A stretch of 43,705 nucleotides of DNA from Vectrevirus T147P1. The position numbers and the translations under genes are program-made. The notes beneath the pieces were generated by a model. It made no database searches. It saw only the letters and a program-made list of their open reading frames with translations, and was not told the origin of the DNA. Positions 1-43,705 of the stretch are shown here, piece by piece; positions within the stretch are counted from its first letter, which is position 1, and every line of letters starts with the position of its first letter. Where the stretch lies: the sequence record OZ035788.1. The stretch is one strand, 5' to 3'.

Positions 1-29
1 TAATAAGTTCAAGATTTGGAGAGAGAAGC

Positions 30-329
30 GTGAGCGTACACAATAAACATGCAGCTACAGAGGATGAGGTTGGCATTCTGCATGGTGCTATTACCAAAAT
101 CTTCAATAAGAAAGCACAGGCAATACTGGACACTATAGAAGAAGACCCTGATGCAGCATTACATTTAGTGTCTGGTAAGGATATTGGTGCGATGTGTAAG
201 TGGGTTCTTGATAACGGCATTACCGCCACACCTGCTGCACAGCAGGAAGAGTCCAAGTTATCTAAGCGCCTCAAGGCTATCCGAGAGGCATCCAGTGGTA
301 AGATAATTCAATTCACTAAGGAGGATTGA
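30..329 (+). CDS. terminase small subunit (T7 gp18-like), GTG start
   Basis: 99-aa ORF immediately upstream of and overlapping the large terminase start (TGATG); position conserved in T7/SP6-like genomes; no motif-level confirmation. Confidence 0.5.
   Translation: MSVHNKHAATEDEVGILHGAITKIFNKKAQAILDTIEEDPDAALHLVSGKDIGAMCKWVLDNGITATPAAQQEESKLSKRLKAIREASSGKIIQFTKED
121..143 (+). promoter_or_regulatory. phage RNAP promoter-like site inside terminase small gene
   Basis: CAATACTGGACACTATAGAAGAA matches the window consensus from -14 onward (14/17 upstream positions). Confidence 0.45.
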
Positions 330-2227
330 TGGCTAAGGCAAGAGAATCACAAGCGGAGGCTCTTGCCAGATGGGAGATGCTACAGGAGTTACAGCAGACC
401 TTTCCTTACACAGCGGAAGGTTTGCTTCTCTTTGCAGATACAGTTATTCATAACTTAATTGCAGGCAACCCTCATCTGATTCGTATGCAGGCGGATATCT
501 TGAAGTTCCTATTTTACGGACACAAGTACCGCCTCATCGAAGCACCTCGTGGTATCGCTAAGACAACACTATCAGCAATCTATACGGTATTCCGTATTAT
601 TCATGAACCGCATAAGCGTATCATGGTTGTGTCCCAAAACGCCAAGCGAGCAGAGGAAATCGCAGGTTGGGTAGTTAAAATCTTCCGTGGCTTAGACTTT
701 CTTGAGTTTATGCTGCCGGATATCTACGCTGGGGACCGTGCATCCGTTAAGGCGTTTGAGATTCATTACACCCTACGTGGCAGTGATAAGTCTCCTTCTG
801 TATCATGTTACTCAATCGAAGCAGGTATGCAGGGTGCTCGTGCTGATATTATTCTAGCGGATGACGTAGAGTCGATGCAGAATGCTCGTACGGCAGCGGG
901 CCGTGCCTTGCTTGAGGAACTGACTAAGGAGTTTGAATCTATCAACCAGTTTGGGGATATCATTTACCTTGGTACACCTCAGAACGTAAACTCTATCTAC
1001 AACAACCTACCTGCTCGTGGTTACTCTGTTCGTATCTGGACTGCGCGTTACCCTTCAGTAGAGCAAGAGCAATGTTATGGCGACTTCCTTGCACCTATGA
1101 TTGTTCAAGATATGAAGGACAACCCAGCACTTCGCTCAGGGTACGGGTTGGATGGTAATAGTGGTGCACCTTGTGCCCCTGAAATGTATGATGATGAAGT
1201 CCTGATTGAGAAGGAAATCTCTCAGGGTGCTGCTAAGTTCCAGCTTCAGTTCATGCTTAACACTCGCATGATGGATGCTGACAGATACCCATTACGCCTG
1301 AACAATCTAATCTTCACCTCGTTTGGTACAGAGGAAGTCCCTGTGATGCCTACGTGGAGTAATGATTCCATAAACATCATTGGTGATGCACCTAAGTATG
1401 GTAACAAGCCTACGGATTTCATGTACAGACCTGTAGCTCGCCCATACGAATGGGGTGCTGTCTCCCGCAAGATTATGTATATTGACCCTGCTGGTGGTGG
1501 TAAGAACGGAGATGAGACGGGTGCAGCCATCGTATTCCTGCACGGCACATTCATTTATGTGTATCAGTGCTTTGGTGTACCTGGCGGATACCGAGAGTCG
1601 TCCCTGAATCGCATTGTGCAGGCCGCAAAGCAGGCGGGTGTTAAAGAGGTATTCATTGAGAAGAACTTTGGTCATGGCGCGTTTGAGGCGGTAATTAAGC
1701 CGTATTTTGAACGAGAGTGGCCTGTAACTCTGGAAGAGGATTACGCCACCGGACAGAAAGAGTTGCGTATCATTGAGACGCTGGAGCCGCTCATGGCAGC
1801 CCATAGGCTTATCTTCAATGCAGAGATGGTGAAGTCAGACTTTGAGTCGGTACAGCACTATCCGCTTGAACTACGCATGTCCTACAGTCTTTTCAATCAA
1901 ATGTCGAACATAACGATTGAGAAGAACAGCCTCCGGCACGATGACCGCCTAGACGCCCTGTATGGCGCTATACGGCAATTAACTTCTCAGATAGACTATG
2001 ACGAGGTTACACGGATTAATCGCCTCAGAGCGCAGGAGATGCGCGATTACATCCATGCTATGAATACACCTCATCTACGCAGGGCAATGCTATATGGAGA
2101 TTACGGTACTGAGCGAAGAGTGACCAACACTTCCGTAGCGATGCAGCAGCGAGTTTACGGGCAGAACTACCGAAATAAATCGGCAAGCAGAAATACACTT
2201 TCTGCAAGGATTTCAAGGACTTATTAA
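329..2227 (+). CDS. terminase large subunit (T7 gp19-like)
   Basis: 633-aa ORF; Walker A-like EAPRGIAKTT and Walker B-like IILADDVE; AGGAGG RBS; size and position as in T7-like phages. Confidence 0.9.
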   Translation: MAKARESQAEALARWEMLQELQQTFPYTAEGLLLFADTVIHNLIAGNPHLIRMQADILKFLFYGHKYRLIEAPRGIAKTTLSAIYTVFRIIHEPHKRIMVVSQNAKRAEEIAGWVVKIFRGLDFLEFMLPDIYAGDRASVKAFEIHYTLRGSDKSPSVSCYSIEAGMQGARADIILADDVESMQNARTAAGRALLEELTKEFESINQFGDIIYLGTPQNVNSIYNNLPARGYSVRIWTARYPSVEQEQCYGDFLAPMIVQDMKDNPALRSGYGLDGNSGAPCAPEMYDDEVLIEKEISQGAAKFQLQFMLNTRMMDADRYPLRLNNLIFTSFGTEEVPVMPTWSNDSINIIGDAPKYGNKPTDFMYRPVARPYEWGAVSRKIMYIDPAGGGKNGDETGAAIVFLHGTFIYVYQCFGVPGGYRESSLNRIVQAAKQAGVKEVFIEKNFGHGAFEAVIKPYFEREWPVTLEEDYATGQKELRIIETLEPLMAAHRLIFNAEMVKSDFESVQHYPLELRMSYSLFNQMSNITIEKNSLRHDDRLDALYGAIRQLTSQIDYDEVTRINRLRAQEMRDYIHAMNTPHLRRAMLYGDYGTERRVTNTSVAMQQRVYGQNYRNKSASRNTLSARISRTY

Positions 2228-2248
2228 TTACTGGACACTATAGAAGGA
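2226..2248 (+). promoter_or_regulatory. phage RNAP promoter
   Basis: AATTACTGGACACTATAGAAGGA; overlaps the terminase stop codon. Confidence 0.7.
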
Positions 2249-2270
2249 AGGCCCAGATAATAAGAGAAAA

Positions 2271-2308
2271 TAATAGGTAATATAGGTTAACCTAGGTTAT
2301 ATAGGTAT
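2271..2308 (+). repeat. promoter-proximal AT-rich TAGGT element (copy A)
   Basis: TAATAGGTAATATAGGTTAACCTAGGTTATATAGGT; contains the 13-mer AGGTTATATAGGT also present at 14177-14189. Confidence 0.5.
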
Positions 2309-2382
2309 GCCTTAGTATGGGTGTACTCCTGTACACCCTATTCCTTACTACCTTACTATATTTACATAATAGGAGAGAGACA

Positions 2383-2661
2383 ATGGCTAATGATTATAGT
2401 AGTCAACCATTAACAGGTAAGTCTAAGAGAAAGCAGGTACAACCTGTAAGTGAAGAACTAATGCTTCCGGTACTCAAAAAAGAGGAAGTTAGTAAGAAAA
2501 GCAATGTTATTAATGATGCCACCAAATCAGGTAAACAGAAAGGGGCCATGGTGTGCCTTGAAGTGGAAGGTGGTGTATTGAAGATTGCTATCGCGGTTGA
2601 TGGCAAAGAAGATTCAGAGTGGAAGTTAGTAACAGTGGAACCAACTGTTAACCCAGTTTAA
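2383..2661 (+). CDS. hypothetical protein, paralog A of a tandem pair
   Basis: ORF with GGAGAGAGA RBS; shares the SGKQKGAMVxLE block and flanking residues with the next ORF. Confidence 0.6.
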   Translation: MANDYSSQPLTGKSKRKQVQPVSEELMLPVLKKEEVSKKSNVINDATKSGKQKGAMVCLEVEGGVLKIAIAVDGKEDSEWKLVTVEPTVNPV

Positions 2662-2679
2662 GATAAGGAGGAAGATTAC

Positions 2680-2979
2680 ATGGCTAAATATGGTACTACA
2701 GGTTCTGTTACTGGTCAGGCTTTTCGAGTAAAAGCAGTACAAACTATTGCAACGGCAATCCCGATGCCTGTTGTTAAAGAAGCAGACCTTAAGAGTAAAG
2801 ACCACCCTATCAACATCAAACATTTATCAGGTAAACAGAAAGGTGCAATGGTTGCTCTTGAGAAAGGTGACACAACCCTGCATATTGCTGTTGCACGTGG
2901 CAGTGAACCAACAGACCCTTGGGATGTAACTGGTATGGAAGAGGAAGCTGTTACTCCAGCAGGGTATAATAATGCTTAA
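2680..2979 (+). CDS. hypothetical protein, paralog B of a tandem pair
   Basis: AGGAGG RBS; clear paralogy to 2383-2661. Confidence 0.65.
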   Translation: MAKYGTTGSVTGQAFRVKAVQTIATAIPMPVVKEADLKSKDHPINIKHLSGKQKGAMVALEKGDTTLHIAVARGSEPTDPWDVTGMEEEAVTPAGYNNA

Positions 2980-3316
2980 TAAATACTTCAAGCGTAAAGA
3001 GTTTGCTTGCCGTTGTGGCTGCGGTACATCCACTGTTGATGCTGAATTACTACAGGTAGTCACAGATGTGCGTGAGCATTTCGGTGCACCTGTAGTTATC
3101 ACCTCTGGGCATCGCTGTGCTAAGCACAACTCCAATGTAGGAGGAGCTAAGAACTCCATGCATCTTACTGGTAAGGCTGCTGACATTAAGGTACGAGGCA
3201 TCTTACCTTCTGATGTACATAAGTATCTTACTGATAAGTACCAAGGCAAATATGGGATTGGTAAGTATAACTCCTTTACTCATATTGATGTACGTGACGG
3301 GTGTGCACGATGGTAG
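2972..3316 (+). CDS. putative endolysin, zinc peptidase M15-type cell wall hydrolase
   Basis: 114 aa; motif SGHRCxxHNxxVGGAxNSMHLTGKAADI typical of peptidase M15 family; followed by small membrane protein and spanin-like ORFs. Confidence 0.7.
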   Translation: MLNKYFKRKEFACRCGCGTSTVDAELLQVVTDVREHFGAPVVITSGHRCAKHNSNVGGAKNSMHLTGKAADIKVRGILPSDVHKYLTDKYQGKYGIGKYNSFTHIDVRDGCARW

Positions 3317-3424
3317 GTTGTGTTGCATGGTGTGAACGCATGGTTGCTAAGGCTTCAGAGGGAGGCAACTATGAAGATTGGCAGAACTACTCAACTTTAT
3401 TAGCTCAATGGAAAGGGAGATGCA

Positions 3425-3574
3425 ATGAAAAAGCTGTTCAAATCTAAGAAGGTTGTAGGTGCACTAGTTGCATTGGCAATTGCTCTTGTTTCTGTAGGTC
3501 TTGGTGTAGACCTTGGCTCTGGCACGGAATCCTCTGTGACAGACGTGGTCTGCCAAGTGATCACCTGTGAATAA
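3425..3574 (+). CDS. small single-TMD membrane protein (holin/antiholin-like)
   Basis: 49 aa, MKKLFKSKKVVGALVALAIALVSVGLGV; GGGAG RBS; sits between endolysin and spanins. Confidence 0.45.
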   Translation: MKKLFKSKKVVGALVALAIALVSVGLGVDLGSGTESSVTDVVCQVITCE

Positions 3575-3788
3575 GTTTCTAGAATTGCTGGCAGGTCTTA
3601 TTGGCCTGCTTGTCTCTGCTAAGAAGAAACAAGAAGAGAAGGAGGCACAAAGTGAAGCGAATCATGTTAGTGACAATCCTGCTGATTGGTTCGCTGACCA
3701 CTTCCGGGTGTCAGCAGGCGTTACCAGAGAAAGCAATGGTGAAACCTCTGAGGCCGACGCTGACGGCAGTTTACGAGGTAGACGATAA
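3567..3788 (+). CDS. putative i-spanin (Rz-like), GTG start
   Basis: N-terminal hydrophobic anchor LLAGLIGLLVSA followed by charged region; overlaps an out-of-frame lipoprotein ORF; short for an Rz protein. Confidence 0.4.
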   Translation: MNKFLELLAGLIGLLVSAKKKQEEKEAQSEANHVSDNPADWFADHFRVSAGVTRESNGETSEADADGSLRGRR

Positions 3789-3861
3789 AGTCTGCTTCAG
3801 TAAGCCTGATGCTACAAAATTAGGTTTGTATATTCTTTCGCTAGAACGCGGATATAATTAA
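3652..3861 (+). CDS. putative o-spanin lipoprotein (Rz1-like), GTG start
   Basis: AAGGAGG 6 nt upstream of GTG; signal peptide with lipobox-like LTTSGC; embedded in and extending past the i-spanin ORF in another frame. Confidence 0.5.
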   Translation: MKRIMLVTILLIGSLTTSGCQQALPEKAMVKPLRPTLTAVYEVDDKVCFSKPDATKLGLYILSLERGYN

Positions 3862-3890
3862 TACATAGCTTTATGTATCAGTGTCTTACG

Positions 3891-3913
3891 ATTTACTGGA
3901 CACTATAGAAGAG
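3891..3913 (+). promoter_or_regulatory. phage RNAP promoter upstream of tailspike 1
   Basis: ATTTACTGGACACTATAGAAGAG, exact consensus. Confidence 0.8.
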
Positions 3914-3992
3914 GTAAGATAGCGCCGTTCTTTTGAGCGGCCTATTACTAGCCAATCTTCATGGTGAGGGTTGGAAAGTAATAGGAGGTTTA

Positions 3993-5885
3993 ATGGCAAG
4001 ATTAACTCGCCCTGTTAGTGTATTTAATAGTCTGATGGATATTACTTACCCATGCTCCACTGATGGTGGTAAAGCGGAACTACTACAGGTTATACCCGGA
4101 CGTATGTCTGGTGGTGGTATCCTACTTTGGGACGCCAGTATGCCTCAGTCCAATCATAATGGTATTACCATCCTCAGCCCTGAAGCTAAATGGGATGGTA
4201 CTCTAGAAGGTTTTAAGGCCTATAGGGAAAGTGGAGGGACTGGCAATGGTTGCTGGGTTCGACCACGCAAAGGTACTGATCTGATGGCATCTTGGGCTGG
4301 TGTTGACACAGACGGGGACTGGATTGCGGATGAGCCACTTATGGCGCTGTGTCAGATTGCACATACACAACGTCGTAATATACGCATAGACTCTGGTGCT
4401 GTCATTCGTTGCGGTTTCACAACTCCGATTTCTCAGCAAGACAAGCACAACATTCTATCTCAAACATCTTTTGTATTACGTGGTTTAAAGAACTTCTCCA
4501 TATATGCTGAGCAAGATGCAGAGATAATCACAGACCACCCTGTACATCGTGAGCGTACAGTATTCTTCTTGGACGGTTGCGATAAGGTTACAATTTCTGG
4601 TCTTAAGTTTAATTCTGATTTCAGCGATTATTCTTTCGAACCTAATAGTCCCTATGAGCACCATATCAATGAACACTGGTTAGGTGTAGTTGCAGAGGCT
4701 TGTGGTACTGTTGAGGTTCGCAGATGTAGGTTCAATGCACCTCAGTTTGCTGTAAAGGCCGACTGTTTTAATAGAACAGACGGTAGGTGGAATGACACAG
4801 TTGCAGTAAAAGATTGTTTCTTCCAGTATGCTACAAACTATTGCTTTTTATCACGTAAGTTACGACATTACATCTTCTCTGATAATGAAGTAAGATTTAA
4901 TGGACGTAAGTGGCATACATATGGAGAGGCTTGTGCTCCTACTACCTATACTGAGAATCAGATTATCACTCGTAACCGTTTCATAGATCAGATTGCTGGT
5001 CAAAGCTGTATAACTCCTGGTTCTTATGCTAAGCAAGTACTTATTTCAGATAACTTCTGTCAACGTAGTAATGGTATCTTTGTTGAGATAGGCAGTGCTA
5101 GTAATATTAATATTCTTAACAACGTCTCCAAATCTACAGGTGAACGCATCGTCCACGGAAGTGATAAGTATGCAGGAACTACACATATCCTTCTAGTATC
5201 TGGGGCAGTTGATGATGAACCTGCTGGTGGGCTAAGTAATATCTTGATTCAAGGTAATAACTTCCAAGGCGGTGGTTATGCTTTACAAGAGTACAATACA
5301 GGCATCCCTATTCGTCGCGGGTTGGATATTCTTAATAACCACCTTGTAGACTGTATTCCACCAGCCTGTACTAACCAATCCTTTAAGTATATTAGGGTAG
5401 AAGGTAACTACATCCAAGCACCGGATGATTACCCAGATATGGCTATTGCAGGTCAACACCCTATTATCAAGGATAATGTCCTTATCGGTGTGCGATTGAG
5501 GGCTAGAGATTTAGGTTATACTGTTGTAGGGTTAAAAGTAATAGGTAATACTTTTACTGCAAATAGTGTAGCATCTAAGTTCCCTGCACTGATAGACTAC
5601 ACTGATCTAGAAGATCTTGAAGCTTATGACAACGCAGCAGGTATTCAGGCATCTTATGATAGCTTTATAGTAGCACCTGATTACTGTAATAAAATTAGCT
5701 TTATGAAAGTAGGTATGGTTGAAGGTTTTACACAGACACCAGCAGCGGTTTATGGTAGTAAGTTGCAAGGCCAGAAGGCAGGTGCGATTGTTGGCAATAG
5801 TGCACCTGGGTCTGTACATGGTTGTGCTGCATTCGTGAGTACTTCTAGTGGTGGTTGGGGTTTTATAAACTACGTTCCCGCATAA
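3993..5885 (+). CDS. tailspike protein 1, beta-helix depolymerase-like
   Basis: 630 aa from the ATG after AGGAGG (ORF opens at 3933); repetitive beta-helix-like segments (NILIQGNNFQGGGY, ITRNRFID); position after terminase as in SP6/K1-5. Confidence 0.75.
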   Translation: MARLTRPVSVFNSLMDITYPCSTDGGKAELLQVIPGRMSGGGILLWDASMPQSNHNGITILSPEAKWDGTLEGFKAYRESGGTGNGCWVRPRKGTDLMASWAGVDTDGDWIADEPLMALCQIAHTQRRNIRIDSGAVIRCGFTTPISQQDKHNILSQTSFVLRGLKNFSIYAEQDAEIITDHPVHRERTVFFLDGCDKVTISGLKFNSDFSDYSFEPNSPYEHHINEHWLGVVAEACGTVEVRRCRFNAPQFAVKADCFNRTDGRWNDTVAVKDCFFQYATNYCFLSRKLRHYIFSDNEVRFNGRKWHTYGEACAPTTYTENQIITRNRFIDQIAGQSCITPGSYAKQVLISDNFCQRSNGIFVEIGSASNINILNNVSKSTGERIVHGSDKYAGTTHILLVSGAVDDEPAGGLSNILIQGNNFQGGGYALQEYNTGIPIRRGLDILNNHLVDCIPPACTNQSFKYIRVEGNYIQAPDDYPDMAIAGQHPIIKDNVLIGVRLRARDLGYTVVGLKVIGNTFTANSVASKFPALIDYTDLEDLEAYDNAAGIQASYDSFIVAPDYCNKISFMKVGMVEGFTQTPAAVYGSKLQGQKAGAIVGNSAPGSVHGCAAFVSTSSGGWGFINYVPA

Positions 5886-5890
5886 TCACA

Positions 5891-5917
5891 AGGCAGTGCG
5901 TAAGCACTGCTTTTCAC
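5891..5917 (+). terminator. hairpin plus T-run between the two tailspike genes
   Basis: GCAGTGC-GTAA-GCACTGC stem-loop (7 bp, GNRA loop) followed by TTTTCAC. Confidence 0.45.
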
Positions 5918-5970
5918 GCAACTTTTCTTAAAGGTTATCATGGTGGTAGCCTTTCAGAAAAGGAGGTTAC

Positions 5971-7683
5971 ATGCTTCAAAGATTAAGTGCTTACTTGGTG
6001 AAGTACAAGAGTAAACTAACAGGTACTATTGAGCGCCTGCTATCTGATAAACTATCGGATACAATAGATGTTGCGGATTTTGGAGTTAATCCATCTTCTA
6101 ATGACAACAGGCAAGCCCTTCAAGCTGCATTCAATGCGGTCAGATTTCTAGGCGGTGGTACTGTATCAGTCACTAAAGCTGGCGAATATAAACTCAGTGG
6201 TACTGTTGAGATATTTGCTAATACACACTTCAAGGTTGCTAAAGGTGTAACATTTGTACGTGACTACGAAACAGGAGATACGCTATTCAGATTATCACAA
6301 GGGCAAGCTAGTAATGTAACAGTCAGTGGAGGTGTCTATGAAGGCAATGGTCACATTAAAGGAGATACACCTTTTGTAGTATTTGCATCTACTAGTAATA
6401 ATGATTTGAAGTTTGAAGGCATAACAGTTAACAATGTAGTGGACTACCACGCCATAGATTTAGCAGATTGGAACAACGTAGTTATTCGTGATTGTAAGTT
6501 CCTAGGGTTTAAGAATACAGGCAGTCGTAACTTCTCAGAGGCTATACAGTTAGACCCAGGACTTATTACAGTAGGTCGCTATGTGCAGTCTAGTGGTTTA
6601 CTGGTAGAGAATTGCTATGCTGGCCCAAACCTTGATTCTGGATTTGGCGGGTATGGTGCTCTAGTAGGAAATCATGCATCAGCTTATGGTGTTCAAGATA
6701 ACAACATTAGAATCCTAAATTGCACTACAGATGGTGCGCTCTTTGCAGGTGTACGTGTATTTAACTGGAAAAACTGGACAGTACGTGGTTGCACCTTTAG
6801 AAACTCTAATGCAAGAGGTATTCATGTTACACCTGTCTCCTCTCAAACTAAACCGCAAGGAACTCGACAAGGTAGTGTTGTAGATTGTACTTTTGATGGC
6901 GTAAGAACACCAGTGCTAATTGCGGCACCATCTTGGCCTTTTACCGATATTAGTGACATTTGGCATGACCATGTTGAAGTTTCTAATAATACTATGATCC
7001 TCACAGAGGATGTATCCTATGGTATAGATGCAAGGTGGTGTAAGAATTTAATTGTAAAAGGTAATACAGGCTCTGGTGGCTTAGGGTTAATCGGTTTACG
7101 CTTTGGGACAAAATACCACATCGAAGGTAATACTTGGGAAAACGGAAGAGGTAGTGGGATTTGGTTAGGTGAGTCTGATGCTGCTACATTCATTGGTACT
7201 GGCTTATCGGGCGAAGGTATACTTAGTCGTAATATCCTCTCTAAATTAGGGCAATATGGTATTCATGTAAACTGCAAGGTTGGCGGTCTAGTGATTAAGG
7301 CTAATAATATGAAGGAAGTATCTACAGCTGAAGCAGGTAGGCACTTCATTAGCATAGACACAGGAGCTAACAACATCCTAGTAGAAGGTAATATTGGAGT
7401 AGATGGAGAAAGCCCTAACAAGCCAAGCCTTGGTATTCGTGTTACTTCTTCTTGCTCCAATATTAAACTAATTGGCAATGATTGCTATGGTACGCAAGCA
7501 CCTCAGAATAACCAAGGAGTCGGTTCTAGTACGGTGATTGTTTATGGACTAAATGGTAATCCTACAACTTTAGGCGTAGGTGCACCTGTAGGCTCTTTAG
7601 CAACTGATATCAATGGGTCTGGTGGTAGTACATTGTACGTTAAAGAATCTGGTACATCTGCTCAAGGTTGGGTTGCAAAGTAG
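5971..7683 (+). CDS. tailspike protein 2, pectate-lyase-like beta-helix
   Basis: 570 aa; AGGAGG RBS; repeated beta-helix rungs (NNIRILNCTTDG, VRGCTFRNSNARGIHV). Confidence 0.75.
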   Translation: MLQRLSAYLVKYKSKLTGTIERLLSDKLSDTIDVADFGVNPSSNDNRQALQAAFNAVRFLGGGTVSVTKAGEYKLSGTVEIFANTHFKVAKGVTFVRDYETGDTLFRLSQGQASNVTVSGGVYEGNGHIKGDTPFVVFASTSNNDLKFEGITVNNVVDYHAIDLADWNNVVIRDCKFLGFKNTGSRNFSEAIQLDPGLITVGRYVQSSGLLVENCYAGPNLDSGFGGYGALVGNHASAYGVQDNNIRILNCTTDGALFAGVRVFNWKNWTVRGCTFRNSNARGIHVTPVSSQTKPQGTRQGSVVDCTFDGVRTPVLIAAPSWPFTDISDIWHDHVEVSNNTMILTEDVSYGIDARWCKNLIVKGNTGSGGLGLIGLRFGTKYHIEGNTWENGRGSGIWLGESDAATFIGTGLSGEGILSRNILSKLGQYGIHVNCKVGGLVIKANNMKEVSTAEAGRHFISIDTGANNILVEGNIGVDGESPNKPSLGIRVTSSCSNIKLIGNDCYGTQAPQNNQGVGSSTVIVYGLNGNPTTLGVGAPVGSLATDINGSGGSTLYVKESGTSAQGWVAK

Positions 7684-7692
7684 TAGGATTGC

Positions 7693-7842
7693 ATGCCAAT
7701 AATCAAATCAGTTAAGCAAAGTGCTGTACGCCAGAACACAGAAGAGCTTATTCAATCAGGCCGTGACCCTAAGCAAGCTTATGCCATTGCCAAGGATGTA
7801 CAACGTCGTGCCTTGAAGAAACCTTCTGCATCTTCTGCGTAA
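7693..7842 (+). CDS. small basic hypothetical protein
   Basis: 49-aa ORF MPIIKSVKQSAVRQ... with weak RBS at the right end of the coding region. Confidence 0.3.
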   Translation: MPIIKSVKQSAVRQNTEELIQSGRDPKQAYAIAKDVQRRALKKPSASSA

Positions 7843-7913
7843 GCAGGTTAATATCTTAGTGTACACAAGGGTAGACCTAGGTTTGCTCTTAGTGTATTTA
7901 CAATGGAGGTCTT

Positions 7914-7994
7914 ATGTATATACCTATGGAAGCAATAGTAGGTTGCCTATGCTTGTTGATAGGTTTCGTTATAGGCTTAATAGTAAATCCTTAG
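7914..7994 (+). CDS. tiny hydrophobic peptide
   Basis: 26 aa MYIPMEAIVGCLCLLIGFVIGLIVNP with GGAGG RBS 5 nt upstream. Confidence 0.3.
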   Translation: MYIPMEAIVGCLCLLIGFVIGLIVNP

Positions 7995-8056
7995 TCCTGT
8001 ACAAGGATTAACCAAAGTCAAAATTTTGATATAGGCGTGTGTCAGCTCTCTCGCCC

Positions 8057-8330
8057 TCGCCCTCGCCGGATTTCCCCCATATGGGGCCGCGCTGCGGTTG
8101 GCTTGGGAATTGGGCTGGGCTGGTCCGTCTTCGACGGGTGGCCTAGGGCTTGCCGAGGTCTGCTCTTAGTGACTGCACAAGGAGAACGCCTAGGAAGCGC
8201 TAGGGCACGCCTTAGTATTGGACAAGGTGATTGCCTTAGTGAAGCCTCTTAGTGCATTCCTTAGGCCATTCAGGGTGTTTATGAGGGATTGACAGGGTAT
8301 GATGGCGTGGGCTATCTGTTCGTTTCGTTC
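8057..8330. other. candidate terminal-repeat / physical genome end region
   Basis: GC-rich block beginning TCTCTCGCCCTCGCC, with palindrome CCCCATATGGGG (8085-8096) and a T7 CJ-like ATCTGTT (8313-8319); strongly reminiscent of the T7 terminal repeat; exact ends not determinable. Confidence 0.4.
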
Positions 8331-8638
8331 ACTCCGCTTGCGCTACGTTCACTCGCTCACGTGTACCTTAGGTTATTACTTGATGGATAGCTTAGGTTAA
8401 CCTTAGTGGACTACCTTAGTTAAAGCCTTAGTGCTTATCTTAGTAATAGCTTAGTAGTGTACCTTAGTAAGTCTTAGTGTCTTCTCTTAGTGATTGCACA
8501 TGCAAGCATGTAAGATGCCATTAGGTCGCGGTCGGTAGACCGCTAAAGAAAGAGAATAGTAATAAGATGCAGTAAGAGGAACACCGGAAACCTAGCCAAC
8601 CTAACCTATCCTAGCTCTGTATCTATTGCTTTTCCTTA

Positions 8639-8654
8639 GTCTCACATGTTAGAC
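8639..8654. repeat. degenerate copy of the 16-bp palindrome (GTCTCACATGTTAGAC)
   Basis: One mismatch to GTCTCACATGTGAGAC. Confidence 0.4.
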
Positions 8655-8688
8655 AACCTATCTTATTCTTAGTGATGATAACTTAGTG

Positions 8689-8717
8689 TTGACAAGATAA
8701 TCTTAGTGTAATACTAT
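8689..8717 (+). promoter_or_regulatory. candidate host sigma70 early promoter
   Basis: TTGACA, 17-nt spacer, TACTAT, upstream of the first early genes. Confidence 0.35.
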
Positions 8718-8860
8718 GCATCACGTAGGCGGTGCTGAGGCACCTAGTAGCCAGCTAGTAAGGCATACGAAGAGACTAGTGCTTACATTGCTCTTTAACA
8801 ATTTGCTTAGTGTAACCTATGTATGCCGTGGTTAATTACTTATTGAATGAGGGATTAACT

Positions 8861-9040
8861 ATGACATTAAACAACCGTGAACTATCCGTTCTCTTCACTC
8901 TGTTGTGCTACATGATTCGTAACAACGAATTGCTTACAGATGACGAGTTGGCACTGTATCACCGCTTTCTTAACGAAGGTTGGACCGATACAGTTAATCA
9001 ATACCGTAACATGATAGATGAGTTGAGGGAGGGTAAATAA
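8861..9040 (+). CDS. early hypothetical protein
   Basis: ORF opens at 8819 but the GAGGG RBS precedes the ATG at 8861; translationally coupled to the next ORF. Confidence 0.5.
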   Translation: MTLNNRELSVLFTLLCYMIRNNELLTDDELALYHRFLNEGWTDTVNQYRNMIDELREGK

Positions 9041-9264
9041 TGTATCAACATGATGTATTCTTTGAATCAGCTAGTGAAGCTATCCGCTTCCGTGATGATA
9101 TGATGCAAGCTGGTGTAGGCGTTGATGTGTATCACTATTTGATAGATTACGACACTGAATATCACCGAGTTACCTTAGTATCTGAGTATGACAACCAAGT
9201 CATTACTGAGTATCTAGGCAGTGAAGATTACGATTACGATGAAGTAATCACGACAAATCTCTAA
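9040..9264 (+). CDS. early acidic Tyr/Asp-rich hypothetical protein
   Basis: 74 aa; GAGGG RBS; TAAATG overlap with the upstream ORF. Confidence 0.55.
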   Translation: MYQHDVFFESASEAIRFRDDMMQAGVGVDVYHYLIDYDTEYHRVTLVSEYDNQVITEYLGSEDYDYDEVITTNL

Positions 9265-9272
9265 ATTAACTG

Positions 9273-9301
9273 TTGACAGCCACGGCATACAAGGTTACAT
9301 T
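9273..9301 (+). promoter_or_regulatory. candidate host sigma70 promoter
   Basis: TTGACA, 17-nt spacer, TACATT. Confidence 0.3.
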
Positions 9302-9393
9302 AAGCATCAAGACGGCGACGTCTTTAAACATCCCGCTCTTTAACAATACGGTTTGTGTCTTGATAGGCTAACTAACTAACTAAGGTAATTATC

Positions 9394-9504
9394 ATGAAAG
9401 GTTTAATTTGTGTAGAACGTATGGTCAATGGTAAACTTGAAATATTACCACTGGAAAACCAATCTAGCTTCAAAGAGTGGTATGGCTGTTTCTCACTGAT
9501 TTAA
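9394..9504 (+). CDS. small early hypothetical protein
   Basis: 36-aa ORF preceded by the three-frame stop CTAACTAACTAA and a weak RBS. Confidence 0.35.
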   Translation: MKGLICVERMVNGKLEILPLENQSSFKEWYGCFSLI

Positions 9505-9655
9505 GGTAAAGGCTGGCACTAGTCAGCCTATCAAGGCGCAAACCAAGCTCTTTAACAATTTGGATGGTAGCTTCTTAGTCTGGATAGGTTAAACCTAGGG
9601 GATTCTCTTGAGTCTCCTATAATGTAACCTAACTAACTAAATGAGGATTAATAAC

Positions 9656-10009
9656 ATGGCTATGTCTAATATGACTTACTCTCAGGTTTACAACACCGCT
9701 CATGCTGCATTAGTTGAACGTATCTGGGATGATGCTATTGATTGTATCGATAACGCACATGATGCAATCCATGAGGTGGCGGATAGTGCTGTACCAATCT
9801 ATTATGCTGACATCTTCTCAGTGATGGCCAGTGAAGGCATCGACCACTTCTTCGAGGATTCTGGCTTAATGCCAGACACTAAGGATGTGACGGTCGTACT
9901 ACAAGCCCGTATTTATGAACAACTCACCATTGATTTATGGGAACGTGTTCAAGATATGATTGATGAGTACATCGATTCCGCTGAGGATTCAGAAGAAGAG
10001 GAAGAATAA
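9656..10009 (+). CDS. ocr: Ocr-like DNA-mimic anti-restriction protein (T7 gp0.3 homolog)
   Basis: 117 aa; starts MAMSNMTY and contains [43 protein letters not shown] and an acidic C-terminus, matching T7 Ocr as I recall it; ORF opens at 9641 but the RBS supports 9656. Confidence 0.85.
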
Positions 10010-10011
10010 GG

Positions 10012-10125
10012 ATGGAAAAGCAATATAACTTTATCTTTTCAGACGGTGTAACCCTGAAGTGTTCCCTACGATTCGCTCAGATTCGTGAGGAAGTGCTAGG
10101 TACTACATACAAACTATTTATCTGA
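10012..10125 (+). CDS. small hypothetical protein
   Basis: 37-aa ORF directly after ocr. Confidence 0.3.
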   Translation: MEKQYNFIFSDGVTLKCSLRFAQIREEVLGTTYKLFI

Positions 10126-10201
10126 CACTATAAGAGAAGGCTTAACAAGGCGTTACTACGGTAGCGCCTGATTAAACTTTCACTGACTAGAGGTTAAAAT
10201 T

Positions 10202-10327
10202 ATGAAACTATCGCCATCCGCTAAAGGCCTCATTGCAGAACTTAAAGACTCTTTGAGGAATCCAATCATTTGGGCACTTATCTACATACCTTATGGTATC
10301 TACCTATTTCACCTCATCACTGAGTAA
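10202..10327 (+). CDS. small membrane protein
   Basis: 41 aa with hydrophobic segment IIWALIYIPYGIYLFHLI; GAGG RBS. Confidence 0.35.
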   Translation: MKLSPSAKGLIAELKDSLRNPIIWALIYIPYGIYLFHLITE

Positions 10328-10388
10328 ATAGCCTATAGCCTACCTATGTGGGCTATGTGATATTTACTTACACTATAAGGTGATTAAT

Positions 10389-11312
10389 ATGACTACTGAA
10401 AACACCCTTCTGTCTGTTCGTGAAGCTGCAACCGCTGAGATTAAGCAGCATTTGGATAATATCGGCACTTCTTACATCAAAGTTGGCGCTTGTCTGAATG
10501 AATTACGCGGTGATTTCGAAGGTCAAAAAGACTTTCTAGCTTATGTAGAATCAGAGTTCGGCATCAAGAAAGCACAATGCTACAAGCTGATGAGTGTAGC
10601 CCGTGTCTTTGAAGGAGACGAACGCTTTAAAGGTGTGGCTATGCGTGTAATGCTGGCGCTTGTTCCTTTCGCTGATGAAAATATAATCATGGAGAAGGCC
10701 GCAGAACTCGCCGCAGAGGGCAAGCTGGACACTAACGCCGTAAACGTCCTGATTGATCCTAAGAAAGAGACAAAGGCCGAGACGGTACAATCTAAGGTTG
10801 AGTCGGTAAAACCGCAGGAGAACGCGACTGAGGCCGCAGAAACTATGCAAGGACATGCAACCTTTGAGGATTTCATCTTAGAGAAGGCGAAAGAGGAGTT
10901 ACAAAGTGTGCCGCCAGCAAGTGAGTCGGGTAACGACGAATCCGCACCGTGGGAAGACAAAAGCAAGCCGGAAGACACAAAGGCAGCGCCACGGGATAAC
11001 ACGGCTAACACCGAGAGTGCCGCTATTGCTGGCCTTCTGGCACAAATTAAAGCACTGACCGAGCAATTACAGGCAGCTAATGACCGCATTGCCTCCTTAA
11101 GCAGCGCACGCGAAAGCAAGAAAGCAGCCGCGCCTATGCTGCCGCAATTCAAATCTTCCTGCTTCTATGCTCGCTTAGGTTTAAGCGCTGAGGAGGCAAC
11201 GAAGAAAACAGCAGTTAACAAGGCACGCCGCGAACTGGTTAAGCTAGGCTACGGCGAAGGCCATGAAGCATGGCCCTTAATCTCTGAGGCAGTAGAAGAA
11301 TTAACTAAGTAA
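10389..11312 (+). CDS. early protein of unknown function
   Basis: About 307 aa from the ATG after AAGGTGA (ORF opens with GTG at 10380); globular N-terminus, acidic low-complexity middle, coiled-coil-like C-terminus; sits where T7 has gene 0.7 but has no kinase motifs. Confidence 0.7.
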   Translation: MTTENTLLSVREAATAEIKQHLDNIGTSYIKVGACLNELRGDFEGQKDFLAYVESEFGIKKAQCYKLMSVARVFEGDERFKGVAMRVMLALVPFADENIIMEKAAELAAEGKLDTNAVNVLIDPKKETKAETVQSKVESVKPQENATEAAETMQGHATFEDFILEKAKEELQSVPPASESGNDESAPWEDKSKPEDTKAAPRDNTANTESAAIAGLLAQIKALTEQLQAANDRIASLSSARESKKAAAPMLPQFKSSCFYARLGLSAEEATKKTAVNKARRELVKLGYGEGHEAWPLISEAVEELTK

Positions 11313-11375
11313 CCTTATCGGTGGCATCTTCTTAGGTGTCACCTATTAAGGTTTCTTTCACTAGGAGTAAACAAG

Positions 11376-14003
11376 ATGCAAGACCTACACGCTATTCAAC
11401 TTCAACTTGAAGAAGAAATGTTTAACGGCGGTATCCGTCGCTTTGAAGCGGACCAACAACGCCAGATTGCATCCGGTAATGAATCAGACACGGCATGGAA
11501 TCGCCGCTTATTGTCCGAGTTAATCGCGCCAATGGCTGAAGGTATTCAGGCTTATAAGGAAGAGTACGAAGGCAAGCGCGGTCGTGCACCACGTGCATTG
11601 GCTTTCATTAACTGCGTAGAAAATGAAGTGGCAGCGTATATCACGATGAAGATCGTAATGGATATGCTTAACACTGATGTAACCTTGCAAGCTATCGCTA
11701 TGAATGTAGCTGACCGCATCGAAGACCAAGTGCGCTTCAGTAAACTAGAAGGCCATGCAGCTAAATATTTTGAGAAGGTCAAGAAGTCACTTAAGGCAAG
11801 TAAGACTAAATCATATCGCCATGCGCACAATGTAGCGGTCGTGGCTGAGAAGTCAGTAGCTGACCGTGACGCTGATTTCTCTCGCTGGGAAGCGTGGCCT
11901 AAAGATACCTTGCTACAAATTGGTATGACCTTGCTAGAAATACTGGAAAATAGTGTATTCTTCAACGGGCAGCCTGTTTTCATCCGCACCTTGCGTACTA
12001 ATGGCGGCAAACACGGTGTTTACTACTTACAGACTAGTGAACACGTTGGCGAGTGGATAACCGCCTTCAAAGAGCACGTAGCGCAACTAAGCCCTGCATA
12101 TGCACCTTGCGTTATTCCTCCGCGTCCGTGGGTTTCACCTTTCAACGGTGGGTTTCATACTGAGAAAGTAGCAAGCCGTATCCGCCTTGTTAAAGGCAAC
12201 CGTGAGCACGTCCGTAAGTTAACTAAAAAGCAAATGCCAGCGGTCTATAAGGCTGTTAACGCCTTACAAGCTACTAAGTGGCAGGTTAACAAGGAAGTAT
12301 TGCAGGTAGTAGAAGATGTTATTCGTCTAGACCTCGGTTATGGTGTACCTTCCTTTAAGCCGCTCATTGACCGCGAGAACAAACCAGCTAACCCTGTTCC
12401 TCTTGAGTTCCAACACCTGAGAGGCCGTGAACTGAAAGAGATGCTTACGCCAGAACAGTGGCAAGCTTTTATAAACTGGAAAGGAGAATGTACCAAGCTG
12501 TATACCGCTGAAACTAAGCGCGGAAGCAAGTCGGCGGCGACCGTTCGCATGGTTGGACAGGCCCGTAAATACAGCCAGTTTGACGCAATTTATTTTGTGT
12601 ATGCACTGGACAGCCGTTCGCGCGTTTATGCGCAATCTAGCACGCTCTCGCCGCAATCAAACGACTTAGGCAAGGCATTGCTCCGTTTTACCGAAGGGCA
12701 GCGTCTTGATAGCGCTGAGGCGCTTAAGTGGTTTTTGGTGAACGGGGCGAATAATTGGGGTTGGGATAAGAAAACTTTTGACGTGCGCACCGCTAACGTG
12801 CTGGATGGCGAATTTCAAGACATGTGCCGCGATATTGCAGCCGACCCGCTGACCTTCACTCAATGGGTAAATGCTGATTCCCCTTACGGCTTCCTTGCAT
12901 GGTGCTTTGAATATGCGCGTTATCTGGATGCACTGGATGAAGGCACGCAAGACCAATTCATGACGCACCTACCCGTCCATCAAGACGGTAGTTGCTCTGG
13001 TATCCAGCACTATAGCGCGATGTTACGCGATGAAGTAGGTGCGAAAGCAGTAAACCTTAAGCCTTCTGACTCCCCTCAAGATATTTATGGCGCGGTTGCG
13101 CAGGTTGTTATCCAGAAGAATTACGCCTACATGAATGCAGACGATGCAGAGACTTTCACATCTGGAAGCGTCACACTTACAGGTGCAGAACTGCGTAGCA
13201 TGGCTAGTGCGTGGGATATGATAGGAATCACTCGCGGATTGACCAAAAAGCCCGTAATGACACTACCTTATGGCAGCACACGTCTAACCTGCCGTGAATC
13301 AGTGATTGATTATATCGTTGATTTGGAAGAAAAAGAGGCCCAACGAGCTATTGCGGAAGGACGTACCGCCAATCCTGTACATCCTTTTGATAATGACCGT
13401 AAGGACAGCCTGACACCTAGCGCAGCTTATAACTATATGACAGCTTTAATCTGGCCTTCTATTTCGGAAGTGGTTAAAGCTCCTATAGTGGCAATGAAAA
13501 TGATTCGTCAGCTTGCCCGTTTCGCAGCTAAAAGGAATGAAGGCCTAGAGTATACCTTGCCTACTGGCTTCATCTTGCAACAAAAGATAATGGCTACTGA
13601 TATGCTCCGCGTATCCACTTGCCTGATGGGGGAAATCAAGATGAGTCTACAGATTGAAACGGACGTAGTGGATGAAACGGCTATGATGGGCGCTGCTGCT
13701 CCTAACTTTGTGCATGGTCATGATGCCAGTCACCTTATCTTAACAGTCTGCGACCTTGTTGATAAAGGGATTACATCTATCGCAGTCATTCATGATTCTT
13801 TCGGTACTCACGCAGGCCGTACAGCCGATCTACGTGATAGTCTAAGGGCAGAAATGGTGAAGATGTATCAAGGCCGTAATGCCCTGCAAAGCCTGTTAGA
13901 TGAGCATGAAGAACGCTGGTTAGTAGACACCGGAATCCAAGTGCCAGAGCAAGGAGAGTTTGACCTTAACGAAATCTTAGTATCTGACTATTGCTTCGCA
14001 TAA
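11376..14003 (+). CDS. single-subunit DNA-dependent RNA polymerase (SP6/T7 family)
   Basis: 875 aa; N-terminus [32 protein letters not shown]... and internal [25 protein letters not shown] / [11 protein letters not shown] / IHDSFGTHA match SP6 RNAP as recalled; AGGAG RBS. Confidence 0.97.
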
Positions 14004-14011
14004 TATTAATA

Positions 14012-14040
14012 GGCCATTCCTTCGGGAGTGGCCTTTTCTT
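14012..14040 (+). terminator. intrinsic terminator after the RNAP gene (TE-like)
   Basis: GGCCATTCC-TTCG-GGAGTGGCC hairpin (9 bp, UUCG loop) followed by TTTTCTTTT. Confidence 0.6.
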
Positions 14041-14076
14041 TTACCTACTACCGGTAACATTTCATTAACATAAAGT

Positions 14077-14092
14077 GTCTCACATGTGAGAC
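14077..14092. repeat. 16-bp palindrome GTCTCACATGTGAGAC (copy 1)
   Basis: Perfect palindrome immediately upstream of the promoter at 14095. Confidence 0.8.
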
Positions 14093-14094
14093 TT

Positions 14095-14117
14095 ATTTAC
14101 CGGACACTATAGGATAG
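14095..14117 (+). promoter_or_regulatory. phage RNAP promoter
   Basis: ATTTACCGGACACTATAGGATAG. Confidence 0.7.
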
Positions 14118-14158
14118 CCGTCGGAGACGGGAAAGAAGGGAAGATAAAGGATATAAAA

Positions 14159-14215
14159 GGAAGTAATAGGTATTAAAGGTTATATAGGTTTACCTAGGAA
14201 TACCTATTACCTTCC
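14159..14215. repeat. AT-rich element with 16-bp inverted repeat arms (copy B); candidate replication origin core
   Basis: GGAAGTAATAGGTATT ... AATACCTATTACCTTCC arms flank AGGTTATATAGGT; lies between two phage promoters just downstream of the RNAP gene, the layout of the T7 primary origin. Confidence 0.45.
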
Positions 14216-14258
14216 TCCTTCCTCTTATTACTACTTAGAGGAAGGGCAGACCTAAGTT

Positions 14259-14274
14259 GTCTCACATGTGAGAC
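14259..14274. repeat. 16-bp palindrome GTCTCACATGTGAGAC (copy 2)
   Basis: Perfect palindrome immediately upstream of the promoter at 14280. Confidence 0.8.
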
Positions 14275-14279
14275 TTCGT

Positions 14280-14302
14280 ATTTACCGGACAGTATAGATA
14301 AG
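14280..14302 (+). promoter_or_regulatory. phage RNAP promoter (variant, G at -5)
   Basis: ATTTACCGGACAGTATAGATAAG. Confidence 0.5.
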
Positions 14303-14459
14303 ACTAACTTACTTTGGAGATTTAACCATGCGTAACTTTGAGAAGATGACCCGTAAAGCTAACCGTTTTGACATGGAAGAAGGGCAGACTAAAGGCAAGA
14401 AGCTTAATAAACCTGTCCGCGACCGTGCATCTAAACGCGCTGCGTGGGAGTTCTAAGTT

Positions 14460-14681
14460 ATGGCTAAATACAGGATTAAGACGTGTTTAAACAATCAGGG
14501 GCATGAGTGCTATATAGTACAGCGTAAGGTTCTACTGGGCTTGCTGTGGGTTACTTGTATGATGCCTATTGGCTACACTGACACTGAAGCCATCTTTGGC
14601 ACGGAAGATGATGCCTACAGATTCATCGCTAAACGTAGAAAAGTAGAACGTTATAAACACAGAATTATTAAGGTAAACTAA
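14460..14681 (+). CDS. hypothetical protein
   Basis: 73-aa ORF with GGGAG RBS; stop overlaps the primase start (TAATG). Confidence 0.55.
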   Translation: MAKYRIKTCLNNQGHECYIVQRKVLLGLLWVTCMMPIGYTDTEAIFGTEDDAYRFIAKRRKVERYKHRIIKVN

Positions 14682-16669
14682 TGGCTATAATCAATAACAT
14701 TCAATGCCCTGCTTGTGCTAAGAACGGGCATGATAAATCCTCTAATCATCTCATGATATTTGATGATGGTGCTGGCTACTGTAATCGTGGACACTTTCAT
14801 GATAATGGTAGACCTTACTACCACAAGCCGGAAGGTGGCATCGAGATAACCGAGTTACCTATTACTGGCAATATCAAATATACACCTTCTCAATTCAAAG
14901 AAATGGAGAAGGAAGGGAAGATAAGCGACCCTAAATTACGTGCCATCGCACTAGGTGGTATGCGTATGAAAGACCGTTGGGAGGTCATGAATGAGCAAGA
15001 AAGGGCAGACCAAGAAGCAGAGTGGAAACTTGATGTTGAATGGTTCCTCACGCTTAAGCGTAAGAACCTTGTTTCCCGACACATTCGCGGCGACATTTGC
15101 GCATTGTATGATGTACGTGTCGGACACGATGAAGAGGGTAGAGTCTCGCGGCATTACTATCCACGCTTCGAGAAAGGTGAGCTAGTAGGAGCTAAGTGTC
15201 GCACATTACCTAAAGACTTTAAGTTTGGTCATTTAGGTAAACTCTTTGGTATGCAAGACCTTTTCGGGATGAATACTTTGTCTCACGTGTTAGACAAGGG
15301 AAGACGAAAGGACTGCTTGCTCATTGTCGGCGGCGAACTGGATGCACTAGCAGCGCAGCAGATGCTCCTTGATTCTGCCAAGGGTACTAAGTGGGAGGGT
15401 CAGCCATACCATGTATGGTCTGTCAACAAAGGCGAGTCTTGCCTTGAAGAGATAGTGCAGAACCGTGAGCATATCGCCCAATTCAAGAAGATTATATGGG
15501 GTTTTGATGGAGATGAGGTAGGGCAGAAGCAGAATCAGCAAGCGGCTCGCCTGTTTCCTGGCAAATCCTATATCCTTGAATACCCCTCTGGTTGCAAAGA
15601 TGCTAACAAGGCATTGATGGCTGGCAAGGCTAAAGAATTTGTAGATGCATGGTTTAATGCCAAGTCATCTGATGAAGTCTTTGGTAGCCAGATTAAATCT
15701 ATTGCATCTCAAAGGGATAAGCTCAAGGCTGCACGTCCAGAGCAAGGACTATCATGGCCTTGGCCTAAGCTGAACAAGGTAACGCTAGGTATTCGTAAGA
15801 ATCAGCTTATCATTGTAGGTGCAGGGTCTGGTGTAGGTAAGACTGAGTTCCTTCGTGAAGTAGTTAAGCACCTCATTGAAGAACACGGTGAATCTGTAGG
15901 CATCATTTCTACAGAAGACCCGATGGTCAAGGTGTCCCGTGCTTTTATCGGCAAGTGGATTGATAAGCGTATTGAGTTACCGCCAACCAACGACCCGAAA
16001 GAAGATGGATACCGTGAGGTGTTCGACTACACCGAGGAAGAAGCTAACGCCGCCATTGATTATGTAGCTGATACAGGTAAGCTGTTTGTGGCTGACCTAG
16101 AGGGTGACTATTCGATGGAAAAGGTAGAGCAAACTTGCCTAGAGTTTGAGGCTATGGGCATTTCTAATATCATCATTGATAACTTAACGGGGATTAAATT
16201 AGATGAGCGTGCTTTTGGTGGGAAGGTTGGTGCACTTGATGAATGCGTCAAGCGGATTGGTACTATCAAAGACCGACACCCGGTTACTATATTCCTTGTA
16301 TCACACCTTACACGTCCTCCGGCAAACCGTACCCAACACGAAGAAGGTGGCGAAGTTATCCTTTCTGACTTCCGAGGCTCAGGCGCTATCGGATTCTGGG
16401 CATCTTACGCCTTGGGGATTGAGCGTAATACAAGAGCTGAAACGCTTGACGAAAGGACTACCACGTACATCTCATGTGTCAAAGACCGCGACCAAGGTAT
16501 CTGGACTGGAACCAAGGTCATGCTTAAGGGTGACATTCAAACCGGACGTTTAATGGAACCACAAGCCCGTACTAAGTCATTTGATACAGGTGAAGCAAGG
16601 CAACAAGAAGTGCCGGATTTACCGGACACTATAGAAGAGACAACCTTTGACGATGAACAGGAGTTTTAA
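14681..16669 (+). CDS. DNA primase/helicase (T7 gp4-like)
   Basis: 662 aa; N-terminal Cys4 zinc ribbon (CPACAKNGHDKSSNH...CNRGHFH), Walker A GAGSGVGKT of the DnaB-like helicase domain, acidic C-terminus ending in F. Confidence 0.95.
   Translation: MAIINNIQCPACAKNGHDKSSNHLMIFDDGAGYCNRGHFHDNGRPYYHKPEGGIEITELPITGNIKYTPSQFKEMEKEGKISDPKLRAIALGGMRMKDRWEVMNEQERADQEAEWKLDVEWFLTLKRKNLVSRHIRGDICALYDVRVGHDEEGRVSRHYYPRFEKGELVGAKCRTLPKDFKFGHLGKLFGMQDLFGMNTLSHVLDKGRRKDCLLIVGGELDALAAQQMLLDSAKGTKWEGQPYHVWSVNKGESCLEEIVQNREHIAQFKKIIWGFDGDEVGQKQNQQAARLFPGKSYILEYPSGCKDANKALMAGKAKEFVDAWFNAKSSDEVFGSQIKSIASQRDKLKAARPEQGLSWPWPKLNKVTLGIRKNQLIIVGAGSGVGKTEFLREVVKHLIEEHGESVGIISTEDPMVKVSRAFIGKWIDKRIELPPTNDPKEDGYREVFDYTEEEANAAIDYVADTGKLFVADLEGDYSMEKVEQTCLEFEAMGISNIIIDNLTGIKLDERAFGGKVGALDECVKRIGTIKDRHPVTIFLVSHLTRPPANRTQHEEGGEVILSDFRGSGAIGFWASYALGIERNTRAETLDERTTTYISCVKDRDQGIWTGTKVMLKGDIQTGRLMEPQARTKSFDTGEARQQEVPDLPDTIEETTFDDEQEF
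16617..16639 (+). promoter_or_regulatory. phage RNAP promoter inside the 3' end of the primase/helicase gene
   Basis: ATTTACCGGACACTATAGAAGAG. Confidence 0.7.
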
Positions 16670-16830
16670 TGGAAATTATTAAACCAGTATTGAATATCGG
16701 TATTGAGATCCTATTCATGCTTGTGATCGCAGATTATGCTGCACGATATGGATTCAAGAAAGCTGTGAAACTTATCGTTGCATCTGGTTTTCTTATGTCA
16801 ATGTTCTTTATTGTAACACGCCTTATCTAG
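16669..16830 (+). CDS. small two-TMD membrane protein
   Basis: 53 aa; AGGAG RBS; TAATG coupling to the helicase stop. Confidence 0.45.
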   Translation: MEIIKPVLNIGIEILFMLVIADYAARYGFKKAVKLIVASGFLMSMFFIVTRLI

Positions 16831-16847
16831 TGTATTTATCAGGGCTT

Positions 16848-16863
16848 GTCTCACATGTGAGAC
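16848..16863. repeat. 16-bp palindrome GTCTCACATGTGAGAC (copy 3)
   Basis: Embedded in an extended inverted repeat GGGCTTGTCTCACA / TGTGAGACAGGCTC. Confidence 0.8.
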
Positions 16864-16896
16864 AGGCTCTTATTAAGTACATTAAATAACTGGAGA

Positions 16897-17625
16897 TTGA
16901 TTATGTATAAATTAGTATTGAATGTAGGTGATTATGTTCGTAACATCAATGAAGCCTCACGTCGTTATCGTTGCCGTGGTGTAGTGGCTCGTGTAAGTGA
17001 GAACATGTATCATGTAGAATATGAGGATGGTATTAAGGCTTCTTACCACAAGAAAACAGCACATAAATATCTTGAAAAGATTGTAGAGATAAACAATCAA
17101 TGTAAGTGCATACATGATGAGGTTTGCGATAAGTGTGCACGTCAGGCAGTTAAAGCCTTTACCTTTGCTCAACGTTATGGTTCTATGTATGGCGCTGGTA
17201 ACAAGACCCTTGCAGAAGCAGCTTGGAAGACATTACAGTTTGAGCGTTCAAATGGACGACGCACCACAATTAAGAAAGAGCGCCGCAATGTAATCACTGG
17301 TAAGACTCAAAGTGAAATGATTAAGAAATGTGGCACTGCACTAGGTGTTACGCAGTTTAACACTCGTGCTCTTGGTAAATCCACAGGACAAGCTATGGTA
17401 AAGATTGGCGAAGCCATGATGCATCCAAATGTACCTGTACGAATCAGGGATGTTGACCATGCAATCACAGAACACAGTACGCAACGACGTGTAATTAATA
17501 AGCATTTTGCCGACACTATAGAAGGTATTATTCGTAAGCAAGGGTTGAAAGGTCTTCACATCTTGAATGATGAAGAGTTACTGTACCTCCCTATTGTTAC
17601 TGAAGAAACCTACGTGAATATCTAA
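16897..17625 (+). CDS. hypothetical protein
   Basis: 242-aa ORF with GGAGA RBS between helicase and DNA polymerase. Confidence 0.7.
   Translation: MIMYKLVLNVGDYVRNINEASRRYRCRGVVARVSENMYHVEYEDGIKASYHKKTAHKYLEKIVEINNQCKCIHDEVCDKCARQAVKAFTFAQRYGSMYGAGNKTLAEAAWKTLQFERSNGRRTTIKKERRNVITGKTQSEMIKKCGTALGVTQFNTRALGKSTGQAMVKIGEAMMHPNVPVRIRDVDHAITEHSTQRRVINKHFADTIEGIIRKQGLKGLHILNDEELLYLPIVTEETYVNI
17504..17526 (+). promoter_or_regulatory. phage RNAP promoter-like site inside a coding sequence
   Basis: ATTTTGCCGACACTATAGAAGGT; core GACACTATAGAAG conserved. Confidence 0.5.
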
Positions 17626-17635
17626 GGAGTTAATC

Positions 17636-17854
17636 ATGACTAAAGTATTAATTTATATGCGTGGACCTCATAAATGCTATGCAGTTGTAGCACCAAATGG
17701 TGTTAAGCCCTATAGTACTTCAAAAGGATTGGCATTAATAGGTGCTAGTAGTAGTGCAAGTTTCCAAATGGAACTTTTTGGTCATTGGAATGAAAGGCAA
17801 TTCCGTGAGGATTTTAAAGTCATTGGCAGCTTCATGGTGAAACATGCAGAATAA
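17636..17854 (+). CDS. hypothetical protein
   Basis: 72-aa ORF with AAGGAG RBS. Confidence 0.55.
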   Translation: MTKVLIYMRGPHKCYAVVAPNGVKPYSTSKGLALIGASSSASFQMELFGHWNERQFREDFKVIGSFMVKHAE

Positions 17855-17867
17855 ACATAGTCTTAAA

Positions 17868-18020
17868 ATGTTCGATGGTCATGAAGACCTGCAAGCCAAG
17901 ATTACTAACCAAGCCTTCCTGTTTGCACAGTTAACTATGGCTGAAGCAAAGAAGAATAGCCTGACGCGTGAACAGGTTATCAAGGAAAGTGAAGTGAAAC
18001 GTAAGATTCGCAGTCGATAA
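17868..18020 (+). CDS. small hypothetical protein
   Basis: 50-aa ORF MFDGHEDLQAKITNQAF...; no clear RBS. Confidence 0.25.
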   Translation: MFDGHEDLQAKITNQAFLFAQLTMAEAKKNSLTREQVIKESEVKRKIRSR

Positions 18021-18030
18021 GTCAAGGGTT

Positions 18031-18046
18031 GTCTCACACGTGAGAC
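18031..18046. repeat. 16-bp palindrome variant GTCTCACACGTGAGAC (copy 4)
   Basis: Centre dinucleotide differs; arms conserved; extended stem GGTTGTCTCAC / GTGAGACAGCC. Confidence 0.8.
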
Positions 18047-18077
18047 AGCCTTTCATCATATTGATTGGAGGTGCATT

Positions 18078-18185
18078 ATGCCACGTGATTATGATTCTGA
18101 TTGGGACTATTATGACTCAATGAATCCAAAACCCGAACGTTCAGATGATTACTACGAAACAGAGGCAATGTATGAAGACTATTGA
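18078..18185 (+). CDS. small acidic Tyr/Asp-rich peptide
   Basis: 35 aa MPRDYDSDWDYYDSMNPKPERSDDYYETEAMYEDY; GGAGG RBS 7 nt upstream; overlaps the DNA polymerase start. Confidence 0.4.
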   Translation: MPRDYDSDWDYYDSMNPKPERSDDYYETEAMYEDY

Positions 18186-20718
18186 TTGGAAGAAGGAGGC
18201 AGAAGGTCGTATCCTCGTGATGGATGCGGAAGCTAAAGGACTCCTTGACGCTATCCGATATGGACACCGTGAAGATGTGCATATCATTTGCTGCATGGAT
18301 TTGCTTACTACCGAGGAGTTTCTCTTCTTTGACCCGTATGAGATGCGTGACCCTGAAGCAAGAGAACGCCTGAAGGAATGGGAAGGTCATCAAGATGGAA
18401 CCTTGGTTGACGGTGTTAACTTCCTGAAGCACTGTGAGGCTATTGTGTCGCAGAACTTCCTAGGGTATGACGGTCTTCTCTTTGAGAAAGCATTCCCTGA
18501 TATTTGGAAAGGCTTTAACTATACCGAGAAGCGCGGTAAGGGCAGACTCCGTGCTGACCTGTGTCCTATCCGTGTTGTAGATACGCTGGTGATGAGTCGT
18601 CTGCTAAACCCAGATAGACGCCTTCCTCCGCAAGCATATGCCAAAGGCATGGGTAACGTCGCCCCTCACTCAATTGAGGCGCACGGCATCCGTATAGGCC
18701 GCTATAAACCAGAGAATGAGGACTGGTCTAAACTAACTGACCACATGGTTCACCGTGTACGTGAAGACGTGGCAATTGGTCGTGACCTTTTCCTATGGCT
18801 TTACAACGGAGAGTGGACGGAGCACAAACGCCGTGGCGTGAATAAACGTACTGGCCTAGGTATTGAGACAGCCTTCCACATGGAGTCCATTGTGGCGCTG
18901 GAGATGAGCCGTCAGGCCGAGCGCGGGTTCCGTCTGGACATCGACAAGGCTTTGGCCCGATGCGAAGAATTGGACGCTAAGATTGACGAGACAGTCGCAG
19001 CGTTCCGCCCTCACATGCCTATGCGTATCAAGTCTAAACCTTTTAAACCGGAAGAAAAGAATGAAGTATGCCAACGCGCAAATGAGTATGGAGCTAGCAA
19101 CAATATACCTACTGTCCTTGACCCCTCACACTTTCTTCATGCCGAGAGACGAGGAGATCGCAAGACAGTATGGAGTGTCACTACTAAGTCTGGTGATTGG
19201 TCGGCTAGTGTCAAGAAAGACTTTCCTCACCTTAGAGGAAACCGTAATGACACGCCAAGCATCAAGTGGATTGGCGCTTACTCGCCTGTTACTTTCGAAG
19301 AGATTCCCTTGGGTAACAGGGATACAGTTAAGCAAGTGCTCTATGATTATGGATGGAAAGGTGTTGAATTTAACGATACCGAGCAAGCGCATCTCGATGA
19401 GCACGGAGTGTTACCCAAACCTTGGAGTGGTAAGATAAATGAAAAGTCCCTTACTTTATGGCAAGAAAGAGCCGCACGTGAAGGTAAAACAGTCCCTGAT
19501 TGGTGCTTGGGTATCGCTGCATGGTACATACTCGTATCCCGTCGTGGTCAGATACTCAACCGTGGTGACGTTGAAGCCTTCAACGAGAAGGGGACGTGGC
19601 CCTCGCAGGCTGGTGTACGAAAGTGTCGCGGCCTTGTACCTGTAGCATTCAACAAGGAGCTAGGAATCAATGCGCAGCAATACTACGAGAGGTACGGATG
19701 TTGGCCTACGTCTGATAAAGATGACGGAGAGTGGCGTGTTCCAGCTGTTGCTATTAGCATTGGCACTTCTACGTTCCGTATGCGTCATCGTAACGTGGTT
19801 AATGTTCCTGCCCGTGGCTTGTATCCTTTACGTGATTTATTCATAGCAGGGAAAGGCAAGCTAATCCTTGGTTGTGACGGTGCAGGTCTTGAACTGCGTG
19901 TCCTGTCTCACTTCATGAATGACCCTGAGTACCAAGAGATTGTACTGCACGGTGATATTCATACGCATAACCAGATGAAGGCTGGTCTTCCTAAGCGTGA
20001 TATGGCGAAGACGTTTATATACGCCTTCCTCTATGGCTCTGGTATAGCCAACCTTGCAGCAGTATGTGGTGTTACTGAGGAAGAAATGAAGGAAGTTGTG
20101 GCAAGATTCGAGATTGAACTGCCGTCTCTTGCACGTCTTCGTGAGAATGTTATCGCACAAGGTAACAAGTTTGGCTACCTGCAAGCACCTGATGGGCATT
20201 GGGGTCGCATCCGCATGTCTGGTGGTGAACTTAAAGAGCACACGATGCTTAACGTATTACTCCAGATGACTGGCTCTTTGTGTATGAAATATGCATTAGT
20301 CAAGGCATTTGCAGTAATGCGCAAGGAAGGTGTAGCCTTGGATGCTATGGGAAATCCTTGTGGTGTGGCTAACGTGCATGATGAAATCCAGATGGAAGTC
20401 CCTGAAGAGGAGGTCTTGTATCTTAACTACGACCTACCTTTCACCTTAGATGGGTTCGAAACAGAGAAGGCTGCCGTGAAAGCAGTATTCGATGCAGAGG
20501 AGAAACGTGTTCATGTGGATTCTGAAGGACGTATGTGGTCTGCTGCAAACCTCGTTAGTGTTGATGCTGATGCTGGTGTATTGCATTGCCAGCGCCGTTA
20601 TCACCGTGCAGGTCATATCATTGCCGACGCCATGACTTGGGCAGGGCAGTATCTGAAGATGCGTTGCCCGATGGCAGGCGAATATAAGATTGGCGCAAGC
20701 TGGAAGGAAACACACTGA
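18172..20718 (+). CDS. DNA polymerase, family A (T7 gp5-like)
   Basis: About 848 aa; N-terminal exonuclease-like ILVMDAEAKGL; polymerase motifs including HDEIQMEVPEE; start chosen at the ATG after GAGG (ORF opens at 18145). Confidence 0.93.
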   Translation: MKTIDWKKEAEGRILVMDAEAKGLLDAIRYGHREDVHIICCMDLLTTEEFLFFDPYEMRDPEARERLKEWEGHQDGTLVDGVNFLKHCEAIVSQNFLGYDGLLFEKAFPDIWKGFNYTEKRGKGRLRADLCPIRVVDTLVMSRLLNPDRRLPPQAYAKGMGNVAPHSIEAHGIRIGRYKPENEDWSKLTDHMVHRVREDVAIGRDLFLWLYNGEWTEHKRRGVNKRTGLGIETAFHMESIVALEMSRQAERGFRLDIDKALARCEELDAKIDETVAAFRPHMPMRIKSKPFKPEEKNEVCQRANEYGASNNIPTVLDPSHFLHAERRGDRKTVWSVTTKSGDWSASVKKDFPHLRGNRNDTPSIKWIGAYSPVTFEEIPLGNRDTVKQVLYDYGWKGVEFNDTEQAHLDEHGVLPKPWSGKINEKSLTLWQERAAREGKTVPDWCLGIAAWYILVSRRGQILNRGDVEAFNEKGTWPSQAGVRKCRGLVPVAFNKELGINAQQYYERYGCWPTSDKDDGEWRVPAVAISIGTSTFRMRHRNVVNVPARGLYPLRDLFIAGKGKLILGCDGAGLELRVLSHFMNDPEYQEIVLHGDIHTHNQMKAGLPKRDMAKTFIYAFLYGSGIANLAAVCGVTEEEMKEVVARFEIELPSLARLRENVIAQGNKFGYLQAPDGHWGRIRMSGGELKEHTMLNVLLQMTGSLCMKYALVKAFAVMRKEGVALDAMGNPCGVANVHDEIQMEVPEEEVLYLNYDLPFTLDGFETEKAAVKAVFDAEEKRVHVDSEGRMWSAANLVSVDADAGVLHCQRRYHRAGHIIADAMTWAGQYLKMRCPMAGEYKIGASWKETH

Positions 20719-20834
20719 TGGATAAGCTTGACATTGTTTGCCTATTCTTCACTTTCTTTCTTACACTCCTTATGCTTGCTTGTTATGGGAGTATGAGACT
20801 AGATATACCTGATGAAGAAGAGGGTTACGACTAA
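20718..20834 (+). CDS. small membrane peptide
   Basis: 38 aa, hydrophobic core; ATG overlaps the polymerase stop. Confidence 0.3.
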   Translation: MDKLDIVCLFFTFFLTLLMLACYGSMRLDIPDEEEGYD

Positions 20835-20932
20835 TGCAAACTGCTTTTATTATTCTTGGTATCATAGTATTTATGGTAGTACTCTGGGCCTTCTCTGGCA
20901 TTGACCCGGATTGTGATGGTAACTACGACTGA
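20834..20932 (+). CDS. small membrane peptide
   Basis: 32 aa MQTAFIILGIIVFMVVLWAF...; TAATG coupling. Confidence 0.3.
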   Translation: MQTAFIILGIIVFMVVLWAFSGIDPDCDGNYD

Positions 20933-20989
20933 GTTATACTCAAGGTCACTTACGAGTGGCCTTTATGAATAACTTAACTGGAGAGTATT

Positions 20990-21250
20990 ATGATTAAATC
21001 ACAGAAGTATTTCTCAACTAAAGATCGTAAGGTAGGTTTTGAAATCAAAGTTTGGGAAGACGGACACATTACTATTATTTACGAAGGTAAAGGTTCTAAT
21101 GGTATGATGCTACGTAGATGCCGTACATTCACAAAGAAAGAATGTATGCATATGTCTGAATGCATGTTTCTTTACATCATTGCTGATGATATTAAAGGTA
21201 TGAAGCTAATTGTATCTCTACCTTTAATACCTAAATCTTTGTTAGGTTGA
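20990..21250 (+). CDS. hypothetical protein
   Basis: 86-aa ORF with GGAGAG RBS. Confidence 0.55.
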   Translation: MIKSQKYFSTKDRKVGFEIKVWEDGHITIIYEGKGSNGMMLRRCRTFTKKECMHMSECMFLYIIADDIKGMKLIVSLPLIPKSLLG

Positions 21251-21272
21251 TTTATTGGACACTATAGAAGGA
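21250..21272 (+). promoter_or_regulatory. phage RNAP promoter
   Basis: ATTTATTGGACACTATAGAAGGA. Confidence 0.7.
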
Positions 21273-21285
21273 AAGCCTAGACAAT

Positions 21286-21327
21286 CTAGGTTTATAAGGT
21301 AGTATAGGTAATTAAGTAAATATAGGA
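21286..21327 (+). repeat. promoter-proximal AT-rich TAGGT element (copy C)
   Basis: CTAGGTTTATAAGGTAGTATAGGTAATTAAGTAAATATAGGA; related to copies A and B. Confidence 0.4.
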
Positions 21328-21336
21328 GATATAAAC

Positions 21337-21714
21337 ATGTCTATGGTAACTACTCTGGTATTTGTAGCTCAATACTTTCGTGGTCTGGCTAATAAGTTCA
21401 AGTCCAAGGCTATCAAAGCTATTGAGTCTCGCATCGAGGCAGTACAGGCAGAGCAAGTTAAAGTTGAAGAACATCGTAGTTCTCAAATGATTGACTGCCA
21501 TAACCGCTACTATGCATCTCGTGATGACCTTAATGCACGCCAAGTCAAAGAGGTTGAAGAGATGCTGGCACGTCACCAGCAAGAGCGCGACAGTCTGAAA
21601 GCTGAATTTGAAGAGAACAAGGCATCCATCTCCATTGCACATCAAGCCGCATCTGACAGCCTGAAGAAAGAGATTGTTATGCTGGAGATTGAGTTAGACA
21701 ATCTTACCAAATAA
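21337..21714 (+). CDS. hypothetical coiled-coil protein with N-terminal hydrophobic segment
   Basis: 125 aa; AGGAG RBS; flanked by two phage promoters. Confidence 0.6.
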   Translation: MSMVTTLVFVAQYFRGLANKFKSKAIKAIESRIEAVQAEQVKVEEHRSSQMIDCHNRYYASRDDLNARQVKEVEEMLARHQQERDSLKAEFEENKASISIAHQAASDSLKKEIVMLEIELDNLTK

Positions 21715-21735
21715 TTACTGGACACTATAGAACAA
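21713..21735 (+). promoter_or_regulatory. phage RNAP promoter
   Basis: AATTACTGGACACTATAGAACAA. Confidence 0.65.
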
Positions 21736-21791
21736 TAGGTCGGCTTAGTTCGGCCTATGATTGTGTAGTGTAACAATAGGAGACTAAATAA

Positions 21792-22598
21792 ATGGCACGT
21801 GGTGATTTTGATTTTGGTGCTCAGGTTACTAAAGCTGAAGGTAAGGTTTTTAAGAACCCTGAAGTTGGTGATCATGAAGCAGTAATCTCTGGCATCATTC
21901 ATGTGGGTTCCTTCCAAGATATCTTTAAGAAAGGTAATACCACTGAAGTTAAGAAGCCAGCAAACTTTGTTCTTGTTAAGATTGTACTGATGGGTGACGA
22001 TGACAAGAACGAAGATGATTCTCGCATGGAACAGTGGATGGCTGTGCCTCTGAAGTCTGGTGACAAGGCAACCTTGACTAAGTTCCTGAATGCAGTTGAC
22101 CCTAAAGAGCTGCTTGGTGGTTTCGATGACTTCATCGGTGAATGCCTGACTGCAACTATGGTTGGCTCTGGCGACAAGAATGATGATGGTACTTTCAAGT
22201 ATGTTAACTGGAAAGGCTTTGGCGGTATGCCTGATAAGTTGAAGAAGCTTGTACTGGCTCAGGTAGAAGAGGAAGGTCTGTCTATGACAGGTCATATCAC
22301 CTTCGACAAGCTGACCAAAGAAATCCTTGATGACATCCCAGCTAACTTGGTGCGTCAATACTTCCTTAATGAAACACCTCGTGGTAAGAACCTGTCTGTT
22401 GCTGGTTCTCACGTAGAAGCAATCATTAAAGCTGCTCGTGAAGAAGACCCAGAGTGGAAGAAAGCCAAGAAGAAAGATGACGAGGATGCTACTCCAGCTA
22501 ATCGTAAACCTCTGGATACTGGTGAGTCTGTTCCACAGGAAGTACCTGAAGCAGAAGATACTCCTGCACCGGAGATGGATGAGGACGCGGAATATTAA
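21792..22598 (+). CDS. putative ssDNA-binding protein (gp2.5-like by architecture)
   Basis: 268 aa; acidic C-terminal tail ending in aromatic residue (PEMDEDAEY); codon usage of a highly expressed gene; product call is by analogy, not sequence identity. Confidence 0.55.
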   Translation: MARGDFDFGAQVTKAEGKVFKNPEVGDHEAVISGIIHVGSFQDIFKKGNTTEVKKPANFVLVKIVLMGDDDKNEDDSRMEQWMAVPLKSGDKATLTKFLNAVDPKELLGGFDDFIGECLTATMVGSGDKNDDGTFKYVNWKGFGGMPDKLKKLVLAQVEEEGLSMTGHITFDKLTKEILDDIPANLVRQYFLNETPRGKNLSVAGSHVEAIIKAAREEDPEWKKAKKKDDEDATPANRKPLDTGESVPQEVPEAEDTPAPEMDEDAEY

Positions 22599-22607
22599 GG
22601 AGAAAGG

Positions 22608-22826
22608 ATGAAAGTACAAATCGTAACTCTGCACTGCAAGAAAGGTATCACAACGCTCGGAGGTAGCACTTTCCACTCTTTCTCCGAAGGGGAGGTTTAT
22701 GCTGACCTGCACTACATCTGGCGCGACGGACAGCACGTGGTGAACTACAGCGACCCAGCTACGGGGAAACGTCACGGCGTATCGCTTCCGGCGCATGACA
22801 TTGCTCAGGTGAACACAGTTTTATAA
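22608..22826 (+). CDS. hypothetical protein
   Basis: 72-aa ORF with AAGGAG RBS. Confidence 0.55.
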   Translation: MKVQIVTLHCKKGITTLGGSTFHSFSEGEVYADLHYIWRDGQHVVNYSDPATGKRHGVSLPAHDIAQVNTVL

Positions 22827-22827
22827 A

Positions 22828-22843
22828 GTCTCACGTGTGAGAC
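22828..22843. repeat. 16-bp palindrome variant GTCTCACGTGTGAGAC (copy 5)
   Basis: Reverse complement of the copy-4 variant; about 15 nt upstream of the promoter at 22859. Confidence 0.8.
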
Positions 22844-22858
22844 AAATCGGTGTCCGGT

Positions 22859-22881
22859 ATTTACTGGACACTATAGAAGAG
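22859..22881 (+). promoter_or_regulatory. phage RNAP promoter
   Basis: ATTTACTGGACACTATAGAAGAG, exact consensus. Confidence 0.8.
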
Positions 22882-22930
22882 AAGAATTTTAATCGGCGAT
22901 AATGCCACAACTAACAAAGGAGAATTTAAT

Positions 22931-23311
22931 ATGTTCAAGATTGAAACTATCGTAAACCGTGTTGTTAAAGGTGCTGCTCTGGTATCCGTTGAGTCTTTCA
23001 TTATCGTCGATGAAGCTGATCAACTGGTAGCTGGTACTAAGGCTTACGATACCCGTGAAGAAGCTCAGGCTAAGATTGACAGCATGGGTAACTTCGCTGC
23101 TGGTCTGGAGTTCGCTCGCGCTTGCTTCCCTGAGCAGGCTGACAAAGCTCAGATTGGTAAGGCTAATATCGTAGCTGAATATCTGGATTGGATTGCTGCT
23201 GGTAAGCCGGTGAAAGAAGTTAAGTCTGCTGAAGAAGCTGAAGCTCAGGCAGTAGAAGAAGAAGTAGCTGCACCGGTAGATGCTCCGGTAAGCGAAGAGG
23301 AAGAGTTTTAA
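22931..23311 (+). CDS. abundant small acidic protein of unknown function
   Basis: 126 aa; ends VSEEEEF; strongly host-optimised codons; own consensus promoter and a downstream hairpin. Confidence 0.7.
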   Translation: MFKIETIVNRVVKGAALVSVESFIIVDEADQLVAGTKAYDTREEAQAKIDSMGNFAAGLEFARACFPEQADKAQIGKANIVAEYLDWIAAGKPVKEVKSAEEAEAQAVEEEVAAPVDAPVSEEEEF

Positions 23312-23317
23312 TTGATG

Positions 23318-23350
23318 CCCTGTCTGCCTTAGTGTAGGCAGGGTCTTTTG
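23318..23350 (+). terminator. possible terminator hairpin with T-run
   Basis: CCCTG(TCT)GCC ... GGCAGGG bulged stem followed by TCTTTTG. Confidence 0.3.
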
Positions 23351-23375
23351 CGTAATAGTTATTGGAGAATGAATT

Positions 23376-23681
23376 ATGCCGACTATTAAATCTCGTTTAG
23401 TAGCAGACTATGTGTATGGTCGTGACTTAAAGTTAATGCAAGATTACTTTAAAGTAATCATCCTGCTGGATGGAGAAGTGTTTCACACTAAAACATTCAC
23501 CCTTCCTGAATTGTTTGATTTAGGTTATTGGGGTTATACATATCAGGCCATAGCAGAAAAGGTGCTACTCAGTGTATTAGAGGAGTGGCCTACATGCGAC
23601 CAAACTTCGACTTCGGAGCTACAGTATCGGAAGACAATAATCTCATCTTGTGGCCAACTGAAGGTAATCGAATCGCTTTAA
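23376..23681 (+). CDS. hypothetical protein
   Basis: 101-aa ORF with GGAGA RBS; its 3' end overlaps the exonuclease start. Confidence 0.45.
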   Translation: MPTIKSRLVADYVYGRDLKLMQDYFKVIILLDGEVFHTKTFTLPELFDLGYWGYTYQAIAEKVLLSVLEEWPTCDQTSTSELQYRKTIISSCGQLKVIESL

Positions 23682-24622
23682 TAGATGCTGATATGTTACC
23701 TTACATCGTCGGGTATACAATCAGTGACATGACTTATGTACGAGCTACAACTCGTGTTAAGTCAGGACAAGTCCCATCAATCAAAGATACCCCTGAGTGT
23801 AAGCAAGCGTGTGACCGTGTGAACTCCTTGCTTAACTCTTGGGTGTATGCAGCAGAGTGTGATGCTGCTAAGTTATTCATGACGAAATCAGAAGCTAACT
23901 TCCGAGTTCGCCTAGCCTTCACCAAACCCTATAAGGGTCAACGTAAGACCGAGAAGCCTCCGTTCTTCTATGAATTGCGAGAGCATCTCTTAGAGGTTCA
24001 TGGTGCAATCTTGGCAGATGGAGAAGAGGCTGATGACCTCATGAGCATTGCACAATGGGACAGCCACCGCCGCTTCCAGCAAGATACAGGTAACGAGTTC
24101 CCTATCGGTAGTCCAGAGCATAAAGCATTCTCTGATACTTGCATCGTTTCCTTAGATAAGGATTTGATGATTGTTCCCGGTTGGCATCTTCAGCCGGGTC
24201 AAGAGAAGAAATGGGTAGAGCCTATGGGTTGGCTTGAGTTACGCCGTAAGGCTAATGGTCAGGTTAAAGACCTTAAAGGTGCTGGCCTCATGTTTCATTA
24301 TGCACAGATGATTATCGGTGATGATATTGATAACTATGCTGGCATACCTGGACGTGGTGCTAAATACGCCTATGATCTTCTCAAATATTGTAAGACAGAG
24401 AAAGAGTTGTACATGGCAGTGCTTGGTGCTTACAAGGCTAAGTTCGGACATGGACAAGTTAAGATTAAGAATTACCGAGGGGGTTATCGTATCGGCAAGG
24501 CTTTTGACCTGATGCTCGAATGTGGTCGTCTAGCTCACATGGCAAGATTCAAAGGTGATATATGGCGAGCCGATAAGAACCCAATCTTGTGGGGAGATGA
24601 TGCGGAATGGTTAGCAAATTAA
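23594..24622 (+). CDS. 5'-3' exonuclease (T7 gp6-like)
   Basis: About 342 aa from the ATG after GAGGAG (ORF opens at 23528); acidic clusters IALIDADMLPY, EEADDLM, SLDKDLMIVPG, IGDDIDNYAGIPG typical of FEN-type nucleases. Confidence 0.85.
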   Translation: MRPNFDFGATVSEDNNLILWPTEGNRIALIDADMLPYIVGYTISDMTYVRATTRVKSGQVPSIKDTPECKQACDRVNSLLNSWVYAAECDAAKLFMTKSEANFRVRLAFTKPYKGQRKTEKPPFFYELREHLLEVHGAILADGEEADDLMSIAQWDSHRRFQQDTGNEFPIGSPEHKAFSDTCIVSLDKDLMIVPGWHLQPGQEKKWVEPMGWLELRRKANGQVKDLKGAGLMFHYAQMIIGDDIDNYAGIPGRGAKYAYDLLKYCKTEKELYMAVLGAYKAKFGHGQVKIKNYRGGYRIGKAFDLMLECGRLAHMARFKGDIWRADKNPILWGDDAEWLAN

Positions 24623-25017
24623 AATCATCTGAGGTAGCAGCTTATAAGAGGGAATTGCTAGAGAAGCAAGGATGGCAGTGCCCCCTATGTGGCGGCAGTC
24701 TCAAGGCTGTTACTCCTATAAACCGTGTACTTGACCATGACCATGAGACAGGATTCTGCCGTGCTGTTGTATGCCGAGGCTGCAATGGTGCAGAAGGAAA
24801 GATTAAGGGTGTTATCTCTGGTTACGGTAAGGCTGGTAACAACCGTTACTTCCAGCTTCAATGGTTAGAGCGACTATATGGATACTGGAAGTTACATAGT
24901 ACGCCTCAGACAGATAAGTTATATCACAAACATCAAACGGAGGCAGAGAAGCGCGAGGCTAAGAACCGTAAGGCACGCCTTGCTTATGCAAGAAAGAAGG
25001 AGGTTAAAGTTGGGTAA
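24607..25017 (+). CDS. endonuclease VII-like Holliday junction resolvase
   Basis: 136 aa; CPLCGG...LDHDHETGFCRAVVCRGCNGAEGKIKG matches the zinc-binding His-Cys box of T4 endonuclease VII as recalled. Confidence 0.8.
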   Translation: MVSKLKSSEVAAYKRELLEKQGWQCPLCGGSLKAVTPINRVLDHDHETGFCRAVVCRGCNGAEGKIKGVISGYGKAGNNRYFQLQWLERLYGYWKLHSTPQTDKLYHKHQTEAEKREAKNRKARLAYARKKEVKVG

Positions 25018-26017
25018 GCTTCGCAGCTTGTACAAAGACTCCGAGGTACTTGATGCAATCGAGCAAGCTACCGACGAGAAAGGTAATGTTAATTACAATG
25101 AGATGGCACGTGTATTATCGTGTCACCCTGTGGGTAAGAAGATTACCCGCCAGTTGGCTCGATACTGGCATGGTCAATTCAAGAAGACCAAGAAGAATGG
25201 TGATTATTACCAGACCCTTCTGCAAGAAGATAAGCGTATCAAAGAAGAGCGTAAGCTCAGGACTCCTGACCGCTACGAGGATTTGGCTATTGTACCATTG
25301 CCTGACTCGCCTCATCGAAGTGTACTGGTAATCCCTGATACTCATGCACCTTATGAGCATCCAGATACCTTAGAGTTCCTTGCAGCCGTAGCAGCACGTT
25401 ACCGTCCAGACACAGTGGTACACCTAGGAGATGAGGCAGACAAACATGCCCTGTCATTCCACGATTCGGACCCAAATCTGGATAGTGCTGGCATGGAGTT
25501 AGAGAAGGCTCGTATCTTCATGCACAAATTGCACAAGATGTTCCCTGTTATGCGCCTGTGTCACTCTAACCATGGCTCTATGCACTTCCGTAAGGCAAGC
25601 GCCAAAGGCATCCCTGTGCAATACCTGCGCACCTACCGTGAAGTCTTCTTCCCGCAGGGAGGTGGCGACCAGTGGGACTGGCAGCATACTCATGTTCTTG
25701 AGCTACCTAATGGTGAACAGGTGGCGTTCAAGCATCAACCTGCTGGCTCTGTTCTAGCAGATGCAGCGCATGAGCGCATGAACCTAGTGTGTGGTCACTT
25801 GCATGGTAAGATGTCTGTGGAGTACGCACGTAATACACATGAACAGTATTGGGCTGTGCAAGGTGGCTGCTTAATTGATGAGTCATCCCGTGCATTTGCC
25901 TATGGGCGTGAGTCTAAATACAAGCCAGCATTAGGTTGTGTGGTTATTCTGGAGGGTGTACCTCATATTGTCCCGATGCAAACCAATAGCGACAACCGTT
26001 GGATTGGCAAGATTTAG
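25010..26017 (+). CDS. calcineurin-like metallophosphoesterase, TTG start
   Basis: Motifs DTH, GDEAD, SNHG in order; AAGGAGG 6 nt upstream of TTG (ORF opens at 24878 in the overlap with the previous gene). Confidence 0.75.
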   Translation: MGKLRSLYKDSEVLDAIEQATDEKGNVNYNEMARVLSCHPVGKKITRQLARYWHGQFKKTKKNGDYYQTLLQEDKRIKEERKLRTPDRYEDLAIVPLPDSPHRSVLVIPDTHAPYEHPDTLEFLAAVAARYRPDTVVHLGDEADKHALSFHDSDPNLDSAGMELEKARIFMHKLHKMFPVMRLCHSNHGSMHFRKASAKGIPVQYLRTYREVFFPQGGGDQWDWQHTHVLELPNGEQVAFKHQPAGSVLADAAHERMNLVCGHLHGKMSVEYARNTHEQYWAVQGGCLIDESSRAFAYGRESKYKPALGCVVILEGVPHIVPMQTNSDNRWIGKI

Positions 26018-26034
26018 TTGACACTATAGAACAA
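26012..26034 (+). promoter_or_regulatory. phage RNAP promoter (SP6-like G at -12)
   Basis: ATTTAGTTGACACTATAGAACAA; overlaps the phosphoesterase stop. Confidence 0.65.
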
Positions 26035-26117
26035 AGGGCTAGGTAAGACTTTATCGGCTGGCGTATCCAAATGATATTGCACTAGCCCTTGATTGTATAG
26101 TGAATGGAGGATTCAAT

Positions 26118-26621
26118 ATGTCACACTATGAATGTAAGAAGTGTCATAAGCGTTATGATTACTGTACTTGTGGTCAAGAGAAAACATCTTTTAAAGTTGG
26201 AGACAAGGTATTTCGTAATGAAAAATATCCGAGTCCTTGGAATCAATACTGCAAAGAAGCTGGTATTGACCCTGATAGCCCTGTAACCATAGATGATATT
26301 GATGGCATTAACTTGTGCTTTCGTGAGGTGAGGGGTACAGGTTGGGATTCCAAAAGATTCAAACTTGCATCTGATAAGTTAGACAACAATATGGTAACTC
26401 AGCCTAAGCACTACGAGTTCTTTGATGGCGTAGAAGCAATTACTATCATCGCCCGTAGTATGACCGAGAAGCAATTCGCGGGGTATTGCATGGGTAATGC
26501 TTTGAAGTATCGTCTGCGTGCAGGTAAGAAGTTCAATACTGAAGAAGACCTGAAGAAAGCAGACTACTACAAAGAGTTATTCCAGAAGCATCGTCACGAA
26601 TGTATTGATGAGGATATTTGA
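26118..26621 (+). CDS. hypothetical protein with N-terminal Cys cluster
   Basis: 167 aa from the ATG after GGAGG (ORF opens with GTG at 26100); CKKCHKRYDYCTC; C-terminal NALKYRLRAGKKFNTEEDLKKADYY. Confidence 0.65.
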   Translation: MSHYECKKCHKRYDYCTCGQEKTSFKVGDKVFRNEKYPSPWNQYCKEAGIDPDSPVTIDDIDGINLCFREVRGTGWDSKRFKLASDKLDNNMVTQPKHYEFFDGVEAITIIARSMTEKQFAGYCMGNALKYRLRAGKKFNTEEDLKKADYYKELFQKHRHECIDEDI

Positions 26622-26622
26622 T

Positions 26623-27570
26623 ATGAATATCTTTGAGTTCCTAGGTCTTCCAGAAGACCACCGCAATCACCCATTCATGTTGGTGAAGCATCGCGGTGAA
26701 GTTCCTGAGAAGAAATTAACTTTTCCATGTTATGCACAAGTGAAACGAGATGGAATATTCAGTGCTGTTGTGGTGCGCAATGATGGTGCTGTTGCCATCT
26801 TCGGTCGTACTGGTAAGAAGCTCGCAAATGTTGAATCCTTGGAAAAGACATTTAGTGTATTTCCTGTCGGGTTGTATCTTGGTGAGTTGCAATCTATGGC
26901 TGTTGATGTTTATCTTGAAGCCCTGTCAGGAGTGGTAAACCCTAATCGTACAGAGCCACTTGACTTCATAGGCCAGCAGATTAAAGACAACCTGTATATC
27001 GACTTCTTCGATATGTTAACTATTAAGGCATTCCATGATGGATTCACTGATGTTTCTTATCTCAAACGTTACGATGCTTTACATCGTCGCATCGGCGCTC
27101 ATCTTAGCGGGTACAACGCTATCCTTCCTATTACTCCTTGCCATAATGAGCGAGAAGTTGAAGCGTTTGCGCAAGAGCAGATAGACGCAGGCCGAGAAGG
27201 TGCTGTGTTTAAACTGGACTGTGATTATGAAGCAGGACATAAAGGTTATCGTCAGACTAAAGAAATCCGTAAGGTAACTTATGACCTTACTTGTATTGGC
27301 TTTGAAGAAGGTAAAGGCAAATACAAAGGTAAGGTAGCTAACCTCATTTTCAAATGGAAAGGAGGCAAGACAATCAAAGCTATGTTAGGTAAGGGGTGGA
27401 CTCATGCAGATGCAGAACAGATGTTCCACGACATTAAACATGGTGGACGATTGAATGTCATTGGTAAAATCTTTGAAGTCAAAGGTCTTCAGGATTCAAG
27501 CAAGGGCAACATTCGTCTGCCCAAAGCGGGAGAATTAAGACATGACAAAGATGAACCAGATTTCTTTTGA
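26623..27570 (+). CDS. ATP-dependent DNA ligase
   Basis: 315 aa; nucleotidyltransferase motifs KRDG (motif I, lysine adenylation site), LGELQ, EGAVFK, and a KxK motif. Confidence 0.82.
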   Translation: MNIFEFLGLPEDHRNHPFMLVKHRGEVPEKKLTFPCYAQVKRDGIFSAVVVRNDGAVAIFGRTGKKLANVESLEKTFSVFPVGLYLGELQSMAVDVYLEALSGVVNPNRTEPLDFIGQQIKDNLYIDFFDMLTIKAFHDGFTDVSYLKRYDALHRRIGAHLSGYNAILPITPCHNEREVEAFAQEQIDAGREGAVFKLDCDYEAGHKGYRQTKEIRKVTYDLTCIGFEEGKGKYKGKVANLIFKWKGGKTIKAMLGKGWTHADAEQMFHDIKHGGRLNVIGKIFEVKGLQDSSKGNIRLPKAGELRHDKDEPDFF

Positions 27571-27757
27571 TAGCATGAAGGCAACTCGTGCAGTTGAGGT
27601 AGCAGAAGCTATCTTTGAAACTTTATCCTGTGGCATGGAAGTGCCATATACTTTACTTGCTGATGCAGAAGAACTTGGTCTTTCTGTAGAAGCTATCCAA
27701 GAGAAGGTTGACGAATTATATGGTACAGACGAAGAAGAAACCGACGATTTCATTTGA
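27542..27757 (+). CDS. small acidic hypothetical protein
   Basis: 71 aa; GGGAG RBS; C-terminus TDEEETDDFI. Confidence 0.5.
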   Translation: MTKMNQISFDSMKATRAVEVAEAIFETLSCGMEVPYTLLADAEELGLSVEAIQEKVDELYGTDEEETDDFI

Positions 27758-27886
27758 AGGAATGGAGATGCTTGAGATGATTCTCAAGCCTTCTTCTCCG
27801 AAGGTGACTAAGACTCATGAAGAGTTAATCGTTGATGAAGTGAAGCGTTACATCATGGATTGTGTCAGAGCACAACTGGTGGTTCA

Positions 27887-28348
27887 ATGATACGTCCAGC
27901 TTCCTTCCTAGATATCCCTGAGATTATAAACCTTGGGAATAAATATGTGGAAGAGGAAGTCAAGGTAGTGGCCCATCACTCAGCCTCATGGAATGCAGAA
28001 CAAAGTGCACATAACCTTTGTGCATCTCTTAGTAGAGAAGATTTATTCCTATGGGTGGCTGTAGATGAAGGGAAGATTGTAGGGTTCCTGTGGGCTGGCT
28101 ATCACGAGTTAGCCCCTTGGACACCTGTAAGGGTTGCCTCTGACATTCTCTTTTACATTATACCAGAGAAGCGAGGGACACTACTAGGTATGCGTCTTAT
28201 CAAGGCTCTTAAACAATGGGCTAATGAAAATGAATGCTCTGAGGTTCGCCTGTCTATCGCCTCTGGTATTAATGAAGAACGTGTCGGACGTATGTATAAG
28301 CGACTTGGCTTTGAACCGTTTGGCACTGTGTACAACCTGAAGTTCTAA
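27887..28348 (+). CDS. GNAT-family N-acetyltransferase
   Basis: 153 aa; acetyl-CoA-binding-like core RGTLLGMRLIKALKQWA and C-terminal RLGFEPFG (ORF opens at 27860). Confidence 0.65.
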   Translation: MIRPASFLDIPEIINLGNKYVEEEVKVVAHHSASWNAEQSAHNLCASLSREDLFLWVAVDEGKIVGFLWAGYHELAPWTPVRVASDILFYIIPEKRGTLLGMRLIKALKQWANENECSEVRLSIASGINEERVGRMYKRLGFEPFGTVYNLKF

Positions 28349-28357
28349 GGAGATAAC

Positions 28358-28567
28358 ATGGGTGTTGTAAAGAAAGCATTTAAGGCTATCGGTCTTGCTC
28401 AAGATGCACCACGTATTGAAGCCAAAGTCCCAGCACAGCAGCTTGAGCGTAAGCCTGAGACTGAAGCTGAAGATATTCAAATTGGTGCAGGTGGTGATGA
28501 TGCGACTGCATCTGCAAAAGGTAAGCGCGGCCTTGTCCGTCCGGTAGCTTCTAGCTTGAAGGTGTAA
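28358..28567 (+). CDS. small virion-associated protein (gp6.7-like by position and composition)
   Basis: 69 aa; AAGGAG RBS; immediately upstream of the portal gene. Confidence 0.5.
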   Translation: MGVVKKAFKAIGLAQDAPRIEAKVPAQQLERKPETEAEDIQIGAGGDDATASAKGKRGLVRPVASSLKV

Positions 28568-28568
28568 T

Positions 28569-30119
28569 ATGAAACAGAGCACAGATTTGGAGTATGGAGG
28601 TAAGCGGTCTAAGATACCTAAGCTATGGGAGAAGTTCTCCACTAAACGTAGCTCTTTCCTTGATAGGGCGAAGCATTACTCCAAATTAACCTTGCCCTAT
28701 CTGATGAATGACAAAGGTGATAACGAGACTTCGCAGAATGGATGGCAAGGTGTAGGTGCTCAGGCAACTAATCATCTAGCCAACAAGCTAGCGCAAGTAC
28801 TATTTCCTGCACAGCGTTCCTTCTTCCGTGTAGACTTAACTGCACAAGGTGAGAAGGTTCTTAATCAGCGTGGCCTGAAGAAGACAGAGCTAGCTACCAT
28901 CTTCGCTCAAGTGGAAACACGGGCAATGAAAGAGTTAGAGCAACGTCAATTCCGGCCTGCTGTAGTGGAAGCATTCAAGCATCTTATTGTTGCTGGTAGC
29001 TGTATGCTATACAAGCCGAGCAAAGGTGCAATCAGTGCTATCCCAATGCATCACTATGTAGTTAACCGTGATACCAATGGCGACCTGTTAGACATTATCT
29101 TACTGCAAGAGAAAGCCTTACGCACCTTTGACCCAGCTACACGTGCTGTAGTAGAGGTTGGCCTGAGAGGTAAGAAGTGCAAGGAGGATGACAGCGTTAA
29201 GCTGTACACACATGCTAAGTATCTTGGTGATGGATTTTGGGAACTCAAGCAATCTGCTGATGATATCCCTGTGGGTAAGGTGAGTAAAATCAAATCAGAA
29301 AAGCTACCTTTCATCCCATTAACTTGGAAGCGAAGCTATGGTGAGGATTGGGGTCGCCCTCTTGCAGAGGATTACTCCGGTGATTTATTCGTTATCCAAT
29401 TCTTATCTGAAGCGGTTGCCCGTGGTGCTGCGCTGATGGCAGATATCAAGTACCTGATTCGTCCGGGTGCTCAAACTGATGTTGACCACTTTGTTAACTC
29501 TGGCACTGGTGAGGTTGTCACTGGTGTAGAAGAAGACATCCATATTGTACAGTTAGGTAAGTACGCAGACCTAACACCTATTAGCGCGGTTCTAGAGGTA
29601 TACACTCGCCGTATCGGTGTTGTCTTCATGATGGAGACAATGACACGCCGTGACGCCGAACGTGTTACTGCTGTAGAAATCCAGCGAGATGCGTTAGAGA
29701 TTGAGCAGAACATGGGTGGTGTATACTCCCTCTTTGCTACTACTATGCAATCGCCAGTAGCGATGTGGGGTCTGCTGGAGGCAGGGGAGTCCTTCACTAG
29801 TGACTTAGTGGACCCTGTGATTATCACAGGTATTGAAGCTTTAGGACGCATGGCTGAGTTGGATAAACTGGCTAACTTTGCTCAGTATATGTCACTGCCA
29901 TTACAATGGCCTGAGCCTGTCCTAGCTGCTGTGAAATGGCCTGACTATATGGATTGGGTGCGTGGTCAAATCTCTGCTGAACTGCCGTTCCTTAAATCGG
30001 CTGAAGAGATGGCACAAGAACAGGAAGCACAGATGCAAGCACAGCAAGCACAGATGCTTGAAGAAGGTGTGGCTAAGGCCGTGCCGGGTGTAATTCAACA
30101 AGAACTTAAGGAGGCGTAA
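28569..30119 (+). CDS. portal (head-tail connector) protein, T7 gp8-like
   Basis: 516 aa; WQGVGAQATNHLANKLAQVLFP aligns with the T7 gp8 N-terminal region as recalled; followed by scaffold and capsid. Confidence 0.9.
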   Translation: MKQSTDLEYGGKRSKIPKLWEKFSTKRSSFLDRAKHYSKLTLPYLMNDKGDNETSQNGWQGVGAQATNHLANKLAQVLFPAQRSFFRVDLTAQGEKVLNQRGLKKTELATIFAQVETRAMKELEQRQFRPAVVEAFKHLIVAGSCMLYKPSKGAISAIPMHHYVVNRDTNGDLLDIILLQEKALRTFDPATRAVVEVGLRGKKCKEDDSVKLYTHAKYLGDGFWELKQSADDIPVGKVSKIKSEKLPFIPLTWKRSYGEDWGRPLAEDYSGDLFVIQFLSEAVARGAALMADIKYLIRPGAQTDVDHFVNSGTGEVVTGVEEDIHIVQLGKYADLTPISAVLEVYTRRIGVVFMMETMTRRDAERVTAVEIQRDALEIEQNMGGVYSLFATTMQSPVAMWGLLEAGESFTSDLVDPVIITGIEALGRMAELDKLANFAQYMSLPLQWPEPVLAAVKWPDYMDWVRGQISAELPFLKSAEEMAQEQEAQMQAQQAQMLEEGVAKAVPGVIQQELKEA

Positions 30120-31039
30120 TGTCTTTCTCATTTACTGAACCGTCAACCACTCACCCTACTGCTGAAGAAGGTCCGGTAGAAACCAAGGAGGTAACAACTG
30201 ATGCTGCTACTACTGGTGCTCCTGCTGACGCTGGCACTGCTGTACAAGATGACAATGCTGGTGCACAACCCACTGAAGACACCGGAGGAGAAGCTTCTGG
30301 ACAGCCTTCAGAAAAAGGAGACAATGGCGGAGAGAATGGTGAACCTAAGCCAGATGATACCGCGACCGACACTGAGGAAGTGCAATACTTCTTCGGAGAA
30401 CATGAAGTAACAGTAGACATCCCACAGGATGTAACTGACAGCCTTAAAGAGAAAGGCATTGATGCCAAGCAGGTTGCCAAGGAACTCTATTCCAAAGGTG
30501 GCAAGTTTGAATTGTCAGATGCAACCAAGCAGAAATTGTATGATGCTTTTGGCAAGTTTGCGGTAGATGCTTACCTGTCAGGTCTAAAGGCTCAAAATGA
30601 AGCCTTCTTCCTGAAAGAAGCCAACGCAGCTAAAGAGTTGGAAGCAGCTAACACACAACGCTTCTCTGATGTTTCTAAGGAAATTGGTGGCGAAGAAGGT
30701 TGGTCCCGTCTTGAGGAGTGGGCGCTTGAAACGCTATCAGATGACGAACTCACGGCATTCAATGCGGTGATGGAGTCTGGCAACCAATACCTTCAGCAAT
30801 ATGCTGTGCGTGAACTAGAAAGCCGCCGGAAAGCTGCACAGGGTGATGACAAGCCAAACTTGATTGAACCCTCTGCACCTGCTGCTGCGTCTGAAGACAA
30901 CGGCCCACTATCGCGTGAGCAGTACCTGCGTGAGATGATGACCCTTAGCTCTCGTTTCGGTACAGACAAGAAAGCTGCTGCTGAGTATCAGGCTAAACTG
31001 GATGCTCGCCGTCGTGCTGGGATGGCTCGCGGACTCTAA
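30119..31039 (+). CDS. capsid scaffolding protein (gp9-like)
   Basis: 306 aa, acidic and helical; between portal and major capsid; TAATG coupling. Confidence 0.8.
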   Translation: MSFSFTEPSTTHPTAEEGPVETKEVTTDAATTGAPADAGTAVQDDNAGAQPTEDTGGEASGQPSEKGDNGGENGEPKPDDTATDTEEVQYFFGEHEVTVDIPQDVTDSLKEKGIDAKQVAKELYSKGGKFELSDATKQKLYDAFGKFAVDAYLSGLKAQNEAFFLKEANAAKELEAANTQRFSDVSKEIGGEEGWSRLEEWALETLSDDELTAFNAVMESGNQYLQQYAVRELESRRKAAQGDDKPNLIEPSAPAAASEDNGPLSREQYLREMMTLSSRFGTDKKAAAEYQAKLDARRRAGMARGL

Positions 31040-31044
31040 TCAGT

Positions 31045-31067
31045 ATTTACTGGACACTATAGAAGGG
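31045..31067 (+). promoter_or_regulatory. phage RNAP promoter for the capsid gene
   Basis: ATTTACTGGACACTATAGAAGGG. Confidence 0.8.
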
Positions 31068-31115
31068 AGAAATGTCTCCCTAAAATATCACTTTGATTTA
31101 TAAGGAGGTTTATTA

Positions 31116-32324
31116 ATGTCTACACCGAATACTCTGACCAACGTTGCAGTCTCCTCTTCCGGTGAGGTAGACAGCCTGCTCATTGAGAAATTCAATGGTA
31201 AGGTGAATGAGCAGTACCTGAAAGGTGAGAACATCATGTCCTACTTCGATGTTCAGACTGTTACTGGTACTAACACGGTAAGCAACAAATACTTGGGTGA
31301 AACAGAGTTGCAGGTTCTGGCACCGGGTCAGTCTCCTGCTGCAACCTCTACTCAGGCCGATAAAAACCAGCTGGTAATTGATGCCACTGTTATCGCTCGT
31401 AACACCGTTGCACACCTGCATGATGTACAGGGTGATATTGACAGCCTGAAACCGAAGCTGGCTACCAACCAAGCTAAGCAGCTTAAGAAGATGGAAGATG
31501 AAATGCTGATTCAGCAGATGCTGCTGGGCGGTATTGCTAACACTCAGGCTAAGCGTACTAATCCGCGTGTTAAAGGCCATGGCTTCTCTGTCAACGTAGA
31601 AGTTGCAGAAAGTGAAGCACTGGTCAACCCGCAGTATGTAATGGCGGCTGTAGAATTTGCTCTTGAGCAGCAGCTTGAGCAGGAAGTAGACATCTCTGAT
31701 GTAGCTATCCTGATGCCGTGGCGCTACTTCAACGTACTGCGTGATGCAGACCGTATCGTTGACAAGAGCTACACCATTAGCCAGTCTGGTGCAACCATTC
31801 AGGGTTTTGTTCTGTCTTCTTACAACTGCCCTGTTATCCCGTCTAACCGCTTCCCTAAATTCTCTGCGGGTCAGAAACATCACCTGCTGTCAAATGAAGA
31901 CAACGGTTATCGTTATGACCCGACTGCAGAAATGAATGGCGCTATCGCTGTACTATTCACAGCTGACGCTCTTCTTGTTGGTCGTTCAATTGATGTAACA
32001 GGTGATATCTTCTATGAGAAGAAAGAGAAGACCTATTACATTGACACCTTTATGTCTGAAGGTGCAATCCCTGACCGTTGGGAGGCAGTGTCTGTAGTTA
32101 CCACCAAGCGAGAGACAAAGGGCACGCCTACCTCTACTGCAACTCAGGCTGCACAGCATACTCAGGTTCTGAACCGTGCACAGCGTAAGGCGGTGTATGT
32201 CAAGAGCGCTAACCCGGCAGGTGCTTTCGCTGCTGCTAGCTTGTCTGCTGAAGACTTGGTTGCTGCTGTACGTGCAGTGATGGCTAATGACATTAAGCCG
32301 ACTGCAATGAAACCTACTGAGTAA
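31116..32324 (+). CDS. major capsid protein (gp10-like)
   Basis: 402 aa; AAGGAGG RBS; highly biased codons; consensus promoter upstream and terminator downstream. Confidence 0.9.
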   Translation: MSTPNTLTNVAVSSSGEVDSLLIEKFNGKVNEQYLKGENIMSYFDVQTVTGTNTVSNKYLGETELQVLAPGQSPAATSTQADKNQLVIDATVIARNTVAHLHDVQGDIDSLKPKLATNQAKQLKKMEDEMLIQQMLLGGIANTQAKRTNPRVKGHGFSVNVEVAESEALVNPQYVMAAVEFALEQQLEQEVDISDVAILMPWRYFNVLRDADRIVDKSYTISQSGATIQGFVLSSYNCPVIPSNRFPKFSAGQKHHLLSNEDNGYRYDPTAEMNGAIAVLFTADALLVGRSIDVTGDIFYEKKEKTYYIDTFMSEGAIPDRWEAVSVVTTKRETKGTPTSTATQAAQHTQVLNRAQRKAVYVKSANPAGAFAAASLSAEDLVAAVRAVMANDIKPTAMKPTE

Positions 32325-32332
32325 TACCTATG

Positions 32333-32366
32333 CCCTATCTACCTTGCGTAGGTAGGGTTATTTTTG
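32333..32366 (+). terminator. terminator after the capsid gene (T-phi-like)
   Basis: CCCTATCTA-CCTTGCG-TAGGTAGGG hairpin followed by TTATTTTTG. Confidence 0.6.
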
Positions 32367-32378
32367 TTAGGAGGATTC

Positions 32379-33116
32379 ATGCCTGTAATTAGACAAACCA
32401 GTAAAGTAGGACACATGATGGAAGATGTGGCCTTCCAGATTATTGATAGTAAACTTGAAGCGGTCAACCTGTGTATGCGAGCTATTGGTCGTGAGGGTGC
32501 GGATTCTCTCGACTCAGGGGACTTGGACGCAGAGGATGCAAGCAAGATGATCGACATCGTATCCCAGAGGTTCCAGTACAACAAAGGGGGTGGCTGGTGG
32601 TTCAATCGTGAACCAAACTGGCAACTTGCACCAGACACTAACGGTGAAGTTAATTTACCTAACAACTGCCTAGCAGTATTGCAGTGTTATGCTTTAGGTG
32701 AAAAGAAAGTACCTATGACTATGCGAGCAGGTAAGCTCTACTCTACATGGAGTCATACCTTTGATATGCGTAAGCATGTGAATGCTAATGGTATGATTCG
32801 TCTTACCTTACTTACCTTACTTCCATATGAGCATCTACCTACTAGTGTAATGCAGGCTATTGCCTATCAAGCTGCTGTAGAGTTTATTGTGTCTAAGGAT
32901 GCAGATCGGACTAAGCTAGCCACTGCACAGCAGATTGCCACTCAGCTTCTAATGGATGTGCAATCAGAACAAATGTCACAAAAGCGATTGAATATGCTTG
33001 TACATAATCCTACGCAGCGTCAGTTCGGTATTATGGCAGGTGGTTCTCAGAATGTACCTGCTTACTCTCATTCACCTTATGAGAGTTGGGCGCTCCGTCC
33101 GTGGGAGGATCGTTAA
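32379..33116 (+). CDS. tail tubular protein A (gp11-like)
   Basis: About 245 aa from the ATG after AGGAGG (ORF opens at 32364); position between capsid and tube B. Confidence 0.8.
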   Translation: MPVIRQTSKVGHMMEDVAFQIIDSKLEAVNLCMRAIGREGADSLDSGDLDAEDASKMIDIVSQRFQYNKGGGWWFNREPNWQLAPDTNGEVNLPNNCLAVLQCYALGEKKVPMTMRAGKLYSTWSHTFDMRKHVNANGMIRLTLLTLLPYEHLPTSVMQAIAYQAAVEFIVSKDADRTKLATAQQIATQLLMDVQSEQMSQKRLNMLVHNPTQRQFGIMAGGSQNVPAYSHSPYESWALRPWEDR

Positions 33117-35518
33117 TGGAAGTACAAGGTTCATTAGGTAGACAAATCCAAGGGATTAGCCAGCAGCCGCCAGCGGTACGCTTGGATGGTCAGTGCACAG
33201 CTATGGTTAATATGATACCTGATGTAGTGAATGGTACTCAATCACGCATGGGTACAACTCATATTGCAAAGATACTTGATGCGGGGACTGATGACATGGC
33301 TACTCATCATTATCGCAGAGGTGATGGTGATGAAGAGTATTTCTTCACGTTGAAGAAAGGACAAGTTCCTGAGATATTTGATAAGTATGGGCGCAAATGT
33401 AATGTGACTTCACAAGATGCACCTATGACTTACTTAACTGAAGTAGTCAACCCAAGGGAAGATGTGCAATTTATGACTATTGCAGATGTAACCTTTATGC
33501 TTAATCGAAGAAAGGTAGTTAAAGCTCGTACTGATAAATCACCAAAGGTTGGAAATAAGGCGATTGTCTTCTGCGCCTATGGCCAATATGGGACTACTTA
33601 TAAAATTATAATTGATGGCAATGTAGCAGCTACACGTACCACCCCTGACGGTGGTGAAGCGGGTCAAGTTGTAAATATAAGAACAGAAGACATTACAAAC
33701 CACCTTTATGATAGTTTACAGCAATGGAGTGGTATTAATGCCTACAACATCCAGAAAGATGGAACAAGTATCTTTATTGAAAAGAAAGATGGTAGCTCTT
33801 TTAATATTACTACAGAAGATGGTGCAAAAGGTAAGGACTTAGTAGCCATAAAGAACCGTGTAGCCTCTACCGACCTTCTACCCTCCCGTGCACCTGAAGG
33901 TTACAAAGTGCAAGTATGGCCTACTGGAAGTAAACCGGAGTCACGTTATTGGCTGGAAGCAGAGCCAAAAGAGGGGAATTTAGTATCATGGCAAGAGACA
34001 GTAGCGGCGGATGTTTTACTTGGCTTTGATAAAGGGACCATGCCGTATATTATTGAGCGTACAGGTATCATTGATGGTATTGCTCAATTTAAGATTAGGC
34101 AGGGTGATTGGGAAGACCGCAAGGTGGGGGATGACCTCACTAACCCTATGCCGTCTTTCATTGATGAAGAAGTTCCTCAGACAATTGGCGGGATGTTCAT
34201 GGTGCAGAACCGTTTATGCTTTACAGCAGGTGAAGCTGTCATTGCATCACGCACTTCCTACTTCTTTGATTTCTTTCGTTATACGGTTATCTCTGCATTG
34301 GCAACTGACCCATTTGATATTTTCTCAGATGCTAGTGAAGTCTACCAGCTAAAACATGCAGTGACCTTAGATGGCGCTACCGTGTTGTTCTCTGATAAGT
34401 CACAATTCATACTGCCAGGCGATAAGCCTTTAGAGAAGTCAAATGCACTGCTTAAGCCTGTTACAACATTTGAAGTGAACAATAAAGTGAAGCCAGTAGT
34501 AACTGGTGAATCGGTAATGTTTGCCACTAATGATGGTTCTTACTCTGGTGTACGAGAGTTCTATACAGACTCTTATAGTGACACTAAGAAGGCACAAGCA
34601 ATCACAAGTCATGTGAATAAACTCATCGAAGGTAACATTACCAACATGGCAGCAAGCACCAATGTCAACAGGCTACTTGTCACTACCGATAAGTATCGTA
34701 ACATAATCTACTGCTACGATTGGTTATGGCAAGGAACAGACCGTGTACAATCAGCATGGCATATATGGAAGTGGCCTATAGGTACAAAGGTGCGAGGTAT
34801 GTTTTATTCTGGTGAATTACTTTACCTGCTCCTTGAGAGAGGAGATGGCGTATATCTGGAGAAGATGGACATGGGTGATGCACTAACCTACGGTTTGAAT
34901 GACCGCATCAGAATGGATAGGCAAGCAGAGTTAGTCTTCAAGTATTTTAAAGCAGAAGATGAATGGGTGTCTGAACCTCTTCCTTGGACCCCTACTAACC
35001 CAGAACTTTTGGATTGCATCTTAATAGAAGGATGGGATTCATATATTGGTGGTTCTTTCCTATTCAAATACAACCCCGGTGATAACACCTTGTCTACAAC
35101 CTTTGATATGCATGATGATAGCCACGTAAAAGCGAAGGTTATTGTTGGTCAGATTTACCCTCAAGAGTTTGAACCAACACCTGTAGTTATCAGAGATAGG
35201 CAAGACCGTGTATCCTATATTGATGTACCTGTTGTGGGATTAGTTCACCTTAATCTTGATATGTATCCTGATTTCTCCGTGGAGGTTAAGAATGTGAAGA
35301 GTGGTAAAGTACGCAGGGTGCTAGCGTCAAACCGTATAGGTGGTGCTCTCAACAATACAGTAGGTTATGTTGAACCAAGAGAAGGTGTCTTCAGATTCCC
35401 ACTGAGAGCTAAGAGTACGGATGCTGTTTATCGTATTATTGTAGAATCACCTCACACATTCCAGCTTCGTGATATTGAGTGGGAAGGGAGCTACAATCCA
35501 ACCAAAAGGAGGGTCTAA
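33116..35518 (+). CDS. tail tubular protein B (gp12-like)
   Basis: About 800 aa; TAATG coupling to tube A (ORF opens at 33086); size and position as T7 gp12. Confidence 0.85.
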   Translation: MEVQGSLGRQIQGISQQPPAVRLDGQCTAMVNMIPDVVNGTQSRMGTTHIAKILDAGTDDMATHHYRRGDGDEEYFFTLKKGQVPEIFDKYGRKCNVTSQDAPMTYLTEVVNPREDVQFMTIADVTFMLNRRKVVKARTDKSPKVGNKAIVFCAYGQYGTTYKIIIDGNVAATRTTPDGGEAGQVVNIRTEDITNHLYDSLQQWSGINAYNIQKDGTSIFIEKKDGSSFNITTEDGAKGKDLVAIKNRVASTDLLPSRAPEGYKVQVWPTGSKPESRYWLEAEPKEGNLVSWQETVAADVLLGFDKGTMPYIIERTGIIDGIAQFKIRQGDWEDRKVGDDLTNPMPSFIDEEVPQTIGGMFMVQNRLCFTAGEAVIASRTSYFFDFFRYTVISALATDPFDIFSDASEVYQLKHAVTLDGATVLFSDKSQFILPGDKPLEKSNALLKPVTTFEVNNKVKPVVTGESVMFATNDGSYSGVREFYTDSYSDTKKAQAITSHVNKLIEGNITNMAASTNVNRLLVTTDKYRNIIYCYDWLWQGTDRVQSAWHIWKWPIGTKVRGMFYSGELLYLLLERGDGVYLEKMDMGDALTYGLNDRIRMDRQAELVFKYFKAEDEWVSEPLPWTPTNPELLDCILIEGWDSYIGGSFLFKYNPGDNTLSTTFDMHDDSHVKAKVIVGQIYPQEFEPTPVVIRDRQDRVSYIDVPVVGLVHLNLDMYPDFSVEVKNVKSGKVRRVLASNRIGGALNNTVGYVEPREGVFRFPLRAKSTDAVYRIIVESPHTFQLRDIEWEGSYNPTKRRV

Positions 35519-36264
35519 TGGCTATAGGTTCAGCCGTTATGGCTGGTATGTCTTCTATTGGTAGTATGTTTGCAGGTAGCGGTGCAGCCGCCGCTGCTGG
35601 TGGTACTGCCGCAGCAGCAGGAGGGACAGCCGCCGCAGGTGGCGGAGGTTTGCTTGGCTCCCTTGGTAGTTTCTTAGGAGGTACTTCTGCTGGCTTCTCT
35701 AATGCAGGACTGCTTAGTGCAGGTATGCAAGGTCTTGGTCTTCTAGGCAATCTTTTTGGTGGAAGTGATGAAGCCAAAGCTATGAAGAAAGCTCAGGAGG
35801 AGCAATGGCGGCAGCAGTTAATTGCTACACAAGAAGCATATAAGACAGTGGCAGATGCAGAACGCTCTGCTGCTAAACAGTATCATGCGGATGCAATAAG
35901 CAATCAGGCTTCACTGCTACAGCAAAGAGCGCAGGTTGCACTACTTGCAGGTGCAACTGGCACTGGTGGTAACTCTGTATCTTCTATGCTGAATGACTTA
36001 GCAGCAGAGGGCGGGAGGAACCAGAGTACAATTATTGATAACTATGAGAATCAGAAGATTAACTTCACCAATCAGCTTAAGTCTATCCAGCGAGGTGGAC
36101 AGATGCAGATGCGTGAGTTTAAGAAGCCTTCTGCCGTGAGCACCTTGGTGCAAGGTATACCGAGTCTGGCATCTGCCTATGTAACAGGTAGTAAGTCCGG
36201 CATGGCTTTAGGTAAAGCTTTAACTGATTCTCGTACATATTCATCTGGAACAAGAGGTATTTAA
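35518..36264 (+). CDS. internal virion protein, Gly/Ala-rich (gp13/14-like)
   Basis: About 248 aa; TAATG coupling (ORF opens at 35479); low-complexity G/A-rich N-terminus. Confidence 0.7.
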   Translation: MAIGSAVMAGMSSIGSMFAGSGAAAAAGGTAAAAGGTAAAGGGGLLGSLGSFLGGTSAGFSNAGLLSAGMQGLGLLGNLFGGSDEAKAMKKAQEEQWRQQLIATQEAYKTVADAERSAAKQYHADAISNQASLLQQRAQVALLAGATGTGGNSVSSMLNDLAAEGGRNQSTIIDNYENQKINFTNQLKSIQRGGQMQMREFKKPSAVSTLVQGIPSLASAYVTGSKSGMALGKALTDSRTYSSGTRGI

Positions 36265-39212
36265 TGGCAATTGAGCGACAAGCAGTACAAGGTCTGCCAC
36301 AAGTGCAGGCCACTTCTCCTAATGTCATGACCTTTGCACCTCAGCGAGTTGGAGGTGTGGAGGCTGGCGTAGCTTCTACCTCCGGTAGTCGATTTATCGA
36401 AGACCTTATTCGAGCAGCCAGTAGTGTAGCTGATGTAACCACTGGTATCCTTAATCAAAAGATTGAGGAAGATAAGGTTGTTCAAATGGAACGGGCATAT
36501 AACGGATTAATGCCTTCTGAGGATGCAACTCGTGGTGGCGCTCGTGCTAACATGCTTGTCAAAGCTCAACTGCTAGCTAATGATGAAGCAGCACGAATGA
36601 AAGACATGGCTACTCGTTTCCAAGGAACGGATGACGAGTGGACACAACTTATGGTTGACTCTCGTAATGAGATGCAGAATAAGCTGTTCCAGCAATACCC
36701 TGAGTTGCAAGGTGACAAAGATACTATGCGTATGGTCACTAATGTCTTCCAAGAACAGCAGCCTCAGATTTGGGCTACACGAACCAAGCATAAACTTGAC
36801 CGTGAACAAGCAGACCGTGAGGATACCTTTGACGGGCGAGTGGCTTCTACTTGGGATTCTAATATTGACCCTGAAGCCTCTGGTTATGCTTTACAGGAAC
36901 GAATCCGCGAAGGTCTTACTCAAGGATTACTACCCGAACAGATGCACAAGAAGTTAGTCCAGCGAGCAATTTCACTTGCACAAGGCGGTGATGTTAGCAT
37001 GGCTGAAGCCCTGAAGTATGTGAAGGACGATAAGGGTGTTTCTGTTTATGCTAAGAATCCACAGCTTATCACAGCCATCACTAGTGGTAATGCAGTTTGG
37101 GCTAGGAATAATGTAGCTGATGTAACTCGTATGTCTTTCGAAGTTAAAGAATCCTACCTTGCAGGTGATTTAACTGATGAAGAATTGTTGGAACGAGCAC
37201 AGCACATTAATAATCTGACAGGTAACTCTGTCTTCTCTAATCCAGAACTAGAGGCACTGATGCGCCAACGGGCTAAGCAGAATGCAGAGCTAGGTGCAAT
37301 GCAGGATATGCGACGTGAGCTTTACTCCGACCGCCTGACTGGCTTCCAAGGTAAGAGTGATAAAGAGAAGAAGGCTTACATTGATGTTATCAAACGGGAT
37401 AGCCAACTTTATGCAGACCAGCAAATCAAACAACGTGGCTTGGACCCTTACAGTCAAGAGGCTGAAGCTATTCGTGGTGCAGTGGAAGTGCAGCGTCTGC
37501 AATTCATGAATTCTAAAGGCTTAGTGGATGATACCTTTGAGTCTCGTATCAAAGCCATGGAATCTATGCTATCGCCTGAGCACTTTGCCAAGGGCGAACC
37601 ACAGGAGTTGATGACTATTCGCCAGTTGTGGGAACAGTTGCCAGAAGAGAGCCGAGGTGTCTTTGGTGACACGGTGAATGGCTACATGGATAACTACAAC
37701 ACTGCACTACAAATGGGAGAGACACCTTTGCAGGCTGCAAGGTTTGCGCGTGAAGCACAGCAGAAATTCTCTCGTACTGAGAAGGAAACCAAGAAGTTCA
37801 ACTCAGCTATTGGAGATGCACTGGATGAGGTATCTGGTGCTGGCTGGTTTGATGGTAAAACCGAAGTGTCAGACTTAGGTAAAGCTATTGCGGAAGAAGA
37901 GTTACGAGCTAAGGCCAATATGTTGTGGTCTAGTGGTATGCGTAACATGGATTCTATCAAGAAGGCTTTAATTACTTGGGGCAATAAACGCTACACTCAA
38001 ACAGAGGATGCAAAGACTTCCGGTGGCTATTTCATTAAAGGTGATTACACTTCTGCATCTGATATGCTTATGTCAGTTGGGAAAGGCGTAAACCCTACCG
38101 ATGTGCCTCTGGCGCTTGGTAGGTATGTAGAAACACAGATGCCAGAATTGAAGAAGGAGCTTCAAGAGTGGGAAACTAAAGATGATATATACATTGATTA
38201 CAATGAACAGAAAGGAACTTTTGTGATTCGTGCTGGTGCAGCAGGTCGCCCTCTTTCTGGAGTAATCCCTGTAACCTCTTTAGATACTACTTCACTACTA
38301 GATTCTGCCTATCAGAAGAAAGTAGAGGAACGAGATAAAGGCGAGTATGTTCACCCGTATCGTACAGATATTGGTGCACAAGAGCCTATGCCGGCTAAAC
38401 CAACTGCCAAAGATATTGGTAAATTTGGACTAGCTAACTTCCTCATGTCTTCTGCTTTTGCTTCTGGTGAGAATCTGCCTTCTAACTTCGAGATTAACTA
38501 TCGAGGTAATATGCAACAATTCTATGACAAGCTAGCTATGGATGAGAATAAAGATAAAGTTGGCTTTAATAAGGCAACTGGAACCTTTACTCCATATAAA
38601 GACGCTCACGGTGAGTCTATCGGTTACGGTCATTTCTTAACGGAAGAAGAGAAGCGAAACGGGTATATTAAGATTGGCGATGAACTAGTTCCCTATCGAG
38701 GGTCTATGTCTCAGCTTACAGAGAGCAAGGCTCGCGCTCTTATGGAGCAAGATGCTAAGAAGCATGTGCCTCCTACTCGTGACTGGAAGATTCCGTTTGA
38801 CCAGATGCATCCTGCACAGCAACGTGGCTTGATGGATTTAACCTACAATTTAGGTAAAGGTGGAATCCAGAACTCACCGCGTGCTCTTGCTGCATTCAAA
38901 GCTGGTAAGCTTACGGAAGGCTTTATCGAAATGCTGGGCACTGCATCAAGTGAAGGTAAGCGTATTCCTGGCCTACTGAAGCGACGCGCTGAGGCATACA
39001 ATATGGCATCTGCTGGTGGTGTGCCTAAGATTACCGAAGTGGAGACTCGTGAAGATGGCTCCATGTGGGTTAGGTTTGGTGGACCTATGCCAGCAGGTTC
39101 TGTCTCGGCATGGACTCATAAACGTATTGGCGCGGATGGTTGGTATCAGGTTTATGAGGCTGCACCTACCAAGTTAGCTAAAGGTTCTAAGGTAGGTAAA
39201 GTTAAGTTGTAG
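36264..39212 (+). CDS. internal virion protein with C-terminal lysozyme-like domain
   Basis: 982 aa; C-terminal segment HGESIGYGHFLTEEEK...DLTYNLGKGG resembles the T4-lysozyme-type muramidase fold; position of T7 gp15. Confidence 0.8.
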   Translation: MAIERQAVQGLPQVQATSPNVMTFAPQRVGGVEAGVASTSGSRFIEDLIRAASSVADVTTGILNQKIEEDKVVQMERAYNGLMPSEDATRGGARANMLVKAQLLANDEAARMKDMATRFQGTDDEWTQLMVDSRNEMQNKLFQQYPELQGDKDTMRMVTNVFQEQQPQIWATRTKHKLDREQADREDTFDGRVASTWDSNIDPEASGYALQERIREGLTQGLLPEQMHKKLVQRAISLAQGGDVSMAEALKYVKDDKGVSVYAKNPQLITAITSGNAVWARNNVADVTRMSFEVKESYLAGDLTDEELLERAQHINNLTGNSVFSNPELEALMRQRAKQNAELGAMQDMRRELYSDRLTGFQGKSDKEKKAYIDVIKRDSQLYADQQIKQRGLDPYSQEAEAIRGAVEVQRLQFMNSKGLVDDTFESRIKAMESMLSPEHFAKGEPQELMTIRQLWEQLPEESRGVFGDTVNGYMDNYNTALQMGETPLQAARFAREAQQKFSRTEKETKKFNSAIGDALDEVSGAGWFDGKTEVSDLGKAIAEEELRAKANMLWSSGMRNMDSIKKALITWGNKRYTQTEDAKTSGGYFIKGDYTSASDMLMSVGKGVNPTDVPLALGRYVETQMPELKKELQEWETKDDIYIDYNEQKGTFVIRAGAAGRPLSGVIPVTSLDTTSLLDSAYQKKVEERDKGEYVHPYRTDIGAQEPMPAKPTAKDIGKFGLANFLMSSAFASGENLPSNFEINYRGNMQQFYDKLAMDENKDKVGFNKATGTFTPYKDAHGESIGYGHFLTEEEKRNGYIKIGDELVPYRGSMSQLTESKARALMEQDAKKHVPPTRDWKIPFDQMHPAQQRGLMDLTYNLGKGGIQNSPRALAAFKAGKLTEGFIEMLGTASSEGKRIPGLLKRRAEAYNMASAGGVPKITEVETREDGSMWVRFGGPMPAGSVSAWTHKRIGADGWYQVYEAAPTKLAKGSKVGKVKL

Positions 39213-39229
39213 TACCTAACTCAAGGCTT

Positions 39230-39245
39230 GTCTCACATGTGAGAC
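39230..39245. repeat. 16-bp palindrome GTCTCACATGTGAGAC (copy 6)
   Basis: Extended inverted repeat GGCTTGTCTCACA / TGTGAGACAGGTC between two internal virion protein genes. Confidence 0.8.
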
Positions 39246-39276
39246 AGGTCTTTATGATAGGCACTATGGAGGAATT

Positions 39277-42200
39277 ATGGAACAAGACATTAAGACTAAT
39301 TGGGCTGGATATGTCCAGTCTACTCCTGAGCCGTTTTCTATTGAGGCGGCTCCGGTATCGGCTCCTACGATACGCCAGCGTAATGAGTTACAAGAGCAAG
39401 TTCTTGAAGCTAAAGCTGACGCTGATATTTTAGGTGCTGTAGGTGCTGCCTTCCAGAATGAGTGGTTGGCATTCGGAGGCAAGCGGTGGTATGACCGTGC
39501 CACTGCTGATTTCACACCTCAACCAGACTTTGAGATACAACCTGAGCAACGTGAAGCACTACGTTTCAAATATGGTACGGATATGATGCAGACAATCACG
39601 GAGGGTGTTCGTTCTGAGGATGAATTGAACTTCCGTATTCAGAATGCTGATGAAGACCTTGAGCGCAATAAGCGCATTGCTCAGGCTGGCTGGGTTGGCT
39701 CTGTGGCGACGATTGGCGCTGCTGTGCTTGACCCTGTGGGATGGGTTGCCTCTATTCCAACCGGCGGTGCCGCTAAAGTTGGACTCGTAGGCCGTGCTGT
39801 GCGTGGCGCTATCGCCGCTGGCGTAAGTAATGCCGCTATTGAATCCGTATTGGTCCAAGGTGACATGACTCGTGATTTAGATGACATTATGGTAGCACTA
39901 GGCTCCGGTATGGCTATGGGTGGCGTTATTGGCGCTGTAGCGCGTGGTAGGGCCACTAAGCTCAGTGAGCAAGGGGATGACAGGGCTGCGAGCATTGTGC
40001 GCAGTGCAGACGCAGGGGACCGCTATGTGCGTGCTGTTGCTGATGATAGTATTGGTGCGATGCGTGTTAAGGGTGAAGAGGTACTCACTGAGGGTGCATT
40101 TGATATCTCTAGCAAAGGTGAAGATTTGCTGAAAACCCTACAGCGGGAAGGTAATGCAATTGATATGACCCCTCGCCGCTGGGCCGGAACTCTGTCTGCC
40201 CTTGGTACTGTCGTACATTCCTCTCAGGATGCAAGTGTACGCGGCCTTGGTGCTCGCCTGTTTGAGTCCCCCCAAGGCTTAGGTATGCAGAAGGCATCTG
40301 CTAGTCTCATGCAGAATACTAACTTGAACCGTCTGAAATCTGCTGATATGAATCGTTTCAACGATGGGGTCGATTTATGGCTCAAAGAGAATAATATCAA
40401 CCCGGTTGCAGGTCATACTAACTCTCACTATGTGCAGCAATATAATGAGAAGGTATGGGAAGCTGTACGCATCGGTATGGATGAGTCTACGCCTAAGTCT
40501 ATCCGTATGGCAGCAGAAGGGCAGCAAGCTATGTATCGTGAAGCATTAGCATTACGTCAACGCTCTGGTGAAGCTGGGTTTGAAAAGGTTAAAGCAGATG
40601 ATAAGTACATGCCTGATATTTTTGACAGTATGAAGGCTCGTCGTCAGTTCAGTATGCACGATAAAGAGGACATCATTGAGTTATTCTCTCGTGCATACCA
40701 GAATGGCTCTCGTAAGGTTCCAAAGGAAGTGGCTGATGATATTGCACGAGCACAAGTAAACCGCGTTGCTGATGCCACCTTGACCGGACAGCTTAGCTTT
40801 GAAAAGGCTATGTCTGGTCAAACCAAAGCAGAATATGAAGCACTCATGCGCAAAGCAGGCTTTAGTGATGAAGAGATTGAAAAGATGGTAGAAGCTCTGG
40901 ATAATAAAGAAACCAGAGATAATATCTCTAACCGAGCTAAGATGAGTTTAGGCTTAGATGTTACTCAAGAGTACAATGGTATTCGTATGCGTGACTTTAT
41001 GAACACTAACGTGGAAGAGTTAACAGATAACTACATGAAGGAAGCGGCAGGTGGTGCTGCCTTGGCTCGTCAAGGTTTCTCTACCTATCAGGCTGCACTT
41101 AATGCAATTGATCTTGTAGAGCGAAATGCACGAAATGCAGCTAAAGATACAAAAGCACACGCACAATTTGAAGCGGAGTCGGCTAAGATCCGTCAATCAG
41201 AGCCTGATTACAAGAAGGCACAAGAGAAGATTGAAGAGTTAAAGAAGCGACTTAAATTGAAAGAGAAAGATGAAGCAGCAGGTCTGGCTATTGATGAAGA
41301 AATCCGTCAGATGCGAGAGGGGCTTCGCCTGATTATGGGTAAATCTATCGATTCAAACCCACAAGATTTGTCTACTAAAATGCTGCGTCGTGGGCGTGAC
41401 ATTACAGGCGTACTTCGCTTAGGTCAGATGGGCTTCGCACAGCTAGGTGAACTTGCTAACTTCATGGGTGAGTTTGGTATTGCTGCCACCACTATGGCTT
41501 TAGGTAAGCAATTCCGCTTCACCTCTAAGGCGTTGCGTAATGGCGATGGCTTCTTTCGAGATAAGAATTTAGCTGAGGTTGAGCGAATGGTAGGTTACAT
41601 TGGTGAAGACAACTGGCTAACAACTAAGGGTGCGCGTCCAGATGAGTTTGGTGATGTAACCACAGTGCGAGGTATGATGGCTCACTTTGACCAGTCCATG
41701 AACTCTATACGACGTGCTCAGACAAACCTATCCCTCTTCCGCATGGCACAGGGTTCTCTAGAGCGAATGACCAATAGGCAAATAGCTTTGTCTTTCATTG
41801 ACCACCTTGAAGGCAAGAAGATTATTCCTCAGAAGAAACTGGAGGAACTTGGTCTTACTCAGGAGTTCATGACTAACCTACAGAAGCACTATGATGCTAA
41901 CTCTAAGGGTTCTGGCTTGCTTGGCTTTGATACAATGCCTTATGCCATGGGTGAAACTTTAGCTAATGCTATTCGTCGTAAGTCAGGTCTAATTATCCAA
42001 CGTAACTTCATTGGTGATGAAGGTATCTGGATGAACAAAGCACTAGGTAAGACATTTGCACAGCTTAAGTCATTTTCTCTTGTATCTGGTGAGAAGCAAT
42101 TTGGTCGAGGGATTCGCCACGATAAGATTGGTCTAGCTAAGAAGACAGCCTTTGGCTTTGCTTTGGGTTCGATGGTGTATGCAGCGAAAGCCTATGTGAA

Positions 42201-42585
42201 CTCTATTGGACGAGAAGACCAAGATGAATATCTGGAAGAGAAGTTATCGCCTAAAGGGTTGGCCTTTGGTGCAATGGGTATGATGAGTACAACTGCTGTA
42301 TTTAGTCTAGGTGGAGATTTCTTAGGTGGCCTAGGTGTTCTACCTTCTGAGTTAGTACAATCCCGTTATGAGGCTGGCTTTCAGACTAAGGGTTTGATAG
42401 ACCAAATACCACTAGTAGGTGTTGGTCAAGATGCATATCGTTTAGCAGATTCTATAACTAAATATGCAGAGGGTGATACAGAAGGTGTAGATGTGGCACG
42501 TAGGGCTTTACGCTTAGTGCCTCTGACTAATGTAATAGGAATCCAGAACGCATTGCGTTATGGCTTAGATGAACTGGAGGATTGA
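39277..42585 (+). CDS. large internal virion protein (gp16-like)
   Basis: 1102 aa; GGAGG RBS; largest structural ORF, position as T7 gp16. Confidence 0.8.
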   Translation: MEQDIKTNWAGYVQSTPEPFSIEAAPVSAPTIRQRNELQEQVLEAKADADILGAVGAAFQNEWLAFGGKRWYDRATADFTPQPDFEIQPEQREALRFKYGTDMMQTITEGVRSEDELNFRIQNADEDLERNKRIAQAGWVGSVATIGAAVLDPVGWVASIPTGGAAKVGLVGRAVRGAIAAGVSNAAIESVLVQGDMTRDLDDIMVALGSGMAMGGVIGAVARGRATKLSEQGDDRAASIVRSADAGDRYVRAVADDSIGAMRVKGEEVLTEGAFDISSKGEDLLKTLQREGNAIDMTPRRWAGTLSALGTVVHSSQDASVRGLGARLFESPQGLGMQKASASLMQNTNLNRLKSADMNRFNDGVDLWLKENNINPVAGHTNSHYVQQYNEKVWEAVRIGMDESTPKSIRMAAEGQQAMYREALALRQRSGEAGFEKVKADDKYMPDIFDSMKARRQFSMHDKEDIIELFSRAYQNGSRKVPKEVADDIARAQVNRVADATLTGQLSFEKAMSGQTKAEYEALMRKAGFSDEEIEKMVEALDNKETRDNISNRAKMSLGLDVTQEYNGIRMRDFMNTNVEELTDNYMKEAAGGAALARQGFSTYQAALNAIDLVERNARNAAKDTKAHAQFEAESAKIRQSEPDYKKAQEKIEELKKRLKLKEKDEAAGLAIDEEIRQMREGLRLIMGKSIDSNPQDLSTKMLRRGRDITGVLRLGQMGFAQLGELANFMGEFGIAATTMALGKQFRFTSKALRNGDGFFRDKNLAEVERMVGYIGEDNWLTTKGARPDEFGDVTTVRGMMAHFDQSMNSIRRAQTNLSLFRMAQGSLERMTNRQIALSFIDHLEGKKIIPQKKLEELGLTQEFMTNLQKHYDANSKGSGLLGFDTMPYAMGETLANAIRRKSGLIIQRNFIGDEGIWMNKALGKTFAQLKSFSLVSGEKQFGRGIRHDKIGLAKKTAFGFALGSMVYAAKAYVNSIGREDQDEYLEEKLSPKGLAFGAMGMMSTTAVFSLGGDFLGGLGVLPSELVQSRYEAGFQTKGLIDQIPLVGVGQDAYRLADSITKYAEGDTEGVDVARRALRLVPLTNVIGIQNALRYGLDELED

Positions 42586-43547
42586 TGAGTTATACTTTCA
42601 CAGAACATATAGCCAACGGTACGCAAGTAACCTATCCCTTTAGATTTGCTGGCAGGGATAAAGGCTATCTTCGTGCCTCAGATGTGATAGTGGAATCTCT
42701 TCAAGGTAACACTTGGATTGAGGTTACATCTGGCTGGCAATTAACTGGTACGCATCAAATCACTTTTGATGTAGCACCTGTTGCAGGTTTGAAGTTCCGT
42801 ATTCGAAGGGAAGTACAAAAGGAATATCCATACGCTGAGTTTGACCGTGGTGTTACCTTGGATATGAAGTCTTTAAATGGCTCTTTCATTCATATACTGG
42901 AGATTACACAGGAGTTACTTGATGGGTTTTATCCAGAAGGATACTTCATTAAACAGAATGTAAGCTGGGGCGGCAATAAGATTACTGATTTGGCTGATGG
43001 CACAAATCCGGGAGATGCAGTAAATAAGGGGCAGCTTGATGCCATCGACAAGAAGCATACAGATTGGAACGCCAAACAGGACATTGAGATTGCTGGCCTT
43101 AAGGCTGGTATGACTTCTGGTATTGCGCACAGAACTGTTCCTTGGTACACGATAGCCCAAGGTGGTGAGATTTCCGTAAAACCACCTTATGAATTTCAAG
43201 ATGCACTAGTTTTCCTTAATGGGGTATTGCAGCACCAAATTGTAGGCGCATACTCTATAAGCAACAACACTATCACTTTCGCAGAGCCGCTTGTGGCTGG
43301 TACAGAGGTGTATGTGTTGATTGGTAGTCGTGTGGCTACATCTGAACCTAATATTCAGTTAGAGTTGAACTTTGACTTAGTAGAAGGCCAACAAGTAGTA
43401 CAGATTGGCTCTGCATTTAAGTACATTGAGGTCTACCTTGATGGATTATTACAACCTAAACTTGCTTATCAGGTAGACGGTGACATTGTTACTTTCTCAG
43501 AGGGAGTGCCAGAATGCCGGATGACTGCTAAGATTATCACAGAATAA
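42585..43547 (+). CDS. tail fiber N-terminal-domain-like tailspike adaptor
   Basis: About 320 aa; TGATG coupling (ORF opens at 42582); TYPFRFAGRDKGYLRASDV...GNKITDLADGTNPGDAVNKGQLD resembles the tail-binding N-terminal domain of T7 gp17 and lacks a receptor-binding C-terminus. Confidence 0.75.
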   Translation: MSYTFTEHIANGTQVTYPFRFAGRDKGYLRASDVIVESLQGNTWIEVTSGWQLTGTHQITFDVAPVAGLKFRIRREVQKEYPYAEFDRGVTLDMKSLNGSFIHILEITQELLDGFYPEGYFIKQNVSWGGNKITDLADGTNPGDAVNKGQLDAIDKKHTDWNAKQDIEIAGLKAGMTSGIAHRTVPWYTIAQGGEISVKPPYEFQDALVFLNGVLQHQIVGAYSISNNTITFAEPLVAGTEVYVLIGSRVATSEPNIQLELNFDLVEGQQVVQIGSAFKYIEVYLDGLLQPKLAYQVDGDIVTFSEGVPECRMTAKIITE

Positions 43548-43556
43548 GGAGGTGGG

Positions 43557-43705
43557 ATGATTAACTCCGAACTGGTAGATAGTGGTGTGAAGCTTGCGCC
43601 ACCTGCACTCGTATCAGGTGGGTACTTCCTCGGTATCAGTTGGGATAATTGGGTGTTAATAGCAACATTCATTTATACCGTGTTGCAAATTGGGGACTGG
43701 TTTTA
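43557..43705 (+). CDS. class II holin (T7 gp17.5-like), 3' end runs off the window
   Basis: AGGAGG RBS; one TMD (VLIATFIYTVLQIG) resembling T7 gp17.5; reading continues in frame into bases 1-46 of the window if the ends are joined. Confidence 0.65.
   Translation, partial: MINSELVDSGVKLAPPALVSGGYFLGISWDNWVLIATFIYTVLQIGDWF

What the first reader, a model, noticed from the sequence alone, without database searches (positions are those of the whole stretch)
14077..14302. Candidate primary replication origin: two phage promoters flanking an AT-rich inverted repeat downstream of the RNAP gene
Between the RNAP terminator and the primase gene lie promoter, 16-bp palindrome, AT-rich block with near-perfect 16-bp inverted arms (GGAAGTAATAGGTATT / AATACCTATTACCTTCC), palindrome, promoter. 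In T7 the primary origin is the pair of promoters just downstream of gene 1 plus an adjacent AT-rich segment, so this is the positional equivalent.
Basis: inference. Interest (0 to 1): 0.55.

Follow-up and report, generated by a model that had tools for sequence, protein, structure and literature searches.

The report
T7-like tandem-promoter region after RNAP gene
This stretch of a K1E/SP6-type phage genome matches the T7 control region that holds T7's primary replication origin (two phage promoters around a structured, easily melted segment), so it is a reasonable but unproven origin candidate, and the inverted repeat most likely acts as an RNA hairpin.

Summary
The window is a Vectrevirus (K1E/K1-5-like) genome. 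The true order is: terminator, 16-bp palindrome, promoter P1, inverted-repeat block, palindrome, promoter P2, then a homolog of T7 gene 1.1.

The locus is therefore syntenic with T7 gene 1, phi1.1A, R1.1, phi1.1B, gene 1.1. The repeat sits where T7 has its R1.1 RNase III hairpin, not where T7 has its AT-rich segment.

The layout is conserved in 27 distinct sequences from four lineages. Both promoters change together with lineage specificity, and the block diverges about five times less than RNAP third codon positions.

The palindromes are not specific to this locus. They belong to a family of 8 syntenic hairpins that pair on the + strand.

New here: the 5' arm is an array of AGG motifs about 10 nt apart. 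Such arrays occur only downstream of three phage promoters: after the RNAP gene, after the DNA polymerase gene, and after the terminase gene (the T7 phiOR position). These are also the genome's least stable DNA.

Origin function is plausible (about 0.45) but inferred. GC skew is ambiguous, and SP6 literature reportedly points to the DNA polymerase gene.

The parts
11376..14003 (+). Single-subunit phage RNA polymerase gene (T7 gene 1 equivalent).
   Evidence: Pfam RNA_pol E = 1e-89 and RPOL_N. 99.5% nucleotide identity to Vectrevirus records.
14011..14044 (+). Intrinsic (host-RNAP type) terminator that ends the early RNAP transcription unit.
   Evidence: 10-bp stem with 6 GC pairs, TTCG loop and T tract. 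Conserved, with stem changes, in SP6 and Klebsiella relatives.
14045..14076 (+). Conserved spacer of unknown role (ACCTACTACCGGTAACATTTCATTAACATAAAGT).
   Evidence: Nearly invariant across three lineages (two named genera and unclassified Klebsiella phages). Unique in the genome. No sigma-70 promoter match.
14077..14092 (+). Copy 1 of the 16-nt hairpin/palindrome family (GTCTCACATGTGAGAC), 2 nt upstream of P1.
   Evidence: Syntenic with SP6 6093, which carries GTCCAACGTGTTGGAC, a symmetric compensatory change.
14095..14117 (+). Phage-RNAP promoter P1. Transcription start (+1) is the G at 14112.
   Evidence: Exact match to the promoter core. PWM score 30.2 bits. The specificity region changes together with P2 in six lineages. 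Mean pairwise divergence 0.008 within Vectrevirus.
14118..14130 (+). 5' stem-loop of the P1 transcript (CCGUC-GGA-GACGG).
   Evidence: 100% paired in 14 distinct sequences. The third pair shows all four Watson-Crick types: GC 9, AU 3, CG 1, UA 1. Most other phage promoters here are also followed by a 5' hairpin.
14137..14198 (+). Array of seven AGG motifs spaced 9-11 nt apart, purine-rich. It forms the 5' half of the repeat block.
   Evidence: AGG at 14137, 14148, 14158, 14168, 14177, 14186 and 14196. It is the only run of 6 or more among all 64 trinucleotides. No run longer than 4 in 200 local shuffles. TRF finds period 10. 14123-14182 is the most purine-rich 60-mer in the genome, at 82%.
14159..14215 (+). 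Main inverted repeat, forming a hairpin of 17 bp plus a 4-bp apical stem.
   Evidence: z = -3.2. A long irregular hairpin of 25-46 predicted pairs is present in all 11 lineage representatives folded, although sequence and pairing register differ. Arm divergence 0.024-0.034.
14217..14245 (+). Second hairpin (CCUUCCUCU ... AGAGGAAGG, 9 bp).
   Evidence: Present in Vectrevirus, reduced in SP6 and absent in the Klebsiella lineage.
14259..14274 (+). Copy 2 of the 16-nt hairpin/palindrome family, 5 nt upstream of P2.
   Evidence: Invariant in 14 Vectrevirus sequences. Absent in lineages L026, L027 and Gansuvirus.
14280..14302 (+). Phage-RNAP promoter P2. Transcription start (+1) is the G at 14297. 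Off-consensus (G at -5).
   Evidence: PWM score 22.3 bits. In every lineage P2 differs from its P1 or from the consensus at one position between -6 and -1.
14328..14456 (+). Homolog of T7 gene 1.1 (42 aa).
   Evidence: 59% identity to T7 gp1.1. PF08200 Phage_1_1 at E = 7e-16.
14681..16669 (+). Primase/helicase gene. It contains an in-gene copy of the 16-nt hairpin at 15280.
   Evidence: Pfam DnaB_C and Toprim_2. Palindrome, syntenic with SP6 7071.
2226..2310 (+). Sister module: phage promoter directly after the terminase large-subunit gene (the T7 phiOR position), followed by an AGG array and AT-rich DNA.
   Evidence: Terminase Pfam hit. Promoter. AGG run at 2275-2303. Local alignment to the P1 leader scores 42, against 16.6 +/- 2.8 for shuffles. 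Among the least stable DNA in the genome. Same module in SP6, UAB78, VR702 and BP12B.
21250..21336 (+). Third, weaker module: phage promoter downstream of the DNA polymerase gene, followed by AGG repeats and the least stable 100 bp in the genome.
   Evidence: Five-copy arrays at the syntenic site in UAB78, VR702 and BP12B.

Best explanation
**What it is.** The segment is the K1E/SP6-group version of the T7 intergenic control region between gene 1 and gene 1.1 (phi1.1A, R1.1, phi1.1B).

**How it most likely works.**
1. Host-RNAP early transcription stops at the terminator at 14011-14044.
2. The newly made phage RNAP then starts the DNA-metabolism transcription unit from two tandem rightward promoters, P1 (+1 at 14112) and P2 (+1 at 14297). 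That unit carries the gene 1.1 homolog, a 73-aa ORF, the primase-helicase gene and further genes.
3. The P1 transcript begins with a covarying 5' stem-loop.
4. It continues as a purine-rich array of AGG motifs about 10 nt apart. This array pairs with a downstream pyrimidine tract to give an irregular hairpin of about 21-25 bp.
5. This 'AT-rich inverted repeat' most likely acts in the RNA. It sits where T7 has R1.1, so it is probably an RNase III-type processing or stabilising hairpin.
6. The two 16-bp palindromes are copies of a genome-wide family of RNA stem-loops that pair on the + strand.

**Possible origin role.** A strong phage promoter here fires into the most easily melted, most purine-rich DNA of the genome. 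The locus therefore has the ingredients of a T7-type transcription-primed origin:
- the RNAP transcript or R-loop would be used as primer by the phage DNA polymerase;
- the helicase-primase would load on the displaced strand.
It is the best positional candidate for the primary origin.

**Shown versus inferred.**
- Shown: synteny, promoters, conserved hairpins, strong purifying selection, and low duplex stability.
- Inferred: RNase III cleavage and all origin activity.
- My estimates: about 0.85 that this is the T7-type tandem-promoter and RNA-hairpin region; about 0.45 that it is used as a replication origin; about 0.35 that it is the primary one.
For: **Synteny with T7.** The gene 1.1 homolog lies immediately downstream. 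The T7 layout was read directly from NC_001604. T7 replication starts at phi1.1A/phi1.1B, with secondary origins at phiOR and phi6.5 (PMC8373140; PMC12796468). T7 R1.1 is a 60-nt RNase III substrate located between genes 1.0 and 1.1 (PMC6121014; folded).

**Promoters.**
- Pattern enrichment and PWM scores support both sites.
- P1 and P2 change together in the specificity region across K1E-type, SP6-type, Klebsiella-type, L025, L026, L027 and Gansuvirus lineages.

**RNA-level features.**
- The 5' stem-loop shows all four Watson-Crick pair types at one position.
- The + strand folds better than the - strand in 22 of 26 sequences.
- A long hairpin is kept in every lineage despite different sequence and register, with z from -1.5 to -3.5.
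- Other leader hairpins of about 20 bp exist elsewhere in this genome.

**Selection.** Intergenic divergence is 0.056, against 0.27 at RNAP third codon positions.

**Origin-type properties.**
- The centre is the 2nd least stable 100-mer in the genome.
- It contains the most purine-rich 60-mer in the genome.
- The same AGG-array module follows the post-terminase promoter, which is the T7 phiOR position.
- The detrended cumulative GC-skew minimum lies 0.4-0.7 kb to the right of the locus in the window, SP6 and VR702.
Against: - No experiment or marker-frequency data exist for this phage group in the searchable literature.
- In T7 the AT-rich initiation zone lies downstream of both promoters. Here only 30 nt separate P2 from gene 1.1.
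- The GC-skew trough is flat from about 6 to 12.5 kb. Its minimum falls near the DNA polymerase gene in UAB78 and BP12B.
- PMC4837284 reports that Dobbins et al. 2004 suggested an SP6 origin at gene 14, the DNA polymerase gene. This is second hand; the original paper was not readable.
- Two other promoter + AT-rich modules fit the same criteria.
- There is no sequence similarity to the T7 phi1.1A-phi1.1B block and no Rfam family match.
- The strong purine bias is not seen in SP6.
- Within Vectrevirus, some stem changes are uncompensated A-C mismatches on the + strand (L013, L017, L018). Strand evidence for the long hairpin is therefore modest.
Confidence: 0.55

Rival explanations
1. This is purely a transcription and RNA-processing region. 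The tandem promoters and the hairpin only set the level, the 5' ends and the stability of the DNA-metabolism mRNAs. Replication starts elsewhere, for example at the promoter + AT-rich module downstream of the DNA polymerase gene (window 21250-21336) or at the post-terminase module (2226-2310).
For: - Every structured element here has features typical of RNA on the + strand.
- 5' hairpins follow most phage promoters in this genome.
- Leader hairpins of about 20 bp occur at other genes.
- The least stable 100 bp of the genome is at 21224, not at this locus.
- GC-skew minima fall at 11.5-12.3 kb in UAB78 and BP12B.
- There is a second-hand report of an SP6 origin suggested at gene 14.
Against: - In T7 the homologous region is both a promoter/RNase III region and the primary origin, so the two roles are not exclusive.
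- Transcription-only logic leaves a second, weaker promoter 185 nt downstream of P1 less obviously motivated. Yet the tandem arrangement is conserved from T7 to all Molineuxvirinae examined.
- GC-skew minima in three of five genomes lie next to this locus.
Confidence: 0.3
2. This is a DNA-level origin of an iteron or unwinding-element type. The AGG repeats are spaced close to one helical turn apart and would lie on one face of the helix. They would bind or bend around a phage or host protein, and the inverted repeat would extrude as a cruciform or melt as the unwinding element, independently of RNA structure.
For: - There are seven AGG motifs at 9-11 bp spacing, on the + strand only.
- In five genomes such arrays occur essentially only at three syntenic promoter-proximal loci, apart from two 4-copy runs in VR702 and BP12B.
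- These loci coincide with the least stable DNA.
- Both DNA strands can form the hairpin, with z about -3.5.
- The array motif does not change with promoter specificity, so it is not a promoter decoy.
Against: - No candidate initiator protein is known or was detected. T7-type replication needs none.
- The arrays always lie just downstream of a promoter and on the transcribed sense strand, as expected for an RNA or R-loop feature.
- The sister module at 2243-2385 has the array but no long hairpin, so the cruciform is not part of the shared design.
- The complementary CCT motifs are not phased.
Confidence: 0.08
3. P1 makes a discrete structured non-coding RNA of about 165-170 nt, running from 14112 to the second palindrome and its U-rich tail. 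This RNA would have its own trans function, for example as a sponge or decoy exposing SD-like AGG motifs. It would not be a leader or a primer.
For: - The RNA has sRNA-like architecture: a 5' stem-loop, a structured body, and a 3' hairpin followed by UUCGUAUUU.
- The scan flags both palindromes as weak terminator-like sites.
- The block has 1-2-nt indels and no usable ORF, so it is non-coding.
- Conservation is very strong.
Against: - A 6-bp stem with a poor U tract is unlikely to stop a T7-type RNAP.
- Palindrome 2 is absent in L026, L027 and Gansuvirus.
- In PST_H2 about 340 bp are inserted between the hairpin and palindrome 2.
- GGA, the CsrA-type motif, is a minority of the repeats.
- There is no Rfam match.
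Confidence: 0.07

Closest known systems
Bacteriophage T7 primary origin of replication (phi1.1A and phi1.1B plus adjacent AT-rich DNA, between genes 1 and 1.1)
   Same: - Same genomic position: directly after the RNAP gene and before a gene 1.1 homolog.
- Two tandem rightward phage promoters.
- Easily melted DNA next to them.
- A replisome of the same type is encoded downstream: a primase-helicase and a family A DNA polymerase.
   Different: - The AT-rich, low-stability DNA lies between the promoters rather than downstream of both.
- There is no sequence similarity.
- It carries an array of AGG motifs about 10 nt apart and is flanked by 16-nt hairpins that T7 lacks.
- Origin activity is untested.
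T7 R1.1 RNase III processing site
   Same: - An irregular hairpin in the sense transcript, placed between the two tandem promoters after gene 1.
- Comparable total helix length, about two helical turns.
   Different: - Unrelated sequence.
- Longer, more AT-rich and purine/pyrimidine-polarised.
- It has a single-base bulge rather than a defined 4/5-nt internal loop.
- Cleavage has not been tested.
T7 secondary origin phiOR (promoter after the terminase gene)
   Same: This genome has a promoter immediately after the terminase large-subunit gene, followed by AT-rich DNA.
   Different: Here the post-terminase leader shares a recognisable sequence module (the AGG array) with the post-RNAP leader. 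T7's two origins share no similarity.
R-loop/transcript-primed origins (ColE1 RNA II, mitochondrial heavy-strand origin). Resemblance from general knowledge, not tested.
   Same: A promoter fires into a purine/G-cluster-rich non-template strand, which would favour a persistent RNA-DNA hybrid usable as a primer (one search gives the purine bias).
   Different: No evidence of hybrid formation or of RNase H processing here. The purine bias is weaker in SP6.

Membership tests
T7-type transcription-primed primary origin | Located directly downstream of the phage RNAP gene and upstream of a gene 1.1 homolog. | tested here: met
   RNAP gene 11376-14003. Gene 1.1 homolog 14328-14456. T7 layout.
T7-type transcription-primed primary origin | Two tandem phage-RNAP promoters pointing rightward. 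| tested here: met
   The two sites change together across lineages. This is sequence-level evidence only; no transcript mapping is available.
T7-type transcription-primed primary origin | AT-rich, easily melted segment downstream of the promoters, where the RNA-to-DNA transition occurs. | tested here: inconclusive
   Low-stability DNA follows P1: the 2nd least stable 100-mer, 31% GC. But it lies between P1 and P2. Only a 30-nt leader follows P2, whereas T7 has 84 nt at 28% GC after phi1.1B.
T7-type transcription-primed primary origin | RNAP-dependent initiation of DNA synthesis, seen as the earliest replication bubble or a marker-frequency peak. | not testable with these tools
   GC skew is the only available proxy, and it is ambiguous.
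T7-type transcription-primed primary origin | Primase recognition site on the displaced strand within the origin. | not testable with these tools
   The recognition sequence of the SP6-group primase is not known to me. GTC trinucleotides at the palindrome ends are not informative.
RNase III processing site of the T7 R1.1 type | Sense-strand RNA hairpin of about two helical turns, in an intercistronic or leader position. | tested here: met
   17 + 4 bp, z = -3.2. A long hairpin is present in all 11 lineage representatives folded. The + strand is favoured in 22 of 26 sequences.
RNase III processing site of the T7 R1.1 type | Internal loop or bulge that directs single-strand cleavage. | tested here: inconclusive
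   The window has a single-base bulge. SP6 and the Klebsiella lineage have several internal loops. No conserved loop geometry could be defined.
RNase III processing site of the T7 R1.1 type | Cleavage by host RNase III in vivo or in vitro. | not testable with these tools
   No transcript-end data were found for this phage group.
RNase III processing site of the T7 R1.1 type | Sequence or covariance-model similarity to known sites. | tested here: not met
   Local alignment to the T7 phi1.1A-phi1.1B block scores 16, against 13.4 +/- 2.0 for shuffles. No Rfam hit at gathering score, and only chance-level hits at E up to 10.
Iteron-type replication origin | Directly repeated binding sites plus a cognate initiator protein. 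| tested here: inconclusive
   Repeats exist: 7 AGG motifs about 10 bp apart. No initiator candidate was sought or is known, and the repeats are degenerate (66-76% matches by TRF).

The most novel reading that the evidence does not exclude
AGG-repeat arrays with a spacing of about 10 nt, on the sense strand, start 2-32 nt after just three phage promoters per genome: after the RNAP gene, after the DNA polymerase gene and after the terminase gene. In this reading they are the actual origin determinants of Molineuxvirinae. They would be G-cluster arrays that nucleate R-loops behind the phage RNAP and so mark one primary and two secondary transcription-primed origins. This would be a sequence signature that T7 origins lack. 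The hairpin at the post-RNAP copy would hold the displaced strand or the RNA in place.
Probability: 0.2. Interest if true: 0.6.

Novelty: new member of a known kind. Interest (0 to 1): 0.42.

Why it matters
- Origins have been mapped experimentally in very few T7-supergroup phages. For the SP6/K1E group, which is widely used for SP6 RNAP technology and for K1-capsule phage therapy, the only published suggestion I could trace points to a different place.
- Firm synteny with the T7 origin region, plus a short list of exactly three candidate modules that share a repeat signature, turns 'where does replication start' into a small, directly testable question.
- The same data define conserved RNA elements that would matter for engineering these phages. 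These are a covarying 5' stem-loop, a long leader hairpin and a family of 8 small hairpins. Deleting 'non-coding' DNA here is likely to be costly, because the block evolves about five times more slowly than RNAP third codon positions.

Tried and rejected
1. **Rfam.** Neither the whole window nor the locus gave a match. There was nothing at gathering score, and only chance-level miRNA/sRNA hits at E = 0.2-10.
2. **Literature.** No hit for either palindrome sequence. No hit for SP6/K1-5 origin terms. The two 2004 genome papers could not be opened.
3. **GC skew as an origin locator.** Raw skew is positive everywhere. The detrended trough is flat from 6 to 12.5 kb, and its minimum moves between the post-RNAP and post-DNA-polymerase regions in different genomes. 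I rejected it as decisive evidence.
4. **Palindrome wobble asymmetry flipping across the origin.** This would have pointed to lagging-strand ssDNA hairpins. The SP6 copy at 493 looked inverted. But VR702's left-end copy at 858 has the + orientation, and the window's copy at 8639 is mismatched either way. Rejected.
5. **Cross-genus covariation of the long hairpin by MAFFT/RNAalifold.** The arms are not in register between lineages. Only the 5' stem-loop and the palindrome were recovered. I therefore report lineage-by-lineage folds rather than pair counts.
6. **AGG repeats as partial promoter decoys.** Rejected, because the motif stays the same while promoter specificity changes.
7. **CsrA-sponge idea.** Rejected, because GGA is a minority of the repeats and nearly absent in SP6.
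8. **Protein-coding potential of the block.** Rejected. There are 1-2-nt length differences among close relatives, and the only ATG is inside the palindrome and is followed by TGA.
9. **Palindromes as operators for P1/P2.** Rejected. Spacing to the promoter varies from 2 to 15 nt. Most copies are not next to promoters, and one is inside the primase gene.
10. **Pattern scan of IMG/VR for the 5' stem-loop.** It returned only lineages already in hand, plus chance matches.
Full report
**Identity of the window.** The 600 bp around the finding are 99.5% identical to Vectrevirus T147P9 and 94-97% identical to phages K1E and K1-5. The window is a circularly rotated genome of a K1E/K1-5-like phage (Autographiviridae, Molineuxvirinae). 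The physical left end lies near 8047, where CTCGCC repeats match the CTCGGC repeats at the termini of SP6. Pfam confirms the neighbouring genes:
- single-subunit RNAP at 11376-14003;
- primase-helicase at 14681-16669;
- family A DNA polymerase at 18145-20718;
- T7-type terminase large subunit at 326-2227.

| Element | Coordinates | Evidence |
|---|---|---|
| Intrinsic terminator | 14011-14034 + T tract | |
| Palindrome GTCTCACATGTGAGAC, copy 1 | 14077-14092 | |
| Promoter P1 (exact consensus core) | 14095-14112 | |
| Inverted-repeat arms | 14159-14174 / 14199-14215 | |
| Palindrome, copy 2 | 14259-14274 | |
| Promoter P2 (C to G at -5) | 14280-14297 | |

- The promoter pattern gives 12 matches in the genome against 0.02 expected. 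Leave-one-out PWM scores are 30.2 bits for P1 and 22.3 bits for P2, against a genome-wide 99.9th percentile of -2.5.
- The repeat arms share a 12-nt exact core and are 16/17 nt long with one bulged base.
- The repeat is more than chance. As DNA, z = -3.45 and -3.83 on the two strands. As an RNA hairpin, z = -3.2.

Four points need correcting:
1. The order on the left is palindrome then promoter. The block is flanked by a direct repeat of a [palindrome + promoter] unit, not by a mirror-image pair.
2. Two small genes separate P2 from the primase gene.
3. The whole block is only mildly AT-rich (39% GC against 44.9%). The central 60-100 bp are 27-31% GC and rank 2nd to 4th among the least stable DNA segments of the genome.
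4. The palindrome occurs 8 times in the genome.

**Homology with the T7 origin region.** The first gene after P2 (14328-14456, 42 aa) is 59% identical to T7 gp1.1 and matches Pfam Phage_1_1 at E = 7e-16. The T7 record shows the following layout:
- gene 1 ends at 5822;
- phi1.1A at 5848;
- phi1.1B at 5923;
- gene 1.1 starts at 6007.

The R1.1 hairpin lies between the two promoters, and an 84-nt segment of 28% GC lies between phi1.1B and gene 1.1. T7 replication starts at phi1.1A/phi1.1B, with secondary origins such as phiOR and phi6.5 (PMC8373140; PMC12796468). R1.1 is a 60-nt RNase III substrate from between genes 1.0 and 1.1 (PMC6121014).

The inverted repeat, however, occupies the R1.1 position, not the position of T7's AT-rich initiation zone. 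There is no detectable sequence similarity between the two blocks.

**Conservation.** I compared 27 distinct sequences: 26 collected, plus Gansuvirus Koku_003 (L133). They cover Vectrevirus, Zindervirus (SP6, UAB78, BP12B-like), unclassified Klebsiella Molineuxvirinae, three divergent IMG/VR lineages (L025-L027) and Gansuvirus. The shared architecture is:
- terminator;
- conserved spacer;
- palindrome;
- P1;
- 5' stem-loop;
- purine-rich repeat array;
- pyrimidine-rich complement;
- (palindrome);
- P2;
- gene 1.1 homolog.

Further points:
- The -12 to -8 specificity region of P1 and P2 changes in parallel from lineage to lineage (ACCGG, AAGGG/ACGTG, AGGAG/AGGTG, GTGTTG, AGACC, GGGCT, GTGGC). 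This is good evidence that both are real promoters for the cognate RNAP.
- P2 is off-consensus by one base in every lineage, at different positions.
- Within Vectrevirus the 325-nt intergenic block diverges by 0.056 per site, against 0.27 at third codon positions of the adjacent RNAP gene. P1 (0.008), palindrome 2 (0.000) and the repeat arms (0.024-0.034) are the most constrained.
- In Salmonella phage PST_H2 about 340 bp, including an HNH-like remnant, are inserted between the hairpin and palindrome 2. The P1-P2 spacing is therefore not critical.

**RNA-level evidence.**
- *5' stem-loop.* P1 is followed at +7 to +19 by CCGUC-GGA-GACGG. Across 14 distinct versions it is 100% paired, and its third pair shows all four Watson-Crick types (GC 9, AU 3, CG 1, UA 1). 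No shuffle reached the observed covariation score. Most other phage promoters in the window are also followed by a 5' hairpin.
- *Long hairpin.* It is kept in every lineage, with 25-46 predicted pairs and z from -1.5 to -3.5. Sequence and pairing register differ, so MAFFT/RNAalifold could not put the arms in register. The + strand folds better than the - strand in 22 of 26 sequences. Some close relatives carry uncompensated A-C mismatches, so this strand evidence is modest.
- *Other hairpins.* The genome has other leader hairpins of about 20 bp with internal loops, at 3941-3985 (z = -6.7) and 10321-10370 (z = -5.3). These fit a T7-like use of RNase III-type sites.
- *Known families.* No Rfam family matches.

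**The palindromes.**
- The 8 copies lie at syntenic positions in SP6, UAB78, VR702 and BP12B. One copy is inside the primase gene.
- The SP6-group version (GTCCAAC/GTTGGAC) differs from the K1E version (GTCTCAC/GTGAGAC) by symmetric, compensatory changes. Most Zindervirus copies are GTCTAAC...GTTGGAC. That form is a U-G wobble on the + strand and would be a C-A mismatch on the - strand.
- At three syntenic sites the stem extends to 13 bp. It is 98% paired, has five pairs with compensatory changes, and has conserved U-G/G-U wobbles.
- These are therefore stem-loops that pair on the + strand. They are most simply RNA, since all transcription runs rightward.
- Their function is unknown. Their tails are not consistently U-rich, and their spacing to promoters varies from 2 to 15 nt.
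- They are not evidence for an origin at this locus.

**A new feature: AGG arrays.**
- The 5' half of the repeat block contains seven AGG motifs at 14137, 14148, 14158, 14168, 14177, 14186 and 14196, spaced 9-11 nt apart.
- Among all 64 trinucleotides this is the only run of 6 or more in the window. Shuffles that preserve local composition never give more than 4. TRF reports period-10 arrays here and in SP6.
- In five complete genomes, runs of 4-10 copies occur on the + strand at three syntenic loci, each starting 2-32 nt after a phage promoter +1. The only runs outside these loci are two 4-copy runs: one on the - strand of VR702 (at 611) and one in the GC-rich left end of BP12B (47-78). The three loci are:
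  - the post-RNAP P1 leader;
  - the promoter right after the terminase gene, which is the T7 phiOR position;
  - a promoter downstream of the DNA polymerase gene. Here the window and SP6 have only a weaker array that does not reach the 4-copy threshold.
- The P1 leader and the post-terminase leader share a module of about 57 nt (alignment score 42, against 16.6 +/- 2.8 for shuffles). T7's primary origin and phiOR share nothing.
- These three loci are also the least stable DNA in the genome. 14123-14182 is the most purine-rich 60-mer in the genome, although this is not so in SP6.
- The post-terminase module has the array but no long hairpin. The array and the hairpin are therefore separable.

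**Interpretation.** The shown facts establish a T7-type control region under strong selection: tandem promoters plus structured leader RNA. I consider it most likely that the inverted repeat works as an RNA hairpin of the R1.1 kind, for processing or stability.

The locus also has what T7-type initiation needs: a phage promoter firing into easily opened DNA that is purine-rich on the sense strand. It is the only one of the three modules that is syntenic with T7's primary origin. It is therefore the best candidate for the primary origin.

That remains inference, for three reasons:
1. The detrended GC-skew minimum sits 0.4-0.7 kb to its right in three genomes, but near the DNA polymerase gene in two others.
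2. One paper reports that the SP6 genome authors suggested an origin at gene 14.
3. No replication mapping for this group was found in the searchable literature.

I put the origin role at about 0.45, and primary-origin status at about 0.35.

**Novelty and score.** As an origin candidate this is a new, untested member of a known kind, the T7-type transcription-primed origin, in long-sequenced phages. The AGG-array modules and the 16-nt hairpin family are, as far as my searches show, undescribed. They give concrete experiments to run. Interest is 0.42.

Noticed in passing
window 8639, 14077, 14259, 15280, 16848, 18031, 22828, 39230 (16 nt each); SP6 (L030) 493, 6093, 6264, 7071, 8547, 9383, 14255, 17752, 30569: A family of 8-9 stem-loops that share one conserved sequence (GTCTCACRYGTGAGAC; GTCYAACRYGTTGGAC in the SP6 group). 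They lie at syntenic intergenic sites, and one copy is inside the primase gene. Wobble pairs fall only on the + strand. At three sites the stem extends to a covarying 13 bp. Their function is unknown.
   Followed up: partly
window 2226-2310 and 21250-21336; SP6 (L030) 37773-37851 and 12542-12620; VR702 (L033) 39800-39887: Arrays of AGG motifs about 10 nt apart begin 2-32 nt downstream of the post-terminase and post-DNA-polymerase phage promoters. They share a module with the P1 leader and coincide with the least stable DNA of the genome.
   Followed up: partly
window 14045-14076: A spacer of about 30 nt lies between the RNAP terminator and the first palindrome. It is almost invariant across three lineages (two named genera and unclassified Klebsiella phages), is unique in the genome and has no sigma-70 promoter match. 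Its role is unknown.
   Followed up: partly
window 8150-8830: A dense array of CTTAGT(G) repeats lies just inside the physical left end of the genome (about 8047, CTCGCC x3). It resembles the short-repeat arrays next to T7's terminal repeats. SP6 has the same feature at 219-318.
   Followed up: no
window 3941-3985 and 10321-10370: Two very stable leader hairpins of about 20 bp with small internal loops (z = -6.7 and -5.3) lie directly upstream of gene starts. They are good RNase III-site candidates. The 8-mer GTAATAGG, used in two such stems, occurs 9 times against 1.3 expected.
   Followed up: partly
L135 (Salmonella phage PST_H2) 330-900; L007/L032 (UAB78) 6493-6903; L034 (BP12B) 6337-6783: The RNAP-to-primase interval is a hotspot for HNH homing-endonuclease insertions. 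PST_H2 also carries a K1E-type palindrome upstream of P1 and an SP6-type palindrome upstream of P2 in the same genome.
   Followed up: partly
window 14280-14297 and the equivalent P2 sites in all loci: The second promoter is off-consensus by one base between -6 and -1 in every lineage. The position differs by lineage: -5 G in Vectrevirus and L026, -1 T in SP6 and Klebsiella types, -2 G in L027. This suggests selection for a deliberately weaker or unusual promoter.
   Followed up: no

Follow-up and report, generated by a model that had tools for sequence, protein, structure and literature searches.

Three proteins encoded in the window, which corresponds to the entire genome (43,705 nucleotides) of a Vectrevirus, a K1E/SP6-like phage, carry flexible C-terminal tails of the same acidic, aromatic-capped kind: the primase-helicase, a 268-aa protein that is likely the SSB of the phage and a 126-aa protein predicted to be abundant. 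We hold with moderate confidence that these tails may serve as a common docking tag for one receptor surface of the replisome. The proposal draws on the analogy with gp4 and gp2.5 of T7; the motif itself consists of a few acidic residues followed by a C-terminal Phe or Tyr.

The four C-termini quoted in the original prediction are all present in the sequence exactly as given. They had been described as acidic tails with a terminal aromatic residue, which is true of the helicase and of the 268-aa and 126-aa proteins but not of the 71-aa protein, whose last residue is Ile with the Phe at the penultimate position. Under a strict definition (terminal F, Y or W, with at least three D/E and no K/R in the six residues preceding it), the first three proteins are the carriers found among 57 ORFs. 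Shuffling the residues of the proteins gives an expectation of 0.115 strict tails per proteome (maximum of 2 in 2000 shuffles), and taking all internal positions as pseudo-termini gives 0.12; the observed count exceeds chance and the tails are real and non-random. Under similar scoring gp2.5 and gp4 are the sole tail carriers of the T7 proteome, and no protein of phiKMV has such a tail. The tails of the three proteins contain four to five D/E within the last eight residues, and the typical shared ending is E/D-x-E-[FY]-COOH, placed after a flexible linker of variable sequence. Acidic ends in which the final residue is non-aromatic, absent from the original prediction, were also seen in a 38-aa membrane peptide (20718-20834, ...PDEEEGYD), in a gp1.7-like DUF3310 protein (...ECIDEDI) and in Ocr (...DSEEEEE).

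The primase-helicase (662 aa; 14681..16669, + strand) is the analogue of T7 gp4, with Pfam matches to DnaB_C (1.4e-14) and Toprim_2, and its relatives are annotated as DNA primase/helicase. The protein ends in ...TTFDDEQEF, the C-terminal linker and tail being DLPDTIEETTFDDEQEF (16616..16666, + strand). Of 18 intact orthologues, 15 have acidic residues followed by a terminal F/Y, and the other three, Njord, uligo and SP6, show F plus one or two extra residues; in PM93 the helicase gene is split, yet the ending ...DEIEEF is retained. The tail is kept across the Molineuxvirinae, the Colwellvirinae and allied phages. A phage-RNAP promoter, ATTTACCGGACACTATAGAAG (16617..16637, + strand), with one mismatch to the phage consensus, lies inside the DNA coding for this tail and reads as ...LPDTIEE in the helicase, and the Q-E codons form an RBS-like CAGGAG placed 7 nt upstream of the ATG at 16669. 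The embedded promoter (DTIEE) and the RBS-like sequence (QE) also constrain part of the helicase tail.

The 268-aa protein (21792..22598, + strand), orthologue of SP6 gp18, ends in ...PEMDEDAEY, with the tail EMDEDAEY encoded at 22572..22595 (+ strand). A search for a gp2.5-like OB fold in this protein had been proposed; its model does show an OB-like fold, followed by a disordered linker (pLDDT <50) ahead of the tail, but the resemblance does not extend to the sequence, with an hhalign probability of 0.04% against T7 gp2.5 and no detectable homology. The best structural matches of the model are ssDNA-binding proteins, and no second SSB candidate was found among the ORFs of the window that were scanned (several small ORFs fell outside the scan). 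On the basis of the modelled fold and the gene context the protein is likely the phage SSB, and it would be a functional analogue of gp2.5 because its OB fold is joined by a disordered linker to a conserved tail that is acidic and ends in an aromatic residue. It gave no Pfam matches, and is labelled "hypothetical" in all the annotated phage records listed, with matches in 215 phage records. The family ending [ML]-D-x-x-x-E-[YF] is retained down to 33% identity, with a variable linker ahead of it. A phage promoter, AATTACTGGACACTATAGAAC (21713..21733, + strand; two mismatches), lies upstream of the gene, and an additional phage promoter was located at 21250-21270.

The 126-aa protein (22931..23311, + strand; phrog_4429), orthologue of SP6 gp20, ends in ...VSEEEEF, with the tail SEEEEF at 23291..23308 (+ strand). 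The predicted layout comprises a beta-hairpin and three helices (residues 1 to ~95), a disordered Ala/Glu/Pro/Val linker and the SEEEEF tip; in the AF2 model (pLDDT 80.8) the tail is disordered and the linker has a pLDDT <50. The folded domain is acidic (pI 4.9), and the protein gave no significant fold match and no Pfam or PDB match. All the close homologues (120/120) end in EEEF and most of the distant ones (30-50% identity) in E-x-F, and a terminal F/Y is present in 17 of the 19 tabulated GenBank genomes, Njord and uligo having F plus one or two residues. Shorter homologues at metagenomic loci (84-91 aa) end in ...ADEDF or ...EAETF. Phage records with a match to it number 212 and are spread over the same genera as those of the 268-aa protein, and in all genomes examined its gene comes one or two genes after that of the 268-aa protein. 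The family is a core gene in phages of Escherichia, Vibrio, Pseudomonas, Marinomonas and Shewanella.

The expression signals of this gene are strong ones. A phage promoter of perfect consensus (22859..22879, + strand; 0 mismatches) is placed immediately 5' of it, and the genome has only two others of this kind, one preceding the gene for the major capsid protein (31045) and one that for the tailspike (3891). Immediately 3' there is a terminator-like hairpin with a T-run (23317..23344, + strand; 11-bp stem, then CTTTTG), and at least 15 of 20 diverse genomes have an equivalent hairpin and T-run after the orthologous gene. An annotated terminator stands at this place in PM93, and for SP6 and UAB_Phi78 one has been described behind a gene of unknown function (PMC4837284). 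The Fop of the gene (0.756) is the highest in the genome (capsid protein, 0.679), and the block p268-p72-p126 to which it belongs is codon-optimised (Fop 0.60, 0.67 and 0.76, respectively) and promoter-rich. The promoter, an RBS-like sequence, the terminator and the Fop point to an abundant stoichiometric protein as the predicted product.

About 30 non-redundant genomes, from the Molineuxvirinae, the Colwellvirinae and relatives that are unclassified, keep the terminal F/Y in the three unrelated families, even where identity drops to about 30%, while the linkers diverge. Within-genome resemblance was assessed by label permutation of the similarity of the last five residues, a test that ignores phylogeny; in these terms the helicase and 268-aa tails resemble each other with p<5e-5, and the 126-aa tail resembles those of the helicase (p=0.012) and of the 268-aa protein (p=0.014), these two values near 0.01 being based on three or four independent events. 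The ligase tail gave no significant pair with the other tails in the same test. In Klebsiella phage F5M1D and Aeromonas phage MJG all three tails end in Y, as do the helicase and 268-aa tails in L054, and in Uliginvirus (Njord, uligo) all three have F plus one or two extra residues. No column tracking the F-to-Y switch was found in the polymerase, the SSB or the helicase. As far as can be judged from these endings, the three tails appear to co-vary in part within genomes.

A different target for the 126-aa tail is a reading that we consider improbable: the tail would act on the 268-aa SSB and not on the polymerase, the two proteins forming a heteromeric SSB or the smaller one being a chaperone or regulator of the larger. 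The tail would then fill the OB cleft and control the loading of ssDNA, with an abundance matched to that of the SSB. The strict co-occurrence and adjacency of the two genes, both within the codon-optimised block, agree with this, as does the gp2.5 tail, which Marintcheva et al. in 2008 reportedly found to compete with ssDNA for the binding surface of gp2.5 itself. However, the 268-aa protein has its own tail for such a purpose, and the 126-aa tail co-varies with it no more strongly than with the helicase.

Less probable again is a host-directed role, in which a decoy, the 126-aa protein and perhaps also the 71-aa one, would mimic the tip of the bacterial SSB (DDDIPF) and titrate host enzymes that interact with SSB, such as exonuclease I, RecQ, PriA or Ung, so that phage DNA would be protected or favoured. 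Its architecture (flexible linker, acidic tip, terminal Phe) is that of bacterial SSB tails, the very high predicted expression would fit a titrating inhibitor and the gene lies in the interval between the DNAP and exonuclease genes, the site of the host-directed genes 5.5-5.9 in T7. Against this, the 126-aa tail does not have the I-P-F signature, which occurs in none of the tails of about 30 genomes (E-x-E-[FY] in place of the Pro-Phe tip of SSB-Ct), and its ending tracks the helicase and SSB tails of the phage (Y/Y/Y; F plus extension) and not a host constant. Furthermore, the gene is core across phages of very different hosts, and no similarity was found between the 126-aa protein and T7 gp5.5, nor between the 71-aa family and gp5.9. 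Finally, it is very unlikely that the tails have no specific function, being generic tails that confer solubility or disorder, or side effects of regulatory sequences (promoter, Shine-Dalgarno) overlapping the 3' ends of genes, with a coincidental terminal aromatic residue, for although the promoter core GACACTATAGAAGAG encodes the DTIEE of the helicase, CAGGAG would serve the next gene as an RBS and other proteins of the genome have acidic ends with no aromatic cap, a terminator and not a coupled gene lies 3' of the 126-aa gene, the RBS-like sequence after the 268-aa gene falls past its stop codon, the three families keep the terminal F/Y across subfamilies despite the free divergence of the linkers, and chance would provide a small fraction of one such tail per proteome, with none in phiKMV.

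The ATP-dependent DNA ligase (26605..27570, + strand; Pfam DNA_ligase_A_M and DNA_ligase_OB_2) has a tail of its own, ...RHDK-DEPDFF, that was overlooked in the original prediction. The Pfam match ends at residue 312 of 321, and the OB domain and motif VI lead directly into the tail; 15 of 18 relatives share the ending DK-x-x-x-D-[FY]. By its sequence this tail appears to be a separate conserved class that does not co-vary with the others. The 71-aa acidic helical protein (27542..27757, + strand; phrog_5860; ...EEETDDFI) belongs to a family in which the acidity is conserved and about half of the members have an aromatic residue among their last four positions; it was rejected from the terminal-aromatic class, as it ends in Ile and neither the aromatic residue nor its position is conserved. 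The three-protein tag system does not include the ligase with its D-[FY] end, nor the 71-aa and 38-aa products with their acidic ends. The idea that this phage has more partners than T7 is supported for the 126-aa protein, the tail of which is equally conserved and partly co-varying, and is not supported for the 71-aa protein. Of the four proteins, the analogy with the T7 tails applies to the helicase (gp4 tail) and the 268-aa protein (functional analogue of gp2.5).

The presumed receptor of the three tails is the family A DNA polymerase (857 aa; 18145..20718, + strand; Pfam DNA_pol_A), which aligns with T7 gp5. The front basic patch of T7 gp5 (K587/K589/R590/R591) is absent here, where the aligned residues are K-F-G-Y. 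In T7 this patch sits in a T7-specific 14-residue insertion; the polymerase of the present phage lacks that segment and, with it, the patch residues. The thumb insertion (~residues 294-393; 19024..19323, + strand), aligned with the thioredoxin-binding domain of T7, comprises 100 residues versus about 86 in T7, both having the C-terminal motif DT..(V/I)G.Y(T/S)PV. It is weakly basic (net charge of +4, and -1 to +5 in relatives, compared with +8 in T7), with some basic residues aligned with T7 loops A and B and few conserved basic columns, and we infer that it could be the docking site. A clade-specific loop, R-I-R-M-S-G-G-E-L-K (20206..20235, + strand), adjoins the position of the T7 front patch, where a 6-residue insertion stands in place of the T7 segment, and is strongly basic in the Colwellvirinae (RIRKSGGK, RVRRTGKK); its role in docking is speculative.

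In the shared-tag arrangement that we favour, the DNA polymerase would be the most likely receptor, and the alternative would be the cleft in which the SSB itself takes up ssDNA, as for the tail of gp2.5. Through the tag, the polymerase would be recruited, retained and handed over by the helicase hexamer and the SSB, and the 126-aa protein, in very large amounts, would come in as a third user of this docking site. It might carry an activity to the fork, or it might be a concentration-dependent competitor that tunes the exchange between helicase, polymerase and SSB; such competitive regulation of the docking site is put forward as a hypothesis. More tentatively, the T7-type replisome of the Molineuxvirinae, the Colwellvirinae and their relatives could have the 126-aa protein (SP6 gp20 family) as a previously overlooked, highly abundant member or regulator, which would act through a tail-docking site on the polymerase or the SSB. 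The 126-aa protein would then be an accessory or processivity factor, or a concentration-dependent buffer governing how fast polymerase is exchanged between helicase and SSB, and the competition for the tag would be three-way, with no counterpart in T7.

The tip of the bacterial SSB (E. coli ...MDFDDDIPF) is an interaction hub in which an acidic, Phe-ended segment follows a disordered linker, and the 268-aa tail opens with M-D as this tip does. There, one tag serves many receptors, whereas here several tagged proteins would presumably share one. The PrgE protein of plasmid pCF10 (PDB 8S4S), an OB-fold SSB-like protein with 15% identity to the 268-aa phage protein, differs from it in having 128 residues and in being plasmid-borne and not part of a phage replisome. 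A highly diverged OB fold has been proposed for the SSBs of the DUF669 or N4 gp45 type (Kazlauskas et al. 2016, PMC4889955), and acidic C-terminal tails have been reported for DUF669 proteins in phages with no canonical SSB (PMC4889955). Foldseek relates the 268-aa model to DUF669 proteins (E about 1e-4, probability 1.00); the DUF669 Pfam model matched no member of the 268-aa family at E<=10, and N4 gp45 (hhalign probability 0.17%) ends in ...SLFGKK, unlike the 268-aa protein. T7 gp4 is homologous to the helicase (DnaB_C + Toprim), with a flexible, acidic, Phe-ended tail (...SNDTDF) that tethers the polymerase via basic patches; the motif is E-Q-E-F here and D-T-D-F in T7, the tail-coding DNA here differs in holding a promoter and an RBS-like sequence, and the front patch that receives the gp4 tail is missing from the polymerase. 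T7 gp2.5 (232 aa, ...EDGDF) and the 268-aa protein are of similar size and are alike in their OB-type core, in a disordered acidic C-terminus whose terminal aromatic residue looks essential, and in having their own promoter and high expression. The three-protein tail set is a variation on the T7 tail paradigm: T7 tags two replisome proteins only, and a third tagged partner is suggested here.

All four C-termini named in the original prediction, those of the primase-helicase (...DDEQEF), the 268-aa protein (...EMDEDAEY), the 126-aa protein (...SEEEEF) and the 71-aa protein (...EEETDDFI), match the sequence exactly. The terminal aromatic residue attributed to them is present in the first three and missing from the 71-aa protein, which closes with ...DDFI, and the ligase tail (...HDKDEPDFF) had been overlooked. 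A strict acidic tail capped by a terminal aromatic residue was found in 3 of the 57 ORFs of the window, compared with 0.115 expected per proteome by residue shuffling and 0.12 by the use of internal pseudo-termini. Similar scoring of T7 returned gp2.5 (...EADEDGDF) and gp4 (...SNDTDF) only, and no such tail was found in phiKMV. Thus, the pattern is non-random and is no general property of the Autographiviridae.

The window holds a whole genome, circularly permuted and with every gene on the + strand. The order runs from terminase, lysis and two beta-helix tailspike genes through early genes that include Ocr, then the RNA polymerase and the replication module, to the virion genes. In a megablast search with positions 14000-28000 the best matches were Vectrevirus genomes (K1E/K1-5-like, Autographiviridae, Molineuxvirinae; 95-97% identity), and 79 phage records covered at least 80% of the query. 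The DNA-metabolism module comprises, all on the + strand, the primase-helicase (14681-16669), a family A DNA polymerase (18145-20718), the 268-aa ORF (21792-22598), the 126-aa ORF (22931-23311), an exonuclease, an endonuclease VII, a phosphoesterase, a gp1.7-like DUF3310 protein, the ligase (26605-27570) and the 71-aa ORF (27542-27757). A 72-aa gene placed between the 268-aa and 126-aa genes (22608-22826; phrog_5791) is conserved in Molineuxvirinae and has no acidic tail. Upstream of the early region, positions 1-8000 hold the genes for the small and large terminase subunits, an endolysin, a spanin and the tailspikes (3933-5885 and 5971-7683), the latter pair recalling the dual-spike arrangement of K1-5. 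In the early region, a homologue of the DNA mimic Ocr (9641-10009; Pfam ocr, 6e-42) ends in ...DSEEEEE, which is acidic without an aromatic cap.

The three tails proved to be real and conserved, and their conservation across relatives reaches further than had been noticed. Among 19 GenBank genomes, a terminal Phe or Tyr is found in 15 of the 18 intact helicase orthologues and in 17 of 19 genomes for each of the 268-aa and 126-aa proteins; the wider sample, in which 43 IMG/VR loci were added to these genomes, amounted to 30 non-redundant genomes. In the 268-aa family (47 clusters) the ending [ML]-D-x-x-x-E-[YF] persists down to 33% identity, and the 35-40 residues that precede the tail are variable and of low complexity. 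In the 126-aa family, for which 212 clusters were found at E<=1e-3 and 24 representatives remained at 50% identity, all 120 close members have the EEEF end and most of the distant ones have E-x-F. In distant metagenomic loci, an 84-91-aa protein encoded directly downstream of the 268-aa homologue keeps the helix found at the C-terminus of the 126-aa family, and its end reads ...ADEDF or ...EAETF. Nearly all the exceptions to the terminal Phe or Tyr belong to Uliginvirus, where the Pseudomonas phages Njord and uligo carry Phe followed by one or two residues on all three proteins (TFE/TFD, TFD/VFE and SFS/AFEG). The remaining exception is the SP6 helicase (6472-8457 in L003, the SP6 genome), which ends in ...TQEFNG; a close SP6-like contig ends in ...TQEF, and the SP6 end looks like a two-codon extension beyond the usual terminal Phe in a laboratory phage. 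The annotation of Proteus phage PM93 splits the primase-helicase (7919-9908 in L004, the PM93 genome) into two overlapping CDSs, apparently through a frameshift, and the second piece keeps ...DEIEEF. Vibrio phage Vc1 (NC_047746), placed in Drexlerviridae by the taxonomy line of its record, has the module typical of Colwellvirinae, with a T7-like RNA polymerase, helicase, polymerase and the 268-aa and 126-aa proteins.

A closer comparison revealed that the tails resemble one another within a genome. Klebsiella phage F5M1D shows ESEY, GAEY and AEEY, Aeromonas phage MJG shows GASY, EATY and DAAY, and paired ends of the same kind are seen in the sampled genome L054 (NDSY, NQNY), in VEN (EQEF twice) and in KL01 (ADEEF twice). 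This likeness was evaluated by permuting genome labels, with similarity taken over the last five residues and phylogeny ignored, and gave p<5e-5 for helicase against 268-aa tails, p=0.012 for helicase against 126-aa tails and p=0.014 for 268-aa against 126-aa tails. Since phylogeny is not taken into account, three or four independent events lie behind the two weaker values. No pair involving the ligase was significant in the same test. Likeness within a genome is the pattern expected if the tails meet one common receptor; no alignment column in the polymerase, the 268-aa protein or the helicase tracked the Tyr-ended lineages.

Overlap with regulatory DNA accounts for a portion of one tail. A promoter for the phage RNA polymerase (ATTTACCGGACACTATAGAAG, 16617-16637) lies inside the DNA coding for the helicase tail, where GACACTATAGAAGAG encodes DTIEE, and CAGGAG, which supplies the Q-E codons of the tail, resembles an RBS for a 53-aa gene starting at 16669. 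Promoter, RBS-like sequence and protein tail are thereby found within one 50-nt stretch (16617-16669). The helicase tail of Molineuxvirinae is in part constrained by these overlaps, which leave its terminal Phe unexplained. The other two tails are not explained in this way, since the RBS-like sequence at the 268-aa gene lies beyond the stop codon and the 126-aa gene is followed by a terminator.

The remaining acidic ends were considered separately. The ligase ends in DEPDFF (27550-27567) directly after motif VI (RHDK) of its OB domain, and the ending DK-x-x-x-D-[FY] is present in 15 of 18 genomes and not on the T7 ligase. This end does not co-vary with the others, and in Uliginvirus, where extra residues follow the other three, it keeps its D-F; for these reasons it is regarded as a conserved feature of its own. 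In the 71-aa family acidity alone is conserved, and no similarity to T7 gp5.9 was found. At the stop codon of the polymerase gene a 38-aa ORF (20718-20834) begins; its product is hydrophobic, probably crosses the membrane once and ends in ...PDEEEGYD. SP6 gp15, from the same place (12128-12226 in L003), ends in ...DPDYDGNYD. The two resemble small membrane peptides whose acidic ends close with Y-D and, being small and hydrophobic with a G/N-Y-D terminus, were set aside as replisome tails.

The 268-aa protein, modeled as an OB fold and orthologous to SP6 gp18, matches sequences in 215 phage records, and in every annotated record among the matches listed it is called hypothetical or bears a stray name. 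Homology to gp2.5 was not supported (hhalign probability 0.04%), searches against PDB profiles and Pfam were empty, and N4 gp45 fared similarly (0.17%), a local IG..F.V...DG..YV resemblance being not significant. No other SSB candidate appeared among the window ORFs scanned, a set outside which several small ORFs fall. From its fold and context, the 268-aa protein is likely the SSB analogue of this phage, and the comparison suggests a protein that may work like gp2.5 while not being a demonstrable member of that family. The literature searched yielded no paper naming an SSB or characterising the gp18 and gp20 families in SP6-like phages.

The 126-aa protein, the orthologue of SP6 gp20, is modeled as a beta-hairpin and three helices (residues 1 to about 95, pLDDT about 90); from there a disordered linker of Ala, Glu, Pro and Val leads to SEEEEF. 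No significant fold, PDB or Pfam match was obtained, and T7 gp5.5 showed no similarity. The 126-aa protein shares its phyletic distribution with the 268-aa protein (212 and 215 records, respectively; same genera), and its gene lies one or two genes downstream of the 268-aa gene in every genome examined. A phage promoter of perfect consensus (22859-22879) precedes the gene, equalled only before the capsid and tailspike genes; the RBS-like sequence is AAAGGAGAA, and a hairpin with a T-run (23317-23344) lies behind the gene. Of 20 diverse genomes, at least 15 have a comparable hairpin and T-run behind the orthologue. In PM93 a terminator is annotated there, and one has been reported after a gene of unknown function in SP6-like phages (PMC4837284). 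Read from these elements, the segment 22859-23344 appears to be a self-contained expression unit with its own promoter, RBS-like sequence and terminator. The frequency of optimal codons (Fop), computed with a standard E. coli set, is 0.756 for the 126-aa gene, 0.679 for the capsid gene, 0.671 for the 72-aa neighbour (third) and 0.603 for the 268-aa gene. As this is the highest value of the genome, the 126-aa protein is predicted, almost certainly, to be among the most abundant proteins of the phage, and such an abundance is more in keeping with a stoichiometric than with a catalytic role.

By analogy with T7, the DNA polymerase is our best guess for the tail receptor. The window polymerase and 19 relatives were aligned with T7 gp5. 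The gp5 segment carrying the front basic patch is an insertion specific to T7; the window polymerase lacks it and has K-F-G-Y at the aligned positions. Adjoining this position is a six-residue clade-specific insertion whose basic character is strong in Colwellvirinae (RIRKSGGK) and weaker in this phage (RIRMSGGELK). The thumb insertion homologous to the thioredoxin-binding domain of T7 is present and longer (100-121 aa), with some basic positions that match loops A and B of T7 in the alignment. The net charge of the insertion lies between -1 and +5 in this phage and its relatives, compared with +8 in T7. The three tails would dock on a common site, in the polymerase and/or the SSB cleft, with the clients competing for it.

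In the T7 replisome, the textbook case of a minimal replisome, electrostatic tethering depends on two tails. Candidates for phage therapy, as well as the phage from which SP6 RNA polymerase derives, belong to the SP6/K1E/K1-5 group and the marine Colwellvirinae. Two of the tails match the T7 gp4/gp2.5 paradigm, one on the helicase homologue and one on the likely, non-homologous SSB analogue. Of the additional tail-bearers foreseen, the 126-aa core protein truly belongs to the class as its third member, without T7 counterpart; the 71-aa protein falls outside it. This reading provides a functional annotation, as SSB analogue, for a hypothetical gene in more than 200 phage genomes, and a natural system in which to study the sharing of one docking site among several clients and the location of this site where the T7 patch is missing. 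Deletion of a single terminal residue of the 126-aa protein offers a handle on the function of a core gene. In T7, loss of the terminal Phe renders gp2.5 dominant lethal. With respect to T7 the same logic would be kept, with an SSB analogue unrelated in sequence, a polymerase lacking the front basic patch and a third, predicted-abundant bearer of the tag.

Follow-up and report, generated by a model that had tools for sequence, protein, structure and literature searches.

The window analysed here, 43,705 nt in length, is a near-complete genome of a Vectrevirus of the SP6/K1-5 group. Its homologue of SP6 gp20 carries the strongest expression signals among the non-structural genes of the genome. 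We tentatively propose that the encoded protein is an abundant accessory of replisome or recombination that docks on a partner through its acidic tail; by analogy with T7 this is a real possibility, falling somewhat short of probable.

Expression signals of the gp20-like gene

The gene is preceded by a consensus phage promoter and followed directly by a stable hairpin with a U-run, a predicted terminator, which is the arrangement of a late-type expression unit. A promoter of the SP6/K1-5 phage RNA polymerase type, ATTTACTGGACACTATAGAAGAG, occupies 22859-22881 (+ strand) and includes the 17-mer core without mismatch. If it works like the SP6 promoter, transcription would start at the G at 22876, 55 nt 5' of the ATG. 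The core is present in ten copies in the window at up to three mismatches, all on the + strand, with 0.12 copies expected by chance. Five of the ten are exact: the gp20 promoter and the copies at 125, 2230, 3895 and 31049. The latter four belong to the late region, the one at 31049 preceding the capsid gene, and the remaining five copies, with one to three mismatches each, belong to the middle region. The gp20 promoter is the only exact copy within the DNA-metabolism region, and the corresponding site of phi-A318 and SP6 likewise has an annotated or recognisable phage promoter. The 5' untranslated leader, as read from these positions, comprises 55 nt (22876-22930, + strand) and contains the Shine-Dalgarno sequence AAGGAG at 22917-22922, 8 nt 5' of the ATG. 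Folding of the gp20 mRNA was no better than that of shuffled controls (z = -0.78) and revealed no unusual fold; a search of the window against Rfam identified no family.

Between the stop codon of the gp19-like gene and the promoter lies a palindrome, GTCTCACGTGTGAGAC(AAATC), at 22828-22848 (+ strand). A repeat count revealed five intergenic copies of it in the window, with none expected by chance. Vibrio phage phi-A318 has the palindrome too, 5' of its homologous promoter, and SP6 a degenerate form of it; the element may represent an RNA-processing hairpin or a protein-binding site.

The fraction of optimal codons in the gp20-like gene (0.756) is the highest of 38 genes, above that of the capsid gene (0.704), with most genes at 0.44-0.60. 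Its capsid-likeness score of 0.151 is the only clearly positive one besides the capsid reference; the gp18-like gene scored 0.025. Codon choice is nearly uniform for alanine (GCT in 22 of 24) and fully so for glycine (GGT, 6/6) and leucine (CTG, 4/4). Capsid-like codon usage recurs, together with a hairpin after the stop codon, in five divergent relatives infecting Salmonella, Erwinia, Vibrio, Pseudomonas and Marinomonas.

The terminator-like element, called from sequence and folding energy, spans 23317-23350 (+ strand) and consists of a hairpin with an 11-bp stem and a 6-nt loop (23317-23344) followed by CTTTTG. Its folding energy of -16.0 kcal/mol makes it the most stable hairpin-plus-T-run between genes on the + strand, and its stem is nearly identical in sequence to that of the hairpin after the capsid gene. 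Terminator-like sites in the region numbered five, compared with 3.0 expected; since this count alone is not above chance, the call rests on the strength and position of the hairpin and on its conservation after the stop codon. A strong hairpin was found 3' of the homologous stop codon in all six further phages compared (SP6, Era103, phi-A318, Alpheus, CB5A and vB_Kp_H01), and it is followed by a T-run in five of them, with no clear one in vB_Kp_H01.

Very high, capsid-like expression of the gp20-like gene is a well supported prediction from the late-type consensus promoter, the strong ribosome-binding site, a codon bias exceeding that of every other gene and the capsid-type terminator, to which conservation adds. 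An earlier note on this DNA had described an exact-consensus promoter about 50 nt upstream of an acidic 126-aa ORF, codon usage like that of the capsid gene and a downstream hairpin with a T-run, and had predicted very high expression from them; the present analysis finds each of these sequence elements in place. The plan of the unit is that of T7 gene 10 with T-phi, which likewise combines optimised codons and a strong ribosome-binding site with a late-type promoter of consensus sequence and a hairpin/U-run terminator. Unlike gene 10, the gp20 unit is located within the replication region, and its product is small and non-structural.

Conservation and synteny of the gp20 family

The coding sequence (22931-23311, + strand), assigned by sequence similarity and codon usage, encodes a protein of 126 aa with a computed pI of 4.29. 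It matched PHROG 4429 over its full length (E = 1.5e-56), a family annotated as of unknown function, and showed 95% identical aa with SP6 gp20 over 99 aa. Among 19 orthologue pairs compared with SP6, the gp20-like protein has the highest aa identity (94%) and its gene the second-lowest synonymous divergence, and the gene appears to be under strong constraint. Searches of Pfam, NCBIfam, PADLOC and PDB sequences with the protein and the family profile revealed nothing significant beyond PHROG 4429. Two long representative matches were dropped, P0144 as an unrelated repeat protein on inspection and P0148 for its low-complexity C-terminal sequence. A literature search turned up neither a paper nor a reported function for SP6 gp20 and its homologues, and for SP6-like phages it yielded no data on transcriptome, proteome or gene essentiality.

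In the window and in SP6, the gene has the DNA polymerase/gp18-like genes on one side and the exonuclease/endonuclease VII genes on the other. The order gp18/gp19, gp20, exonuclease is identical in VEc3, SP6, Era103, phi-A318, Alpheus, CB5A and vB_Kp_H01, and the same gene position is found in members of both Molineuxvirinae and Colwellvirinae. At least two subfamilies of Autographiviridae retain the gp20 family. Phage records containing it number 212 and those containing the gp18-like family 215, and the host genera of the two sets are nearly identical; hosts of phages with the gp20 family comprise enterobacteria, Vibrio, Pseudomonas, Marinomonas and Erwinia. Distant homologues from metagenomes sit on contigs of insufficient length to inform on gene context. 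The products of the flanking genes, the gp18-like protein and the 5'-3' exonuclease, have an N-terminal FD[FY]G peptide in common.

Domain architecture and the C-terminal tip

The AlphaFold2 model, computed from an alignment of 55 sequences, delimits a folded N-terminal domain of residues 1-95 (22931-23215, + strand), with pLDDT values above 90 throughout. The predicted fold is a long beta-hairpin (residues 3-13 and 16-26) followed by two helices (42-65 and 71-89); an OB fold is absent from the model. Conserved residues of the domain are K37, G58, F61, K72, K77, N79, W87 and G91, and the domain is mildly acidic (pI 4.9, net negative charge). The earlier note had divided the protein into a small globular N-terminal half and an Ala/Glu-rich acidic C-terminal half. 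The order and character of the two parts hold, but not their proportions: the folded part takes up three quarters of the protein and the acidic part only residues 96-126.

A structure search with the predicted domain gave no significant structural match, and a profile search against PDB returned nothing for the gp20 family. BLASTP detected no match between T7 gp2.5 and the gp20-like protein, and profile, structure and T7 comparisons revealed no similarity of the folded domain to any DNA-binding or replisome protein. The nearest resemblance concerned DUF1508/YegP (PF07411): residues ~23-53 align in a consistent register with its signature, one source gives a close gp20 homologue that name, and the top weak Foldseek matches include the DUF1508 structure 3bid and DUF1508 phage proteins. 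For Pfam PF07411, the window protein showed no match at E values up to 1, the gathering score was not reached, and weak matches were seen in 3 of 55 family members (best E 0.024). As hhalign gave a probability of 0.1% against E. coli YegP alone and a non-significant P = 0.06 against the YegP-repeat profile, we retain DUF1508 as a hint only.

Residues 96-119 (23216-23287, + strand) constitute an acidic linker rich in Ala, Glu, Pro and Val, which is predicted to be disordered from its pLDDT values. Values below 50 were obtained for residues 98-107 and 111-126, and residues 96-126 together have a pI of 4.05. Linker length and sequence vary among homologues, with indels even between close relatives; among family members, the segment following the W...GKP motif is 11 to 36 residues long.

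The family alignment defines a conserved C-terminal tip, VSEEEEF-COOH (23288-23308, + strand), which we propose to be a docking peptide. Comparison of 16 relatives showed no variation at S121, E123-E125 and F126 and very little at V120 and E122. The last residue is Phe in 153 of 170 family proteins and Tyr in eight more; the other members mostly lack the tip or have extra residues after the Phe. Distant homologues retain [DE]-x-F, and tips within the family include EEEF, AEEY, EETF, EESF and GEDF. The residue preceding the Phe is E, D, S or T, and a Pro at this position occurs in no tip of the 170 proteins. This near-invariant acidic Phe-ended tip, the most informative feature of the protein, had been missed in the earlier note.

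Similar tails are present on other proteins of the replication module. In the window, the primase-helicase ends in DDEQEF, the gp18-like protein in DEDAEY and the gp20-like protein in SEEEEF, and a matching pattern is found on all three proteins in SP6, phi-A318, Alpheus, Era103 and CB5A. In most of seven genomes, a [DE]-x-[FY] ending is found on both the primase-helicase and the gp18-like protein. Two extra residues follow the aromatic residue in the SP6 helicase and follow the Phe in both the gp18 and the gp20 homologue of Alpheus, and Tyr ends all three tails in Klebsiella phage vB_Kp_H01. Co-variation of the tails across the seven genomes is imperfect.

The bacterial SSB is built on the same principle, a folded domain with a variable flexible linker and an acidic Phe-ended tip. 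Its C-terminal tip, ...DDDIPF, recruits partner proteins; the Ile-Pro of this tip is missing in the gp20 family. The gp20 tip thus appears phage-like rather than host-like, resembling the phage's own tails and lacking Ile-Pro, and since Ile-Pro is lacking, mimicry of the host SSB is not indicated. An acidic Phe-ended tip common to the primase-helicase, the gp18-like protein and T7 gp2.5/gp4 points instead to the phage replication machinery.

Proposed role and alternative readings

In T7, the gp4 primase-helicase has an acidic Phe-ended tail (...WSNDTDF) like that of gp20, on unrelated folded parts, and the gp4 tail binds T7 DNA polymerase. T7 gp2.5, which ends in DEDGDF, is, as predicted for gp20, an abundant protein of the DNA-metabolism region of a T7-supergroup phage and likewise has its own phage promoter; it shares no sequence similarity with the gp20-like protein, which is half its size and without a predicted OB fold. 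The gp2.5 tail binds a basic patch of T7 DNA polymerase, and deletion of its terminal Phe abolishes the polymerase interaction (PMC12339929; bioRxiv 10.64898/2026.02.22.705581). The front basic patch of the T7 polymerase, KWKRRWIKGLDGRK, aligns to a shorter and less basic stretch in the window polymerase; being only partly conserved, it cannot be used as evidence for a T7-like receptor.

According to the accessory proposal, the protein would be produced from its own short, monocistronic transcript of ~475 nt, ending at 23345-23350, with a late-strength phage promoter, a strong ribosome-binding site, capsid-grade codons and a capsid-type terminator, the latter also supplying the 3' hairpin of the mRNA. 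A compact lineage-specific domain of 95 residues would be joined by a flexible acidic linker to an ...EEEF-COOH docking peptide, and this tip would insert in a receptor site that also takes the tails of the primase-helicase and the gp18-like protein. That the tail binds a replisome protein, and which partner this is, we infer by analogy; given the T7 precedent, the receptor is most likely the phage DNA polymerase. Docking would leave the folded domain tethered to, or competing at, the replication fork. The domain might serve to form dimers, as reported for single DUF1508 domains, to bind ssDNA or a further acidic tail via K37/K72/K77/N79/W87, or to bind the N-terminal FD[FY]G peptides of the flanking gene products. 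SP6, K1-5, K1E and their relatives serve in phage therapy and supply SP6 RNA polymerase, and the SP6-like replisome looks far less studied than that of T7. If the tail does dock on the polymerase, gp20 would be an unrecognised major component of the fork, or a competitor at it, and would offer a simple test of several same-tailed proteins sharing one receptor.

Several observations speak against a replisome accessory. The expression signals exceed those of every recognised replication gene, and a late-type promoter seems excessive for a simple accessory; the domain is mildly acidic, has no OB fold and resembles no replisome protein; and the gp18-like protein, for its part uncharacterised, does not match T7 gp2.5 significantly. 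At the position of gp20, just before the exonuclease gene, T7 carries genes 5.5 and 5.9, whose products bind H-NS and inhibit RecBCD, respectively. The gp20-like protein might be their counterpart, a host-directed inhibitor or decoy neutralising RecBCD, a nucleoid protein or an SSB-sensing defence, which we consider rather unlikely. Like gp20, gp5.5 and gp5.9 are small and encoded between the DNA polymerase and exonuclease genes, and gp5.9 is acidic, as is the gp20-like protein overall; no homologue of either was found among the neighbouring window proteins compared with T7, and the very high predicted expression would be in keeping with stoichiometric inhibition of a host target that is itself abundant. 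However, gp20 shows no sequence similarity to gp5.5 or gp5.9, whose architecture is different and neither of which has an acidic Phe-ended tip, and searches for known DNA mimics and anti-host proteins (Ocr, gp5.9) gave no Pfam, PADLOC, PDB or T7-protein match. Counter-defence genes are usually variable accessory genes, whereas gp20 occupies one syntenic position in ~212 phage records and is the protein most conserved relative to SP6. Its tip matches phage replication-protein tails and not the host SSB tip, its acidity resides in a disordered tail and not in a structured DNA-like surface, and an Ocr-like DNA mimic is already encoded at 9641-10009 of the window. The earlier note had suggested a DNA or nucleoid-protein mimic, a host-factor inhibitor or a chaperone-like factor; we found nothing that argues specifically for any of them, and the DNA mimic is disfavoured by the same location of the acidity, the lack of similarity to known mimics and the Ocr-like protein. 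If gp20 targets the host after all, it would be a widely conserved takeover factor.

No SSB is annotated or detectably homologous in the phage records examined, and a small, abundant, non-OB-fold protein with a gp2.5-type tail could fill this place, alone or as a subunit with the gp18-like protein. The co-occurrence of the two families, the promoter and acidic Phe-ended tail that gp2.5 also possesses, and the conserved Lys, Asn and Trp residues of the folded domain (K37, K72, K77, N79, W87) are in line with a phage SSB. We nevertheless regard it as quite unlikely, the domain being net negative and without an OB fold, and the gp18-like protein being the more conventional candidate: it has 268 aa and its own promoter, its acidic tail ends in an aromatic residue, and it shows a weak local match to gp2.5. 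A profile search with the gp18-like protein against PDB returned nothing, and its identification as a gp2.5 homologue was rejected, as hhalign gave only this local match at NxDGT (P = 0.34).

The remaining readings start from the expression signals. T7 lysozyme regulates late processes in T7, and a regulator of phage RNA polymerase activity or of DNA maturation/packaging would explain a late-type promoter and capsid-like dosage. The gp20 promoter as the only exact-consensus one of the middle region and the close likeness of its terminator to that of the capsid gene are compatible with such a regulator. The T7-type lysozyme is absent from the replication module of SP6-like phages; in the window, the replication region has no T7 gp3.5-like amidase and an endolysin is encoded at 2972-3316. 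A regulator of this kind is nonetheless very unlikely, being suggested by expression signals alone for a protein that resembles neither T7 lysozyme nor known RNA polymerase-binding proteins and whose gene lies within the replication/recombination cluster, away from the RNA polymerase and packaging genes. Codon usage and transcription signals matching those of the major capsid gene could also fit a virion or assembly protein (decoration, scaffold-like or internal) made in capsid-like amounts, but the gene is ~5 kb upstream of the structural module, and the scaffold, portal, capsid, tail and internal virion genes are all assigned by SP6 homology. The similarity to a known structural protein that the earlier note had named as contrary evidence was not found in PHROGs, Pfam, PDB or BFVD, and we hold a virion role to be extremely unlikely.

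A bolder form of the accessory proposal would make gp20 the hub of a replisome organised by short motifs, an arrangement not described for SP6-like phages, with a new non-OB-fold SSB as a related reading; the chance of this appears slim. As a hub, a new fold or a derived DUF1508 domain would bind the FD[FY]G peptides at the N termini of the exonuclease and the gp18-like protein, while the acidic Phe tail would plug into the polymerase site used also by the primase-helicase and gp18 tails, so that lagging-strand processing or recombination would be coupled to the fork.

Genome context and the gp20 family

A megablast search with window positions 22600-23700 matched 103 phage records, with 98-99% identity to Escherichia phages vB_Ec-G9, KMB47 and VEc3 of the genus Vectrevirus (Molineuxvirinae, Autographiviridae). 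The ORFs of the window correspond one-to-one to SP6 genes, including those for terminase, RNA polymerase, primase-helicase, DNA polymerase, gp17-gp20, exonuclease, endonuclease VII, ligase, portal, scaffold, capsid, tail and internal virion proteins. By this correspondence the window is an SP6/K1-5-like genome, near-complete and circularly permuted.

The ORF at 22931-23311 (+; 126 aa, pI 4.29) is by homology the counterpart of SP6 gp20 and matched PHROG 4429 ('unknown function') with E = 1.5e-56. The homologue is annotated as 'hypothetical protein' in all records seen, and this has been the status of the family ever since SP6 was sequenced. A literature search turned up neither a paper that gives the family a function nor, for SP6-like phages, any data on expression or essentiality. 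The family is small: an HMM search run exhaustively on 1.84 billion representative proteins yielded only 28 clusters, and in the phage collection searched it was found only in genomes of about 42-48 kb. All classified records whose taxonomy was read belong to the Autographiviridae. The gp20 and gp18-like families comprise 212 and 215 phage records, respectively, with almost equal host-genus distribution. In every case the gp20 gene has the DNA polymerase/gp18-like genes on one side and the exonuclease/endonuclease VII genes on the other.

Comparison with SP6 showed 94% identical aa for the gp20-like protein, the highest of 19 orthologue pairs, and a synonymous codon difference rate of 0.19 for its gene, the second-lowest. 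Most genes have rates of 0.35-0.55 (capsid: 0.35), and those of the neighbours are ordinary (gp18: 0.38; gp19: 0.54; exonuclease: 0.46). These values fit strong selection on the gp20-like protein and its codons; alternatively, recent gene exchange could account for the low divergence. The lowest synonymous divergence from SP6 (0.17) was found for the gp17-like gene at 21337-21714 (PHROG 7450, 'polysaccharide chain length determinant protein'), which suggests strong constraint or recent exchange there.

Expression signals of the gp20-like gene

The earlier note had described a high-expression unit with an exact-consensus promoter, capsid-like codon usage and a downstream hairpin plus T-run, and all three were confirmed. 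The promoter ATTTACTGGACACTATAGAAGAG at 22859-22881 (+) has an exact 17-mer core. This core occurs ten times in the window, always on the + strand, versus 0.12 copies expected by chance, and five of the ten are exact. The other four exact copies lie in the late region (125, 2230, 3895 and 31049), the last immediately preceding the capsid gene. The remaining middle-region promoters (14099, 16621, 21254, 21717 and 26016) carry 1-3 mismatches each, so that the copy at 22863 is the sole late-type consensus promoter within the DNA-metabolism cluster.

An AAGGAG site is located 8 nt upstream of the ATG. The fraction of E. coli-preferred codons (0.756) is the highest of 38 genes, compared with 0.704 for the capsid gene and 0.44-0.60 for most genes; GCT encodes 22 of 24 alanines, GGT all glycines and CTG all leucines. 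Scored for likeness to the capsid gene as reference, the gp20-like gene alone has a clearly positive value (0.151; gp18-like: 0.025).

Downstream, a terminator-like hairpin at 23317-23344 (+; -16.0 kcal/mol), followed by CTTTTG (site to 23350), is the most stable intergenic hairpin-plus-T-run of the + strand. Its stem (CCCTGTCTGCC...GGCAGGG) is almost identical to that of the terminator-like hairpin 3' of the major capsid gene at about 32333-32365 (+; CCCTATCTACC...GGTAGGG). From these signals we infer a monocistronic transcript, about 475 nt long, in which neither unusual internal structure nor an Rfam match was found.

A 16-nt palindrome, GTCTCACRTGTGAGAC, has five copies in the window, all intergenic, versus 0 expected by chance (14254-14274, 16843-16863, 18026-18046, 22828-22848 and 39225-39250). 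The palindrome may serve in RNA processing, as a hairpin, or in protein binding. One copy, at 22828, closely precedes the gp20 promoter and is kept in Vibrio phage phi-A318. Besides the gp20-like and capsid hairpins, strong intergenic sites of the hairpin/T-run kind on the + strand are limited to one that follows the RNA polymerase gene (about 14017-14040) and a pair of palindrome copies (near 16868 and 39251).

We compared five complete genomes of other genera: SP6 (Zindervirus), Era103 (Eracentumvirus) and the Colwellvirinae Vibrio phage phi-A318, Pseudomonas phage Alpheus and Marinomonas phage CB5A. Ranked by capsid-like codon usage, with the capsid gene as reference in first place, the gp20 homologue is 2nd, 3rd, 2nd, 2nd and 2nd, respectively. 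In all five, its stop codon is immediately followed by a GC-rich hairpin of 10-13 bp with a T-run. A phage promoter just upstream is annotated in phi-A318 and recognisable in SP6; Alpheus and Era103 have candidate promoter-like sequences upstream, and none is evident upstream of the gene in CB5A. A terminator in this region may have been noted earlier; that it is combined with a late-type promoter and extreme codon bias has apparently not been reported before. The expression signature, strongest of any non-structural gene, and its conservation across subfamilies appear to be new.

Folded domain and acidic aromatic tail

Among 16 relatives, residues 1-95 are nearly invariant, a linker rich in Ala, Glu, Pro and Val carries indels, and the tip VSEEEEF is near-invariant. 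At 23-56% identity, representatives still have the folded block and, in most cases, an acidic tip [DE]-x-F-COOH, with an unconserved linker. The terminal residue of 170 family proteins is Phe in 153 and Tyr in 8 (one Klebsiella-phage group); the others mostly lack the tip or extend a few residues past Phe. The stretch past the conserved W...GKP motif measures 11 to 36 residues in these proteins. Conserved residues of the family include K37, G58, F61, K72, K77, N79, W87 and G91.

AlphaFold2 gave a poor model with a shallow alignment (pLDDT 54) and, with 55 diverse sequences, pLDDT above 90 across residues 1-95, with predicted strands at 3-13 and 16-26, helices at 42-65 and 71-89 and a disordered tail at 98-126. 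The globular N-terminal half proposed earlier is thus predicted to be folded but is not a half (95 of 126 residues); the acidic C-terminal part stands, as a predicted disordered tail.

Foldseek found no PDB match to the model below E = 0.3, and the sole significant match in BFVD was another uncharacterised family member. There are weak indications of a DUF1508 (YegP)-like core at roughly residues 16-55. One source names a close homologue 'DUF1508', and several searches gave non-significant matches: the Pfam DUF1508 model to 3 of 55 family members (best E 0.024), Foldseek at rank 2 to the DUF1508 structure 3bid (E = 0.48), BFVD to DUF1508 phage proteins (probability 0.82), and hhalign to YegP repeats at residues 23-53 in the expected register (P = 0.06). 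To our knowledge DUF1508 has no known function. Homodimer formation is reported for single DUF1508 domains (bioRxiv 10.1101/2024.11.21.623966).

Similar tails end replication proteins of the phage: primase-helicase (...TFDDEQEF), gp18-like protein (...EMDEDAEY) and ligase (...DEPDFF), besides the gp20-like protein (...VSEEEEF). The pattern recurs in SP6, phi-A318, Alpheus, Era103 and CB5A. In Klebsiella phage vB_Kp_H01 the helicase (...DEESEY), gp18 homologue (...DEGAEY) and gp20 homologue (...TEAEEY) all end in Tyr, and in Alpheus the gp18 and gp20 homologues alike carry two extra residues past Phe. Such concerted changes, though few, are the outcome expected if these tails had a common receptor. 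The T7 record has comparable tails on gp2.5 (...DEDGDF) and gp4 (...NDTDF). A basic patch of T7 DNA polymerase is bound by the gp2.5 tail (PMC12339929), and loss of the tail's terminal Phe prevents the interaction, with ssDNA binding unaffected (bioRxiv 10.64898/2026.02.22.705581). A putative docking tail of the gp2.5/gp4 type joined to an otherwise unmatched fold appears to be new.

The ATP-dependent DNA ligase (26623-27570) ends in ...HDKDEPDFF and its homologues in five other phages in ...PDVF, ...PDF, ...GDF, ...PDY and ...ADF; those of T7 (...NPQEKM) and vB_Kp_H01 (...EDADA) are without an aromatic tip. The Ocr-like protein at 9641-10009 ends in ...DSEEEEE.

Possible functions and neighbouring genes

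The best-supported reading, to which we give somewhat less than an even chance, is that the gp20-like protein is an abundant accessory of the replication/recombination machinery. Its acidic, Phe-ended tail would dock at the site taking the primase-helicase and gp18-like tails, which by analogy with T7 would be located on the DNA polymerase. Three points weaken this reading: the folded domain, with a pI of 4.9, is mildly acidic and has no OB fold, the basic patch at the front of T7 polymerase aligns to a shorter, less basic stretch in the polymerase of this phage, and none of the recognised replication genes has expression signals as strong. A host-directed inhibitor, as positional analogue of T7 gp5.5/5.9, seems unlikely. 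Against it, and against the DNA mimic also suggested in the earlier note, stand the dissimilarity to known examples, conservation like that of a core gene among phages whose hosts differ widely, and the early Ocr-like anti-restriction gene at 9641-10009 (PHROG 2568, E = 6.6e-50), with which the phage already has a recognised DNA mimic. The host SSB tip is ...DDDIPF; the gp20-like tip differs from it and resembles the phage's own tails, which counts against host SSB mimicry.

That the protein is itself a true non-OB SSB, alone or jointly with gp18, we consider rather improbable. The related phage records examined contain no SSB annotation, and the most likely SSB candidate would be the gp18-like protein (PHROG 862, 21792-22598), because of its size, its tail, a promoter of its own (21717) and its codon rank. 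Neither T7 gp2.5 nor any PDB entry matches it significantly; the sole hint is that NxDGTxK aligns locally with gp2.5 residues 99-114 (P = 0.34). A role in regulating a late process (RNA polymerase activity or packaging, for example) is quite improbable, and a virion or assembly protein is hardly to be expected.

The gp18-like protein and the 5'-3' exonuclease have in common an N-terminal peptide, F[DN][FY]G[AG]x[VI], encoded at 21792-21870 (MARGDFDFGAQV...) and 23594-23670 (MRPNFDFGATV...), both +, and likewise at loci L006, L007, L008, L009 and L010. Exactly two + strand copies per genome were found in all six SP6-like genomes and none in the T7 region examined. The peptide changes in step in the two proteins, with FDFGA in enteric phages and FDYGG in Colwellvirinae, which suggests a shared binding partner. 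Among sampled matches of an exonuclease search, only those from SP6-like phages reached the query's first residues. A 101-aa ORF at 23376-23681 (PHROG 10319, 'DNA repair protein') starts 26 nt past the terminator T-run, and overlaps the exonuclease gene start by about 90 nt; its optimal-codon fraction, 0.443, is the second-lowest of the genome.
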